A stretch of DNA of 64,000 nt from an uncultured cyanobacterium (GTDB lineage Bacteria > Cyanobacteriota > Cyanobacteriia > Cyanobacteriales > Microcystaceae): the NCBI GenBank assembly GCA_963807635.1, contig CAWEDJ010000031.1, forward strand, positions 1-64,000, read 5' to 3'. The position numbers and the translations under genes were made by a program. Below are positions 1 through 64,000 of the stretch, in pieces. The stretch's first letter is position 1. The number at the start of each line of letters is the position of its first letter. Under the pieces are notes generated by a model. That model saw only the letters and a list, made by a program, of their open reading frames with translations. It was not told the DNA's origin and did no database searches.

Positions 1-859
1 TTTTGGGCATTCCATTGCGCTCCTGTTATTTTGAGTCTTGCACCAATCTGTTTAATCTTTGACTCTACACTCCCTGACCCAATACAAATCCCTAAATCTT
101 GATACAAACCATAGTCTGGTATTCTCTCACTGTGCTTTTCTAAATATTTCTGAAAATTAACGACTACTGTTCTTTGAGAATCCTTAAACTCTGCTAAGGC
201 TAAATCTATCTCTCCTTGCCACAAATAACTTTCGACTCTTCGCAACAGTTTGTTTGACCCTCCCACCTTGTTTAAGTTTTCAATCAAATGATACCAATCA
301 AGAACTTCTCTGCGTTGAAAATCATCTCCTATCTGAGTGATTAGATTCCAGATTCCATCGTGACCATCTCCTAAGCAGGTAATGACTCTAGATAAGGGTT
401 GGCGGTTTGTCCAACCTAATAACAGGTCATTCTCTTGGAAAAAAGCAGCACAGACCTGCCCATGTAGGCTGACCGCTTTGTAATTTTTCCAAATACTCTC
501 TTCTCCTAACGGTGTTCTCAACCTGACATTACCTCCATCTACACTCAACGCCTCAATGCTTCCTTTTCCTTCGGCCTCTTTAAACTCGTATCTTTGTACC
601 AACCTGTGTTGACTACTCCCTGATACTGCCATGCCTGTGGTCATTTTGATGTCTTCCTCGGCATGTTCAAAAGATTCATTGGCAACCAATCGTAAACAGC
701 ATTTCTCAAGAAATGGACTGAGTCGGTTATTTTTTTCTAATCCCAGTTTTAAAGCTTGTTTTTCTGTTATTGCAATTTTTCCAATGATACTGTTGACTTT
801 TCTTATTCGTCCCCCTTCCTGTTACTGTTTCAAAAAAAACTGCCAATTACCGGACTTAC

Positions 860-2242
860 GTTAGTGTCTTTATTTATTCGCGCAGGTAGAAAATGGTATG
901 AAAAGGTGTAAAACAAGAGAATAAAAAAGATTGGAAAGGATTCTAGTGATGAGTATAGCCGAGCGAGAAAAACAAATCCTGCGTGTGAGACAGCAAGGTT
1001 TTCATCCTCAACTAAACGAAGCCTTAACCTCAAAGTTAAAGACAGAAGTGGTGGATACGGTCAAAACGGTTTTAGAAAGTGCCTTGAAGGAAGAAGTGAC
1101 AGAATTTATCAAAGCAAGAGAGAAAAAAACGTATCGCTCTGGGTACTATTATCGTGGAGTAAACACTCAATATGGACAGATAAGTGATTTAGCCGTCCCC
1201 AAATTAAGAGAGGGGAATAAAGAAAGAGAATGGCAGATTTTAGAAAGATATCAGCGAAGTCTAGGAAATTTACTGGATTGGATGTGTGTTCTCTATGTGA
1301 TGGGGCTATCCTTACGAGATTTGCAGGAGGCTTTATATTTGATATTAGGAAAAGTACTATCGGTAAGTGCGGTGAACCAGATTACTCTTAATGTTCAGAA
1401 ACAACTAGAAAGTAAAAGACAGGTTCCTCTGGTCAGAATCCCCAAGATGATTTTAGTGGATGGAGTCTGGGTAGAGATTCAGTACACAATGGCTGGGGAG
1501 TTCAAAGAAGACGAATCGGGACATTTAAGGCAATGTCGGCAAGCAGAAAAGCGTGTGGTGTTGGCAGTAATGGCAATCTGGGAAGATGGTTCGCAGGAAT
1601 TAATCCACTACGAAGTAGCTGAAACGGAGAGTGAAGCCGCTTGGACAAAGGTATTTGAGAGCTTGATAAGACGGGGACTAAACCCGAATCATCTCGAATT
1701 ACTAGGCAGTGACGGTAGTTTGGGATTACCCTCCGCCATGAAGAAATGTTTCCCTTTGGCTCAACAACAACTCTGTATTACTCACAAAATTAGAGGAATT
1801 GAGCGTCACCTTAACTATTGCTATCTACCTTCGGTAACTGCTGCTGGCTGCTCTCTGAAACCGAAAGAGGCACGAAAACAACGTTCCTTCGAGATCACTT
1901 CTGATGCTTACAAGATTTATCAAGCCCCTCAAGTCTCCGATGCTCAATCACTTTTAAAAGCCTTTGAGGAGAAATGGCAACCGATTGAACCAGATGCAGT
2001 TCGTACCTTTCTCAAAGATATTGAGTTGACCTTCACCTTCTACCAATTTGATGACTCTTTGCACCGACATCTTCGCACGACTAACCATCTCGAACGCCTA
2101 TTTCGAGAGTTTCGCACTAAGTCTGATGAAATTGGGGCTTTTCCTAACGAAACTAGTTGTCTAGCTCTCTTTTGGCTTGTTGTTGAGCGTGACCATGCTA
2201 AACATGACCGTAGAAACTACGCGAATAATTCATGACACTAAC
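860..2242 (+). mobile_element. IS256-family insertion sequence, 1383 bp
   Basis: Imperfect 23-bp TIRs GTTAGTGTCTTTATTTATTCGCG / CGCGAATAATTCATGACACTAAC; 8-bp TSD GGACTTAC at 852-859 and 2243-2250. Confidence 0.92.
931..2235 (+). CDS. IS256 (mutator-like) transposase
   Basis: 434-aa ORF with YRSGYYYR..T.YG.I.L.VPKLR, LVDGVW, SDG, QLCITH and RTTNHLERLFREFR motifs. The start may be ATG 949. Confidence 0.9.
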   Translation: MERILVMSIAEREKQILRVRQQGFHPQLNEALTSKLKTEVVDTVKTVLESALKEEVTEFIKAREKKTYRSGYYYRGVNTQYGQISDLAVPKLREGNKEREWQILERYQRSLGNLLDWMCVLYVMGLSLRDLQEALYLILGKVLSVSAVNQITLNVQKQLESKRQVPLVRIPKMILVDGVWVEIQYTMAGEFKEDESGHLRQCRQAEKRVVLAVMAIWEDGSQELIHYEVAETESEAAWTKVFESLIRRGLNPNHLELLGSDGSLGLPSAMKKCFPLAQQQLCITHKIRGIERHLNYCYLPSVTAAGCSLKPKEARKQRSFEITSDAYKIYQAPQVSDAQSLLKAFEEKWQPIEPDAVRTFLKDIELTFTFYQFDDSLHRHLRTTNHLERLFREFRTKSDEIGAFPNETSCLALFWLVVERDHAKHDRRNYANNS

Positions 2243-2479
2243 GGACTTACACTAGAGAGAATATGCTCTCGCACCGCCAATTCTATACTTTCAAAGTCCT
2301 TTAAGTTTTCTTTAGGTGTATTATTGACTAAAATCTCAGAGATTTCTTTTAAGTGTTCATTTAGTTTCTGTTTTTCTTCAGGAGTCATTTTGTTTTTCTC
2401 TTAATTTATTTCTATTCTACCTTCTATTTTTCCTTCTCTTCCTAAGTATTTATACTCATTGCAAAAGTGGGATGCTCCC

Positions 2480-3112
2480 TATGCTGCTGGTGCACAGGTT
2501 GCATCTATTAATAGTAATAGCTTTCCTCTATTCTGATTTTCCCCTTCACTTTTTTCTTTTACTTCTGATGATATTTCTTCTTCTTTTTTTACCATTGCTT
2601 TATTTATTTGATTCACCAAGTCCATTCCTATTCTTTGACGGAAATGTACTAACAGTGACGCATCAAATGCCTCCTCATTTTCATATACTTCTAGTCCTAT
2701 AAAATATTGTAAGTAAGGGTTTTCTTTTATTTGTTCTACTGTTTCTCGGTCACTTATTCTCAATATTTCTTTTATTATTAATGACCCTAATGCCATCCTA
2801 AATGGTTTGGCTATCGCTCCTTTATTTTCTGAAAATTGTTTTGCATATTCTTCTTCAAATTCCTCCCACGGAATTATTTTTGACATGATTACCCAACGAT
2901 TTTCTTCTTTTGGCTTCCACTCACTTGGTATTTTGAAGTTTTCAACAGTCGATTTTTCGGATTCTTTTTTGGGGTACATCGTTCAATGCTCTGGAAGGGG
3001 AGGGGTGCAAGCCTTTTCACTCATTTTAGACCTTTTTTTTGCACTTTTTTTGCTCTCTAAATCCCCTCATCTTTTTTCTTATAAGGCTTTCAGCTTTTTT
3101 TAGCAAGCTCTA
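2480..3112 (-). mobile_element. IS5-family element, 5' part; transposase 2979->2480 truncated by ISKra4
   Basis: ORF ENRWVIMSKIIPWEEFEEEY...SDRETVEQIKENPYLQYFIG...IDATCAPA is typical of cyanobacterial IS5. It stops at the ISKra4 end. End sequence GAGCTTGCTAAAAAAAG near 3110. Confidence 0.85.
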
Positions 3113-3640
3113 CTTAATGGTGAGTCTTCAATCAGAAGCCTTGAACAAATCCAGAAAACCTCCTGATACATTAGCTGAATCTACTGTTTATTCAGCCATT
3201 ATGTTACTTCAATCTGCTTAAACCTTGGTTAGTCGTGATTTTTACTCCTCAAATACTGCGAGTATTTTGTCGTCTATTCTTCCAGTTAAGTAAACTAACA
3301 AATTCTCTGTTGGAGATGATTTTTCCGCGTGATTTCTATCTATCTTCTGCCTAGATTGATAGAACAGCGTTATGAAGAAGTCTTTTGCGTTCGGAGGGAC
3401 TAAGGGCCCGTAAAGTAATTTCGGCTCTTGTTTGAATTGATAAATTCATAGCTACTAAGTCCAAATGAGGGCTATTATCTTATTTTAATTTATGCCATAG
3501 GGATTGTCTATTGTTTATAAAGGCGAGCGCCTATTTCATAGAGTCTTCGATAATAACTTTTTCTTCAGGGTTTAATCCATCAAAAATAGGGATGGGATCT
3601 AATTTTCAGTGTTAGCAAATTTTTCCTAAACTAACCTAAA

Positions 3641-4676
3641 CTAATTTGCGATCACGTTTTCGATCATTTCTTGATTCAAAGCTTTCCCAATAAAAACCAG
3701 TTTAGTTTGCTTCACTTCATCGGTTTTCCATAACCGATCATAAAACACATCAAAGCGATCACCGACTCCCTGTAAAACTAAGCGCATGGATTTATGAGGA
3801 ACATGAACAAAACCCTTAATCCGATAAATTTCTTCGGTTTGGACTAACTTTTTGAGTCGCTGGGTTAATACCTGGGGATCATAGCTTTCGGTTTGGATTA
3901 CTTGAATGGAATTAATCTCATCATCGTGGTCATGGTCTTCTTCCTCGTCATGGTGACTAGGACGACTTTCCAAATTGTCTTCTACCGCCGCATTAAATCC
4001 CAATAAAACCTCTGGATTTATTTCTCCCTGCTGACAACTTACAATTTTTACTCCTGATCGCAATTCTTGGTTTAGCCATTGTTTGACCTCTGTTAATTGC
4101 TGATCACTAATTAAATCGGTTTTAGTGAGTAAAACTAAATCAGAACAAGCTAATTGATCTTCGAATAACTCTTCAATGGGGGTTTCATGCTCCAGACTAT
4201 CATCCGCTTCCCGTTGCGCTTCTAGGGCGGCTAAGTCTCCGATTAATTTACCTTCTGCTAAGGCTTGACTATCTACTACTGTGATGACTCCATCTACCGT
4301 TGCACCGTTACGAATTTCTGGCCATTCGGAAAGCTTGTACTAAGGGTTTCGGTAACGCTAAGCCTGATGTTTCAATCACCACACAATCGAGTTGTTCTCT
4401 GCGTGTTAAAAGCTCTTGCATAATCGGAAAAAATTCTTCTTGCACCGTACAGCACAAACAACCATTGGTCATCTCAATAATTTGACTATTGGGAACCTCT
4501 GGTTCGTCGCAAACTTGACAATCCCGCAGTAAATCGCCATCAATGCCCACATCCCCAAATTCGTTGACAATCACGGCAATGCGTCGCCCTTGGTTATTTT
4601 GCAAGAGATTACGAACGAGGGTGGTTTTCCCCGCCCCCAGGAATCCAGTAACGACGGTAACGGGAATTTTGTGCAT
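3641..4676 (-). CDS. cobW: Cobalamin biosynthesis GTPase CobW (one apparent frameshift near 4325)
   Basis: GFLGAGKTT, VNEFG, GCLCC and ETSG motifs; His-rich linker; CobW_C YRIKG motif. Confidence 0.9.
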
Positions 4677-4781
4677 AGTGTTCTAAAGTGTTTTATCTTA
4701 ATGATTTAGGAACCAGGATTAGTATAGTTGATCCTGGTTTACTCCCAACATATACTCTCTAGATGCGATCGCTATTAAATA

Positions 4782-5456
4782 ATGAAACTCAATAAAATTG
4801 TACCTTGGGGCAGAACCCTAGAAGAATATAAACTAATGTTTAATCTGTCAGAAATAGATTTAAATGCAAGCATTTTGGGTTGTGGCGACTGCCCCGCCAG
4901 CTTTAATGCTGAAATGACAAAACAAGGAAAGTTTGTAATCTCTATTGATCCGATTTATCAATTTTCTACTGAACAAATTAAACAACGTATTCAAGAGACT
5001 TATGATCTTGTTATTTCTCAAGTAAAAGAAAATAACGATAACTATATTTGGACTAATTTTAGTGATGCGGATGAACTAGGTCAAGCTCGTCTTACAGCAA
5101 TGGAACAATTTTTATTAGATTATGAAACTGGCAAAAACCAAGGACGTTACCTCTGCCAATCATTACCAAACTTAGAATTTGCTGATAATCAATTTGAATT
5201 ATGTTTATGTTCTCATTTACTATTTTTGTATTCAGAGCAGCGATCGCTAAATTTTCATCTGGAATCAATTTATGAACTCCTACAAATTGCTTCAGAAGTG
5301 CGAATTTTTCCGTTGCTCAAACTTAACGGCGAGCCATCTCCCTACGTTAATCCCATAATTCAGGAATTATCTAAAAACGGATTTAAAGTACAGATTCAAA
5401 CCGTTGCTTATGAATTTCAGAAAGGGGGCAACCAAATGCTAAAAATCAGTAAATAA
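4782..5456 (+). CDS. Putative SAM-dependent methyltransferase
   Basis: ILGCGDCPASF motif-I-like segment; LCLCSHLLFLY. Confidence 0.7.
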   Translation: MKLNKIVPWGRTLEEYKLMFNLSEIDLNASILGCGDCPASFNAEMTKQGKFVISIDPIYQFSTEQIKQRIQETYDLVISQVKENNDNYIWTNFSDADELGQARLTAMEQFLLDYETGKNQGRYLCQSLPNLEFADNQFELCLCSHLLFLYSEQRSLNFHLESIYELLQIASEVRIFPLLKLNGEPSPYVNPIIQELSKNGFKVQIQTVAYEFQKGGNQMLKISK

Positions 5457-5645
5457 TCGGTAATACAATGAATTTTACCCTCGATTATTGAGTTAGATTG
5501 AACGATAGAATTTGTTCAATTATTTTTTTTGATTGATAGCGGATTATAAACAAGATAATCTTTAACAAATGAGCGCGATCGCATTGCTGGGAATCTGCTT
5601 TTAAAAAAGTTTCATTCAAAAAATCATGTGATGGCGATCGCAGTT

Positions 5646-5940
5646 TTAGGGATTAGGGAAAAAACCAAATTTTACAACGGCGGCAATAGTGGATCCGATG
5701 ACTGTGATAATTAATGCCCATATCTGAGAGCGTTGGGAAATTTTAAGATTCTTTTACGTCTTCTTTGATGAAGTTTAATTCCACCTTGAGAGTGGATAGT
5801 TCTCCCTTAATCTCAGCTTGGGAGACTTTGAGGGAAGTTAAGTCACCCTCTATCCTATCTAGGCGTTGGTTAAGTTTGAAAAATTCTTGTTTAAATTCCC
5901 CTAAGACTTCCTTAAGATCAGTTTCAATCGTGGTTGCCAT
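5646..5940 (-). CDS. Small coiled-coil protein with C-terminal TM helix (apparent frameshift near 5745)
   Basis: MATTIETDLKE...; continues in another frame as SQIWALIITVIGSTIAAVVKFGFFPNP*. Confidence 0.7.
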
Positions 5941-6045
5941 GATGTGTCATTCCTTTTATCTTTGATTAAAAAGAAAAGTCAGCCGCTTCTTTTTTCTATT
6001 TATAGGGTAATCTGTCGAGCGAGGATGTGATCGCGATTGCGAATT

Positions 6046-6306
6046 TTAGGGATTAGGAAAAAAAGTAATTTTGCCTAGAATACCTAATAAACCTCCAACC
6101 AAAGCAAATAAAACACCGATTAACCAGCCTGTTAACCCATTAACTCGACTTTCGATAATATCCAGGCGTTTATCAATACCTGACACTTTTTCGTCAAGAG
6201 TAGCCATTTGTCCCGATAATCTTTTTTCCATTCTGACCTGATTCACTTTCAGATCAGTTATTAAATCTTTTAATTCCTTAAGGTCGGTATCGGTAACGGT
6301 TGCCAT
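6046..6306 (-). CDS. Small coiled-coil protein with C-terminal TM helix, paralog of the previous gene
   Basis: MATVTDTDLKE...WLIGVLFALVGGLLGILGKITFFPNP. Confidence 0.8.
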   Translation of the reverse strand: MATVTDTDLKELKDLITDLKVNQVRMEKRLSGQMATLDEKVSGIDKRLDIIESRVNGLTGWLIGVLFALVGGLLGILGKITFFPNP

Positions 6307-6430
6307 AATGTATCATTCCTCGAAGTCTTTCGTCTGATGGAAGAGGGAAGTTGGCCGTTTTTCTTTTTTCTATTTTATCGGGTAATCTGTCGAGCGAGGA
6401 TGCGATCTCACTTGTTACACTTCCTAGTAT

Positions 6431-7279
6431 TCACGTTGAATATAGATCGTAGGCAGCCCAAGTTTCAAATCTTAATCTGTTAATTTTCTCTCCCTTCACT
6501 TCTTTGATAGCCCATGTAAATCTTTTAGTATTTTTGTTGGGAGCTAAGTCTGGATATTTTTGTAATGCTTTATTTAAACTTGTGAATTCTTCAAACCCTG
6601 TACCACCTAAAGTAGGTATTCCCAATTCTACTCCAACAACAATAACGGGAATCTTAAAATAAAAATCTAATTGTGTGAGATCTGATTGTAGGCTTAAAAT
6701 GTTTTGAGTTAGCTCAAAAAGTGGAACAACAACTACAAGATCACATGTTCCATGATAAATCAATCTTTCTGTTACCTGCTCTTTACCTATGCAATTTCTC
6801 AGATCGATCATTCCTAAACGGAGTTCGTCCAAAGAGTCAAATTGATGGAAAGTCTCAAAATTCTTCTTAAGCAACCACTTTTCACCATCTGAAATCACTC
6901 CCCAAGTGCATTCATATAAAGCTTGATATTCCGCCACTTGAAGTCTATAGTTATTAAGTTTCTCAATGCTGGACTGGAATTCTTGCTCTTCGATGACTGC
7001 AATATTCTTCTTCAAATTGACTGGTGAAATTAAGATGTCAGGTTTTCTGATTTTAGGTTCTCCATTACGAAAAATATGACTACTACTTACTTCTCTTGGT
7101 ACCTTGATAGTGGACTGAGAAACCAAATCTTTAGCATCCCATCCTAAACCAAAAGAACTTATCAATAAAGGATAAATAAGCAGATCATGACGACTTGCCT
7201 CATTATCTCTTTGAGGGGATAAATGTAATATGTCTACTCTCCTCTTAAGTTCATCAAAAAACTCTTGCTCCGTCCCCAT
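6431..7279 (-). CDS. Hypothetical protein with HsdR-N-like restriction-endonuclease-fold N-terminus
   Basis: NEASRHDLLIYPLL...LGW...KPDILI...VIEE...QVAEY...WGVISDGEKW resembles the HSDR_N pattern. Confidence 0.55.
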   Translation of the reverse strand: MGTEQEFFDELKRRVDILHLSPQRDNEASRHDLLIYPLLISSFGLGWDAKDLVSQSTIKVPREVSSSHIFRNGEPKIRKPDILISPVNLKKNIAVIEEQEFQSSIEKLNNYRLQVAEYQALYECTWGVISDGEKWLLKKNFETFHQFDSLDELRLGMIDLRNCIGKEQVTERLIYHGTCDLVVVVPLFELTQNILSLQSDLTQLDFYFKIPVIVVGVELGIPTLGGTGFEEFTSLNKALQKYPDLAPNKNTKRFTWAIKEVKGEKINRLRFETWAAYDLYST

Positions 7280-7368
7280 AAATACTTGGTAGATAAAAAT
7301 AATTTTAGTTTCGACTAATCTTTTACAGATAAGAAAGAGAAAACTAGTCTAGCTATTCATTATACTAA

Positions 7369-7863
7369 TTATACGGAAACTTGTCCTATAATCCCCATGC
7401 TTTTTAGAAAATCATCATCCAAATCGTAGCCTAATAACTGCGCCATAGATTTTAATCGAAAATTACTAGGTATTCCTTGAACTTTTAGCCAATCAGAAAG
7501 CACAAAAATCTTATTCATCATAAAAATTTCCAGAGCTTCGGGGTTATACTGAATGCCCTCGGAACGATTAAACTGATGAGGAACCAACATCGCGGCATAA
7601 CGGGCAAATTCTCCAGCTTTCCAGTCTAATAAAAAAGGGAACCAGGGATAAACCGCATCTAAACGGACGAACCAAAGTCTGACTTCAGGAATTTCTGATA
7701 ATTCACGGGGATCGTTTTCTTCGCGGGGAAAATCTATTTTAAATTGAATGGTCTGCTCATGATCAGCGATCGCGTTTTCTGATAACCATTGCTCAACGCG
7801 ATCGCTAATAGGAGAAAGATCTAAAGTTTCTAAATGGGTAGAATTTAAAGAAATAATGGTCAT
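7369..7863 (-). CDS. CRR6-family NDH-1 (NdhI) maturation factor
   Basis: DPRELSEIPEVRLWFVRLDAVYPW...RYAAMLVPHQF signature. Confidence 0.85.
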   Translation of the reverse strand: MTIISLNSTHLETLDLSPISDRVEQWLSENAIADHEQTIQFKIDFPREENDPRELSEIPEVRLWFVRLDAVYPWFPFLLDWKAGEFARYAAMLVPHQFNRSEGIQYNPEALEIFMMNKIFVLSDWLKVQGIPSNFRLKSMAQLLGYDLDDDFLKSMGIIGQVSV

Positions 7864-7917
7864 TGAATCTTGTTTAATATTGCTTTGAATTAGAAAAGTG
7901 TTTAAATTGGTTTTCTC

Positions 7918-9059
7918 TTAACGCAAGGGTCTCTGTAATTGCATTTCCAAAGACTGATTGAGATCAATGACTAAACCCATCGTCTGAGCTTGCGTAGGAA
8001 AAGAATTATCCATCGGAAAATAAACCCAATGACTATGAAACGGTAAATTCCCTAAACTCTTTTCGTTCTGAGTTAACCAGATTAACGGGACTTTATCGGG
8101 AACTGGATGGGAAATGGGTTCATTAAAATTAACGCCTGCTAGGTCTTCTAAAACCGTCCGCGTGCCATGAACAATGCCATTTTGAGCCGTCCAGAGTTTG
8201 ACATTTAACTGAGAACGGAGAGCATAAAAATAGAGTGAAGCTGCCGCAATAACCGCTTGTTCAAAGGTTTCCGAGTCCCAAGTCGCGCCACTATCTAGAC
8301 AGATCATGACATCCTGTCCCCCCGTCACAATTTCTAGTTCTCGAACCCGAAAGTCATCAAACCGCGCACTGGTACGCCAATGGATTAAGCGCATAGAATC
8401 CCCATAACGATAGGGACGCAGGGTTTTGGTAATGCCTTCCGTTGAAGCTAGGTAACGGCGATCGCTTTGCAGTTTGGGGCTTTCTTGCTGGCCGATTGCA
8501 TCCACTAAAGGACATTGCAACAAGAGAGAACCTGGGGATAAACGATCACCTTAGCGGGAACCGTTTTCTGACGGCGACACCAGAACAATCCTAAAGGTGT
8601 ACCAGTTCGTAACTGAACCGTTTGCCAATGGTAGATTCCCCGTCGTTCGGTGGGTAAATAATAGGCCCAGTCGTGTTGGTCATTCGCAGGAATAGTCTCG
8701 ATCGCCGTTCCCTGGGGTTTACCGAGGGAGTCAGGCAAAAGATCCCAAAGTTGCAGGAGAGTTTTCGGCGTTTTACTGCGATTTTTTACCGTTAATACTA
8801 CCGTCAGGTCTTGCCCTGCACTCACTGGCTCAATGGGTAACCGTTCTAATGTTAACGAAAAGAGCGATCGCACAGGAATCACAGCCGCTATGGTCAACAG
8901 AGCAAAAATTAATCCACTCAGAACATAGAGCCAACCCGCCATCGTATTCGTTGCCGCCCCAAAAAAGCACAGAGCAAGAACCGCCAACAGCCAACCACCG
9001 TAAGCAGGGTTTGCCCAATGGTTTTCTAGCCAATCTAGGGGAGAAAAACGAGATTTCAT
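7918..9059 (-). CDS. DUF58 domain membrane protein (apparent frameshift near 8522)
   Basis: N-terminal TMs, ERRGIY, GTPLGLF, LRPYRYGDSMRLIHWRTSAR. Confidence 0.85.
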
Positions 9060-9170
9060 GAAATCACCAGATCCATCGATTTCCTAAGAGGGATTGAACG
9101 GACTGGAAGGGAAAATAAATAATAAAAATAATGATAACCGTACGAACTTTTCTCTACAGAGGTAGAAAAA

Positions 9171-9674
9171 CTAGTCGAAATAAAACAAAGTTACCAACTT
9201 GCGTTGATCCTCGGCTTCCTGACAAGTTTGAAGGAGCGTATCGCTCTCATGAAACGCAAAACAAATTAACTGTTGGCAACGAGAAATAATTTCCCGATTA
9301 CACAACGCACTGGCTTCTCCCAGGGACAGGGAATCATGTTCAGGATTTTCCACCAAATGTATGACCTGTTGGAGTTGCTCCTGGGATTCCCTCGGTTGAC
9401 GTTCCAAACTCTGGGGCAAAATAACCGTTAACAAATTAGGATCGGCCCGCATGGCTCCTTTGATGGCCGCAGAATTCGTTCCTGCTGAACCAGAAGTCAT
9501 GAGACGATTTCCGCCTAAAACTAGGGCATAACTCATCATTTCGATTAGCTGTTGATGGGTTATGGGGACGTGACGAGAGCCAAGCAAGGCAATTCGTTTA
9601 GAACCCGTTTGCTGAATGGCAGCTAGTTCCTGGGCTAGGGTATCAAGGGTAGGGATATTTACGACTTGAGTCAA
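9171..9674 (-). CDS. SLOG/DprA-like Rossmann-fold protein, conserved in cyanobacteria
   Basis: IALLGSR...TSGSAGTNSAAIKGA...CFAFHESDTL. Confidence 0.7.
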   Translation of the reverse strand: MTQVVNIPTLDTLAQELAAIQQTGSKRIALLGSRHVPITHQQLIEMMSYALVLGGNRLMTSGSAGTNSAAIKGAMRADPNLLTVILPQSLERQPRESQEQLQQVIHLVENPEHDSLSLGEASALCNREIISRCQQLICFAFHESDTLLQTCQEAEDQRKLVTLFYFD

Positions 9675-10461
9675 AGACGTTCTCTATAAAGGCTGAGTGA
9701 CCGAAAGTAATTGTAGCAAACCTAGCCGATAAGTGAAACGCCCAACGTCAGAATTGCGCTTTTTTCTCTTAAAAATTAACAATGTCTTTTGCTTTTGACG
9801 AGAAAATTTTCTCCATGCTAGAGAAAAAATCAGGATCGAGAGTTGGGGAAAAATCTTGGGCAAACCTTGTCAGGACAGGACTTGTAAAAAGCTCGAATTG
9901 CCTGCGGAAATAACAAATGAATGGCTCGGTTAACAAGAATAATTTAGAAATGATTTGGAGCGCGATCGCCCAAGAAAAATTTTAAATCTTTGAAATCATT
10001 AAACTGAAGCTTGTTTTCTTTTTTTTTCAATTTTAATCTTTACAAACCAGCATTAATCTTTACAAAAAAGAATTTTTTATTTTACCTTCGTGTGCAAAAA
10101 ATGACTTAAAGCGTTTGATTTGCTTGAATTGCTTGAAAATGGCTTTAAATCATTACGAAATAATCTGGGGAGTATTTTTCTAAAAAAAAGGTTTTTGGGT
10201 AGATTAGTTTGTCAAAAATCGATTTAATCAGATATTTTTTCAAAAACATCCTAGCGAAATCAAGCTTAAATAAGACAGATATGGCGAAACTATTGATGAT
10301 AACGCTAGTTCAAGCCAACTTTTAATACAAAACAAGAAAATTTATTGTTTATGTTTCTTTTGTCATATATTTTAGAAACATAATTAAAAAGTTGAGATAA
10401 GATTGGAGGTATTAATAAAAAAACGCTTGATTTTAAAAAAAATATCATACATTGTTTTTCT

Positions 10462-12364
10462 ATGGCAAAACGATCGCTTTACGCATCTTCCTCTGGGATT
10501 AGAAAAGCGAAAACGGCACTTTAGTCGTAAGGGTTGGACTCAAGAAAACCTCGCTTTTGAAGTTAATCTCAAAACTCGGCAACCAATTTGGAGATTTTTT
10601 ACGGGAAGACCGATTGAACGTTATATTTTTGTGGAAATTTGCTCTATTTTGGAGTTGAATTGGCGAGAAATTGCCGAAAATCCCCCTGATGACATTCCAG
10701 AATACGACGAACATGGGCTACCTGATATTGAGTGTCTGGTTCAACAGGTGCGATCGCAGCGTCAGGATAAAATTGAAGACCAATGTGGAACGTTAAAATT
10801 ATTAGATATCAACCGTCCCATAAACCTAGATAAAATTTATATCGAGATAAATCTATTAGAAGAAATTCCCTCCCAACAATGGCTAGAGTTAGCACAACTG
10901 CAAAATCTAACTACTCAGGAATTTCAGTCTGTCGGTTTAGGTGAGCTATTTCAACAATCGGTTGTAGGGATACAACTAGTAGAAAATTATACTAAGATCA
11001 GAATTTTAGGCAATCCAGGTACAGGAAAAACAGCTTTCTTACAACATCTTGCTCTCCAGTGTAATCGAGGGCTTTTTATGGCGAATCGAGTACCTATTTT
11101 TATTCCCCTCAAAAGTTTTATAGAAGAATCTAAAGAAACAGGAGAAATTAGCTTTTTAAATTATATTCGTTCTGAATTTTTGGTTTCTAGTATCACCAAT
11201 CCCTCTACGGTTGAAAATTTACTTTGTGAAGGCCGAATTCTATTATTATTAGATGGTTTAGATGAGGTTTTGACTATTGATGCTAATGCTGTTTATCAAG
11301 AAATTAATCGATTCACGGAAAAGTATCATAAAAATTTATTCATTATTACTTGTCGAACGGCAGGAAAAATTCATAATCTCAATGGATTTATTGATGTTGA
11401 AATTGCTCCTTTTACCTCGGAACAAATTACCGAATTTGCCCAAAAGTGGTTTGCTACCTTAATTAAAAATCCGACTGAGGATGCTCATCAGCAGGCAGTT
11501 AAGTTTATTCAATTGTTAGAATTTCCCAAAAATTTACGACTTCGTCAGTTAGCCATGACACCGTTATTTCTCCATCTGGCGTGTTGGATCTTTGTTCATC
11601 AAGGTCAATTTCCTGGCTCAGAAAGTGAATTTTATAAGCAATGTTTAGACCTACTATTAGGTAAATGGGATGAAATTCGAGGTGTTCAACGAGATAATAT
11701 TAATCTAGCGTTTACGCTCCCTCAAAAACTAAAACTTTTGAGTGAAATTGCCATGAAAACTTTTGAGAGAGGAGAATATTTTTTTGAAAGACGAACCATT
11801 GAGCAATATATCAGTGATTATTTATGTGAGTTATCGGATGCTCCCATAGACTCCGAAGAGTTACAATTAGCTAGTGAAGAGATTCTCAAAGAGATCGCCT
11901 TACAGCATGGATTATTAACGGAACGAAGCCGAGGCATATTTTCCTTTTCCCATTTAGCTTTTCATGAATATTTTACGGCTCGTAATATCATTATGAATTC
12001 CTATATAAAATCCCTAGAAGAAGCTTTAGAAGAATTGATAAATCATGTTTTAGAACCCCGTTGGCGAGAAATTTTCCTACTAACTGCTGTAATGCTCAGA
12101 AAAGCCGATCTTCTAGTTTTATTAATGAAAAAAAGGATTGATGATTTGATGATGGGCGATCGCCATTTACAGCAATTTTTAATATTATCCCATCAATCCT
12201 CATCAACGATTTCTCCTCAATCAACGGACTGGAATTTTACGCCAAGACAACAGGAAGTCCTAGAAAATTATCATGAAATTAATCAGTTACTGCGCGATTG
12301 TTTAAATTCTAATAGTGAAATCACGAGTACTGTACGGGAAGAAATTGAAAAAGAGTTGTTATGA
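10462..12364 (+). CDS. HTH-NACHT NTPase (likely true start MAKRSL at 10462, with a frameshift near 10520)
   Basis: GWTQENLA XRE-like HTH; Walker A GNPGTGKT; Walker B LLLLDGLDE; ITCR; TPLFL; FSFSHLAFHEYF. Confidence 0.85.
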
Positions 12365-13026
12365 TTGGGATGAGATGTTCAACTTCCAATGCCATGACCA
12401 GCGAAATTCCTTCCATTAAAGTCAGAATTCCCCCCCAACCCAAACAGGCGATCACGGCCAAGACCTTTCATTGGGTTAATTTAATTAGTTTGACCTTAAT
12501 GCTCACCAGTGGATTGCAAATTTATAACGCCAATCCCGTTTTCGGGGGCAGAGGCGGCTTGCGAATTCCTCCTTTATTTACCCTCGGCGGTTGGTTAGCA
12601 GGGGGACGACATTGGCACTTTGGGGCTATGGGGATATTTTCTTTAAATCTCTTATTTTACGGGATTTATATTATCACCACGCGACGCTGGAAACATCGTT
12701 TTTTACAAAAGAATGATTTAACAGTATTGCAAAAAAGTAACAATATTAAGCGAAAAAATTATGCTTGGCATCGGTTAGCCTATACCGTTATTATTCCTGT
12801 TTTGTTGTTATCTATTTTTACAGGATTAGGGATGTATAAGCCCGCCCAATTATATTGGATTGTTGATTTTTTTGGGGATTGGCAAGCGTTACGAATCGTT
12901 CACTTTATTGCCGTTCCCATTTTTGTTGTTTTCTCAATTTTCCATTCTTTATTAGCGTTAAAAGTCGGTGGCTCGCGTTTAGTTGAATCGATGTTTTTCA
13001 AGCCTGCATCAGCAAAAATAATCTGA
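12361..13026 (+). CDS. Cytochrome b/b6-domain membrane protein (thiosulfate-reductase cytochrome b-like)
   Basis: FHWVN...SGLQIYNANP...GRHWHF...RIVHF heme His pattern; four TMs. Confidence 0.8.
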   Translation: MIGMRCSTSNAMTSEIPSIKVRIPPQPKQAITAKTFHWVNLISLTLMLTSGLQIYNANPVFGGRGGLRIPPLFTLGGWLAGGRHWHFGAMGIFSLNLLFYGIYIITTRRWKHRFLQKNDLTVLQKSNNIKRKNYAWHRLAYTVIIPVLLLSIFTGLGMYKPAQLYWIVDFFGDWQALRIVHFIAVPIFVVFSIFHSLLALKVGGSRLVESMFFKPASAKII

Positions 13027-13058
13027 ACTAACTGAACTAACTGAACTAACTGAACTAA
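13023..13058 (+). repeat. 9-bp tandem repeat (CTGAACTAA)x4
   Basis: Read directly from the sequence. Confidence 0.9.
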
Positions 13059-13157
13059 GCTTTCACGAATTTAGATTGTATAATGATTTTGTTGAAAGTT
13101 TTGTAACAAGGGGCTTAAGCCCCTTGTCTGTATACGTTTTAAATAATTAACAGTTTA
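13056..13157. repeat. REP/MITE-like palindromic element
   Basis: Perfect 22-bp palindrome ACAAGGGGCTTAAGCCCCTTGT (13106-13127) inside degenerate outer inverted repeats TAAGCT...TGTATA / TATAC...AGTTTA. Confidence 0.55.
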
Positions 13158-13182
13158 CTATCATTATTTATTCAAAACAATC

Positions 13183-13903
13183 ATGTCATCCTCTGAAAAA
13201 AAAAATCTCTATTTTCCTCGTCGTCGCTTTCTGCAATTATCAGGATTTTCTAGTTTAGGCTTACTCTTAAATGGTTGTAGTATGAGCCTCTTGATGAGCA
13301 GGTTTTTCGTGTCACCGAACCCCTTAACCAAAGCCTAGAAGAGTGGTTATTAAATCCCGAAAAGTTAGTCCCTGAATTTCCCGCCAGTGCCATTGAACCT
13401 GATAAATTATTAGTCAATACTTTTGATTTTACGCCCCAAATTGATCCCCAGAAATTTCGCCTAAAAATTAATGGAGAGGTAGCCCGCCCTCTGAGTTTGA
13501 GTATGACGGATTTAGAAAAAATGCCCCTAACCACGATGACCATTCGTCATGTTTGTGTGGAAGGTTGGGCGCGATCGCCCAATGGGGAGGCGTTAAGTTA
13601 AGAGAATTGGCAGTTCTGGCTCAACCGTCTAGTAAGGCGCGTTACGTTTATTTTAAATCTGCCGATGGGTACTACGAAAGCTGGGATATTGCGTCTGCTC
13701 TCCATCCCCAAACCCTGATGGCCTACCAAAAAAATGGGGAAACTCTGCCCGTTGATAATGGCGCACCGTTACGTCTGGCTTCACCGATTAAACTGGGTTA
13801 TAAACTGAGTAAATGGGTCACTCAGATTACATTTTTGAGTGAAAAACCGAAAACCCTGGGTTATTGGGAAGATCAGGGCTACGAATGGTTTGGGGGAATT
13901 TAA
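13183..13903 (+). CDS. Tat-exported molybdopterin-dependent oxidoreductase, MsrP/sulfite-oxidase family (two apparent frameshifts)
   Basis: FPRRRFLQ Tat motif; RHVCVEGW; GAPLRLASPIKLGYKLSKW; GYWEDQGY. Confidence 0.85.
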
Positions 13904-14081
13904 TTTTGAGGATTGTTTTTCCCAAAAGTAGTTTCTAAGTAGATAAAGGTAACAATTTGCTAGATTTTTAACAGAACAGGAACAACTTTACCTATTTTGC
14001 TATCTTCAGGTAATTAGCTAGAATGGGGGATGGCACTCCCGATTTTTGACTCACACACCCGCGATCGCCACTTAATATTTT

Positions 14082-15943
14082 ATGAAAAAACTCCTATTCA
14101 TTGTTTTATTTATTGTTGGAATCTGGCTGACTGTTGGCTATTTTATAGAGACCAAAGGATTAGCGAATAAGGGAAAATTTGATTCTATTATTATTAATTT
14201 TGATAACGACTTACCCACTGAAAATATTAGTCAAGAATTGGCGATCGTTTCTCAATCGACGAAACAAAATCCCAGCTTAAATAGCATTTTTTCCATTGAT
14301 CAACACCTTTATACCGTAAAAGGAGATAAATCTCTCTTACATAAACTCCGCACTTCCTCGATTAAAAAATATACCGAATACATTGAACCTAATTATATTT
14401 ATAGTGCCTTAGAAACCGCCAATGATCCCGATTACAGCAAACAGTGGAATTTTCGCAGTATTAATGTCGAAAAAGCCTGGGACAATAATCGCGGTGAAGG
14501 CATAACCGTTGCCGTTATCGACACAGGGGTGTCACGGGTTCCTGATTTACGGGATACGGATTTTGTAGAAGGGTACGATTTTGTTAATGATCGCATTGAT
14601 GCCAGTGATGATAATGGGCATGGAACCCATGTAGCAGGGACGATCGCCCAATCGACCAATAATAACTACGGCGTGGCGGGGATTGCCTATCGGGCCAAAA
14701 TTATGCCCTTAAAGGTGTTATCGGCGGGTGGTGGCGGAACGGTTTCTGATATTGCCGAAGCCATTCGTTTTGCGGCGGATCACGGGGCCAGTGTGGTGAA
14801 CCTTAGTTTGGGCGGCGGGGGAGAAAGTACCGTTCTCAAGGAGGCGATCGACTATGCCTACAGCAAAGGAGTCGCGATCGTGGCGGCGGCAGGGAACGAA
14901 AATCAAAATTCAGCTTCCTACCCAGGGCGTTATCCCAAGGTCATTAGTGTGGCAGCTTTGGATGCAACGGGAAATAAAGCTCCCTATTCTAATTTTGGGG
15001 CTGGGGTTGATATTTCCGCTCCAGGAGGAAGTGAACAGGGCAAAGAGGGAAAAATTCTCCAAGAAACCCTAGATCCCACCACGAAAAAACCTATTTTAAT
15101 CGGTTTTCAAGGAACCAGCATGGCGGCTCCCCATGTGGCAGGAACGGTGGCATTGATTCAATCTTCCCAACTTCAGGTTGCCAAACAGGAAGCGGCTAAA
15201 AATCCTAACGCTAAAATCAAAGCCGAAGACCTCAAAGCAACGGATGTATCCAGTCCCGCCGAAATTTTAGAGATTCTCAAGGAATCTTCCCGAAAAGTGC
15301 AGGATGACAGCTTTAATTATTACGGAGCAGGTCAATTGAATGCAGGAGAAGCTGTAACCTTAGCTGTTCAAGGAAAACTCAGCTTTAAGGATTTCTTCCG
15401 TTGGTTACGGGATAATGGTTACTTAAACCCGATTTTCTGGTTCGATGGAGCGCGATCGCCATATTACCGAAAATTTTAATGATCGTCGGTTCCTACCTGT
15501 TGGCGTTCTTATTGCGAGTCTATGTTCCCCTCCAATGGGGCGCACCCTTAAATTGGGGCTTGATTTTCGGCAGTTCGGGCTTATTTTTCCTACAGGGTTT
15601 TTATCTCTTCGATTTACCCCGGTGGCCTTTCCGAGTCATGGGTAGTTCGTTTCCTGAACTGGGCAATTCTGTCCAGGGTAGTCATTTGTTAAATCCCTTT
15701 TTTGCGAGTGTCTTGATCCCGTTAGGATTCCTTCTGCTTTTATTAGGAAGTCGTGCAGGAAAAAGCTTTGCCGTTGGTATTACCCTCGGTGTTGCGTCCT
15801 ATCTCACTGTTTCTGCTATTTTCAATCCCAATCTTTGGTTATTGGGGGCGGGTACGGTTTCCCAAGTCTTTTTAGGAGTCAATGCTCTATTTTGTATTTT
15901 TCTAGCTTGGTTAGCCACTAAAGGAGAGCAACGATTGTTATGA
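14082..15943 (+). CDS. S8 subtilase with C-terminal membrane domain (apparent frameshift near 15450)
   Basis: Catalytic triad motifs VIDTG, HGTHVAG, GTSMAAPHVAG; hydrophobic tail continues in the next frame. Confidence 0.9.
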
Positions 15944-16163
15944 CGATTACTGCGATCGGCAAAATAGAAAAAAAAGGTTTTGGTTTTGGGGTTTGGGCTT
16001 TAGTTTCTGAGGATGGTAAAACCTACGAATTGCAAAACCCTCCGCCAGAATTATGTCAAGCCCACGCCAAGGTCAAGATTGAAGGCACGATCCAAGAAAG
16101 GGTGATGACTCTGGCGATGATCGGCCAGTTTTAGGCATAGAAAGCTATGAAATATTGTCTTGA
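15940..16163 (+). CDS. Small conserved hypothetical protein (apparent frameshift near 16126)
   Basis: GKIEKKGFGFGVWAL...MTLAMIGP(VL)...; start overlaps the protease stop. Confidence 0.65.
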
Positions 16164-16383
16164 AATTGCATCCTAACGCTGTTCTATTAGAGATGGATTG
16201 TTTGCTTTAAATCCAAACCCTGAATCCCTTGACGAATAAGCGATCGCTAACCCCTTTTCTGATAAAAACTCAGAATTTGAGTTTGTGTTAGCTACTAGCC
16301 ACTTGAATACTTACCCTCAAAGGAATCTAGCGTTTAAACAAGGTAAGATAAAATGTGATCGCCTTTATACGAACTGAATTTTA

Positions 16384-16491
16384 GTTAGTGTCACGAATCT
16401 TTCGCGCTGGGTCAGGGACAAAAAACGAGCCTTGCTGCATAAGGGTTTCAGAAAGCCTAAATCTTGAGCGCGAATAAATAAAGACACTAAC
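16384..16491. mobile_element. 108-bp MITE with IS256 ends
   Basis: Ends match the IS at 860-2242; 8-bp TSD GAATTTTA at 16376-16383 and 16492-16499. Confidence 0.9.
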
Positions 16492-16711
16492 GAATTTTAA
16501 GATGCGATCGCCTTCCATGAACTGAAATACTAAAGCGCGATCGCCTTACATGAACGCAATGAGAAAACGCGATCATTTTTATGAAATCAAAATCTAAAGC
16601 GCGATCACCTTCACATGAACTGGATTCTAAACGCGCTCGTCTTACATGAACGCAATGAGAAAACGCGATCATCTTACATAAACTGAAATTCTAAAACGCG
16701 ATCGCCTTTAC

Positions 16712-17059
16712 CCCGCGTTCCGCAGGTTCCAAAGAACTTTTAAACAATTTTAAAATCCTTACAGGAGAAGGGTTTTGCGAATTACTGTCTTATTCACGAG
16801 CTTGTACTAAAACGAAAAAAGGATTGTCGTTACACTGAATCAAGAAAATGTCTTTTTATTGATGATCAATATTTTCTTTTTGTTTGATGAGAAAATTAAC
16901 AGTAGAGCGAAATATTTTTACCACAAATGCCTTCAAAGCCTTGTCAAATAAGGAACATAGTTTTTCAAAAGTCTTGCCTAATCAAGAAATTAATCTACGG
17001 GAAGAAAAAGTAGTACAAATGTATTATCTCGTTTTTTCAGTCAACCTGCGGAATGTGAG
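16712..17059. mobile_element. ~350-bp MITE, copy A
   Basis: TIR CCCGCGTTCCGCAGGTT...AACCTGCGGAATGTGAG; nearly identical to 18502-18852. Confidence 0.85.
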
Positions 17060-17238
17060 TTGTAATGCACAAACTCATTCGGATTGTTTACGGGGTTCTC
17101 AAGTTAGGGAAATCGTTTGACCAGACCAAGTTGGCTCTTCGTAACGTTGTTTTAGCGGAGGAAACTGATTTTTAGCCTGTTTCCCCTTGACACTTAACAC
17201 AGTATCTACGGCTACTGAATTTGCAGCTATTGGATTAA

Positions 17239-17291
17239 CAGAAACCTTGAAAATGTGTGCTAATATACAGAAGCTTTGAAAATGTGTGCTA
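17239..17291 (+). promoter_or_regulatory. 24-bp direct repeat x2 (29-bp period) upstream of the 17339 gene
   Basis: CAGAAACCTTGAAAATGTGTGCTA and CAGAAGCTTTGAAAATGTGTGCTA. Confidence 0.5.
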
Positions 17292-17338
17292 TTGTGATGT
17301 CGTTAACTAAAAAATATTAATTTTTAGGAGAAAAAACG

Positions 17339-17766
17339 ATGGCATACAACAAATTGGTAGCAACAGTAGTTACAAAGTCCGTAGCTATGGCGATCGGAGC
17401 AGTCTGTCTGAACTGGGCAAATATCGCGGGGGCTGCACCACTGCTAGATGTTAGCGGCTCTTGGAAGATTATCGGTAACCAAAGCGCTGGGGTGCTGAAA
17501 GTTACGCAAAATGCATCTACACTGCCTTGTAAACCCATTAGTGGAACGATTTATAATACTAACCCAGTCGTCGGCTATTACTGTCCGGCCACAGGACGAC
17601 TAGCCTTCACCAGGCAAATCCTTGGAAGTTCCGCCGCTCAGGTGTGGATCGGTAACGTCTCTGATGTGATTCGCGAACCGAACCGGATGGGCGGCACCTT
17701 CCACGCAGTGAATACGGGTGCAGGTTCCGGGTATTGGGCGAGTATCATTTTCAAGGGGAGAAATAA
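17339..17766 (+). CDS. Small secreted beta-rich hypothetical protein (C-terminus probably VLGEYHFQGEK* after a frameshift; the ORF track ends at 17848)
   Basis: AGGAG RBS, signal peptide ending AGA-A, two Cys in the mature part. Confidence 0.65.
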
Positions 17767-18004
17767 CCCTGTCTTTACGAATACGCGATTGCTCATCAGA
17801 GAAACTGGGTACAAACCCCGTCCTTTAGCGATAGCGGGTATTGTCTAGCTAGAAGCTATAAATATGGTGATTTTAAAACAATAGTAATAGTATTTCCATG
17901 CAAAGATATCAATCCCTAAATTCTGAGAGCGATCGCACTAATAACAACGCCCATAACTCAAACCATAAAAATGACTATTAATCTTTCCACAAGACTGTAA
18001 CTCA

Positions 18005-18501
18005 TTAAAACTCATTAAACGCAACCTCTAACGCCTCCAACCAAACCCTCGCACTCGGACGCTTAGAAGGATTGAAATGACCATCATTAAAACACAGCAA
18101 AAAAGACCGTTGAAGCTCAGGATGAATGATATCCAAAGGAATCGTATTATTACTCGGCTGAATTAAATTATTCGGTTCATAGGGCCCAAAACCGCGACGA
18201 ATTAACTCTACTTGCTCAGGCATATCACCCGAACCCTGCCAACTTCCCCGAAACGGTGGCCCAGCAAGCAAAAGATAATAGATTACTACGTCCAATCGAA
18301 AACGATCATGAACCGCAGATTGAGTAATCGAGTCAATATTCTTACCAATTAACTCAGACGGCGTAAACCCCTCCGAAGCAACCAAACACCGATAAACTTT
18401 GTTGTGAATAGGATCAACAACCTGAAAAAAATCCGTATCAATGATCGTCGGTAAAGCGCGGCTATTTACCAGAATATTTTGTAACTTAATATCCCCTAAA
18501 A
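18005..18501 (-). pseudogene. 3' fragment of a Ser/Thr kinase-like gene, cut by MITE copy B
   Basis: LGDIKLQNILV...IIDTDFFQV...SEGFTPSEL...HDRFRL...RPSARVW; the reading frame starts at the MITE boundary. Confidence 0.8.
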
Positions 18502-18852
18502 CCCACGTTCCGCAGGTTCCAAAGAACCTTTAAACAATTTGCAAAATCCTTACAGGACAAAGATTTTGCAAATTACTGTCTTGTTCACGAGCTTGTACTA
18601 AAACGAAAAAAAGGCTTGTCGTTACACTGAATCAAGAAAATGTCTTTTTACTGATGATCAATATTTTCTTTTTGCTTGATGAGAAAATTAACAGTAGAGC
18701 GAAATATTTTTACCACAAATGCCTTCAAAGCCTTGTCAAATAAGTAACATAGTTTTTTCAAGAGTCTTGCCTAATCAAGAAATTAATCTACGGGAAGAAA
18801 AAGTAGTACAAATGTATTATCTCGTTTGTTCAGTCAACCTGCGGAATGTGGG
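18502..18852. mobile_element. ~350-bp MITE, copy B (same orientation as copy A)
   Basis: TIR CCCACGTTCCGCAGGTT...AACCTGCGGAATGTGGG. Confidence 0.85.
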
Positions 18853-19107
18853 CTTTACATCAATAAAGACACTAAAACGCGATCGCCTTACATAAACTGA
18901 ATTCTTAAACGCGATGAGCCTAAAATTGAGATTTGATCAGAACAAAAAGTTCGTACCCGATATTTTAAGGGATTTTTCTGGGTATGTTCTAGTTACAGAG
19001 TGTAGTTTAATAGCAATTATTAATTTATTGGATTTTATTAAGTTTTGTCAAAAAATATTGATTTATATTAAGTTCTTTATTTCCGTCGGCTTGCCGATCG
19101 TCCTGCC

Positions 19108-21258
19108 ATGAACTTACTCTCACCTAAATCTTCCGTGTTTTCTCGATCGGTTTCCCCGAAATTAATTCGGTCTAAACTTTTCCCTGTTGCGATCATCTTA
19201 AGTATCGCTAGTTTTCCCAAAGTCGCCTCTGCGGTCACCCTGACCTATGCCTATGTCGATAGCATTGTTACGGGTTGGGACAATTGGAGTTGGGGAACCA
19301 CCTATATCAATGATACTGTGGTCAAAAAATCAGGAACTGCCTCTGCCAAAGTGACCATTACCGATGCGTGGGCAGGATTTAGTTTGAGCCAAAGCACCAC
19401 AACAAATAATCTGAATACTTTATCGGCGATTTCTTTTGATATTAATCCAGGTGCGGCGACGAATGTGACGAAAGTAGCCAACCTTCGCGTGTCTTTGCAA
19501 AATGGAACTGGCCAAGGCTCCTCAGTCCCCATCGCCTCCTACGCATCTCCTGCCTTAACTGCCAATACCTGGTCAACTGTAACTATTCCCATTAGTCTGC
19601 TTGCTGGAACGTTGACAGCCCTCAATCGTTTGAATTTTCAGGATGGATGGGGACAAGGTAACGTTGTTTTTAATCTGGATAATGTGGGACTGGTTCCTCT
19701 CGAAGTCACAAGCGGCTGTAGTTCCTTGGTCGTGGATTCGGGAATCGCTAACGGTGGTGTCAGCATCAATGGCTTTTTGAATGATCAGTACAAATGGTAT
19801 GACAGTAGTTGTCGCCTACGGACTGCGGCTCTAGCCCGTAACGATACCAGTAAAGGCGGTAATGCCAAACAGTTTACCTATGTCTTAGCAAATGGAACAA
19901 CTAGGATTGTTAATCCAGGAGCCAGTGCAGGGGGTTTTGGTTATATCGTCGCTCACCTGAGTAATCCTTCCTTTGCCAGTGCCTATGGCGCAAGTGATTC
20001 TCCCCTCGGTTCCGGTAACAGTGCAACGACCACTAAGCTCTTTGTGGGAAGCAATCATGCTATTCATGAATACACGCTCAACTATGTCCGCTATGGCCTG
20101 ACTCAAGCGGCAATTAATAGTGGCTTTGCTCCCTGGACACAAATCAATTCCACTAATAAATCCAATGTAACGGCCTATAATATGCCCGTTCGCATTCAAT
20201 GGTTATTTGCAACGGGACGAAATTATCCTATTTGGTCAGTGACCTTTGATTTATCTGCCGCCCCTAATCATGCTGTTGATTCAGATTTTCGCGCTCCCTA
20301 TGGAGATATGAAAATTGAAGGGGGGGATGGCTCGGCTGTGGTGGGGGGTGTCGGTTGGGGAGATAAATATAAGTTTCTCTCGGCGGGGAGTCCCTTCACC
20401 ATGAATAATGACTGGGATTATTCCCAACTGAACCCAGGTGCGCCCTATAGCTATCTTTGGACGGCTACGGGCGATGCGGAAATGGGACTAGCGGGGACTC
20501 AACTGACAGCAAAACAAAATGCAGGGGGTTATAACAATTACCAAGCTCCTATTTGGCGAGGAAAAACGAGTTTAAATATGGGAACGCTTTGTCTGAATGA
20601 CGGGGGAGCGGGGCCTGCTTATAATCACAAAACGCCTTGTACTAGTCACTGGGCCTATCAGCTTATTCAATATTCCCTTGCAAACGCCACCCAGACCACC
20701 AGTAATAAACGTTTAGCCTGGGGAGCAGATTGGGGATCTTTGGGGAATAGCTCTTTCACAAGTTCCAATGGTTATACTGTCAGTGGCTATCCCAGGGTCA
20801 GTTACAGTGTTCATATTGTGCTAGACCCCCACACGGGTAATCCGACCCAGGCGATCGCGTTGCAAGCAAAAACGGCGAGTGTCACTACTTTGACCGCCAG
20901 CGTGGGAACCGTCAGAACCAGTGGTATTGCAGGAGTCGGACGCACGGACACGGTCACCTATAGTCCCGCAGGCTTCAGCCCTATTTTTGGAACATGGGAA
21001 GTGAATGCGGCGGCTACGACGAATAACCTGACGTTATCCTTTGCTGTGCCTAGTACCGCTCCTTCTACCTTGGATAGTCCGATTATTGTGGTCAACAATT
21101 ATACTCGTACTACAGCACCAACCCAGGTATTACTTAATGGCACGGTATTAGTCGCGAATAGTGACTATTTTGTAAGTCTTCGTCCTGATCAATCCCAACT
21201 CTGGATTACGCTAAATAAAAAATTAGCGGGGACAAATAGTTTTAGTATTGTTAACTAA
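19108..21258 (+). CDS. Large secreted Ser/Thr/Gly/Asn-rich protein with N-terminal carbohydrate-binding-like module
   Basis: Signal peptide ending ASA-V; GWDNWSW...WSTVTIP...FNLDNV resembles a CBM-like beta-sandwich; the rest is unrecognised. Confidence 0.7.
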   Translation: MNLLSPKSSVFSRSVSPKLIRSKLFPVAIILSIASFPKVASAVTLTYAYVDSIVTGWDNWSWGTTYINDTVVKKSGTASAKVTITDAWAGFSLSQSTTTNNLNTLSAISFDINPGAATNVTKVANLRVSLQNGTGQGSSVPIASYASPALTANTWSTVTIPISLLAGTLTALNRLNFQDGWGQGNVVFNLDNVGLVPLEVTSGCSSLVVDSGIANGGVSINGFLNDQYKWYDSSCRLRTAALARNDTSKGGNAKQFTYVLANGTTRIVNPGASAGGFGYIVAHLSNPSFASAYGASDSPLGSGNSATTTKLFVGSNHAIHEYTLNYVRYGLTQAAINSGFAPWTQINSTNKSNVTAYNMPVRIQWLFATGRNYPIWSVTFDLSAAPNHAVDSDFRAPYGDMKIEGGDGSAVVGGVGWGDKYKFLSAGSPFTMNNDWDYSQLNPGAPYSYLWTATGDAEMGLAGTQLTAKQNAGGYNNYQAPIWRGKTSLNMGTLCLNDGGAGPAYNHKTPCTSHWAYQLIQYSLANATQTTSNKRLAWGADWGSLGNSSFTSSNGYTVSGYPRVSYSVHIVLDPHTGNPTQAIALQAKTASVTTLTASVGTVRTSGIAGVGRTDTVTYSPAGFSPIFGTWEVNAAATTNNLTLSFAVPSTAPSTLDSPIIVVNNYTRTTAPTQVLLNGTVLVANSDYFVSLRPDQSQLWITLNKKLAGTNSFSIVN

Positions 21259-21381
21259 AAATGATGTACGATACCAAGAGAGTCAGTCAGGAGAGCCTAT
21301 CAAATGAGTGACTCTTTATTTGAAAAGTGTTTTGAAAAGGAGATTTTCTATTAAATTTCTTAACCCAACAAAACTTCACCC

Positions 21382-21993
21382 ATGTATAGAAAAGAATCCA
21401 ATCCTAAAAAATTTCTCCCATTCTCAACTGGTATAATACAATTCCTATTGACATTATGCCAAAAGACGTTTAATTCCTACTTTTTGCGTCAATTTATTCC
21501 TTTTTTGCTGGTTTGCTCAGTATTTTTTAGTATTATCTTGCTCAAAAGTCCCAGCCTATTATTCTGTCTTTTAGTTAGTATCGTAACAACAGCAATGATT
21601 CAGTATTTTGGTAGGCAATTGGGCTGTTCAACGCGATCGCTAATTCCCTTACAAATGTTAGTAACGGTTGGGATATTTAGTGGATTTTGGTTAGACTATT
21701 TTGCCGATCCTGCCCAGGGACAATTTTTTAAAAAAGCTGAAGATTTTTTTCAAAATACTTTGAGTCAAGGAGCGGGTACAACCAATAATACCCAAGCCCC
21801 CATCGGTTTAGTGTTTAATATATTGCGAGCTATCTATTTACTTTATATTGCAGGTTCTTTAGTAAGTGTGATTAACGCAGTTCGTAAAGATGAGGAATGG
21901 CAAAGTATGGCTAGAACCCCCTTGTTGGTCGTTATTGCTGTCACAATGGCGGATGTGCTAACAGGTTTTATTATTGGTGACACAGGTAAATAA
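21382..21993 (+). CDS. VirB2/TrbC pilin-like membrane protein
   Basis: Long hydrophobic leader, PAQG-QFF processing-like site, two C-terminal hydrophobic helices; lies upstream of the virB3/virB4-like genes. Confidence 0.6.
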   Translation: MYRKESNPKKFLPFSTGIIQFLLTLCQKTFNSYFLRQFIPFLLVCSVFFSIILLKSPSLLFCLLVSIVTTAMIQYFGRQLGCSTRSLIPLQMLVTVGIFSGFWLDYFADPAQGQFFKKAEDFFQNTLSQGAGTTNNTQAPIGLVFNILRAIYLLYIAGSLVSVINAVRKDEEWQSMARTPLLVVIAVTMADVLTGFIIGDTGK

Positions 21994-22019
21994 TTGACCC
22001 AAAATATTTCAAATTTATC

Positions 22020-22385
22020 ATGACTAAAGAAAGAGAAAATCAATTTCGTCCCGTGAATCAAATCTTAGGCACTCAGCCATCCCTTGGCCCCATTCCTGCG
22101 GATCAAATTATTCCTTGGACAGTCATTATTTTAACCGCTTATTTTGTGATTAATGGTATTTTTGGGAGTTTATTCGCCGATGATTTTCAAAAATGGTTAT
22201 GGATAGCTCTAATTGCCGCTTGGGGAATAGCCACCTGGTGGATTCTAACGGGCGGAAAAAGTTGGCGTTTTTTAGGTAAATTTATTGCAGTCCCTACTTG
22301 GACAAGGGGTTTTGCCCGTTATCAAAGCTGGCTAGAAATGCACTATGAAGCAAAAAATTGGCAAACAAAACATCGAAAAAAATAA
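22020..22385 (+). CDS. VirB3-like small membrane protein
   Basis: FRPVNQILGTQPSLGPIP plus two TMs; overlaps the start of the virB4-like gene. Confidence 0.6.
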   Translation: MTKERENQFRPVNQILGTQPSLGPIPADQIIPWTVIILTAYFVINGIFGSLFADDFQKWLWIALIAAWGIATWWILTGGKSWRFLGKFIAVPTWTRGFARYQSWLEMHYEAKNWQTKHRKK

Positions 22386-25083
22386 AACAAGATTAACTCC
22401 CTTTGAAGATGCCTTACATTTAGCAACAATGCTACAAATTTCTCTCAATAGTAGGGAAATTGGAGCATATTTATTAAGCAAGGGAACTCAAAAGGATCGA
22501 TTTTGTTTTGTTTTCGGTTTTGACTGTCAAGGTATTCATACAACCCTAACATTTGAGCAAATTGAAACAATTTTTGATAATCTAGAAGCAGGATTAAAAG
22601 ATATTCCCCTCGGCGAAAAAATGACACTTCATTTAGGATCTTTTCGCTCAGATAAATCCCGTCAAAAACAATTGTCATCTTTAATTAAACAAGCCTCCTC
22701 CCAAGAAGTTAAATATCTATTAATGGCTGAAAGAGCTAGGGCAAAGCAATTAACGAAGACGGGAATCCGTAAGCCTAAATTTTTTAGAATTTATGTCACT
22801 TATACCATTGAACCTGACACCAATAATACGGATGATTGGATTGAAAGTTTATTAGCAAAAACTGAAATTTGGTGGTCAAAATTTAAAGGAGAACTAACCG
22901 ATTTAGAAAATCAGCGTTTGGAAACGATTATTACAAATGCTTACAAACAAGGCTTTAGCCGTTGGGAACAAGTTCTATCGAATTTGATGGGATTAAATGT
23001 CAAACCTTTAACCGCCGTAGAATTATGGAGTGATATTTGGCGACGATTCAATCATACCGTACCGATTGATATTCCCCAATTAATTACCTTAGATGAAAAA
23101 GGATTGCATGAACAAGTTAATTCAGATTTAAGCAGTAGTAAATTGCTTCTAGAAAATATCCATAGTGCTACCTTGCTGTTGGAATCCGAGGTTCCTGTTG
23201 CCGATCGCCGTTGGGTTCATTTGAATAATCATTATATTGGCGTACTAACTTTTTTAGAAAAACCTGGTGGCTGCACCAATAAATCAGCCCAATTACGGTA
23301 TTTATGGGAAGTATTAGCTAGGGAAAACGTCGTTGATACAGAAATTTTTTGTGAGCTTACTGCCGCGAATCCTACTTTAGTCAAAACTGCCTTACAACGG
23401 GTATTAAAACAATCGAATATAACTGCATTAATGGCTCAAGAAAAAAATAAAACGATTGATGTTAGTGCTGAATTAAAGTTAAAAAAATCCATCGCAGCCC
23501 AAGAGCAATTATATGAAGGAGCCGTCCCCATTTATAACAGCATTGCAATCCTAGTTCATCGTCACCGCTTAGAACAATTAGAGCAAGCAACCCGATATAT
23601 TGAGAGCTGTTTTCAACGTCCCGCCCAGGTCATTCGAGAAACCGAATATGCCTGGAAAATTTGGCTCCAAACCTTACCGATTGTCTGGGAAGGATTGTTA
23701 GCCAAACCCTTTAATCGTCGTCATTTATATCTAACCAGTGAAGTCCCAGGATTAATGCCCTTAGTGTTTACAAAAACTGATGATCAAGAAGGGTTTGAAT
23801 TAATTGCCGAAGAAGGGGGTAGTCCTGTTCATATTGATTTATTTAATCAACACAAAAATTTGGCCCTATTTGCGACAACTCGCGCAGGGAAATCAGTTTT
23901 AGTCTCAGGGATTTTAACCCAAGCCTTAGCACACGAAATTCCTATTGTAGCCTTAGATTTTCCTAAATCTGATGGGACTTCTACCTTCACTGACTATACG
24001 GAATTTATGGGGAAAAACGGAGCCTATTTTGATATTTCTAAACAGTCTAATAACTTGTTTGAACAACCCGATTTACACTTATTAAATCCTGAGCAACAAC
24101 AGGATCGTTTACTCGATTATACCGCTTTTTTAGAGTCGGCTTTAATCACAATGGTTTTAGGGTCATCTAATGATAATAAAATGTTATCCCAAACGGTGCG
24201 ATCGCTATTAAATTTAGCGTTAACTGCTTTTTTTGCTGATAATCAGATTAAACACCGTTATCAAGAAGCAATGCTTCAGGGATTTGGCAGTATTGCCTGG
24301 CAAAAAACGCCTACTTTGCAAGATTTTTTACCCTTTTGTTCCCCCGAACATTTATTATTAGAATCCGTTGGCGGCCAAGTAGAAGAAGCCCTCAATTATA
24401 TTCAATTACGCCTACGTTTTTGGCTTTCTAGTCGCGTGGGAAAAGCGATTTCCGCCCCTTCCAGTTTTCCGACCGATGCCCCTTTGTTGGTCTTTGCCCT
24501 GAGAAATCTTGCAGATAATGAAGATGCGGCGATTCTGTCTTTGAGTGCCTATTCTGCCGCCCTACGTCGCGCCCTCAGCCATCCTGCTTCTATTTTCTTT
24601 ATTGATGAAGCTCCCATTCTCTTTGAATTTGACCAAATTGCTGATTTAGTCGGAAGAATCTGTGCTAACGGAGCAAAAGCAGGTATTAGGGTTATTCTCT
24701 CGGCTCAAGACCCCGATACGATCGCCAAATCCAAAGCGGCTTCTAAAATTTTACAGAATTTGACCACTCGCTTAATTGGACGGATTCAGCCTGTGGCAGT
24801 GGACAGTTTTGTTGATATTTTGAAATATCCCCGCGAAATTATTGCTCGTAACGCGACCGAGAACTTTTTTCCTCGTAAAGAGGGGATTTATAGTCAATGG
24901 CTACTGGATGATAATGGTCTTTATACTTTTTGTCGCTATTATCCTGGTTACGAACAATTAGCCGTAGTTGCTAATAATCCCAAGGAACAAACGGCTCGTC
25001 AAAAAGCGATGCAACATTATCAGGATAAATACGAAGCAATTTCCGCTTTTGCCCGTCAATTAGTGGCGAGTTTGCGGGGTTAA
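22345..25083 (+). CDS. virB4: VirB4-like type IV secretion ATPase, cyanobacterial type
   Basis: 912 aa; Walker A-like ATTRAGKS, Walker B IFFIDEAP, GAKAGIRVILSAQ motif. Confidence 0.85.
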   Translation: MKQKIGKQNIEKNKTRLTPFEDALHLATMLQISLNSREIGAYLLSKGTQKDRFCFVFGFDCQGIHTTLTFEQIETIFDNLEAGLKDIPLGEKMTLHLGSFRSDKSRQKQLSSLIKQASSQEVKYLLMAERARAKQLTKTGIRKPKFFRIYVTYTIEPDTNNTDDWIESLLAKTEIWWSKFKGELTDLENQRLETIITNAYKQGFSRWEQVLSNLMGLNVKPLTAVELWSDIWRRFNHTVPIDIPQLITLDEKGLHEQVNSDLSSSKLLLENIHSATLLLESEVPVADRRWVHLNNHYIGVLTFLEKPGGCTNKSAQLRYLWEVLARENVVDTEIFCELTAANPTLVKTALQRVLKQSNITALMAQEKNKTIDVSAELKLKKSIAAQEQLYEGAVPIYNSIAILVHRHRLEQLEQATRYIESCFQRPAQVIRETEYAWKIWLQTLPIVWEGLLAKPFNRRHLYLTSEVPGLMPLVFTKTDDQEGFELIAEEGGSPVHIDLFNQHKNLALFATTRAGKSVLVSGILTQALAHEIPIVALDFPKSDGTSTFTDYTEFMGKNGAYFDISKQSNNLFEQPDLHLLNPEQQQDRLLDYTAFLESALITMVLGSSNDNKMLSQTVRSLLNLALTAFFADNQIKHRYQEAMLQGFGSIAWQKTPTLQDFLPFCSPEHLLLESVGGQVEEALNYIQLRLRFWLSSRVGKAISAPSSFPTDAPLLVFALRNLADNEDAAILSLSAYSAALRRALSHPASIFFIDEAPILFEFDQIADLVGRICANGAKAGIRVILSAQDPDTIAKSKAASKILQNLTTRLIGRIQPVAVDSFVDILKYPREIIARNATENFFPRKEGIYSQWLLDDNGLYTFCRYYPGYEQLAVVANNPKEQTARQKAMQHYQDKYEAISAFARQLVASLRG

Positions 25084-25118
25084 TTAAGATTATAGAAAAA
25101 TTTGATTTTAATGAATAT

Positions 25119-26699
25119 TTATAACTGGAGTAATTGATTGATATAAACTTCAACTTCCGTTCCAGCAGGTAAAAACCAAATATTAGTTCGTTGCATCATT
25201 TGCGCGATCGCCTGTTGATTCCGTTGGGCAATTTGGGGAACCACGCTACTCATTCCGCCTTCCATTACACCCGCTAAAATATTGCGTTGAGGGTTGTTAT
25301 TGCTAACAATACTGCCTGCTTGACTAGTCGTAACAACTTGGGATTCGGTTCGATTAAATAGTTCGGCGGCTTTACCCAGACCACCCAAAATAAATAGACC
25401 CGCATCCATTGAGGTTATCGAGGATACTTGATTCGGGAACTGGCTCGCAATCAATGGTTTTCCTTCAATTGCCCGAACAGTAATGGCATTTTTAGGGAGC
25501 GTTATTTCCGTAGGATTATTATTAACCGATAGGATAACTTTCTTAACATCTAGTTGTAGTAAACCCTGCTCAGAAAGAGAACGAATTTCTGCTAATAATT
25601 CAGTATTTTCAGGTAAGGCGATCGCACCATCTACGGTTTTTAACGGTTCCTGTAAACGCACAACAAAAATGTTTTTCCCTTCTTGATTGGGATCACCACT
25701 ATTGGACATCATGGTTTCTCCAAAAATAGCCGTTGCCAAGACTGCCCTGACACTATTACCCGCCGCTACAGGTTTAATACTCGGTTGTGGAACGGGGCTA
25801 GAAACGGGATTTTCTACGGTTTGCTGGGGGATAACAGGAGTTGTTGGCTGTGCAATGGGCGGACTGACCACAGGCTTAAAAACAGGAGGAGTATGGGGTT
25901 GGGGAGCCTGAACAACTTTCGGATTATTTTTGTCTAAAGTCGCTATTTTTGAGGGTATTTGCTCTTTTTTAGGCTTAATTGGTATGGATGGTTCCCTAAC
26001 AATGATGGGCGGTTGGGGAACTTTGACAACGCGCTCAACGGTGACAATGCGAGGGACATAAACCGTCTGTACGGTCGTTTGAGGTTGGGTTTGAGGCACG
26101 GAAGTGGGCGAAATCGTTCTATTTTGCCTTAAAGCTTGTTGGGCCGCTTTTATTCCCTCTGTTTGGTCTGATAGGGCTAGTTTTGTTTTTAATGACTCAA
26201 TTTCCGTTGATAAAGTGGCAGTGTCATTTTTCGTCTCTGCGGGTACTTCCGTCGCGATCGGATTGTTTGTTGGGGTTTGATGGCCACTGTTCATCATCTG
26301 AGATAAAAACGCACCTGCAACCAAAATAATCGATAAAGTTCCCATTCCTACTAAGCCTAATTTCGCAAAGGGATTAGCCGAAAGTGGTTCTTCTGTTGGG
26401 GATTCCAACGGTTGAGATGGCGATGGCATTTTTTCCCAAGATTTATCCGCTATTTCAGCGTGATCAAGGGGGTAATCTTGGGTTAATCCCACTAATTTTG
26501 CCATTTTTGATTCCCAATCAGGCTCGTCAGTATCAACAGTTTGAGGATTGATAGAAGAAAGAGAATCCGAAGAATTTTTTTGATGAATTGAATATTGAGT
26601 CATTAGAAAATACCAAAATATAGGATAATCAAAGTCTAATTCAAGAACAATCTTTTTGCTGAAGCTCACACATATTGTAAATTTCAAGCCTAGCTTCAC
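25119..26699 (-). CDS. TrbI/VirB10-like protein (real start probably ~26603, MTQYS)
   Basis: N-terminal TM, coiled coil, Pro-rich linker, then AGNSVRAVLAT...LPENTEL...WFLPAGTEVEVYIN. Confidence 0.8.
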   Translation of the reverse strand: MKLGLKFTICVSFSKKIVLELDFDYPIFWYFLMTQYSIHQKNSSDSLSSINPQTVDTDEPDWESKMAKLVGLTQDYPLDHAEIADKSWEKMPSPSQPLESPTEEPLSANPFAKLGLVGMGTLSIILVAGAFLSQMMNSGHQTPTNNPIATEVPAETKNDTATLSTEIESLKTKLALSDQTEGIKAAQQALRQNRTISPTSVPQTQPQTTVQTVYVPRIVTVERVVKVPQPPIIVREPSIPIKPKKEQIPSKIATLDKNNPKVVQAPQPHTPPVFKPVVSPPIAQPTTPVIPQQTVENPVSSPVPQPSIKPVAAGNSVRAVLATAIFGETMMSNSGDPNQEGKNIFVVRLQEPLKTVDGAIALPENTELLAEIRSLSEQGLLQLDVKKVILSVNNNPTEITLPKNAITVRAIEGKPLIASQFPNQVSSITSMDAGLFILGGLGKAAELFNRTESQVVTTSQAGSIVSNNNPQRNILAGVMEGGMSSVVPQIAQRNQQAIAQMMQRTNIWFLPAGTEVEVYINQLLQL

Positions 26700-27321
26700 C
26701 GAGGCGAAAAGTCGCTAACTGCCAAGGAAGAGGATTATCAGGCAAGGAAATAGGATTGTTTGCGATCGCCCTAACCAAAATTTGTCTATTAAAGGGAATT
26801 GACTTTCCTAACAAATCAGAACCACTAAAAATTAATTGATTAGCTCGTATCTCCACTTTCCACTCTCCGACACCAATCTTGATCGGTTGAGAAATTCTTT
26901 CGATAATCAAAACACTTTCTGTGCTTCTATTATTGGATGTAATTTGATTTTTTTGGTTTAACTTCATCATTTCTGTTTGAAACTTTGGCTTTAATCTATC
27001 CATTAACAAGGCAGAACTAATGGCTAAAATTTCATTTTGAGGTTGTTTGGACGAAAAAGTTAACATTAAAGTCATCGTTTCCCCCACAAAACGACGAATC
27101 GTTTCTGGTTGACGCTCCAAATTCGTTTCTGGATCTGCCGATATGACACGACCATCCGCTAATTCTACCAAACTTTGAGGGGCTAATTGTTGGCTCAACT
27201 GCTGTAACATTGTTTCATGAAAAAATAGTAACAATAAAATAACAAAATTTAATCCAAAGGTTCCCAGGGCAAAGAGGAATAAAATATTTTTTTTCTGATT
27301 TTCTGACTGAAATAATTTCAT
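26641..27321 (-). CDS. VirB8-like bitopic T4SS protein
   Basis: Single N-terminal TM; SLVELADG...IRRFVGETMTLM; paralog of the next gene. Confidence 0.55.
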   Translation of the reverse strand: MKLFQSENQKKNILFLFALGTFGLNFVILLLLFFHETMLQQLSQQLAPQSLVELADGRVISADPETNLERQPETIRRFVGETMTLMLTFSSKQPQNEILAISSALLMDRLKPKFQTEMMKLNQKNQITSNNRSTESVLIIERISQPIKIGVGEWKVEIRANQLIFSGSDLLGKSIPFNRQILVRAIANNPISLPDNPLPWQLATFRLGEARLEIYNMCELQQKDCS

Positions 27322-27373
27322 GTTTTATAGATCATCACATTAACTAAAATAGTTTAATACATAAAAAATAACC

Positions 27374-28198
27374 TCATTTAATAAAACTTTCACTATTCGA
27401 CGAATCTGTGCAGGAAGTTGAACGCTCTTGGGGAGCATTATTATAATTATCCATTAAACATAAATTGCGAATTTCATAAATTTCCATTTTACTCGATCGT
27501 ATCGCATAAATTGCTCCTTGCAAATCCGTCATCTTATCAGGGAGTGGATAGGAAAAATAATCCGTCGCTCGAACCAATAAATCTTTATTAAAAGGTGTAA
27601 TTATTTTACTACTATCCCCTCTTTTTCTTTGAATTAGGTCAGCAACTAAACCCACTCGCCACTGGCCTGATGCGATTTTTTCAGGTAAATCTATGCGCTT
27701 AATCATTAATTCTGCGGAGAGACCTTGTTGATCATCATTTATAAACACTTCGGGTGGTGTTATTGCCGCAATTTCCCTTAAGAAACCCCGACGAAAATCT
27801 TCCGATAAAGCAAAACTAGCAACCCAACTATTGGTCGTTACTTTATTATTTCCTCCCTGGGGGGTACTAATTAATATGCCTCGATCGCGAAGAGGGGCAA
27901 CGCGATCGCTAATCGTTTGAGGTGGTAGCAATCCTGACCAATTAAACATTAGTGTCATGGTGTTATCAACAAATTTTTTAATTGCGACTGGATCTCTTAC
28001 CAAATTATCTTGAATAACGACTTTTTTTCCATCAATTAGTTGGACAAAATTAGGAGGTTGTCTCTGGCTTAATTGACGAATTTTAATTCCCTGAACAACC
28101 AAGAACAACAATACCAAAAAATGTAATCCAAAAGCCGCGATCGCAAAAATTGTTAAAGAATTAATCGGTTGTTGTTGTTTTTCTAGTAACTTTACCAT
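27374..28198 (-). CDS. VirB8-like bitopic T4SS protein
   Basis: Single TM; NFVQLIDG...IKKFVDNTMTLMFNWSG...ALSEDFR. Confidence 0.55.
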   Translation of the reverse strand: MVKLLEKQQQPINSLTIFAIAAFGLHFLVLLFLVVQGIKIRQLSQRQPPNFVQLIDGKKVVIQDNLVRDPVAIKKFVDNTMTLMFNWSGLLPPQTISDRVAPLRDRGILISTPQGGNNKVTTNSWVASFALSEDFRRGFLREIAAITPPEVFINDDQQGLSAELMIKRIDLPEKIASGQWRVGLVADLIQRKRGDSSKIITPFNKDLLVRATDYFSYPLPDKMTDLQGAIYAIRSSKMEIYEIRNLCLMDNYNNAPQERSTSCTDSSNSESFIK

Positions 28199-29269
28199 TT
28201 ATATTTTCGTCCTCACCCAAATTGTCGTATTACTCATTGCATTAAAGACAGCAAATCCCCCTAGAGTCGCCAAGCCTAAAGCCGTAATAGGAGCTAGAAT
28301 TCCGAGAAAAATCATAAACCACATTAAATCGGGATCAGCATTGGCATTTTGTCCTGGCCCATTCATAATAACAGTTGCGGTAGAAATAGCCATAATATTA
28401 AAAGAAATCTTGGCAATGCCGATCGCCAAAAGTCCTGTTAACCAAGCAAAAATAGGTTTTCCCGTTCCAGGCAATAGTGATGCTCCGACAGCGATTGGCC
28501 CCAAAGCCGCGATTAGTAACATGGTTGCTTCTAATAAATTTTGAAAAGCATATTGTAGAGAAATAAAAAAACTTTTAATACTAGTTTGTACGGTTGATCC
28601 TAATAAAACATTAAAGGATATTTCTGATAAATTTCCTGTCCCGTAGGTGATTTGATTAACTTTATTTTCTAAGCGACTAATCCATACTTTATCTCCATAC
28701 GAATTTCGATATTCTTGCCACAGCACATTGATTTTTTCGGAGGATTTAACCAAGCATTGTGTTTGCTGATCTCCTGTTAAAGATTGACAAGGACGTAACA
28801 AAGCACCAGCAACTTCTTCTGCCACACTCATACTCAAAACTTGTTGATAATTTTGCTTGCTATCTGTTGTTATAATAACTTGTTGATTAATAGTGTTTAG
28901 AAAATTTCTTACGCCTAAAGTTAAGTTGGCTAGAGTACTTTCTTTACCCGTATTGGTTAATAATATAACGACAACAAATGGCCAAATTAAAGCAGATAAC
29001 GGGCGGCTATATTCATTCTCCATTACATCTCTGATCCACTGGAATATAAAAAAGATTAATGTACCTACGGCCAAAAAGATACCTAAATTTGTCAGCGATC
29101 GATATAAATTATTAGAGTTGTTATTCTGTAATAAATCTAGCCATTGATTATCCCAGCTTTCAGCAATACTTTGGGCGGTTGTGGTTCCACTATTAAAAAT
29201 ATTACTGATGCCTGTTTCCGATAACAGTAAAGGTAATCTATCAAATAAAATTAAAACATCATTAGTCAT
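28199..29269 (-). CDS. VirB6/TrbL-like polytopic membrane protein
   Basis: Several TMs around a periplasmic loop with a Cys pair; MLLIAALGPIAVGASLLP...FAWL. Confidence 0.7.
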   Translation of the reverse strand: MTNDVLILFDRLPLLLSETGISNIFNSGTTTAQSIAESWDNQWLDLLQNNNSNNLYRSLTNLGIFLAVGTLIFFIFQWIRDVMENEYSRPLSALIWPFVVVILLTNTGKESTLANLTLGVRNFLNTINQQVIITTDSKQNYQQVLSMSVAEEVAGALLRPCQSLTGDQQTQCLVKSSEKINVLWQEYRNSYGDKVWISRLENKVNQITYGTGNLSEISFNVLLGSTVQTSIKSFFISLQYAFQNLLEATMLLIAALGPIAVGASLLPGTGKPIFAWLTGLLAIGIAKISFNIMAISTATVIMNGPGQNANADPDLMWFMIFLGILAPITALGLATLGGFAVFNAMSNTTIWVRTKI

Positions 29270-30087
29270 TATTGGGGAATGGGCAAAAGTTGATTTTCGG
29301 TTTGATTTGCTATTTTTCTTCCTACTAAATCCATTTGAGTCGCTACTCTAAGAAGCTGGGCAGATTCGGTAGCAGTATCTAATCGGCGATCGCGGTTCGA
29401 TTCTTCAATTTGTTGAGAAATATTGGCTAAATTTAAGTTAGAGTACTGTAATGAATGATTAATTTTAATATTTTGTGCTAAAGTCTCGCCTATTATTTTA
29501 GCTTGCTCACTTTGAATCTTGATATTTTGTCGTTGCAAATCTGCTTGATTAGTATTTAATTGAGCAGTGAGCAAGGGAGTTATATTCGTCATGCTACTGA
29601 CACTTGACACAAGTTTTTCAAGCTCATTAATTAATTTATCAGATTTTTGGGAATAGGTGTCAATATTTTTGAGAGAAAGCTCAGTATTTTGTAACTTATT
29701 TTTTAAGCGAATTTGTCCATTGCTCCCCAGAATACTATTAATAGAACCCAAGGTGATGAGGCGGTTAACTTGATTAGTAATTAGTTGCGATCGCACGGCT
29801 GAATTGTTTTCAAAATTATCGGATTGGGCATTAAGAGCTAGGGACTGACGGAGGATTTGTCCCGCATCAATAGGATTGGGAAGATTTGCAATTCCCGTCG
29901 CTTTAATAATAGCAGTTTGAGTAGGAATCCCCAAAGGACTTAGGGTTTCATTAAGGGAGTTTTTCAGATAATTTTGTAAGTCAACAGAATAATATTGAAA
30001 ATCTGTCCAAACTCGTGCTAGCTGACCGAAACTGGGAAGAGCGATTAAAAAAGTCAAACCGAGAGTCAAAAAAATGATTTTTTTCAT
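29269..30087 (-). CDS. VirB5/TrbJ-like secreted helical protein
   Basis: Signal peptide, Gln/Asn-rich helices, NLNLANISQQIEESNR; translationally coupled to the virB6-like gene. Confidence 0.55.
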   Translation of the reverse strand: MKKIIFLTLGLTFLIALPSFGQLARVWTDFQYYSVDLQNYLKNSLNETLSPLGIPTQTAIIKATGIANLPNPIDAGQILRQSLALNAQSDNFENNSAVRSQLITNQVNRLITLGSINSILGSNGQIRLKNKLQNTELSLKNIDTYSQKSDKLINELEKLVSSVSSMTNITPLLTAQLNTNQADLQRQNIKIQSEQAKIIGETLAQNIKINHSLQYSNLNLANISQQIEESNRDRRLDTATESAQLLRVATQMDLVGRKIANQTENQLLPIPQ

Positions 30088-30362
30088 AGTTATGTTACTT
30101 TTATTGAGATCAAGTTAGATCAGGGCTAGTTTTAGCATATTATGTGTTTGCTCCTCCTATTCCACCAGGAACAACCTTGTAGTATTCGCTTAGAAGCTAA
30201 TGAAAATCCATCAGTGCCAGGAACCTATTGATTTTCCGTCACAACGTTTCCTGCGGGGCAAAATCCCATTGGGTTTGACCTGGGCGTGAGAAGATTGAGT
30301 TGTGATCAAACTTTCTAAGTTTCCTTAGTAGGAAGTTGAAATTAAAATGGTAACTTAAAACA

Positions 30363-31220
30363 ATGAACCATCTTTTTTTAATGATCCTTGTCAAAGCTAC
30401 CATCTTTTCTCTAATGTTATCGACGGGGGTTAATCTCTCCCTAGAAAAAATGGTCTCTTTTTGGCGTAAACCCGTCATCCTCTTTCGCGCACTTTTCGCA
30501 GTGGTGGTACTAGTGCCGCTTGTCGTTGTTATTCTTCTCAAGTTGTTCCATTTACCCTCCGAAGTGATGATAGGCTTAGCCTTTTTAGCCGCTTCTCCTG
30601 GTGCGCCCCTCACCACTAAGCGATCACAAATGGCGGGAGCTAGATTTCGTTATTCGGCCAGTCTTCAATTAACCTTGGCTTTACTTTCCGTTATTATTAC
30701 CCCTGTCACCTTAAGTATTTTTGCTGTTTTCTTTCAAGGAATTCCAAACAAAGTAAAGATTTTAGAAGTTGCTCAACAAGTCACGCTAGTACAATTTTTG
30801 CCTATTTCCTTCGGTCTTTTATTACAAAAATTTGGGACTAAGTATGCAGAGACGATCGCTCGTCCGTTAACCATCATTTCCAATAGTTTATTTTTGGTGC
30901 TGATTATTTTAGCCTCTATCGTAGGCATTCCTTTGATGTTTAAAGTTTGGGGATTACCTCTTGTTGCGATCGCAATTATGGTTATTATCTCTCTAGGGAT
31001 TGGTCATGTCTTAGGTGACCCCGATGAAAATAAACGGTCTGTTTTGGCGATTGCTTGTATTGCCCGTAATGTCGGTTTAGCATTGTTTATTGGCGTTTTA
31101 AATGACGTACAACAGCAAATTATTCCTACTTTAATCGCTTACCTGATTTTAGGGTCAATTTTTGGTATTCTTTACTCAATTTGGTATAAGCGTAAACTGA
31201 CAATAAAAACGAATATTTAG
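30363..31220 (+). CDS. Bile acid:sodium symporter family transporter
   Basis: LAASPGAP and ARNVGLAL motifs; multiple TMs. Confidence 0.8.
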   Translation: MNHLFLMILVKATIFSLMLSTGVNLSLEKMVSFWRKPVILFRALFAVVVLVPLVVVILLKLFHLPSEVMIGLAFLAASPGAPLTTKRSQMAGARFRYSASLQLTLALLSVIITPVTLSIFAVFFQGIPNKVKILEVAQQVTLVQFLPISFGLLLQKFGTKYAETIARPLTIISNSLFLVLIILASIVGIPLMFKVWGLPLVAIAIMVIISLGIGHVLGDPDENKRSVLAIACIARNVGLALFIGVLNDVQQQIIPTLIAYLILGSIFGILYSIWYKRKLTIKTNI

Positions 31221-31239
31221 TTAAAAACGAGGTAAATTA

Positions 31240-31596
31240 GTGGAATTATTGGAACATTTAGAAGGTGGATTAGCTCTTATTATCACCTTGTTTAAGTTTT
31301 TGTTAGAAGCTATTGCAGTCTTGTGTATTATCTTAGGGATCGTAAAAACAGGACAACTCGCGATTGCCCTTAATCGTCATCATGGCACAAACCAATTTTC
31401 GCAAATCCGACTAGAATTTGGAATGTGGTTAGTCATGGCCCTAGAATTTCAGTTAGGAGCCGATATTCTTGCTACAACTTTAAGTTCTTCCTTTGATTCT
31501 TTAGGCAAACTTGGCATTGTCGCCCTGATCCGAACTTTTTTAAATTATTTTTTAACGAAAGAATTAGAATCTCAGTCTCAACAAAAAAAAGAATAA
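31240..31596 (+). CDS. DUF1622 membrane protein
   Basis: ALEFQLGADILAT...IALIRTFLNYFL-type signature. Confidence 0.85.
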   Translation: MELLEHLEGGLALIITLFKFLLEAIAVLCIILGIVKTGQLAIALNRHHGTNQFSQIRLEFGMWLVMALEFQLGADILATTLSSSFDSLGKLGIVALIRTFLNYFLTKELESQSQQKKE

Positions 31597-31645
31597 TCAT
31601 AGATTATTTATAAACATTAAACTCTCATTTTTTATTACAATAATT

Positions 31646-32083
31646 ATGAATCAATCTCCTAACGATCCTGAACCCTTTAAGCCACTTTCTACTAATGAAT
31701 TAGCTAGCGATCGCACCGAACTTGCTAAATACCGTAGTCGAGCCGCCGCAGACCGTACTTTAATGGCGTGGATTCGCACTTCTTTATCTTTAATTGGTTT
31801 CGGTTTTGGCATTCCCACAATTGTGAGAACCATTGAAAATACCCAAGCAGGGCATCACATTGACCCCTTCAGATTTTCGGTAATTGTGGGATTAGCTTTC
31901 ATTGGAACGGGAATGTTGGGAATGGCCTTTGGTTTGAAAGAACATCGTCGTTTACTTCAACAAATTCAACGCGATCGCTATACCTACGAAGAATCTCACA
32001 GCGCAGAAATAATCGGGTTTGCTTTATTAGTAATTGGCTTCATTAGTTTTATTGGAGTGATAGTTAAATCTATCGGTTTTTGA
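31646..32083 (+). CDS. DUF202 (YidH) membrane protein
   Basis: AADRTLMAWIRTSLSLIGFG. Confidence 0.85.
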   Translation: MNQSPNDPEPFKPLSTNELASDRTELAKYRSRAAADRTLMAWIRTSLSLIGFGFGIPTIVRTIENTQAGHHIDPFRFSVIVGLAFIGTGMLGMAFGLKEHRRLLQQIQRDRYTYEESHSAEIIGFALLVIGFISFIGVIVKSIGF

Positions 32084-32177
32084 TCCCATGATCGCATCTG
32101 CCATAAAAAATTTATAGAAAGTCGCTATTTTTGTCTGTCCGTAGCGACAATTCTTTGCTTAAGTAAAGATTCCATTG

Positions 32178-32573
32178 TTAGTTTCCTTTAATTAAAATTC
32201 CTAAAAAGGCGAAGACACCCACTCCCATTAAGGCGATCGCCACAACAAAACTAAGGGATAAACGAGATTGATAGGTAAAACGTCCCCGTTCTATTTGTTT
32301 TAAATCTTGACGATGATTCAGGGCTGCGGCCAATAAAGCTAAAGTACCAATAATAATAAAAGATAATCCTAAGATTCGAGAGAGATGGAAGGGATCAACT
32401 TTAGTTTCAAATGCTCCATGAATTGCCGCCACAATACGATCAATACCGAAGCCAAAACTAATTAAAGAAAGACTGGTACGAATCCAAGCCATTAAAGTTC
32501 GTTCCGCCGCCGCACGGTTACGTTCTTTGGCTAATTCATTAGTTATGTTATAGGGTTCTGGTGGTAAATCCAT
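32178..32573 (-). CDS. DUF202 (YidH) membrane protein
   Basis: AAERTLMAWIRTSLSLISFG. Confidence 0.85.
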   Translation of the reverse strand: MDLPPEPYNITNELAKERNRAAAERTLMAWIRTSLSLISFGFGIDRIVAAIHGAFETKVDPFHLSRILGLSFIIIGTLALLAAALNHRQDLKQIERGRFTYQSRLSLSFVVAIALMGVGVFAFLGILIKGN

Positions 32574-32596
32574 AATCGTTAAAATGGCAATTAAGC

Positions 32597-33316
32597 TTAG
32601 GTCTTAGGGGGCAAAATAGTGTTTTCTAAATGGGCAAGACTTAAATTTACATTACTTAAGTTTGTCTCCGTTAAATCTACATCTTTTAAGTTAGTTTTGG
32701 TCAAATTAGCTCCTTTTAAATTGGCTCCTTTTAAATTGGCTCCCGTCAAATTAGCTCTCGTTAAATCTGCCTGACTCAAATCAGCCCCTTGCAGATCGGT
32801 ATAACTTAGATCGGCTTCTAGCAAAACAGTATTACAAAGATTGACATGGCGCATTCGTGTATAGGGAATCTCGATTTGCTCTAAATTCGCTCCCTGTAAA
32901 TTAAGATAGTCAAAATAAATACCTGTTTCGCTTGCTGTTTCTAGGGCTTGAATACGACCTAAACTGTAAACTACTCCTGAAGCTTGATTGGCTGCAACAA
33001 GTTCAAAGGCTTCTTGATTACTTTGTTGTTTCCGTTTAGAGCCTTCTAAAATGTAAAGCCAGGCAGCCGTAACAATACTAAAAGATTCAACATTACCAAC
33101 GCTAATAATGGCTCCAAAATCATTGAATATACATTCGGCTGTAAATGATTGATTATGGCATTTTTCGTAGCGATGAACTGTCGCTAAAATCCCAAAAGAA
33201 ATGGCAGAGGCAATGAGCAAGCGAAAGCTAAAGGAGTGGTTAAGGAGGCGAAAGAAAGGATTTTTCTTGCGTTCTTTTTGCTTTTCGTACCAGGTTTTTC
33301 TTCTTGGGAACTGCAT
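32597..33316 (-). CDS. Membrane-anchored pentapeptide-repeat protein
   Basis: A(D/N)LxX repeats in the C-terminal third; N-terminal TMs. Confidence 0.9.
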   Translation of the reverse strand: MQFPRRKTWYEKQKERKKNPFFRLLNHSFSFRLLIASAISFGILATVHRYEKCHNQSFTAECIFNDFGAIISVGNVESFSIVTAAWLYILEGSKRKQQSNQEAFELVAANQASGVVYSLGRIQALETASETGIYFDYLNLQGANLEQIEIPYTRMRHVNLCNTVLLEADLSYTDLQGADLSQADLTRANLTGANLKGANLKGANLTKTNLKDVDLTETNLSNVNLSLAHLENTILPPKT

Positions 33317-33360
33317 AGAAATAATAATTTAATTGATGAATAGTAAGTAGGAGACCCAGA

Positions 33361-34604
33361 TTAATGAACCGCTTTACCAAAACCAACAGGTTTTTTCTTA
33401 GCCCGATCTTTAACCGCTAATTTTTGCATGACCTCCTCTGCCGCTCGTCCTTTATTAAAAAGATCAACGATTATTTTTAGCGGTTCATCAATGTGAGTAA
33501 AAAAGGCTTTATAACCCGCACAAAGGTAATTCAAACCAGGTTCTCCGTCGGGGGTATTAATAAAACGATGTTTGGGACATTCTCCATGACAAGCAAAACG
33601 CACCTCACAATCTAAACAATACTTTGGTAAGGTGTTTAATTTGTCCTGTCCAAACTTAAATTGGCGATCGCTACCGACCAATTCAGCCATCGAATTTTCT
33701 GTAATATTTCCTAATAAATAATCGGGTTCCACAAAATGATCACAGGAATAGAGATCACCGTTATGTTCGAGTGCAACACCAGAGCCACAAGTCGGCGAAA
33801 AAAAGCACATTCCCGTCGGCATCTTTAACCAACTTCTGACCGCCGCTTCAAAGGTTTGAACAAAGATTTTGCCCACATCTTTGCGTACCCATTCATCAAA
33901 AATCGTGATCAAAAAATTACCAAATTGTTCGGGTAAAACGGAATTTTCTGAAACCGTTGTTCCCTGTTGATAAAGGGTTCTACCATCTTCATTAATCCGT
34001 TCAATAACAGGAATAAATTGTATCCAAGTCGTTTTTACTTCATCTCGTAAGAAGCGATAAACTTCTAAAGGATGAGACGCATTAACCCGATTAACAGTAG
34101 TCAAAATATTATATTCAACCCCATGCTTTTGCAAGAGCCGTAAACCCCGCATTACCCGATCAAAAGTGGGCCACCTTTTTTATCAACTCGGTTAGCATCA
34201 TGTAATTCTCTTGGCCCATCTAAACTTAAGCCAATTAGATAATTATTCTCTTTAAAAAATTCACACCATTCATCATCTAAAAGAGTTCCATTAGTTTGTA
34301 AAGTATTTTCAAAGATTGTGCTTGGTTTACGATGTTTTTCTTGGTAGGCGATCGCCTTTCTAAAAAAATCAATACCCATTAAAGTCGGTTCTCCCCCTTG
34401 CCAAGCAACGGTTACTTCACGGGTTTTATGGGATTCAATCAGTTGACGAATATAGGTTTCTAGAACCTCATCTGTCATGCGGAATTTACTGCCAGGATAA
34501 AGCTCTTCTTTATCTAAAAAGAAACAATAGGAACAATCCAGATTACAGATCGCACCAGTGGGTTTGCTTAAAACATGAATACGGGGAGGTAGGAAATTTG
34601 TCAT
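33361..34604 (-). CDS. Anaerobic sulfatase maturase, radical SAM/SPASM (apparent frameshift near 34170)
   Basis: KPTGAICNLDCSYC, WQGGEPTL, SPASM Cys pattern YSCDHFV...CLDCEVRFACHGECPKHR...YLCAGY. Confidence 0.92.
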
Positions 34605-34765
34605 TGTGGTTTGAGTTTGAAGTTTTTTAAAGTTTAATCATCTTCAGTGAGACTATCACTATTCTCATTTATTTTCATTAGCACCTTTATGTTATAAAGT
34701 GGATTATATCTGCTTCTGGTCAATCTAAACTCAGGTTAATGTAAACTCTAAGGAGAACTTGAAAA

Positions 34766-36267
34766 ATGGCAATAAAACAACCCAATATTTTAATTATCTG
34801 GGGTGACGATATTGGTCAATCCAACCTCAGTTGTTACTCTCATGGCTTGATGGGTTACAAAACCCCAAATATTGATCGCATTGCTAAAGAAGGAATGCTA
34901 TTCACCGATTCCTACGCCGAACAAAGTTGTACCGCAGGGCGATCGGCGTTTATTACAGGTCAATGCGTTTTTCGCACAGGCTTAAGCAAAGTTGGGATGC
35001 CTGGAGCCAATTTAGGAATGCGTGCTGAAGATCCGACTATCGCCGAATTACTGAAACCGATGGGTTACGCCACAGGACAATTTGGTAAAAACCATTTGGG
35101 CGATAAAGATGAAATGTTGCCCACTAATCATGGATTTGATGAGTTTTTCGGGAATCTCTATCACCTCAACGCCGAAGAAGAACCCGAACTCCGCGATTAT
35201 CCCCCCGCCGCTGATTTTCCCAATTACAGGAAAAATTTTGGCTCACGCGGTGTATTGGATTGTAAAGCGAATCCCGATGGAACCCAAACCATTGTCGATA
35301 CGGGCGCATTGACCAAAAAGCGGATGCAAACCATTGATGATGAAGTTCTAGCTAAAGCCAAGGATTTTATCGATCGCCAAGTCAAGGCTGATATTCCCTT
35401 TTTTGTCTGGTTTAATACGACCCATATGCACTTCCGCACCCATGCAAAACCTGAGAGTTTAGGGCAGTCGGGACGTTGGCAGTCGGAATACCATGATGTG
35501 ATGATTGACCATGATAAATGTGTGGGTGAATTGCTCGATTATCTCGATGCCCTCGGTATTACGGATAATACGTTTGTCATGTATAGCACTGATAACGGCC
35601 CCCACATGAATTCTTGGCCCGATGCAGGGATGACTCCTTTTCGCAGTGAAAAAAATACCAACTGGGAAGGAGCTTTTCGGGTTCCTAAATTGATTCGCTG
35701 GCCGGTGTGATTGAACCTGGCACGATCTCCAATGAAATTGTTAGTCATCTGGATTGGTTGCCGACTTTAGTGGCGATCGCGGGTGATCCCGATATTAAGG
35801 AAAAACTACTCAAGGGTCATCAAGCAGGAAATAAAACTTTTAAGGTACATCTTGATGGTTATAACCTGGTGCCTTATCTCAAAGGCGAAGTGGAAAAAAG
35901 CCCACGCTTAGAATTTTTCTACTTTAGTGATGATGGTGATTTAATGGCCCTACGTTATGACCATTGGAAGACAGTTTTCATGGAACAACGAGTAACGGGT
36001 ACTTGTCAAATCTGGGCTGAACCCTTTGTTGTATTGCGAGTTCCCAAATTGTTTAATCTCCGCACTGATCCCTATGAACGTGCCGATATTACCTCAAATA
36101 CCTATTGGGATTGGATGTTTGATCATATTCCTTTGGTATTAGCAGCTCAACCCATCGTGGCTCAATTTATTTCAACTTTTGTAGAGTTTCCGCCGCGCCA
36201 AAAAGCGGCCAGCTTTACGGTTGATCAAGTGATGGAAAAAATTATGGACGGCATTACCAGTCACTAA
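34766..36267 (+). CDS. Arylsulfatase 1, no signal peptide (apparent frameshift near 35704)
   Basis: PNILIIWGDDIG; SCTAGR (CxAxR) formylglycine motif; GKNHLG; STDNG. Confidence 0.92.
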
Positions 36268-36333
36268 TAGTTGCAAAGTTCTGAGAGGGGAAGGTAATCT
36301 ATTTTCTTAAAAAAATACCTTTCCCTTAGCCTT

Positions 36334-36525
36334 TTGTCAAATAAAGAAAGCCGCAAAAAACTAGCAGGACAACATCAAGCCTTAGAAGAACATTTAGAGA
36401 AACTTGCCAAAGAGAAATTGAAGCCAATAGAGAGCCAAGATCAAGGTTTAATTGCTCATTGGGAAAAAACGGTGGCCCATTGTTGCCAAAATATTGCAAA
36501 GTTAGAAAGGAGATTAAAACAATGA
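36334..36525 (+). CDS. Small basic helical hypothetical protein
   Basis: 63 aa, EHLEKL...GLIAHWEK; ATGA overlap with the next gene. Confidence 0.6.
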   Translation: MSNKESRKKLAGQHQALEEHLEKLAKEKLKPIESQDQGLIAHWEKTVAHCCQNIAKLERRLKQ

Positions 36526-36758
36526 CTGTAATTTATAAAAAACCCTTTGACCGACTAGAAATCTTTCTGGACGAATATCAATCCCAGTTAGAAAAAGCTC
36601 TCAATGCTATCAAAATTATTAAAGGTACTGATCCTGATTCAGAGGACTTTTCCCAAGCGATCGCCGATTTTCATGTTTGCTCTAGGATCTTGGAACCTTA
36701 TTCAGAAGGAATGGTAGAAGCTCTGGATCAATTTACCGAAGATAGACCCGATGAGTAG
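36522..36758 (+). CDS. Small acidic helical hypothetical protein
   Basis: 78 aa from ATG 36522, preceded by an AAGGAG RBS. Confidence 0.6.
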   Translation: MTVIYKKPFDRLEIFLDEYQSQLEKALNAIKIIKGTDPDSEDFSQAIADFHVCSRILEPYSEGMVEALDQFTEDRPDE

Positions 36759-36791
36759 GCGTTAATCACACAGCACTAGCTTTAATATATT

Positions 36792-37766
36792 ATGACTATT
36801 TCTACCGATTTTGGGACAGCTACAGCCCAGATAAATGATCCCCTACCTTCTTGGAATGAGGGAGCGGCTAAACAAGCCATTATCGAATTTGTGCAAGCAA
36901 CGACTGACAAATCTAGCCCAAACTATGTTGAACCTGGCGATCGCATTGCCACTTTTGATCAAGACGGAACCTTGTGGGTAGAACATCCCTTTTATAGCCA
37001 GGCAATATTTGCCTTAGATCGGCTTAAAAGCCTTGCTCCACAACATCCTGAATGGCAGACCCAGGAACCCTTTAAATCTATTTTGGAAGGCAATCAAGAC
37101 GCGATCGCCAAATTAAACGAAGGAGATTTAGTACAGATTGTCGCGGCTACCCACGCAGGTATGACCACCGAAGAATTTATTGAAATTGCGAAAGAGTGGC
37201 AAGCAACCGCCAAACATCCCCGTTTCCAGAAACTTTATACCGAACTGGTTTATCAGCCCATGCGAGAAGTACTGCAATATCTTCAAACTAATAGTTTTAA
37301 AATCTATATTGTCACGGGAGGCGGTCAGGAATTTGTGAGGATTTATAGCGATCGCGTTTATGATATTCCAGCCGAGCAAGTTATCGGTTCTAGTATCGCC
37401 ACTAAATACGATTATCAAAACGGAAAGTCCGTGTTAGTGCGTGAACCTAAAGTCTTTTTTATTAATGATCATGCAGGTAAACCGACGGGGATTAATCTTT
37501 TTATTGGCAAACGACCGATCGCAGCTTTCGGCAACTCTGACGGCGATCGGCAAATGTTGGAATATACCCAAGCGGGTAAGGGAATGGGACTATCAATGCT
37601 AGTTCTCCATGATGATGAAAAGCGAGAATATGCTTACGGCCCAGCCCAAGGATTACCCGATACCAAGGTTGGTAGATTTACCCAAGCATTGTATGATCAG
37701 TCACAAAAAGACGGCTGGATTGTTGTCAGTATGAAAAACGATTGGAAAAAAATTTTCGCCTTTTAA
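36792..37766 (+). CDS. HAD-family hydrolase (nonspecific acid phosphatase-like)
   Basis: FDQDGTLW, IVTGGG, FGNSDGD motifs. Confidence 0.9.
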   Translation: MTISTDFGTATAQINDPLPSWNEGAAKQAIIEFVQATTDKSSPNYVEPGDRIATFDQDGTLWVEHPFYSQAIFALDRLKSLAPQHPEWQTQEPFKSILEGNQDAIAKLNEGDLVQIVAATHAGMTTEEFIEIAKEWQATAKHPRFQKLYTELVYQPMREVLQYLQTNSFKIYIVTGGGQEFVRIYSDRVYDIPAEQVIGSSIATKYDYQNGKSVLVREPKVFFINDHAGKPTGINLFIGKRPIAAFGNSDGDRQMLEYTQAGKGMGLSMLVLHDDEKREYAYGPAQGLPDTKVGRFTQALYDQSQKDGWIVVSMKNDWKKIFAF

Positions 37767-37814
37767 ATTTATCCACTGATTAATCACAAATTTTCTCTAA
37801 TCAATTTTTAAATC

Positions 37815-38492
37815 ATGAATTGGTCACTTCTAAGCAATTTTGCGATTACGCTTTTTGCGCTCCTAAATCCGATAGGAATGTTACCTGTTTTTATTAGTTA
37901 TACAGCCCTTGAACGGAAAGAAGTACAACGTTTAGTAGCCCTTTTTGTTTCTCTGACTGTAATGGCTTTGCTATTAGTATTCCTACTAATTGGTTCGCCC
38001 ATCCTTCAGTTTTTTGGTGTTAGTTTAGACTCATTTCGGATTGCTGGGGGAATATTGCTATTAATTATTGGGATTGGCATTGTTAACGGGAAATCATCCG
38101 ATAATAAAGAAGAAATTGTTACGACTGAAACTAATAACAATTTAACTCAAGCTAAGTCAATCTATAGTCAAATTGTCATTCCGATGGCCATGCCTTTATT
38201 AGTCGGGCCTGGGGTGATTGCTAATGTTATTCTTTATTCCAACGAAGCGTCAAAAAAGCGCGATGGACTCGGCATTGAACTAATTTTGATGATAGCCTTG
38301 GTTAGTTTTTTGGTTTTTGTCATTCTGGCTGCGGGTAAATGGTTACAAAAAATGATAGGTAATATTGGACTAAATATTACCCAACGGATTATGGGACTGT
38401 TTGTCGCCGCGATCGGTGTTCAATTCATGGTTACAGGTGTCATTAATATTTTTGTTAGTCAGATTATTCCTGAATTATCTAAAATCAAATAG
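37815..38492 (+). CDS. MarC family membrane protein
   Basis: LNPIG...FRIAGGILL...PMAMPLLVGPG...RIMGL. Confidence 0.9.
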   Translation: MNWSLLSNFAITLFALLNPIGMLPVFISYTALERKEVQRLVALFVSLTVMALLLVFLLIGSPILQFFGVSLDSFRIAGGILLLIIGIGIVNGKSSDNKEEIVTTETNNNLTQAKSIYSQIVIPMAMPLLVGPGVIANVILYSNEASKKRDGLGIELILMIALVSFLVFVILAAGKWLQKMIGNIGLNITQRIMGLFVAAIGVQFMVTGVINIFVSQIIPELSKIK

Positions 38493-38688
38493 CACACTTA
38501 TCCAAAATCTAAAAGGAGCGATCGCTGTTCCTTCGATCTAGTTCCCCATTTTAGTTAATAATTGATTCAACAATTCTAGTTCTTTTCTGAAGTTGTTGGG
38601 TTGCACTTCGTTTAGTTAAAAATTATTTGCGGTGACACAACTTTACTGTTATATTTCCCATAGCCATAAATTTTACCAGCCATGAAAA

Positions 38689-39066
38689 ATGAATATTCGC
38701 CAAATTTTTCTCTTAGTGACTGCAATAGGGTTAACACCGATCGCTTTATCCTACGGACTGGTACCACAAAAAAGTCTTAGCTATCTATTTGATATCTCGG
38801 TATCAAATATAAATGGTTCCCATATATTTCGAGCGATCATGGGTTTGTATTTGGCTTTGCTGTCCTTTTGGATTGTCGGTGCCTTTAAAGTTCAGCTAAG
38901 ACAGGCCGCACTTTATAGTCTCGTTGTATTCATGTTGGGTTTAGCTCTGGGTAGAGTTTTGAGCCTTGTTGTAGATGGGATGCCTAGTTTGCTATTAATC
39001 GGCTACCTGGGGCTAGAGTTGATTTTTGGTATTTTGGGTTTAATTTTATTGAAAAAATCGGACTAA
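38689..39066 (+). CDS. DUF4345-like membrane protein
   Basis: PIALSYG...FRAIMGLY...GRVLSLVVDG; four TMs. Confidence 0.75.
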   Translation: MNIRQIFLLVTAIGLTPIALSYGLVPQKSLSYLFDISVSNINGSHIFRAIMGLYLALLSFWIVGAFKVQLRQAALYSLVVFMLGLALGRVLSLVVDGMPSLLLIGYLGLELIFGILGLILLKKSD

Positions 39067-39183
39067 GTATTTTCTCTCGCACCCAGCTTTAGGAAATATA
39101 ACTCCTCCTTCAACTCGGATAGTGCGATCGCCCTATTCTGTTCTCATTTAATATTTTAATCGATTCAACAACCTTGTCTCCTG

Positions 39184-41608
39184 TTGCTTATGAAATTATT
39201 TTCTGCGTCTTTTTGGAAAAAAGGTTGGTGGCCATTAGTTACCGCCTTAACAACAGCGTTAATTGTCGCGATCGCGGGCATATTCACGGTTCCGACTATT
39301 GCCCAAAACATCGGAGAATTTACCCCCTCAAAAATTTTACCCCGTCCGCCCCAACCTTTCAGGGGAAAAATCGAACGGACAGCCAAGGAATCCACTCCCG
39401 ATTTTCCGAAACCTTTGGCGGCTCCTAAAAATGCCCCTAATATTCTTTTAATTTTGACGGATGATGTCGGTTTTGGAGCCAGTAGCCCCTTTGGTGGGCC
39501 GATTGCTACTCCTACCTATGAAGCTTTGGCCAAACGGGGATTACGTTTTAACACCTTTCATACGACAGCCCTTTGTTCTCCCACCAGAGCCGCTCTCATT
39601 ACGGGACGCAATCACCATGCTGTCCATTCAGGGGTCATTACGGAAATGGGAACGGGTTATCCTGGCTATGACTCCTTAATGCAAAAGGACACTGCGACTG
39701 TCGCCGAAGTTCTTAAAAACAATGGTTATAATACCGCCTGGTTTGGCAAAAATCATAACATTCCCGACTGGCAGAGTAGTCAAGTGGGCCCCTTTGATTT
39801 GTGGCCAACAGGACTGGGTTTTGAGTATTTCTTTGGCTTTTTAGGCGGAGATACGGATCAATGGCATCCTGCGGCCTACGAAGGAACTAAACCCATTCAG
39901 AAACCCGAAGATAAATCCGAGCTTCATTTTGATAAATGGATGGCAGATAAGGCAATTAGTTATATTCAGGAACAAAACGCCCTAGCTCCTGATAAACCTT
40001 TCTTTGTTTACTATGCACCAGGGACAGCCCACGCTCCCCATCACGCGCCGAAAGAGTGGATCGCGAAATTTAAAGGTCAATTTGATCAAGGCTGGGATCA
40101 GGTTCGGGAAGAAACTTTTGCCCGTCAGAAGAAATTGGGAATCATTCCAGCGAATACCCAATTAACCCCTCGTCCTGAAGGGATTCCTGCCTGGGATAGT
40201 CTCACCCCCGATCGCCAAAAACTCTATGCTCGCATGATGGAAGTCTATGCAGGAGCTTTAGCCCATGCGGATTATCAAATTGGTCGGGTCATTAATGCGA
40301 TCGCCGAGACAGGAGAACTAGATAACACCTTGATCATGTTTATTCAAGGGGACAACGGAGCCAGTGCCGAGGGGACTTTCCAAGGAACAACGAATGAAAT
40401 TGCAACCGCCGCCAATGGTGTCACCGAAGACTTGAGTTTTCTGATCTCGATGGCCGATAAACTCGGTGGCCCCGAAACCTATAATCACTATCCCTACGGC
40501 TGGGCCCCATGCGATGGATAGTCCCTTCCAATGGACAAAACAGGTTGCTTCCCACTTTGGCGGTACGCGCAACGGCATGATTGTTTCCTGGCCTGCCAAA
40601 ATCAAGGATCAAGGTAGTATTCGGACACAATTTCACCATGTTATTGATGTGGTTCCTACTTTCCTTGAAGCCGCAGGGATTCCCCAACCAACCGAGGTAA
40701 ATGGTTTTAAACAGAAGCCCATTGAAGGAGTTAGTATGGCCTATGCTTTCCCAAAAGCGGACATAGACGATCGCCATACCACCCAATACTTTGAACTGGT
40801 GGGTAATCGCGCCCTTTATCACGACGGTTGGATTGCCAGCACCACACCCAAACGCATTCCCTGGGAAACGGCGGGGGCTGCTCCCGATCCCGATTCTTTT
40901 AACTGGGAACTCTACCATGTGGCGGACGATTTCAGCCAAGCCAAAAATCTGGCGAAAGAGAATCCTGCAAAATTGAAAGAACTCCAAGCTCTTTGGGATC
41001 AAGAAGCCAAAAAATATAATGTCTTTCCCCTAGATGCTTCCTTTGCAGACCGAGCCGATGTCCGTCTTCGTCCGAGTCTAACGCGGGGACGTTCTAGCTT
41101 TACCTACTACCCAGGTATCATTCGCATTCCCGAAGGATTTGCCCCCGACATCAAGAATAAGTCCTATAGCATTACTGCCGATGTCGAAATTCCTTCTGGT
41201 GGAGCGAGCGGTGTCTTGGTGACCCAGGGCGGAGATTTTGGCGGTTGGGGTCTCATTCTGCAAGAGAGTAAACCCCTGTTTGTCTATGCTTTGTCGAATC
41301 AGCCCCAACACAAATTTAAGGTAGCTTCTAGTCAACCCCTTTCTCCTGGGAAACATACCCTCCGTTTTGATTTTAAATATGATGGCGGCGGTATCGGTAA
41401 AGGGGGAATGGGAACTTTATTTGTGGATGGCACTCAAGTTGCCCAAGCTCCCATTGAACGGACGATTGGGGTTCGTTTCTCCCTTGATGAAACCTTTGAT
41501 GTGGGACAGGATACGGGAACGGCGGTCATCGCAGACTATGCCCCTCAAATGCCCTTTAAATTTACGGGTAATTTGAAAAAAGTCACGATTGATTTGGGTT
41601 CTGTTTAA
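39184..41608 (+). CDS. Arylsulfatase 2, exported, with C-terminal LamG-like extension (apparent frameshift near 40505)
   Basis: Signal peptide; PNILLILTDDVG; LCSPTRAAL (CxPxR); GDNGAS. Confidence 0.92.
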
Positions 41609-41794
41609 TTAGTTTATGAAAGGGGAGATGTATTTTTCCCCTTTTTTGGGAAAAATTTGCTATTGGTCTAATCTTGGTGATCGGGGTTAAATTTATGTTT
41701 ACAGGTATCATTAATATTTTTATTAGTCAGATTATTCCTGAATTATCCAAAATAAAATAGTACACATATAAAAAATATAAAAGGAGCGATCGCC

Positions 41795-43584
41795 GTGTTT
41801 AAAAATCTAAAAACTTCCACTCAATCAATCCTAATTATTCAAGGATTGTTAATTAGCACCTCTGGCTTATTCGTACAAAAAGTGCTTGCCAATCCTGTTC
41901 AACCATCTTCAATCATTCCAGAAGAAAAATTAGTTAGTTCCTGTGATGAAGTTATCCCAAAATTAAACTCGATCACGCCTAACGAATCTAGTTTAGAAGA
42001 AGATCAACCATTACCCGTTGCGACGAGTGCCTGTGCTTCTGATCTCGAAATTCCATCCTCAACACCGAATACGCTAGTTTCTCAGAAATTTTTACCGCCG
42101 CCTGAATCTGTTTCCCCGCCTGAAGTTCCTGAACCCCTACAAATCCAGACCGCAGAAGATAGCGATCGCTGGAGATTTGTATTTCAACCCTACGCCACCA
42201 TTCCTATTAGTACCTACGGAAGCGCAACCGTTAAAGGACAGACCGTTGATTACAGTTTGAGCCTGGGACGATTATTGCAATATCTCAGCGTAACAGCGAG
42301 TGGTCGTGTGGAAGCCTGGAAAGGAAATTGGGGATTTATTATCGATGGTTACTATGTCAATTTGAATGCCATTAACAGTGTTCAGCGAACGAATAGTCGC
42401 ACTCCTAGTCCGATTAATGCGGTGGACTATGTTTTAACTAAGGGCATTAACACCAATGTCCAGCAGGTTGCTAACCAATTAGACCAGCAAGTACAAGTAT
42501 TGAAACAACAAGAAGAACTGAAGGCCAATGAAACTTTACAAAATCTTGAAAAAGAGGTGAATGACCTCCAGGCAACCCTTGCTCAAGATGCCCAATCCCT
42601 AGAAACCTTGGCGACTGATTTTAAATCTTTTCAAGAGACCTTAGCTCAAGATGGTCAGAAACTAGAGACTTTATCCACAAAAGTTCAAGAGGTTCAATCC
42701 CTGGGGTATCCCCCTCGAACCCAATGCAGGACTCAAATCCGCGATCGCCCTCAATAGTGCCATTGCCAAAAATCAAGAGCAATTAAAAGACTTACAACAA
42801 CAAATTCAAAATATTGGAACCATTCCCAGCTTAGATCAAGTTGAACAAAACCTACAGCAAACTAGGGCGGTCTTAGAAGAAGCAGATCAAAAAGTTCAAG
42901 AATTACAACAAATTCAAGATAGTGAACCGCTACAAAAATTACAAGCCACCATTGAACAGGATAAGGCGCTTAATTGATCAAAAATTACAGCAGATCGACA
43001 AAGTTAAAAACTTCCAAGATAATCGTGAACCGCAACAAATTAATAATGACATTGATAGCAGTCTTCAATTTAATCAAGGAATTTATGATTTTGCCATTAG
43101 CTACAATTTCGGTGATACACCCCCCACAAGTTTGCCCAAAAAACCTTCTGAACAAGAATTTCCTCGTTTTTGGTTTCAGCCTATTTTAGGGGTACGTCTC
43201 AATGATATTAATGTTAAAATTCAGAATACAATTAATTACGAAATATCCAGTAGTTTAGTCAATATTCAAGGCACAACCCAAAGTACAGTTCAAGCAGGAA
43301 GGCTGTGGTTTGATCCCCTAGTCGGCGGAAAATTAGGATTACAATTATCTGATCCCATTACTCTCTGGTTGCGGGGTGATGTGTCAGGTTTTGGTTTATC
43401 GGGAGATACCAATTACAGTTGGAATCTACTTTTTGGTATGGATTGGTGGGTCAAAGAAAACATTTCTTTGCAATTGGGCTATCGTTTTTATGAAATTAAT
43501 TATCAAACAGGCACAGGAATTAATGCCTTTGGTTTTTCAGAATTATTTAATGGCCCCTTTGTTTCTGCAAGTTTTCATTTTTAA
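41795..43584 (+). CDS. Outer-membrane beta-barrel-like protein with internal coiled coil (two apparent frameshifts near 42705 and 42970)
   Basis: Signal peptide; WRFVFQPY, GRVEAWKGNWG, WFDPLVG, LQLGYR; C-terminal beta-signal VSASFHF. Confidence 0.7.
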
Positions 43585-43639
43585 TCAGAGAAAAACTTAA
43601 ATTTTTTTAACAACTTTGCTAATGCTGGGAGACTTGAGG

Positions 43640-44611
43640 TTAACCAGCAATTTTTCGTCGGCTAGTGTAAGTTATTAAACCTGTTAAAATACCCATTCCC
43701 GTTAAATATTTAATAAAGTCGGGAATTGCAGGATTAGGAGAAAAAAATCCTTCAATAATTCCAGCAATGACTAAGAGGGGAACAATTCCAAAAACTAACT
43801 GGGCTGACTGATATCCGTAGATTTTTAACGCATCTACTCGACAATAATTGCCTGGTAATAATAAGGCTTTCGCAATTAATAATCCCGCTCCTCCCGCGAA
43901 GAAAATAGCAGGTAATTCCAAGGCTCCATGAGGAAAAACAAACGCCCAAAAAGGATAAGCCAATTGATTTTGACCGACTAAAGCCGCGATCGCCCCGATT
44001 AATAAACCATTATAAAATAAAGCATAAATGGTAAATAATCCCGCCGTTATACCGCCCCCCACCATCCTAAAAGCCACACTCAAGTTATTAATCATAATAT
44101 TACTAGAAGCTAGGGGTTCAGTTCCCACGATCGCCCCCATCCAGAGTTCATTTTTATCCCGGACTTTAGTAATTAATTCTTGAGGGACAATTAATGCCAT
44201 AAATGCAGGATCTTGCCAGGCATACCACCAAGCAATTAACCCTCCGAACGTAAACAAGGCGATCGCGATCGCGGTATAAATCCAGGTTTGTTGAATCACT
44301 GTTGGTAATCGCCAACGATAAAATTCCAGCACAGATTGCCATTCCTGATGCCGTGAACCTTGATAAATTTGACTATAGGCACGGGAGGTTAATTGTTGTA
44401 AATCTCGAATTAAAACCGTCCCTACTTCCTGGGTTTTTGCCCTTGCCAGATCTCCACTGACGGAACGATATAAACTAGCTAATTGTTGGATTTGAATAGC
44501 AGGAAGAGACTTAAGACCTTTTTTTTCGACTTGAATTAATAATTGTTCCAATATTTTCCAATCAGGTTCACGACGGGCAATCCAACGTTGAATATTCATA
44601 AAGATTTGCAT
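43640..44611 (-). CDS. Stage II sporulation protein M family membrane protein
   Basis: IMINNLSV...FPHGALELPAI...AGIIEGF. Confidence 0.88.
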   Translation of the reverse strand: MQIFMNIQRWIARREPDWKILEQLLIQVEKKGLKSLPAIQIQQLASLYRSVSGDLARAKTQEVGTVLIRDLQQLTSRAYSQIYQGSRHQEWQSVLEFYRWRLPTVIQQTWIYTAIAIALFTFGGLIAWWYAWQDPAFMALIVPQELITKVRDKNELWMGAIVGTEPLASSNIMINNLSVAFRMVGGGITAGLFTIYALFYNGLLIGAIAALVGQNQLAYPFWAFVFPHGALELPAIFFAGGAGLLIAKALLLPGNYCRVDALKIYGYQSAQLVFGIVPLLVIAGIIEGFFSPNPAIPDFIKYLTGMGILTGLITYTSRRKIAG

Positions 44612-44671
44612 TGATTCTTCTAAAGCTAGTTTAAGATAATTTCAAACCCTATTCGATTTTGGACTAAAGTT

Positions 44672-45478
44672 ATGTCGAGAGAAATTAATCGTCGTCCTAG
44701 TAGCGAAACCTTGAGTGTCGGGAATGTGGTCAGTGCAGGTTTACGCATTTATCGGGATAATTTTAAAGTTTATTATTTGGAAGCCCTCAAAAGTTATTTA
44801 TGGGTCTTTGTTCCTGTCTATGGTTGGGCAAAATTCGCCGCTATTCAAGCTATTATTTCTCGTTTGGCTTTTTTTGAAGTAAGGGAAACGCCAGAAAGCT
44901 TGGCTGATGCCCGCCGTCAGGTCATGCCGAAAATGTGGATCTTTTTGGTGACGGGAATTTTAATTGGACTAATTTTTTTCGCAGGATTGATTGTATTTGG
45001 TATTATTCTTGCTTTGTTCGGCGTTGGATTTGCCGCTAATATTCAAAGCAATGGTTTAGTATCTCTTGTTTTTGTCCTATTAATGATTTTATTCTTTTTC
45101 TCTATGATTTTCTCCTCTATCTGGCTGATTTCTCGCATTGCTTTTGCGGAACTGGCGATCGCGATCGATGGTATCAGGGAAGCGACGAAGGCGATCGGTC
45201 GGAGTTGGACGATTACCCAAGGTTTTGTTGCCAAAATTCAAATTATTTTCTTTATCGCTTTTCTATTAACGATTCCTTTTTCTATCGTAAGTAATCTCGG
45301 AAGCTTATTGTTCCAAAGTGCTGAATGGGGAGCCGTGATTAATTTATTTTTAACCATTCCTTTAGGAGCATTACTTGTTCCTTTTTGGCAATCGATTAAG
45401 GCAGTGATTTATTATGACTTACTTACTCGAAAAGAAGGTTTAGGATTGGAGCTAAGAGAGTTAAATGATAATTTTTAA
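44672..45478 (+). CDS. Hypothetical polytopic membrane protein
   Basis: LSVGNVVSAG...AIGRSW...KAVIYYDL..RKEG. Confidence 0.7.
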   Translation: MSREINRRPSSETLSVGNVVSAGLRIYRDNFKVYYLEALKSYLWVFVPVYGWAKFAAIQAIISRLAFFEVRETPESLADARRQVMPKMWIFLVTGILIGLIFFAGLIVFGIILALFGVGFAANIQSNGLVSLVFVLLMILFFFSMIFSSIWLISRIAFAELAIAIDGIREATKAIGRSWTITQGFVAKIQIIFFIAFLLTIPFSIVSNLGSLLFQSAEWGAVINLFLTIPLGALLVPFWQSIKAVIYYDLLTRKEGLGLELRELNDNF

Positions 45479-45645
45479 TTGGCTCAGAAAATACATAATG
45501 ATTATCTCCTTAACCTGTACAGAATTTAACCATAAATGTTGTATATTGACCACCTTGGAGAGTTGCGATCGCTCCAAACCAATTGATCACAACTTAAACT
45601 AAAATAATCAATTATCAGATAAATTAAAATACACTGTTTTTAAAG

Positions 45646-47040
45646 ATGAAGATTTCACGTTTTTTGGGCATCGCGATCATTACTCTGGGGCTAACGTTTA
45701 CCGTAAAGATACTGGAAGCCGCCGAGCCAGCAAATTGGTCTTTACGTCCTGCGGATCTCGCCATTATTCAGCAACCCCAAGCGACCCCTCCCGCCCAACG
45801 GAACCATCGCCAAAAACAGATAGACCTCGCCCGTCCCGAACAGTATGATCTGACGACCTATCCCGTAACCGATGCCAACGAAACCCACTGGCGCAAAACC
45901 CTCTGGGCAACGGCTTTATTGGAACCGCAACAGCCCTATGTAGCCAATGCCTTAGCCGAAATTTTATCCCTGACCGATCGCCCTGATCTGACCAACGCCC
46001 AAATCCGCACCGTACAGATGGCCATGCAGATCGGAACCCAATTATTTCTCAGTAATCCTCAATTTTATGCAGGAATCGGCGATCGCTTTCAAAAAACCGT
46101 CGAACAAACTCCCTATCCCGAATGGGCGGGGATGGCTTTATCTGCCTTAGTTCAGGGCGGTTTGGATAAGGACATCGCAAAAGAACAACTAGAAAACACC
46201 AAAATTCGCTTTAGTTCTGTCAATAGTCCCGATCTCAAGGTCGCGATCGCCGATATTGCGGAGCAAATTAATCCAACTCCGATTCCCCCTCTCACCGATC
46301 TGCTCAACTGGCAAATTCTTCCTCAACAAACTCATCTTTATGTACTGTGCCGCCCCGATCCCGCCGTTCTTTGTCGTGCCGTCATTAAAGACCGCAATGG
46401 CAACTTTGTTAGGGAAAATTCCCGTCCTAATGCTCCTATCTGGTCAGTGCCGCTTTTGACCCGTTCTTTGCACGGTTTACGGTGGCATTTGACGAGGGGA
46501 AATACGCCCCAAGGAATCTATCGCATCGAAGGAACCATGCCCCGTTCTGAAACGCCCTATTTTGGAGCCTATGGTCAATTTCCCTTAGTAAAGGTGTTTT
46601 TACCCTTTGAATCGGGGGTTAAATCCTTTGTTCCGACCCAATCAACCAATTTTATCCAAAATATCCAGAATTATCAAACCCTTTTCCCTCCTAGTTGGCG
46701 GGGTTATACACCCATCGAACAAGCCTATTGGGCGGGACAATTGGGGCGATCGCTGATTCGGGTACATGGTAGCGGCGAATTTCCTAGCTTTTTTGCGAAT
46801 AATAGTCGTTTTCCCCAGAGTGCGGGTTGGAATCCTGCGATCGGTTGTCTATCCGCTAAGGAGCTATACAACGATGATGGCAGCTTAAAGGAAGCCGATA
46901 TGCCTAAAATCTTGCAAGCGTTGAGTGAGGCAGGAGACGGACAAATTGAGGGTTATATGGTGGTGAGTCAGGTTGAGGGGAATAGTAAACAACCGATTTC
47001 CGTCACAGAAATTGAGGCGGCAATTGGAACTCAAAAATGA
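45646..47040 (+). CDS. Exported protein with putative L,D-transpeptidase-like C-terminus
   Basis: Signal peptide; NTPQGIYRI; IRVHGSG...AIGCL His/Cys motif. Confidence 0.55.
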   Translation: MKISRFLGIAIITLGLTFTVKILEAAEPANWSLRPADLAIIQQPQATPPAQRNHRQKQIDLARPEQYDLTTYPVTDANETHWRKTLWATALLEPQQPYVANALAEILSLTDRPDLTNAQIRTVQMAMQIGTQLFLSNPQFYAGIGDRFQKTVEQTPYPEWAGMALSALVQGGLDKDIAKEQLENTKIRFSSVNSPDLKVAIADIAEQINPTPIPPLTDLLNWQILPQQTHLYVLCRPDPAVLCRAVIKDRNGNFVRENSRPNAPIWSVPLLTRSLHGLRWHLTRGNTPQGIYRIEGTMPRSETPYFGAYGQFPLVKVFLPFESGVKSFVPTQSTNFIQNIQNYQTLFPPSWRGYTPIEQAYWAGQLGRSLIRVHGSGEFPSFFANNSRFPQSAGWNPAIGCLSAKELYNDDGSLKEADMPKILQALSEAGDGQIEGYMVVSQVEGNSKQPISVTEIEAAIGTQK

Positions 47041-47289
47041 CTTTTATGTAACAGACTCAAAAATGATTGAGATGACTCTTCTACAATCAAGTTCTATAGA
47101 TTCTTCATCCAATGTTTTTTAGAAAATTACGAGAGAAGATCGCAAAATAAACTCAATCATTGCATTATTGAAAATCCTACAATAAAGAAAAAAAGGCAAT
47201 ATATTTTCCAAAATCAATATTTTAAGGATTGGTGAGTAGTTTTGAAAAAATCGATTTGGATTTTTCGAGCAAGTTAAGTTGATCGAGCC

Positions 47290-47352
47290 GCAGGGACACT
47301 CACCATCATAAAGAAGTTTTATTTTTGAATAAATTGATAAATTTGACTGCAA
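47290..47352 (-). pseudogene. N-terminal remnant of a DCC1/DUF393 thiol-disulfide oxidoreductase
   Basis: KIKLLYDGECP followed by unrelated sequence. Confidence 0.5.
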
Positions 47353-47582
47353 TGCTATTGTATAGATTTAAATTATTATAAATACAGCTATTATCTTATT
47401 ATTGATGTTGTTTAATCTTAAATAAAAGCTTGTGAGCAATTATTGTAAAGATTTGTTGCAGGATTTATAAAGCCGAATCAGTCTGAATAGGACTCGATGC
47501 AAAAATCTTAAAAGATCGCGCTCCTAATCCGCTAAACTGGACAGTACAGATTTATTTAAACCCTAAAAGGCGCGGAACTCCT

Positions 47583-49172
47583 ATGTCTCTTGGCTATGTT
47601 GCCCTCGTCCTTCATGCTCACTTACCCTTCGTGCGTCATCCCGAAAGTGACTATGTATTGGAAGAAGAGTGGCTCTATGAAGCGATTACCGAAACCTATA
47701 TTCCTCTGCTCCACGTTTTTGAAGGATTAAAGCGGGATGGAATCGATTTCAAAATGACCATGAGCATGACCCCGCCTCTGGTCTCTATGTTACGAGATCC
47801 CCTCTTACAAGACCGTTACGATCAACATCTCAATCAATTACAAGAATTAGTCCAAAAAGAAATTAAACACAACGAGCATAATGGCCACGTTCGTTATTTG
47901 GCTGAATATTACGAAAAGGAATTTGATCTCGTTCGTCAAACCTGGGAACGGTGCGATCGCGATTTAGTCGGTGCGTTCAAAAAATTTCTGGATTCCAATA
48001 ATTTAGAAATTCTGACCTGTGGCGCGACTCACGGATATTTTCCCCTGATGAAAATGTATCCCCAGGCAGTCTGGTCACAAATCAAAGTCGCCTGTGAACA
48101 TTACGAAGAAAATTTTGGCCGTCCTCCCAAGGGAATTTGGTTGCCTGAATGTGCCTACTTTGAAGGCGTAGAAAGAATGCTGGCCGATGCGGGTTTGCGT
48201 TACTTTTTGGTAGATGGTCACGGAATTTTGTATGCTCGTCCTCGTCCCCGTTTTGGAACCTACGCGCCGATTTTTACGGAAACTGGGGTTGCCGCGTTTG
48301 GACGGGATCACGAATCCTCTCAGCAAGTTTGGTCATCCCAGGTCGGGTATCCTGGCGATCCTGAATATCGGGAATTTTATAAAGATTTGGGCTGGGAAGC
48401 GGAATATGAGTATATTAAGCCCTATATCATGCCCAACGGTCAACGGAAAAATATCGGCATCAAATACCACAAAATTACCAGTCGTCAGGCAGGTCTTTCA
48501 GAAAAAGCTCTCTATGATCCCTACTGGGCAAAAGAAAAAGCCGCCGAACACGCCGCGAACTTCATGTATAACCGAGAAAGGCAAGTTGGCCATTTAGCGG
48601 GAATTATGCAACGTCCGCCGTTGGTAGTTTCGCCCTACGACGCAGAATTATTCGGGCATTGGTGGTATGAAGGCCCTTGGTTTATTGATTATCTCTTCCG
48701 CAAGTCTTGGCATGACCAAAATACCTTTGAGATGACCCATCTGGCTGATTATTTACGCAATAATCCTAATCAACAGGTTTGTCGTCCTTCCCAATCAAGT
48801 TGGGGTTTTAAGGGATTCCATGAATATTGGCTCAATGAAACGAATGCGTGGATTTATCCCCATTTACATAAGGCCGCTGAACGGATGATAGAGATTAGTC
48901 GTCGAGAAGCGGCAGATGAGTTGGAAGAACGGGCCTTAAATCAAGCGGCTCGTGAATTATTGTTAGCTCAATCCTCTGACTGGGCTTTTATTATGAAAAC
49001 GGGGACAATGGTTCCCTATGCAGTGCGTCGGACTCGTTCCCATTTGCTCCGTTTTGATAAGCTTTTTGAGGATGTTAATGCAGACAAAGTGGATTCTGGC
49101 TGGTTAACCCAAGTGGAAGCAATGGATAATATTTTTCCGAATATTAATTACCGCGTTTATCGTCCTTTATAA
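47583..49172 (+). CDS. Glycoside hydrolase family 57 (branching-enzyme type)
   Basis: LHAHLPFV, ETYIPL, GIWLPEC, PYDAELFGHWW, LAQSSDW. Confidence 0.95.
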   Translation: MSLGYVALVLHAHLPFVRHPESDYVLEEEWLYEAITETYIPLLHVFEGLKRDGIDFKMTMSMTPPLVSMLRDPLLQDRYDQHLNQLQELVQKEIKHNEHNGHVRYLAEYYEKEFDLVRQTWERCDRDLVGAFKKFLDSNNLEILTCGATHGYFPLMKMYPQAVWSQIKVACEHYEENFGRPPKGIWLPECAYFEGVERMLADAGLRYFLVDGHGILYARPRPRFGTYAPIFTETGVAAFGRDHESSQQVWSSQVGYPGDPEYREFYKDLGWEAEYEYIKPYIMPNGQRKNIGIKYHKITSRQAGLSEKALYDPYWAKEKAAEHAANFMYNRERQVGHLAGIMQRPPLVVSPYDAELFGHWWYEGPWFIDYLFRKSWHDQNTFEMTHLADYLRNNPNQQVCRPSQSSWGFKGFHEYWLNETNAWIYPHLHKAAERMIEISRREAADELEERALNQAARELLLAQSSDWAFIMKTGTMVPYAVRRTRSHLLRFDKLFEDVNADKVDSGWLTQVEAMDNIFPNINYRVYRPL

Positions 49173-49973
49173 CGTTGATAATTTGCTTTGGCGATCGCGA
49201 TTAAAAATCGTGATTGTTTTTGGGGGTTTAGATTGTAAGTCTTAGATTTTGGGACTGCAAACTAAACCTTTTTTTTTGCGATCAATCAGGGCATTTAATG
49301 GCTAAGAGAAAAATCGACAGAAATCAAAAACAGTACTTTTCTTCCACCTAGAATCTCAATTTCAAGTTCGATCTAAACAAGAACAAAGATCACATTCTGT
49401 TTTTACCTATTTCACAATCTACTTACGAGGTATTACTGATTTCTTTTTTGGCTCATTCCCTAAATACTTAAGTGTTATTGCTGATGACAAAAAATAACTA
49501 TACTGTTATCTTACTTTTATTCTTAATTCAAAACGTTATTTTTTATTTCATTTTAAATAATTTCTTCGTTTTCAAAAAAACTTGTTTGCATAAATTGACT
49601 GTATTAAAAATAGTTAATTGGCCGCAATAAATTTATCTATGAATTACGGCTTTTGATTAAACAATGTTTCTAGTTATTAATTTTAAAGATAATACAACTA
49701 ATATTTCATCTATTTATCTCAGTTTTTAGGCATAGGTTAAGATATTCTTTCGTATTATGCGTTGTAATTCCTGTCAAAGTCCTGAGATATTCCCCTCTCT
49801 AAGCCATCCATCGTCGGTTCGTTTAGTTCTACTTGTCCTACTACTACACAAATTTCGCTGTCATAATTGTCTGAGGAGTCAAGTAGGTTTGCTTCCCTGT
49901 TATTGGTTCAAACTGTTACGAGAGAGTATTAATGTGAATGGATAATAGCAATTTTTTAAAGGGTGTGCATAAC

Positions 49974-51109
49974 TTAAATTTTCTGTTCCTGGGGCGTTAA
50001 TTCTTCCCAACTAACATCTCTCCGTAAAACCCAGCCATTATAGCCCACAAGGATTCGAGGCAACGTCTGATTATCCACAACTGATAAATTGTTCATGTTG
50101 TAGGTTGTATAAATCGTTGATTCAGAATTCAGATTAATATCAACAACGGTCAGGGTTTTGAAAGGTTGCTGTTGGCTATTAATTAATTTGCGGGGCCGCT
50201 CCCTAACGCTCCCGTATGTAGAAGTTCGAGTTCGCCGCGTTTCCCTGGAAAATAGGCGTGGTGATGGCCGCTAATGTAGGTGTGGACGTGATATTTTTCT
50301 AGCAACGTGCGTAATTTATCGGGATTAGAAAGGGTATTCCCTGCGGTATTACGTCCGATCGCAACGGCATAGAGGGGAAGATGGCCGATCGCGATTCGCA
50401 TTTTGGCGGACTGGGCAGCGGCACTGGCTAAACTTTTTTCTACCCAAATTAATTGTTCTTCGGAAAGGCGATCGGTAGAAGCATCCCACACGAGATAAAA
50501 AATATTATTTTGACTAAAACTGTAATAGAAAGGGAATTTCGCTTTATCGACAAAGGTTAAGTCTGGATTATGACGAGGATTATTCCAATAATTAGAAGCC
50601 AAATCTCGGTCTTTTTGAAACCGCATTTTTCCCTGAACGATCGCCCCGATCCATCGTGATTGCCAATGGTAAACCCTAGCGGAATTTTTGCTTGACGAAG
50701 GGGAGCCGCAATATGTTGATCAAATCCTTCCCACATTGCTGTAATTTGGTCAGACGTGAGGGAATTTTTTTGTCCCGCGACCATATCTCCGCCGCAAAGC
50801 ACTAAATCGGGTTGCCAATCGGGAATAAACGCGATCGCCTGATCCACTTCTTTCTCGTAGGTTGTCGAGCCGTACTGACTATTGAGATCACTAATGACCA
50901 CGATCCGCACATCTCCCGCGAACGGGTGCGGTTAAACCTTTTGGCGCAGGGGACGAAATGGGGGATTGGGCAACGGGGGCATTGAGGGTCACGCTTTCCT
51001 GGGGAGACAAAGCCTTATTTTGAGAAAAAACTCGATGCAAAAGAGAAGCCGCCCCCAGACCGCCGAGGGTTCCTCCCGCGATTAACAATTGACGACGACT
51101 AACGCCCAT
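49974..51109 (-). CDS. Tat-exported metallophosphoesterase (three apparent frameshifts)
   Basis: SRRQLL; ISDLN, GGDMV, IGNHD, GHLP, SGHHH motifs spread over successive frames. Confidence 0.85.
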
Positions 51110-51174
51110 AGACAGCAGTAACCAGTAAGAATTTTCAACCGAAGTCAGTATAGTTTATTTGGTGTTACGGATTT

Positions 51175-51245
51175 GCTCCCCTAGCCTCCCAGTCTTAGAG
51201 AGAATGTTTGAAAGTCCCCCAGAATTGGGGGATTTAGGGGGCTAT
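51175..51245. repeat. Cyanobacterial REP-like palindromic repeat
   Basis: CCCCTAGCCTCCC...AAAGTCCCCCAGAATTGGGGGATTTAGGGGGC. Confidence 0.6.
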
Positions 51246-51273
51246 AGTCAATATTTCTTAAAAAATAAGTTCA

Positions 51274-51822
51274 TTACCCAGCTTGCAGTTCTTCCAAGCG
51301 AGCCAACACTTCACTACTATGAATGGCAGGTTGTACCCCCAAAAAGCGATCGCGTAAAATCCCATCGGGATCAATCAAATAGGTATGGCGCAGAGACATT
51401 CCGCTCAACCAAGAACTGTATTGTTTACTCACTGTTCCCGTTGTATCAGCTAGTAAAGGAAACTTTAGTCCCTCGGAATCACAAAATTCGGCATGGCTCT
51501 CTACGTCATCCACACTTACGCCTAAAATCTGGGTATTTTTCGCCCTATATTGGGGTAAATCTTTCTGAAAACGTTTGGCTTCCAATGTGCAACCCGATGT
51601 AAAATCCTTGGGATAAAAATAGAGGACGACCCATTGGCCCCGATAATCCGATAGGGCAATGTCGCGATCGCCGCTATTACTGGGTAAAGCAAAATCGGGA
51701 GCAGGTTCATTTAAGGGCAGTTGAGTGCCACCGAGAGCCAAGGCAGGAGCGAGATTCACCAGATTGAGAAAGAGTGTAAACCCTAGACCGAAAAAGAGAG
51801 CAAACAGCGATCGACGAGACAT
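51274..51822 (-). CDS. Peroxiredoxin Q/BCP
   Basis: LYFYPKDFTSGCTLEA; N-terminal signal. Confidence 0.92.
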   Translation of the reverse strand: MSRRSLFALFFGLGFTLFLNLVNLAPALALGGTQLPLNEPAPDFALPSNSGDRDIALSDYRGQWVVLYFYPKDFTSGCTLEAKRFQKDLPQYRAKNTQILGVSVDDVESHAEFCDSEGLKFPLLADTTGTVSKQYSSWLSGMSLRHTYLIDPDGILRDRFLGVQPAIHSSEVLARLEELQAG

Positions 51823-51906
51823 AAACGTTACAATTTCCTAAAACTTAAATGATTGAGTAAGCAAGCCTTAAACCATCGTATCTTTAAAACTTAACATTTT
51901 CTTAAT

Positions 51907-51948
51907 GTAAATTCATATACCGCAATATAACTTGGTATATAATACACT
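51907..51948 (+). promoter_or_regulatory. NtcA-activated class II promoter
   Basis: GTA-AATTCATA-TAC (51907-51920), a 22-nt spacer, then TACACT (TAN3T) at 51943-51948. Confidence 0.65.
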
Positions 51949-51990
51949 CTCAGATTAGAACTCACGTTTTCATAAAAAAAATAACTATCA

Positions 51991-52176
51991 ATGACAACCC
52001 AACTAGCTTCACGAACTGCTTCTACTACCGCTTCAAATCAATCTGCGGCTTCAGGATTACTCAGCCCCAAAACCTATCAAGTCGCCCAGCAGCTTGAATA
52101 TCTTTATCTAGAGGCCGAAATAGACGTATTGCTTCGTCAGTTACAATCTTTAAAATCTCAAAAAGTCAGTTCTTAG
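51991..52176 (+). CDS. Small 61-aa hypothetical protein
   Basis: Ser/Thr-rich N-terminus plus amphipathic helix YQVAQQLEYLYLEAEIDVLLRQLQ. Confidence 0.7.
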   Translation: MTTQLASRTASTTASNQSAASGLLSPKTYQVAQQLEYLYLEAEIDVLLRQLQSLKSQKVSS

Positions 52177-52317
52177 TCCTCATATTTATCGCTCCCTGTC
52201 TTGGTTTGACCCGCATTTAAACACTGCTTGTTATTGAATGCCTTGTCGTCATCCTGTTAAGGGGGCTTTTTATTGGCCGATTTTGCCGATATTTATTTAG
52301 CTCAATCCGAGGTAACA

Positions 52318-53317
52318 ATGTCTCAATCTCAAAATACAATTTTAGTCACAGGGGGAGCGGGCTATATTGGGGCCCATGCGGTTCTCGCTCTCCAAAAGGC
52401 GGGCTACCAGGTCATTGTTCTCGACAACCTTTCCTACGGCCATCCTGAATTAATCCAAGACCGATTGCAAGCTGAACTTCTTGTTGCCGACATCAGCGAT
52501 CGCGCTTTTTTAGATAATTTATTTGCCACTCGCCAAATTGATGCAGTCATGCACTTTGCCGCGTTCATTGCCGTTGGCGAATCCGTCCAAGAACCCGCCA
52601 AATATTACCGTAATAACGTGGTTGGTACTCTTACGCTACTGGAAGCGATGATTGCGGCGAATATCAAAAAATTTGTCTTTTCTTCCACCTGTGCCGTCTA
52701 TGGAATGCCCAAGGAAGTTCCCATGACGGAAAACCATCCCATCCAGCCCCTCAGTCCCTACGCGGCGAGCTAAACGGGTTGTCGAACAAATGTTAGCTGA
52801 TTTTGATCATGCCTACGGACTAAAATCCGTTATTTTCCGTTATTTTAATGCGTCAGGAGCCGAGCCTGATGGTTTATTAGGGGAAGACCACGATCCCGAA
52901 ACCCATTTAATTCCCCTGGCATTATTAACAACCTTGAAAAAACGGGAATTTTTGTCAATTTTTGGCACAGATTACGATACTCCCGATGGAACGGCTGTAC
53001 GGGACTATATTCATATTTGTGACCTCGCCGATGCTCACATTTTAGGATTGGAATATTTATTGCAAGGCGGAGAAAGTAATCTGTTTAATCTAGGCAATGG
53101 CAATGGTTTCTCCGTTCGAGACGTGATTGAAACCACAAAAAAAGTGACTGGACTTCCCCTACCCGTCAAAGAAGGCGATCGCCGAGCGGGAGACGCGCCC
53201 ATTTTAGTTGGCAGTAGTGAAAAAGCCCAAAAAATCTTGGACTGGCAACCCCAATACGCCGATTTAGAGAAAATCATCATCCACGCCTGGCAATGGCATC
53301 AACAGCGTCACCGCTAA
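52318..53317 (+). CDS. galE: UDP-glucose 4-epimerase (apparent frameshift near 52771)
   Basis: VTGGAGYIG, FSSTCAVYG, PYAAS(K), RYFNASGA, GTAVRDYIH. Confidence 0.95.
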
Positions 53318-53321
53318 TCAT

Positions 53322-53579
53322 CCCACATTCATCACTTCTGAACATATCTTTTTATTTCTTAACCCATTCAAAAGCCTTTTCACGGAGAACCTTTATTTGA
53401 GAACTTCATATTGATAAAGATTCCTAGCTATCAGTTTTTTCTGAGAATTTTAGTTACAATTTATTACAACTAAGGATTGATCGGCAAGCGCAATTCTGTC
53501 AAAATCTTGCAGTGTAAGGGTTGCAAACGATATATTAGGATAACTTATCGATCAAGTGTTAAGAAGTGCTGAATGTGGG
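53322..53579. mobile_element. 258-bp MITE
   Basis: 18-bp TIR CCCACATTCATCACTTCT / AGAAGTGCTGAATGTGGG (one mismatch); no clear TSD. Confidence 0.7.
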
Positions 53580-53672
53580 CTACCAAAACGAGTTTCACTG
53601 TAAGCGTTAATCTTACAGATAAGGTTTATACTAAAATACAAAAGGTTGTTGATGGTTTCAAAAAGAATTTAC

Positions 53673-53781
53673 GTTAGTGTCATGAATCTTTCGCGCTGGT
53701 TCAAAAACAAAAAAACGGGCCCTACTATATAAGGGTTTCAGAAAGCTTAAATCTGGAGCGCGAATAAATAAAGACACTAAC
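53673..53781. mobile_element. 109-bp MITE with IS256 ends, second copy
   Basis: Homologous to 16384-16491; 8-bp TSD GAATTTAC at 53665-53672 and 53782-53789. Confidence 0.9.
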
Positions 53782-53897
53782 GAATTTACTCATCGTTTTT
53801 GATGAATATCTTCCGAAATGGAATTACAGAGTCATTCCTCAAAACAATCAAAACGCATAAGTTATTTATTCTTTGTTCCTTATTATATATTTTATAG

Positions 53898-54833
53898 ATG
53901 CAATCTCAGGCGATCACGTTTTTAGGAAATCTAGCAATGCTGGGGCTAATCTGGGGTTCTGGTGCATTACCCGTTAAAGCCGCAACAGTAGTGACTCTTT
54001 ATGATGGAAGTTCTGGTGTAACGCCCAATCAATACAATTCTCCCAACCCTTATCTGGGATTTACGACGATTGATCGCAATAATCCCTTCGGAACGGCGGG
54101 GACACAAACCGTTAACACTCTAAACCAGAGTACGATACTCGCCTCCTCGACCAGTGAGAGCTTTTATAGTGGTTACTACAATTATCAAGTTTCTGTGAAT
54201 GCGGGAGACTTGGTGAGCGGCGGAAGTTTCATCCATCCGACGACTTTTATTAATAGTGCTTTTCCTGTGTTGGATCGTCAGACGGGCTACGATATCCTAT
54301 TTACCGCCAAGATGGATTCCCAAACCAATAATGGCATTAACGGCTCCCTTCGTGCGGGATTTAACTTATTGGTTTTGAGTAGTGATAAGATGGGCATTGA
54401 AATTGGTTTTCGGAATCCCAATACTAAAACGGATCCCTTTACTCCAGATATTTTTTCCCAGGATAATGGAAATTTCAATGTCATTGGTGAAATAAATAAC
54501 AATGTCGGGGGAATTTTTGATAATTTCACCAGCTACAATTTACAAGTTAGGGGTGAGCAGTACAGTTTATTCGCAGGAGGGACTCTGCTCCTAAAGGGCA
54601 ATTTACGAAATTATAGTGTTGCTCAAGGTTTCGGGAGCGCGGTCTATCAAACTCCAAATTTTCTTTTTTTTGGAGATAATACGACCTCGGCGGGAGGAAC
54701 AACCCAGTTGCAGTCGATCAAAGTCACAGCAGTGCCTTGGGATATTTCAGGAAGTGCTACTATCTTTGGCTCTATCACAGGAATTGGTCTTGGTATAGGG
54801 TTAAAGCGATTAAAAAGTAAAAAAAACAGATAA
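53898..54833 (+). CDS. Secreted surface protein with PEP-CTERM-like sorting tail (possibly choice-of-anchor Y type)
   Basis: Signal peptide VKA-A; tail AVPWD + TM + KRLKSKKNR. Confidence 0.7.
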   Translation: MQSQAITFLGNLAMLGLIWGSGALPVKAATVVTLYDGSSGVTPNQYNSPNPYLGFTTIDRNNPFGTAGTQTVNTLNQSTILASSTSESFYSGYYNYQVSVNAGDLVSGGSFIHPTTFINSAFPVLDRQTGYDILFTAKMDSQTNNGINGSLRAGFNLLVLSSDKMGIEIGFRNPNTKTDPFTPDIFSQDNGNFNVIGEINNNVGGIFDNFTSYNLQVRGEQYSLFAGGTLLLKGNLRNYSVAQGFGSAVYQTPNFLFFGDNTTSAGGTTQLQSIKVTAVPWDISGSATIFGSITGIGLGIGLKRLKSKKNR

Positions 54834-54991
54834 TGTTCTAAGCCTGTGGATCGTATTTCTGGAAGACAGTCAGTCTATTCATTGTGACGTGTTTTATCCA
54901 CAGATTCAGAACAGTACCGAAAGTATTTGGAACCTCCGGAATGGAGGTTCCAAATTTATACAGAATAGGGTTTAAAGACTAAATCCCAATA

Positions 54992-55024
54992 AGGAAAAAA
55001 CCCAGCAAGAATTTACTGGGTAAA
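54992..55024 (-). terminator. Rho-independent terminator after rpmE
   Basis: Minus strand ACCCAGTAAATTCTTGCTGGGT followed by a T run. A second hairpin TTGGAACCTCC-N5-GGAGGTTCCAA lies at ~54927-54953. Confidence 0.6.
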
Positions 55025-55048
55025 ATAAAATTCAAAGTTTTAACGGAT

Positions 55049-55284
55049 TTAACTTTCAGCAGTCGCTTCAGTCTTTTTATCCAACTTTTGATATTTCCGC
55101 ATGAAGCGATCAACGCGCCTTCCGTATCCATGATTTTTTGGGTTCCCGTATAAAAGGGATGATTGCCCGACCAAACTTCCACAGAAATTTCGGGTTGGGT
55201 CGAACCAACGGTCATAACCAGTTCACCATTACAATAAACTTTGGCATCAGGATACCAAGTGGGATGAATTTCAGCTTTTGGCAT
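55049..55284 (-). CDS. rpmE: 50S ribosomal protein L31 (apparent frameshift near 55117)
   Basis: MPKAEIHPTWY...WSGNHPFYTG...DTEG(R)VDRFMRKY. Confidence 0.95.
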
Positions 55285-55296
55285 AGGATGTGTCCT

Positions 55297-55707
55297 CTAT
55301 CGTTTCGAGTATTGGGGAGCTTTACGGGCTTTATGTAAACCGTATTTTTTCCGTTCTTTAGCACGGGGATCGCGAGTCAAATAACCTTCTGCTTTGAGGG
55401 GCTGACGATTTTCAGGAGCCAACTGACAAAGCGCACGGGCAACACCGAGTTTCACCGCATCAGATTGTCCTGTTAAACCACCGCCATGAGCATTGACGAG
55501 AATGTTGTACTCATTTTCTAAACCGAGGGTTTCCAAAGGAGCTTTGACACTTTGGGTATAGTTAGCGATTCGGTTAAAGTAATCACTTCCCTCTTTCCCA
55601 TTGACAATCACTTCTCCCGTACCAGGCACGAGACGGACTCTGGCGATCGCCTGTTTACGACGACCTGTTCCCCAATAAACGACTTTTTTAGAATCAGTAG
55701 CTTGCAT
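55297..55707 (-). CDS. rpsI: 30S ribosomal protein S9
   Basis: GTGRRK...[11 protein letters not shown]. Confidence 0.98.
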
Positions 55708-56162
55708 TATTTACCTCCAACAGGGATAGTATTGACCGTCAGCACTTCGGGTTGTTGAGCGGCGTGGGGATGGGAAGGGCCTGCATAAACCTTAAGTTTA
55801 GTGAACAGTTGTCTGCCCAAAGAATTTTTCGGTAACATTCCTTTAACGGCGGTTTCAAGAATTCTTTCAGGAAGCCGCGCCTGGAGTTTGCCAAAGGTTT
55901 CTATCTTCATTCCACCAGGTCTGCCAGAATGACGACGATAGAGCTTTTGATCCCGTTTTTTGCCCGTTACCGCAATTTTTTCTGCGTTGATGACAACAAC
56001 GAAATCACCCGTATCCATATGGGGAGTAAACGTCGGCTTATTTTTGCCTCGGAGAATCGTTGCGATTTCCGTCGCTAAACGACCTAAACGTTGATCAGCC
56101 GCATCGATCACATACCATTTGTGGTCAAGGGTTGCGGCGGTAGGAAGAATGGTTTTGTTCAT
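55707..56162 (-). CDS. rplM: 50S ribosomal protein L13
   Basis: WYVIDA...LGRLA...[12 protein letters not shown]. Confidence 0.98.
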
Positions 56163-57054
56163 AAGATTACATTTTGGATTTTAGATGGGGGCGTATCTGC
56201 TAGAAAAGATAGCCCTATATTCTCTCTTGTTATTCCCTGAAACATAAAAAGAGGTTGGGTATCAAACCAAACGGATGGGGGAAAAGGAAACTCTGGATAG
56301 CCCACTCGCAAAAGACATAGGCCTTTAGCGGGAGCAGAGTATTTCACCGCTTCTCGACGTTGATTTACCCAAATATCCGTAAAGTCATCCAGGGAAAGCT
56401 GTCCTCTACCGACTTCGACTAACATCCCAACTAACAGCCGAACCATGCCGTACAAAAAGCCATTCGCTTGAATTTCTATCATAAGACAGGAATCATTGCG
56501 ATAACATTCTGCGGACTGGACTTCAACCCAGGAGTGGGAACGATCAGAACCCGCCCGATGGAAAGCCGCTAAATGGTGTTTGCCAATGAGAGGAGCAAGA
56601 GCCGCTTGTATTAGAGATTCTTTTAGAGGAGCGTGATAATAGTGCCAACTAAACGGTTTAATAAATAAATTTGGCCGTTTGTCGGTATAAATGGTGTAAC
56701 GATACCGTCGCCAGAGAGCCGAAAAGCGGGCGTGCCAAGGGGATGAAACCTGGGCTGAACCTCGAATTAAAATATCGTCGGGTAAACGACTATTTAAGAC
56801 CTGCGCCCAGCGATCGCCTGGAATAGAACTACTGTGTTCAAAATGGGCAACTTGCGCCGCCGCATGAACTCCGCTATCCGTTCGTCCCGCACCATGTAAC
56901 GTCACAGGATGATCAAGGATTTCCGCGATCGCATTTTCGATTGTTTCTTGGACAGTACGGTACTGGGATTGTCGTTGCCAACCATGAAAATGAGTGCCTA
57001 AGTATTGAATGACTAGAGCAACCCTTTTTTTTCTGGCAATGACGCTTCACCCAT
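56159..57054 (-). CDS. truA: tRNA pseudouridine(38-40) synthase (homopolymer frameshift near 57030)
   Basis: [18 protein letters not shown]...[10 protein letters not shown]...FLYGMVR. Confidence 0.95.
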
Positions 57055-57058
57055 GACC

Positions 57059-57409
57059 TTACACTAATTCGATAATGGCCATTTCCGCATTATCACCCCG
57101 ACGACGCAGGGTTCTGACCACACGGGTATAGCCACCGTTACGGTCTTTATAGCGATCAGGAGCATCCGCAAAAAGCGAGTGAACCAGGCTCTTATCATAG
57201 ATATAACCCAAGGCCCGCCGTCTAGAAGACAAAGAGCCTTCTTTCGCTAGAGTGATCATGTGATCCACTTCACCGCGAACCGCTTTTGCTCTAGCTTTGG
57301 TCGTTTTGATTTGTCCATTCCGCAACAAAGCCGTAGCCAGCGATCGCAATAACGCTTTTCGTTGATCGGCTGGTTTGCCCAAATGGGGGACGCGACACCG
57401 ATGACGCAT
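57059..57409 (-). CDS. rplQ: 50S ribosomal protein L17
   Basis: MRHRCRV...RNGGYTR...RRGDNAEMA. Confidence 0.98.
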
Positions 57410-57494
57410 TTTCCATTCCTCCAAACTTAATTTAGTTAAAATTAGTAGTTGATAGCTAATAGTTAATGACTAAACACTATTGACTATCCACTCA

Positions 57495-58439
57495 TTATGG
57501 TTTCGCTTTTTCCTGGGGGAGGGTAATCCCTAAGCGTTTTTGCAATGCTTCAATCACTTCCTCAGCAGATTTTTGTCCGAAGTTTTTGATTTCCAAAAGA
57601 TCTTCCTGACTATAATCTAAGAGATCCGCCACCGAATTAATTTGCGCCCGTTTTAAACAGTTATAAGCCCGAACCGAAAGTTGTAATTCTTCAATGGGAA
57701 TTTGACTTTCAGGATTAATTTCGTCTTGATAATCTGCCTGGCTTGTTTCAAGCTCATTTAGATCTCTCAGAGGATTAAAGAGATCAGCAATAATCTCTGA
57801 AGCCTCCGAAAGAGCCTCCTTGGGATTAATACTGCCATTTGTCCAAATTTCCAAGGTTAGACGGTCTTTAACAGCCGACCCATCAGGGCGAATATCTTCA
57901 ACACCGTAATTCACCTTAGTGACTGGCATAAAAACGGAATCGATTTGCAAAAAGTCAAGGGACGACGTATCATCCTTACTCCGCTCAATCGCCCGATAAC
58001 CAGCACCCCGCTCAACTCGAAATTCCATCTCCAGCTTTGCCCCTTCCGCTAAGGTTGCGACATACTGGTTGGGATCGATAACTTCGATTTCAGACGGAAC
58101 ATCAAATTGAGCAGCCGTAACGGTCGCTGGGCCAATTGCAAGCAAACGACCAATTTGGGTTTGGTCACTATAGCTCTTGAGAATGATTTCCTTCATGTTG
58201 AGCATGATTTCTAAAACATCCTCGCGTACCCCTGGAATGGTGGCAAATTCATGATTGACTCCCGCAACGCGGATAGCCGTCACAGCCGCCCCTTCCAAAT
58301 TAGAAAGCATTACCCTTCTTAGGGCATTGCCGACAGTTGTTCCTTGCCCTCGATCCAATGGCTCCAGAACAAATTTACTATATTGACTTTGATTTTTCTG
58401 AGTCTTAGACTCAACGCACTCAATTTGAAACTGCGCCAC
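57495..58439 (-). CDS. rpoA: RNA polymerase alpha subunit
   Basis: LEPLDRGQGTTVGNALRR; LSVRAYNCLKRA. Confidence 0.98.
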   Translation of the reverse strand: MAQFQIECVESKTQKNQSQYSKFVLEPLDRGQGTTVGNALRRVMLSNLEGAAVTAIRVAGVNHEFATIPGVREDVLEIMLNMKEIILKSYSDQTQIGRLLAIGPATVTAAQFDVPSEIEVIDPNQYVATLAEGAKLEMEFRVERGAGYRAIERSKDDTSSLDFLQIDSVFMPVTKVNYGVEDIRPDGSAVKDRLTLEIWTNGSINPKEALSEASEIIADLFNPLRDLNELETSQADYQDEINPESQIPIEELQLSVRAYNCLKRAQINSVADLLDYSQEDLLEIKNFGQKSAEEVIEALQKRLGITLPQEKAKP

Positions 58440-58561
58440 GCTAGTGACCTCCCTGCTCTTGACCTTCCGTAACCCTTTATTGCTATCTATATTTGTAGTT
58501 TGCTGTCAGGTTAATTCCCGTGATCGTGAGTAACACTAAGAATTTTTCCTGCCAATCTTCA

Positions 58562-58954
58562 CTACACTCTCCGCCGTTTGGGAGGACGACAACCGTTATG
58601 GGGAATGGGAGTGACATCCCGAATCAGAGTAATCTCTAGTCCCGCACCCTGAAGCGCGCGAATGGCAGTTTCTCGACCAGCACCGGGGCCTGTCACGAGA
58701 ACTTCTAACTGTCTCATTCCTTGTTCAATTGCTCGACGACCAGCGTTATCCGCCGCCGTTTGGGCCGCATAGGGAGTTCCCTTCTTAGCTCCTTTAAAGC
58801 CACTTGAACCCGCCGATGCCCAGGAAATTACGTCTCCTTTGGTATCAGAGATGGTGACAATTGTATTGTTGAATGTAGATTGGATGTGAGCAACACCGCT
58901 AGGAACATTTTTCTTTTGTTTCTTCGGTCCGCTTTTTTTGGTTGGTCGCGCCAT
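58562..58954 (-). CDS. rpsK: 30S ribosomal protein S11
   Basis: HIQSTFNNT...[18 protein letters not shown]. Confidence 0.98.
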
Positions 58955-59002
58955 AGTGGTTGCTTAAACTCTCTGCTTAACTCAATTGCATTAGAAATAG
59001 GA

Positions 59003-59386
59003 TTATTTCTTGGATGGGGCTTTTTTCTTACCAGCGACGGTAACCCGACGACCCCGACGGGTACGAGCATTGGTTCGAGTCCGTTGACCCCGTACAGGTA
59101 GTCCCATACGATGACGACGACCCCGATACGTTCCAATATCGACCAAACGCTTGATGTTCATTGCTTCCCAACGGCGCAAATCCCCTTCAATTTCGTAATT
59201 GGTATCGATGTAGGTACGCAGAGCGGCGGCATCTTCGTCGGTCAAGTCCTTAACTCTGGTATCAGGATTTACGCCTGTCCCAGCTAAGATTTTGTGAGAT
59301 CGCGATAGACCGATACCATAGAGATAGGTTAGTGCGATTTCCACACGCTTATCTCTGGGCAGGTCAACACCGGCTATTCTCGCCAC
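59003..59386 (-). CDS. rpsM: 30S ribosomal protein S13
   Basis: [10 protein letters not shown]...[16 protein letters not shown]. Confidence 0.98.
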
Positions 59387-59464
59387 GTTGTTTCTCCCTC
59401 TGTATGATTGATAGTGTTTCTTGATTTACGATTGGTTTCGTTTCATGGAATGATTAACTGACTT

Positions 59465-59578
59465 CTAACCCTGACGTTGCTTGTGTTTGGGGTTTGAACA
59501 AATCACCATTACTCTGCCGCGTCGTCGGATGACACGACATTTATCACACATTTTCTTTACGGATGCTCTAACTTTCAT
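59465..59578 (-). CDS. rpmJ: 50S ribosomal protein L36 (missing from the ORF track)
   Basis: [37 protein letters not shown]. Confidence 0.97.
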
Positions 59579-59702
59579 GCCTATATTTTTGGGCAGTACT
59601 GCAAGCTTACTATTATAACAATATTGTAGGACACTGTCAGCATTTTTTTTTGCTAAAGTTTAAACATAATGTTTTTGATAAGTTTTTTTAACTGCCGAAA
59701 GG

Positions 59703-59931
59703 TTATTTTTTGTTTTTAAGACGGTACGTGATTCGACCTTTGGTAAGATCGTAGGGGGTCAATTCTACTTTGACGCGATCGCCAGGCAGAATTTTGATAT
59801 AGTTTCGCCGAATTTTGCCAGAAATATCGGGCTAAAACATTAAAACCATTATCTAGGTCAACGCGAAACATCGCATTGGGAAGGGATTCCGTTACGGTTC
59901 CTTCCATTTCAATTAGGTCTTGTTTGGACAA
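59703..59931 (-). CDS. infA: Translation initiation factor IF-1 (apparent 1-nt insertion near 59828)
   Basis: [24 protein letters not shown]...[35 protein letters not shown]. Confidence 0.95.
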
Positions 59932-60049
59932 GTGGTTGACGACCTCCTGATAAAAATAAATCTAAAGACGCAACAAACACAGACAGCTTTTTTAGCGGCC
60001 CTTTGTTATCTTAACAAACTTTGAGCGAATCCTGCGGAATTTGTTGGTA

Positions 60050-60453
60050 TTAAATTTGTTGTCCGACCCAATTCACAATAACCTGAACATCTTCAATTAA
60101 TTGTTGAACTTGTTGGGGAGAGACTTCATCTTCGGGAATTTTAATCTGTCCATCCACTTCTCTGGGATAAAGTAACCGATTTCTTAAAGAACCAATTTCC
60201 ACATTCAATTGAGCTATTTTGTCTGTAATTTCATTGTTGCCGATAGTTTCAGCACAACTCCAAAAAGTTTTAAGTTTTACTTGGTGCGTTACTTTTGGGC
60301 CATGTTTTTTAGATTTCGATGTAGCCAGAGCAGACGCAGCGACTCATAGGCGTGGTAGCAACAAAAAGTAGCCATTTCGTATATTTGAACATCTAGTAGG
60401 ACTCTCGCCGCCGTTAGGCTTCTTCTTGCCACTCTTTGATATTCATCTTTCAT
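60050..60453 (-). CDS. HEPN-domain protein (apparent frameshift near 60340; missing from the ORF track)
   Basis: MKDEYQRVARRSLTAARVLL...YEMATFCCYHAYE...VTHQ...LRNRLLYP...VQVIVNWV; all-helical HEPN pattern. Confidence 0.75.
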
Positions 60454-60455
60454 TT

Positions 60456-60901
60456 CTACTTACCATAAGCGGAATAGAGAATACAACCAGAACTACTTAG
60501 TGGGGCCTTAATTTCTCCAGAGAAACGATGAAAATCCTGAAGCATCGTAGTAGGCAAAGGATCAATCAGTGTGAGAATTTTTGTTTCACGATAACTAGGA
60601 GCAATGATTTTTGAAAGTTTTTCTATAGCGGCAAAAGTATTATCTTTATTAAAAAAAGTATAAAAGGTAATTGAATCAGGCTTATAACGTCTAGTCCAGG
60701 GTTCGTTAACCAGTTTCTGACCAGGAGCTACAGCAATAACCAAGGAGATATTATCAGGGTGAGTTTGTTGTAATGCTTCTTTCGCGACAATAAAAATTTT
60801 TCTACTGAACGGTTGCCAAAGGTTGGTTTTTTGTTCTCCTCTAGCAAACTATAGGGAATAATTTGGGTAATAGAAATGGGTGAAACAGTCGCGATCGCCA
60901 T
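60456..60901 (-). CDS. Hypothetical partner of the HEPN gene, possibly a degenerate MNT antitoxin (apparent frameshift near 60830)
   Basis: Stops 2 nt before the HEPN ATG; ends SGCILY, like MNT C-termini; no canonical GS/DxD. Confidence 0.5.
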
Positions 60902-61002
60902 GTATTCTTCCCCTGGATATTTTTTTAACGCCTGGATCTTAATGATAGAGAAGAAGAAAAGTGAAGTGTTATCTTAATAACTTCCTCTCTACTTAACATT
61001 TT

Positions 61003-61560
61003 CTACGCAGTAACTAAATCTTGCAAGATACTTCCGACTTCTTCAGGAGATTGATCACCGTTGATGGAATAGAGTTTACCTTGGTCTTGATAGTAACCGA
61101 CTAGGGGAGCGGTTTGCCATTGATAAACAACAAGACGATTGCGAATGGTTTCTTCGTTATCATCTTGTCGCCCCCGAAGTAATAAACGGTTTACAAGAAT
61201 ATCGTCTGGTACATTCAAATTAATCACCCATTTAGCTCGATGGTCGATAGCCACAAGTAGTTGGTCTAAAAATTCTGCCTGGGCGACATTACGGGGAAAA
61301 CCATCGAGAATCCAACCATTTTTAGTGTCATCCTGCGATAATCGCTCTCGAATTAAATCTAAAATTAAATCATCGGGAACTAGCTCTCCCTTATCCATAT
61401 AGGATTGAGCTTGTTCTCCTAAGGGTGTTTTATCCGCGATCGCCTGTCTGAGCATATCGCCTGTGGAAATGTGGGGAACTTGGAGATTTTTGGCTAAAAC
61501 TTGACCTTGAGTTCCTTTACCCGATCCTGGTGGCCCTAAAAAAATCAATCCGTTTTTCAT
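61003..61560 (-). CDS. adk: Adenylate kinase
   Basis: GPPGSGKGTQ, HISTGDMLR, ILDGFPR. Confidence 0.97.
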   Translation of the reverse strand: MKNGLIFLGPPGSGKGTQGQVLAKNLQVPHISTGDMLRQAIADKTPLGEQAQSYMDKGELVPDDLILDLIRERLSQDDTKNGWILDGFPRNVAQAEFLDQLLVAIDHRAKWVINLNVPDDILVNRLLLRGRQDDNEETIRNRLVVYQWQTAPLVGYYQDQGKLYSINGDQSPEEVGSILQDLVTA

Positions 61561-61656
61561 GGTAATAATAAGTTTTTTTGAATGAAAAAGTCTGTTTAAC
61601 AAGAATAGAGACGCTTTTTGGAAACGCCTCTATTACAAGGGAAAAATTTGGGAAAA

Positions 61657-62987
61657 TTAATCCTGTTTGATCATGCCTTCATAACGTTGAGAGATGACGT
61701 AGGTTTGAATTTGTTTGGCGGTATCGATCGCAACCCCTACTAAAATTAATAAGGATGTCGCGCCTAAACCTCGAAAAGTCGTTACACCCGTGGCATTTTC
61801 TACAAACACAGGAATGATCGCAACTGCACTGAGAAAAATCGCGCCTAAAAAGGTAAGTCGATTGAGAACTCCTTCTAAGTATTCTTCTGTCTTTTTCCCT
61901 GGTCTGATGCCTGGGATGCTAGAACCCATTTTTTTAAGATTTTTAGAAATATCTTCGGGATTGACAATCAAAGAAGCGTAAAAATAGCTAAAGAAGAAAA
62001 TTAAGACAGAATACACGATGGTATAAGTCCAGGTTCCAGGTTGCAAAGAATTAGCAATTTGCACAAAAACCTGTCCAACGGAACTCAAATCCTTATTATT
62101 GCTTAAAAATCCTGCTAAAGAAGAGGGGAGAATTAACACTGCCGAGGCAAAAATGATCGGCATTACTCCACCCTGATTTAAGCGCAGGGGTAAGTAACTA
62201 GTTCTTTCTCGATAAAGCCGTTTACCGACTTGACGACGGGCTGAAATAATGGGGATTCGCCGAGTTCCTTCTTGCACAAAGACAATACTGACGATCATCG
62301 CCAGGAAAACTGAGGAGCAAAATCACGACCTGGGCGATCGCTTCTCGTCCTCCTGTTTGGGCATAGTCAATGGTATTTCCCAAGGTTTTGGGTAAAGTTG
62401 CCACAATATTGACAAAAATCAACAAAGAAGCCCCATTTCCAATCCCTCTTTCTGTAATTAATTCAGAAATCCACATGACAAAAAGTGAACCCGCCGTTAA
62501 TGCCAAAGACGTTTGGACAATAAAAACGGGGCCATTAAGTAGGAGCGTAGGGACGGAGTAAACCAACCGTTAAACCAATACTTTGGATAATGGCCCAGCC
62601 TACTGCGACATAACGGGTATATTGGGAGATTTTGCGACGACCCGCTTCACCTTCATTTTTTTGTAAATCTTCTAGGGCTGGAACCGCCGCCGTCAATAAC
62701 TGTAAAATAATAGAGGCATTAATATAGGGAAGAATGCCCAGGGCAAAAATCCCAATCGTTGAGATCCCTCCCCCAGTAAAAATGTCTAGAAATCCCAGGA
62801 CGGGGCTATTGCTAATGGCTGCCGTAAAAGCTTGGCGATCAATGCCTGGAATCGGAATAAAAATACCCAGGCGTACCAAAATTAATAGCGCAATCGTAAT
62901 CAGCAACCGACCTCGGAGGCCAGCCGCTTGAGCCATCTGTAAAAAAGTTTCCTGGGCTGAAGGGGTTTTATCTCGACTAACGACCAT
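61657..62987 (-). CDS. secY: Preprotein translocase SecY (two apparent frameshifts)
   Basis: IFALGILPYINASII; ERGIGNGASLLIF; GGVMPIIFAS; IPGIRPG. Confidence 0.97.
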
Positions 62988-63182
62988 AATTTAGTTATCG
63001 GTGATTAATTATTAGTGATTAGTTATTAGTGTATCAGCTACAATCAGTTCGGAAATTTTAAGGAAAAAAGATCTCAACCGAGTAAAGGCAGTTGGCGATC
63101 GCCTAATACACAGTTTTCGCGTTGGTAAAATCAATTAAAATGATGATTTATCAATTAATAGAGTGAATTTTCAAACACTCTA

Positions 63183-63632
63183 CTACTCTTGACTAATCAC
63201 CACAGAACCACCAGCCGATTCGATTTTTTCCTTAGCACCCTTAGTAAAGGCCGCCGCTTTTACAGTTAAAGCAACAGTCAATTCTCCGTCGCCCAGAATT
63301 TTTAAGGAGCCATCATTACTGGTGACAATTCCTGCTTCCATCAAACTCGCGAGAGTAACTTCTGTTTTAGCAGGCAGACCATTCAAACGACCAACATTAA
63401 TAATGGTGTACTGTCTCTGATTAATTAACGGAAAGTGTTTGAGCTTGGGTAAACGACGGTAAAGAGGCATTTGTCCCCCTTCAAAACCGGGACGAGTAGG
63501 ACGACCTGAACGGGATTTTTGTCCCCGCATTCCAAAGCCACAACTTGCGCCCTGACCTGCGGCAATACCCCGCCCGACTCGACGGCGACGTTTGGTTGAC
63601 CCCTCTTTAGGAGAAAGTTCGTCTAATCGCAT
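63183..63632 (-). CDS. rplO: 50S ribosomal protein L15
   Basis: [11 protein letters not shown]...[15 protein letters not shown]. Confidence 0.98.
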
Positions 63633-63746
63633 AATCTTTAATTTCTCAGTAAATGAATTTGGTTTAAATAATCAAAAATCTAGCAAAAGCCAGAAGCGTA
63701 ACGTCACGATTCGCTACGATTAAGCCTCTAAGCTGAGAGTTTTGAC

Positions 63747-64000
63747 TTAAGTATAAAGATGTTCGACAGAAACGCCTCTTTCTTCTGCAACTTCGGCAAA
63801 ACTTCTGAGGGTTTCTAAAGCATTAACGGCGGCTCTGGCATTATTAAGCGGATTATTAGAACCTAACTGTTTAGCCAGAATATTTTTGATCCCAGCTAAT
63901 TCCAGCACTGTCCGCACGGCTCCCCCTGCAATTACCCCAGTACCTGGTGCCGCTGGACGAATAATGACATTGGCTCCACCAGAGGCTCCCTTGGTAATAT
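63747..64000 (-). CDS. rpsE: 30S ribosomal protein S5, 3' part
   Basis: [43 protein letters not shown]. Confidence 0.95.

Follow-up and report, generated by a model that had tools for sequence, protein, structure and literature searches.

The closest described relatives of the locus analysed here are conjugative type IV secretion systems (T4SSs) of the MPF_C class, represented by that of Nostoc sp. PCC 7120 plasmid pCC7120alpha, which comprises alr7204–alr7213 together with MobV (alr7199), as described in two papers (Guglielmini 2012/2014; PMC3548315, PMC4027160). According to the later paper, a system belongs to MPF_C when at least three class-specific accessory families occur beside VirB4, and a VirB2 homolog was not found in this class by profile comparison (Guglielmini 2014; PMC4027160). 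A literature search found no paper describing a chromosomal version devoid of the coupling protein (T4CP), and no experiment for any MPF_C system, so that every functional step set out below is inferred.

The T4SS cluster lies at positions 21382–30087 of the window (the whole 64,000-nucleotide stretch of DNA that was analysed), on a 95,031-bp contig of a MAG that is 93.7% complete and consists of 107 contigs. The host is a colonial freshwater cyanobacterium of a Snowella-like lineage. Eight ORFs form a 3+5 layout, with genes for pilin-like, VirB3-like, and VirB4 proteins on the plus strand and genes for alr7207-like, VirB6-like, two VirB8-like, and VirB10 proteins on the minus strand. As the earlier note had reported, all eight are found open, and the stop codons of the two blocks converge to within 35 bp of each other:

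21382..21993, plus strand, VirB2/TrbC-type pilin-like protein, alr7204 homolog, 203 aa
22020..22385, plus strand, VirB3-like small membrane protein, alr7205 homolog, 121 aa, with a 41-nt overlap with the VirB4 start
22345..25083, plus strand, VirB4-family ATPase, the sole ATPase of the cluster, 912 aa
25084..25118, no strand, gap between the convergent stop codons, 35 bp
25119..26699, minus strand, VirB10/TrbI-like protein, listed as 526 aa but more likely to start at the ATG at 26603
26641..27321, minus strand, second VirB8-like paralog, 226 aa
27374..28198, minus strand, first VirB8-like paralog, 274 aa, with a predicted N-terminal TM helix and periplasmic NTF2-like domain
28199..29269, minus strand, VirB6-like polytopic membrane protein, alr7208 homolog, 356 aa
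29269..30087, minus strand, secreted all-alpha protein in the VirB5 position, alr7207 homolog, 272 aa

A consensus scan found no terminator-like hairpin in the gap. The same contig carries, as had been noted, a ribosomal-protein operon at 54979–63632 (L15, SecY, Adk, S13, S11, RpoA, L17, TruA, L13, S9, and L31), and some 19 kb from the cluster are two transposase genes. The earlier note had seen no relaxase, VirD4/T4CP, VirB11, integrase, or att-like repeat in the 64 kb, and this was borne out: none of the 71 window ORFs scanned belongs to a relaxase, VirD4/T4CP, VirB11-type ATPase, or integrase family, and neither a tRNA nor a direct-repeat pair bracketing the cluster was found in the window. 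Lacking an integrase, a tRNA target, and flanking repeats there, the cluster does not qualify as one of the integrative and conjugative elements (ICEs). The contrast that had been drawn between the eight open ORFs and the frequent frameshifts elsewhere does not stand, because at least nine ORF breaks in the approximately 55 kb outside the cluster correspond to about 1.4 expected breaks in 8.7 kb and a probability of about 0.24 of observing none, which is not significant. The essential SecY is itself split into three pieces in the window, making assembly error the likely cause of the breaks.

The 912-aa VirB4 shared 52.5% identity with alr7206 over 925 columns, at full length, and grouped in a phylogenetic tree with VirB4 proteins of cyanobacterial plasmids and ICEs. 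Homologs of the accessory genes alr7204, 7205, 7207, 7208, 7209 (two copies), and 7210 were detected by BLASTP with E-values from 2e-8 to 3e-42. With VirB4 in the cyanobacterial MPF_C clade and at least three accessory families adjoining it, the cluster belongs to MPF_C, the accessory families being assigned by BLASTP homology to the alr genes. VirB4 gave no match in Pfam; its NCBIfam matches (TraC-F-type, E-value 4e-13; VirB4_CagE, E-value 3.9e-11) are significant and lie far under the curated cut-offs. It has a Walker A sequence, ATTRAGKS, at residues 510–517 and IFFIDE at 750–755, and the [AG]xxxxGKS motif is retained in all 102 VirB4 homologs examined. The VirB3-like ORF has 41% identity to alr7205 and two hydrophobic helices in its sequence; in three distant MPF_C loci (L096, L097, and L098), a VirB3-like segment is fused to VirB4 in a single ORF of 1048–1083 aa. 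VirB3-VirB4 fusions are a known phenomenon.

The 203-aa ORF yielded no profile match and no PDB sequence match, and is 46% identical to alr7204 across the C-terminal 100 aa. Across an alignment of 32 homologs, the N-terminal leader varies, and behind it come a conserved A-x-P-A-Q-A-Q-F-F stretch and, further on, two hydrophobic helices linked by a nearly invariant R-K-D-E-D-W loop. Pilins of the VirB2/TrbC type were defined by a long leader, a signal-peptidase site, and a mature part of about 70–95 aa with two hydrophobic helices, and we take the build of the ORF to fit processed T4SS pilins.

On the minus strand, the 526-aa ORF matched Pfam TrbI (PF03743) over residues 311–522 (E-value 6.6e-12; 46.1 bits, the cut-off being 35) and shared 28% identity with alr7210. 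This C-terminal domain follows a TM helix and then a Pro-rich linker, which points to a VirB10/TrbI protein. The VirB6-like ORF (27% identity to alr7208, E-value 3e-42) contains multiple hydrophobic helices as well as a long loop in which two Cys residues are invariant; no PDB sequence match was found for it, and its look-alikes in the ESM Atlas are unnamed cyanobacterial clusters, with CtnDOT_TraJ at rank 5 (0.88) as a lead only. The 272-aa ORF has a signal-like N-terminal segment and 30% identity to alr7207 over 135 aa. Its model (pLDDT 77.5) is entirely helical; VirB5/TraC minor pilins were defined by a three-helix-bundle fold, a globular appendage, and a location at the pilus tip, and with this model Foldseek and VIA-align returned generic helical matches only, none to VirB5/TraC, which leaves the VirB5-like label of the earlier note putative.

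The VirB8-like paralogs are 27–29% identical to each other, the 274-aa protein having 31% and the 226-aa protein 25% identity to alr7209. A sequence profile of the 274-aa paralog gave no PDB match. Its AlphaFold2 model (mean pLDDT 80.3) has a helix at residues 14–44 followed by an alpha+beta domain, and its top Foldseek matches were TraM, VirB8, TrwG, CagV, DotI, and TraE (probability 0.96–1.00; TM-score normalised to the target, 0.40–0.78), with a best E-value of 1.6e-3, so that none reached 0.001 or below. The model thus predicts a bitopic VirB8-family protein with an N-terminal TM helix and an NTF2-like domain. When the two paralogs were modelled as a complex, the ipSAE was 0.82 against 0.00 for the best control, a value that 116 of 157 solved complexes attained, as did 2 of 215 mismatched pairs; at least 61% of contacts were shared between runs, with a partner pLDDT of at least 79. 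This predicted pairing may stem from mere likeness to solved VirB8 oligomers. Mutually binding VirB8 paralogs would presumably recall the DotI-DotJ heterocomplex. The 274-aa model matches the folds of DotI/DotJ and TraM (type IVB VirB8-like proteins; PDB 3wz3, 3wz4, and 3wz5), but in the window both paralogs have their full length, they originated inside MPF_C, and their identity to the solved chains is only about 10%.

Compared with pCC7120alpha, the cluster has one-to-one homologs of alr7204 to alr7210 in like order within each block, whereas VirD4 (alr7213), alr7212, MobV, and the VirB9-like alr7211 are missing, the VirB8-like gene has two copies, the second block runs the other way, and the location is chromosomal. 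The absences extend to the whole MAG: VirD4, alr7211, alr7212, and MobV gave no tblastn match, the T4CP profiles PF02534, PF10412, and PF12696 and the relaxase profiles PF01076, PF08751, and PF03389 gave none, and clade-specific HMMs gave no match among 22,458 six-frame ORFs. One relaxase (PF03432, 121 bits) does occur in the genome, on an unlinked 6,767-bp contig, C94. With neither a T4CP nor a linked relaxase in this MAG, the cluster does not qualify as a conjugative system.

This relaxase on a contig of 6.8 kb could suggest that DNA transfer has been retained, with T4CP and relaxase supplied in trans from plasmids or small mobilisable elements. Binning of MAGs often misses plasmids, so a T4CP might act in trans in this genome as well, and 10 of the 25 sampled genomes with a VirB4 of at least 71% identity do have a T4CP elsewhere. 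However, that T4CP adjoins its own complete MPF_C set, mostly a second, conjugative one, and the other 15 genomes, including the single-contig genomes G164 and G268, are without any VirD4/TraG-family gene (PF02534). The same profile found T4CPs in 46 of 401 cyanobacterial genomes and in all 16 genomes of the fetched conjugative-type loci, those with a VirB4 of at most 64% identity. Transfer in trans is consequently very unlikely.

In the VirB4 tree (41 rows), the 24 rows without a T4CP formed one clade with short branches (SH-aLRT 100), set apart from pCC7120alpha and not nested among plasmid sequences. As judged from this tree, the cluster is part of a separate, monophyletic, slowly evolving subclade of MPF_C, and gene content indicates that VirD4 and alr7212 were lost from it and VirB8 was duplicated. 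In all four fetched loci with a VirB4 of at least 71% identity, two VirB8-like genes were present and alr7212 and VirD4 were both absent, whereas among the 16 loci at or below 64%, 15 had a single VirB8-like gene by tblastn (L099 had none), and 11 had alr7212 and 7 had VirD4 within the fetched stretch. Among 61 loci spanning 20 kb or more, every one had eight gene families, that of the 226-aa paralog included, and 60 had the VirB9-like family; no further family beyond the T4SS set was common to all.

In Nostocales, where VirB4 is 71–82% identical across chromosomes, the cluster is a collinear nine-gene operon on one strand; that of Chlorogloeopsis fritschii PCC 6912 (L005) lies between PhoX/PhoD and Lnt/GyrA. 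Such operons share with the window cluster the absence of T4CP and relaxase, both VirB8 paralogs, and high identity (VirB4, 79–81%; VirB6-like, 62–73%), but retain a ninth gene, which is VirB9-like and codes for 190 aa. Conservation of the convergent 3+5 layout, which the earlier note had proposed to test on other cyanobacterial chromosomes, was not borne out; the layout is specific to the Snowella-like genus (the window and the related locus L004). A single nested subclade unites Snowella and Gloeothece, in which the gene order is shuffled and a VirB9-like gene is absent, and the cluster probably reached their lineage by horizontal transfer, so that "domesticated" applies first of all to Nostocales.

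The alr7211 family is itself weakly VirB9-like (TrwF, E-value 0.17; CagX in 2 of 28 members, best E-value 5.9e-4). The gene was found nowhere in the window's genome; it is absent from genomes G000, G218, G401, and G402, present in the control G164, and lost in Gloeothece as well as in each of the four genomes of the Snowella type. The cluster therefore appears, by homology, to have no VirB9/CagX outer-membrane core component, and the earlier description of it as intact is right for the eight open ORFs and only relative when set against the nine-gene Nostocales set. Together with the missing 274-aa VirB8 paralog of locus L014 and the shuffled order, this loss could be the start of decay. A horizontally acquired, functionless remnant decaying in the window lineage would also accord with the three different gene orders in three lineages and the patchy spread outside Nostocales, but is improbable, given that all eight ORFs are unbroken in L004 as in the window, VirB4 shares 74–82% identity with its Nostocales orthologs and has Walker A intact, and dN/dS between the window and L004 is 0.04–0.30 for the eight genes (at dS 0.08–0.21; VirB4 against L014, 0.096). 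All eight genes are under purifying selection, with no sign of the relaxed selection that the earlier note had named as contrary to its reading, along with a relaxase, T4CP, and ICE boundaries linked to the locus, VirB4 nesting among recent plasmid sequences, and no expression; none of these was encountered. Contigs from RNA libraries come from a related strain and are no proof of transcription.

The cluster is best explained as a member of a chromosomally fixed cyanobacterial MPF_C subclade without coupling protein and relaxase. On the evidence of the monophyletic clade, the purifying selection, and the absence of a T4CP from this genome and most sampled carriers, it is probably a T4SS derivative that is non-conjugative and domesticated, as the earlier note had proposed, and that selection has maintained. 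With the DNA-transfer parts lost, it probably does another job at the cell surface.

A DNA-uptake machine of the ComB kind, a T4SS that needs neither T4CP nor relaxase and runs in reverse, taking DNA in through the outer membrane for natural transformation, would suit the gene content (B2, B3, B4, B6, B8, and B10 without D4 and B11) and the apparent movement of the cluster itself between orders. ComB is mentioned as an import system in one source (PMC4027160). Helicobacter pylori ComB is not known to have a T4CP, relaxase, or VirB11, and we take the division into separate B2-B3-B4 and B6-B10 blocks to recall its comB2-4 and comB6-10 operons. Uptake is nevertheless an unlikely function, because ComB has VirB7 and VirB9, both absent from the cluster, and shows no specific sequence relationship to it beyond shared T4SS families; moreover, cyanobacterial transformation employs type IV pili and Com proteins. 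A similarly low likelihood attaches to protein export after the manner of Bordetella Ptl, the precedent for a T4SS exporting protein without a coupling protein, in which the substrate reaches the periplasm via Sec or Tat and then crosses the outer membrane. A 716-aa signal-peptide protein is encoded directly upstream of the cluster (19108–21258) and kept beside it in L003 and L004, but it was not found beside Nostocales or Gloeothece clusters, and the nine T4SS families common to the 61 loci include no candidate substrate. Bordetella pertussis Ptl further has VirB11 (PtlH), VirB7, VirB9, and a linked substrate operon, none of which the cluster has, the window lineage being without even a VirB9-like outer-membrane part.

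For the domesticated derivative, we envisage a scaffold spanning the envelope, in which VirB4, the single ATPase, would be joined by VirB3, VirB6, and VirB10 and by the two VirB8 proteins as a hetero-oligomer. Via this scaffold, VirB4 would pull the VirB2-type pilin out of the inner membrane and polymerise it. Since the pilin extraction and polymerisation part of conjugative machines runs without VirD4, the likeliest single function is, by analogy, tentatively taken to be that of a filament or contact apparatus on the surface, with which cells would adhere, hold the colony together, or make contact with one another. More speculatively, cyanobacteria that form heterocysts and, through transfer, some unicellular colonial species might possess a T4SS-derived organelle with one ATPase and no coupling protein, a new functional class serving as a surface filament or contact apparatus or as a conduit through which the host would move DNA or protein to its own ends, with a Snowella/Gloeothece form working without a VirB9 outer-membrane ring. 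If so, that form would have a core architecture absent from solved T4SSs. Of the families that the subclade appears to have lost, alr7212 has a Peptidase_M23 domain in two of eight members.

The eight open reading frames (ORFs) of the type IV secretion system (T4SS) cluster lie exactly where the earlier note had placed them, and its convergent arrangement was recovered, with 35 bp between the two facing stop codons:

21382-25083, + strand: ORFs of 203, 121 and 912 aa
30087 down to 25119, - strand: ORFs of 272, 356, 274, 226 and 526 aa

Family libraries alone identified these genes only weakly. Seven of the eight ORFs, including the 912-aa ORF, had no Pfam match, and the only one to pass a Pfam cut-off was the 526-aa ORF (TrbI/VirB10, 46.1 bits vs 35). 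NCBIfam TraC/VirB4 models matched the 912-aa ORF significantly (E = 4e-13 and 3.9e-11), yet far below their curated cut-offs. A cluster look-up returned only "hypothetical protein" names, and PDB sequences were searched without useful result using VirB4 alone and profiles of the VirB8-like, VirB6-like, alr7207-like and pilin-like families. The decisive comparison is that with the locus of the cyanobacterial T4SS class MPF_C on plasmid pCC7120alpha of Nostoc sp. PCC 7120, in which the following homologs were found:

203 aa: alr7204, 46% identity
121 aa: alr7205, 41% identity
912 aa: alr7206 (VirB4), 52.5% identity over the full length
272 aa: alr7207, 30% identity
356 aa: alr7208, 27% identity
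274 aa: alr7209, 31% identity
226 aa: alr7209, 25% identity
526 aa: alr7210 (VirB10), 28% identity

In the 203-aa family, the leader varies and precedes a conserved AxPAQAQFF motif and two hydrophobic helices that flank an RKDEDW loop, which we take to be the architecture of a processed T4SS pilin. VirB3 is frequently fused to VirB4, and the 121-aa family was found fused to VirB4 in three distant MPF_C-like loci (L096, L097 and L098, from genomes G116, G020 and G101), with fusion ORFs of 1048-1083 aa and VirB4 30-35% identical. The VirB4 of the window retains Walker A and B, and Walker A was present in 102 of the 102 homologs examined. The 274-aa protein gave a confident model (pLDDT 80), the best structural matches of which were VirB8-family proteins (probability up to 1.00, TM-score on the target up to 0.78, none with E ≤0.001). 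The 356-aa ORF encodes a polytopic protein whose large loop contains Cys and for which a look-alike search gave Bacteroides TraJ as a weak lead. The 272-aa alr7207-like protein is secreted-looking and all helical, and its model had only generic helical matches and no specific match by Foldseek or VIA-align, so that VirB5 is a merely putative label for it.

The source metagenome-assembled genome (MAG; 4.03 Mb in 107 contigs, 93.7% complete) has Snowella and Merismopediaceae MAGs as its closest named relatives, with VirB4 98-99% identical. The cluster is assigned to the chromosome because its 95-kb contig, of which the window is the initial 64 kb, also carries, as had been claimed, a ribosomal-protein/SecY/Adk/RpoA operon. 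It had further been pointed out that the cluster stays open amid common frameshifts. The ORFs are indeed open and at least nine breaks lie outside the cluster, but at that outside density only about 1.4 breaks would be expected in its 8.7 kb, and therefore the unbroken state is no evidence of selection by itself. Split genes of the window include the following:

3641-4676, - strand: CobW, two pieces
14082-15943, + strand: S8 peptidase/DUF5942, two pieces
33361-34604, - strand: radical-SAM/SPASM protein, two pieces
34766-36267, + strand: sulfatase, two pieces
39184-41608, + strand: sulfatase, two pieces
50183-50910, - strand: metallophosphatase, two pieces
52273-53317, + strand: epimerase, two pieces
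61657-62987, - strand: SecY, three pieces

As the essential SecY is split as well, errors in assembling or sequencing the MAG are the most likely explanation of these breaks, rather than pseudogenes. Promoter and terminator scans found sites no more numerous than in shuffled sequences.

On pCC7120alpha, the genes beyond alr7210 are alr7211, alr7212 and VirD4 (alr7213), and a MobV relaxase is encoded upstream. None of these was detected by tblastn in the genome of the window, and profiles of the cyanobacterial alr7211, alr7212 and VirD4 families matched 0 of its 22,458 six-frame ORFs. The genome likewise had no match to the coupling protein (T4CP) families PF02534, PF10412 and PF12696, and no MobV, TrwC or MobA/MobL relaxase was found in it. 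The claimed absence of a relaxase holds for the window; in the genome as a whole, a single PF03432 relaxase was found (121 bits; a 371-aa ORF at 504-1619 of fetched locus L083). Its contig, C94, is 6,767 bp long, has a lower GC content (37%), is unlinked to the T4SS cluster and may be a small mobilisable plasmid; mobilisation in trans by the T4SS is a minor alternative to a non-conjugative role. As claimed, the window has no integrase and no att-like repeat pair around the cluster, and no tRNA. The resemblance of the alr7211 family to VirB9 is weak (TrwF, E = 0.17; CagX in 2 of 28 members) and accords with a VirB9 homolog described for MPF_C (PMC4027160). A Peptidase_M23 domain occurs in two of eight alr7212-family members, suggesting a cell-wall role for this family.

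The VirB4 of the window was 78-82% identical to copies annotated as hypothetical proteins, which lie on multi-megabase contigs from Nostoc, Fischerella, Chlorogloeopsis, Scytonema, Nodularia, Calothrix, Woronichinia and Snowella, and 133 of 134 plasmid copies shared just 52-59% identity with it. Of 401 evenly sampled cyanobacterial genomes, 56 had a VirB4 match; 25 of these held a copy with at least 71% identity, and the remainder reached at most 64%. The 25 carriers were 23 members of a Nostocaceae-type family (f6), the MAG of the window and its congener G218. Gene content splits the two groups cleanly. All 16 fetched loci at ≤64% came from genomes with a T4CP; a single VirB8-like gene was found by tblastn in 15 of them (none was seen in L099), alr7212 and VirD4 lay within the fetched stretch in 11 and 7, respectively, and one copy, in genome G144, was ICE-like and chromosomal. 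In all four fetched loci at ≥71%, the VirB8-like gene was duplicated, a marker of this clade, and both alr7212 and VirD4 were lacking. Among 61 loci of at least 20 kb, the eight families were present in all 61 and the 190-aa VirB9-like gene in 60, with no additional family common to all; in Chlorogloeopsis PCC 6912, the nine genes lie between PhoX/PhoD and Lnt/GyrA. In the VirB4 tree, the T4CP-less sequences formed a separate clade (SH-aLRT 100) with branches much shorter than those of conjugative copies, so that, as the reading of the earlier note entails, VirB4 is not nested among recent plasmid sequences. PF02534 was absent genome-wide from 15 of the 25 sampled carriers, including the single-contig genomes G164 and G268, which argues that the machine cannot generally depend on a coupling protein. 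These comparisons indicate that the cluster is a real feature, in which an MPF_C T4SS has become a chromosomal machine independent of a T4CP.

The convergent arrangement of three and five genes did not prove to be conserved on other cyanobacterial chromosomes, being seen only in the window and in the Snowella-type locus L004 (98% identity). Other arrangements were as follows:

Nostocales, one strand: 203 > 121 > 912 > 272 > 356 > 274 > 226 > 526 > VirB9-like
L014, a second Snowella (82% identity): VirB10 and 226-aa genes upstream on the opposite strand, 274-aa ortholog absent from the locus
Gloeothece PCC 7822 (879-kb secondary replicon), one strand: five-gene block ahead of the three-gene block

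The VirB9-like gene was absent from all non-Nostocales copies here (window, L004, L014 and Gloeothece), and a VirB9-like profile search found none in four Snowella-type genomes, while the control was detected. A tree of the eight concatenated proteins (2,829 columns) united Gloeothece and Snowella in one clade (SH-aLRT 99.9), nested within the Nostocales after the L100/L101 and Calothrix branches (97-98). In AU tests, Nostocales monophyly without Snowella was rejected with the eight-protein concatenate (p = 0.024), and a position of Snowella as sister to all Nostocales was not rejected with VirB4 alone (p = 0.546). The T4CP-less clade is carried by one of eight sampled genera of the family of the window. 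This sparse occurrence, the nested position and the concatenate AU result are moderate evidence for a single horizontal transfer from the Nostocales, followed by VirB9 loss and reshuffling. Purifying selection on the genes was indicated by dN/dS values against L004 of 0.04 (VirB4) to 0.30 (VirB3-like), with dS of 0.08-0.21, and VirB4 gave 0.096 against L014. These ratios point to constraint on the cluster genes in this lineage despite loss and reshuffling, and decay of the system is a minor alternative.

With the component list, the loss of DNA-transfer parts and the constraint on the genes settled, a function can be proposed. VirB4 with VirB3, VirB6, VirB8 and VirB10 would form an envelope-spanning scaffold. 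In conjugative VirB/F-type systems such a scaffold builds a pilus without the need of VirD4, and for this reason a pilus or contact apparatus is favoured by analogy over the main rivals, Ptl-like export and ComB-like DNA uptake. Both VirB8 paralogs are highly conserved (mean column identity 74% and 69%), and complex prediction for the pair gave an ipSAE of 0.82 vs 0.00 for the best control. Among reference pairs, 116 of 157 solved complexes and 2 of 215 mismatches attained that mark; runs agreed in at least 61% of contacts, with partner pLDDT of at least 79. The paralogs are thereby predicted to bind each other, although the score may reflect mere likeness to solved VirB8 oligomers.

In one lake-water RNA library, contigs were 90-97% alike over 25 of 30 bins of the cluster; these are assembled, come from a related strain and may include DNA, and so do not prove its transcription. 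NtcA-box and hormogonium J-box patterns, in the forms we take these motifs to have, were not consistently found upstream of the pilin gene. In 29 of 74 Nostocales loci (L005-L082), the region about 70-120 nt ahead of this gene contained a tandem motif, two TGTTAAAT-like copies 3-7 nt apart; this count is not independent of the pattern, which was derived from the same related sequences. The tandem motif had seven matches in the remaining 3.05 Mb of locus sequence on both strands and was absent from the window; it is a candidate operator.

Of the eight T4SS classes, MPF_C has been studied least. It was defined on pCC7120alpha by Guglielmini et al., according to whom nothing is known of it experimentally (PMC3548315, PMC4027160). 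Cury et al. had no MPF_C ICEs in their set, Popin et al. surveyed plasmids only, and our full-text search, which covered neither subscription journals nor bioRxiv supplements, yielded no description of a cyanobacterial T4SS that is chromosomal and lacks a T4CP. A slowly evolving chromosomal clade whose carriers mostly have no T4CP would provide a clear example, outside the Proteobacteria, of an exapted conjugation machine, and its carriers include the genetically tractable Nostoc punctiforme, Chlorogloeopsis fritschii and Gloeothece PCC 7822. Beyond the Nostoc case, the window suggests that the module moved into unicellular/colonial Chroococcales, tolerates a split into two reshuffled blocks there and, although it lacks the VirB9-like gene, stays under purifying selection, which helps to delimit the essential parts of the machine.

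Several other features of the window were observed. Immediately upstream of the pilin gene, a 716-aa protein (19108-21258, + strand), Ser/Thr/Asn/Gly-rich with an N-terminal signal-like segment and a sub-threshold match to a glycan-binding domain, is kept with the cluster in the Snowella-type loci L003 and L004 (92-96% identity, dN/dS 0.12-0.16) and had no counterpart next to the clusters of Nostocales or Gloeothece; it may be a surface protein or substrate specific to this lineage. Two small ORFs without a family match (17339-17848, + strand; 18005-18385, - strand), which lie immediately upstream of the cluster region, are flanked by a direct repeat about 360 nt long (16701-17064 and 18491-18857, 85-97% identical, about 1.79 kb apart), with HIP1-rich short repeats nearby. 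Near the beginning of the window, some 19 kb from the cluster, are a Mutator-family transposase (931-2235, + strand) and a DUF772 transposase fragment (2479-2979, - strand). A 653-aa protein with NACHT and NCH2 domains (10403-12364, + strand), which adjoins a cytochrome b561-like gene, may be an NLR-like defence or signalling protein.
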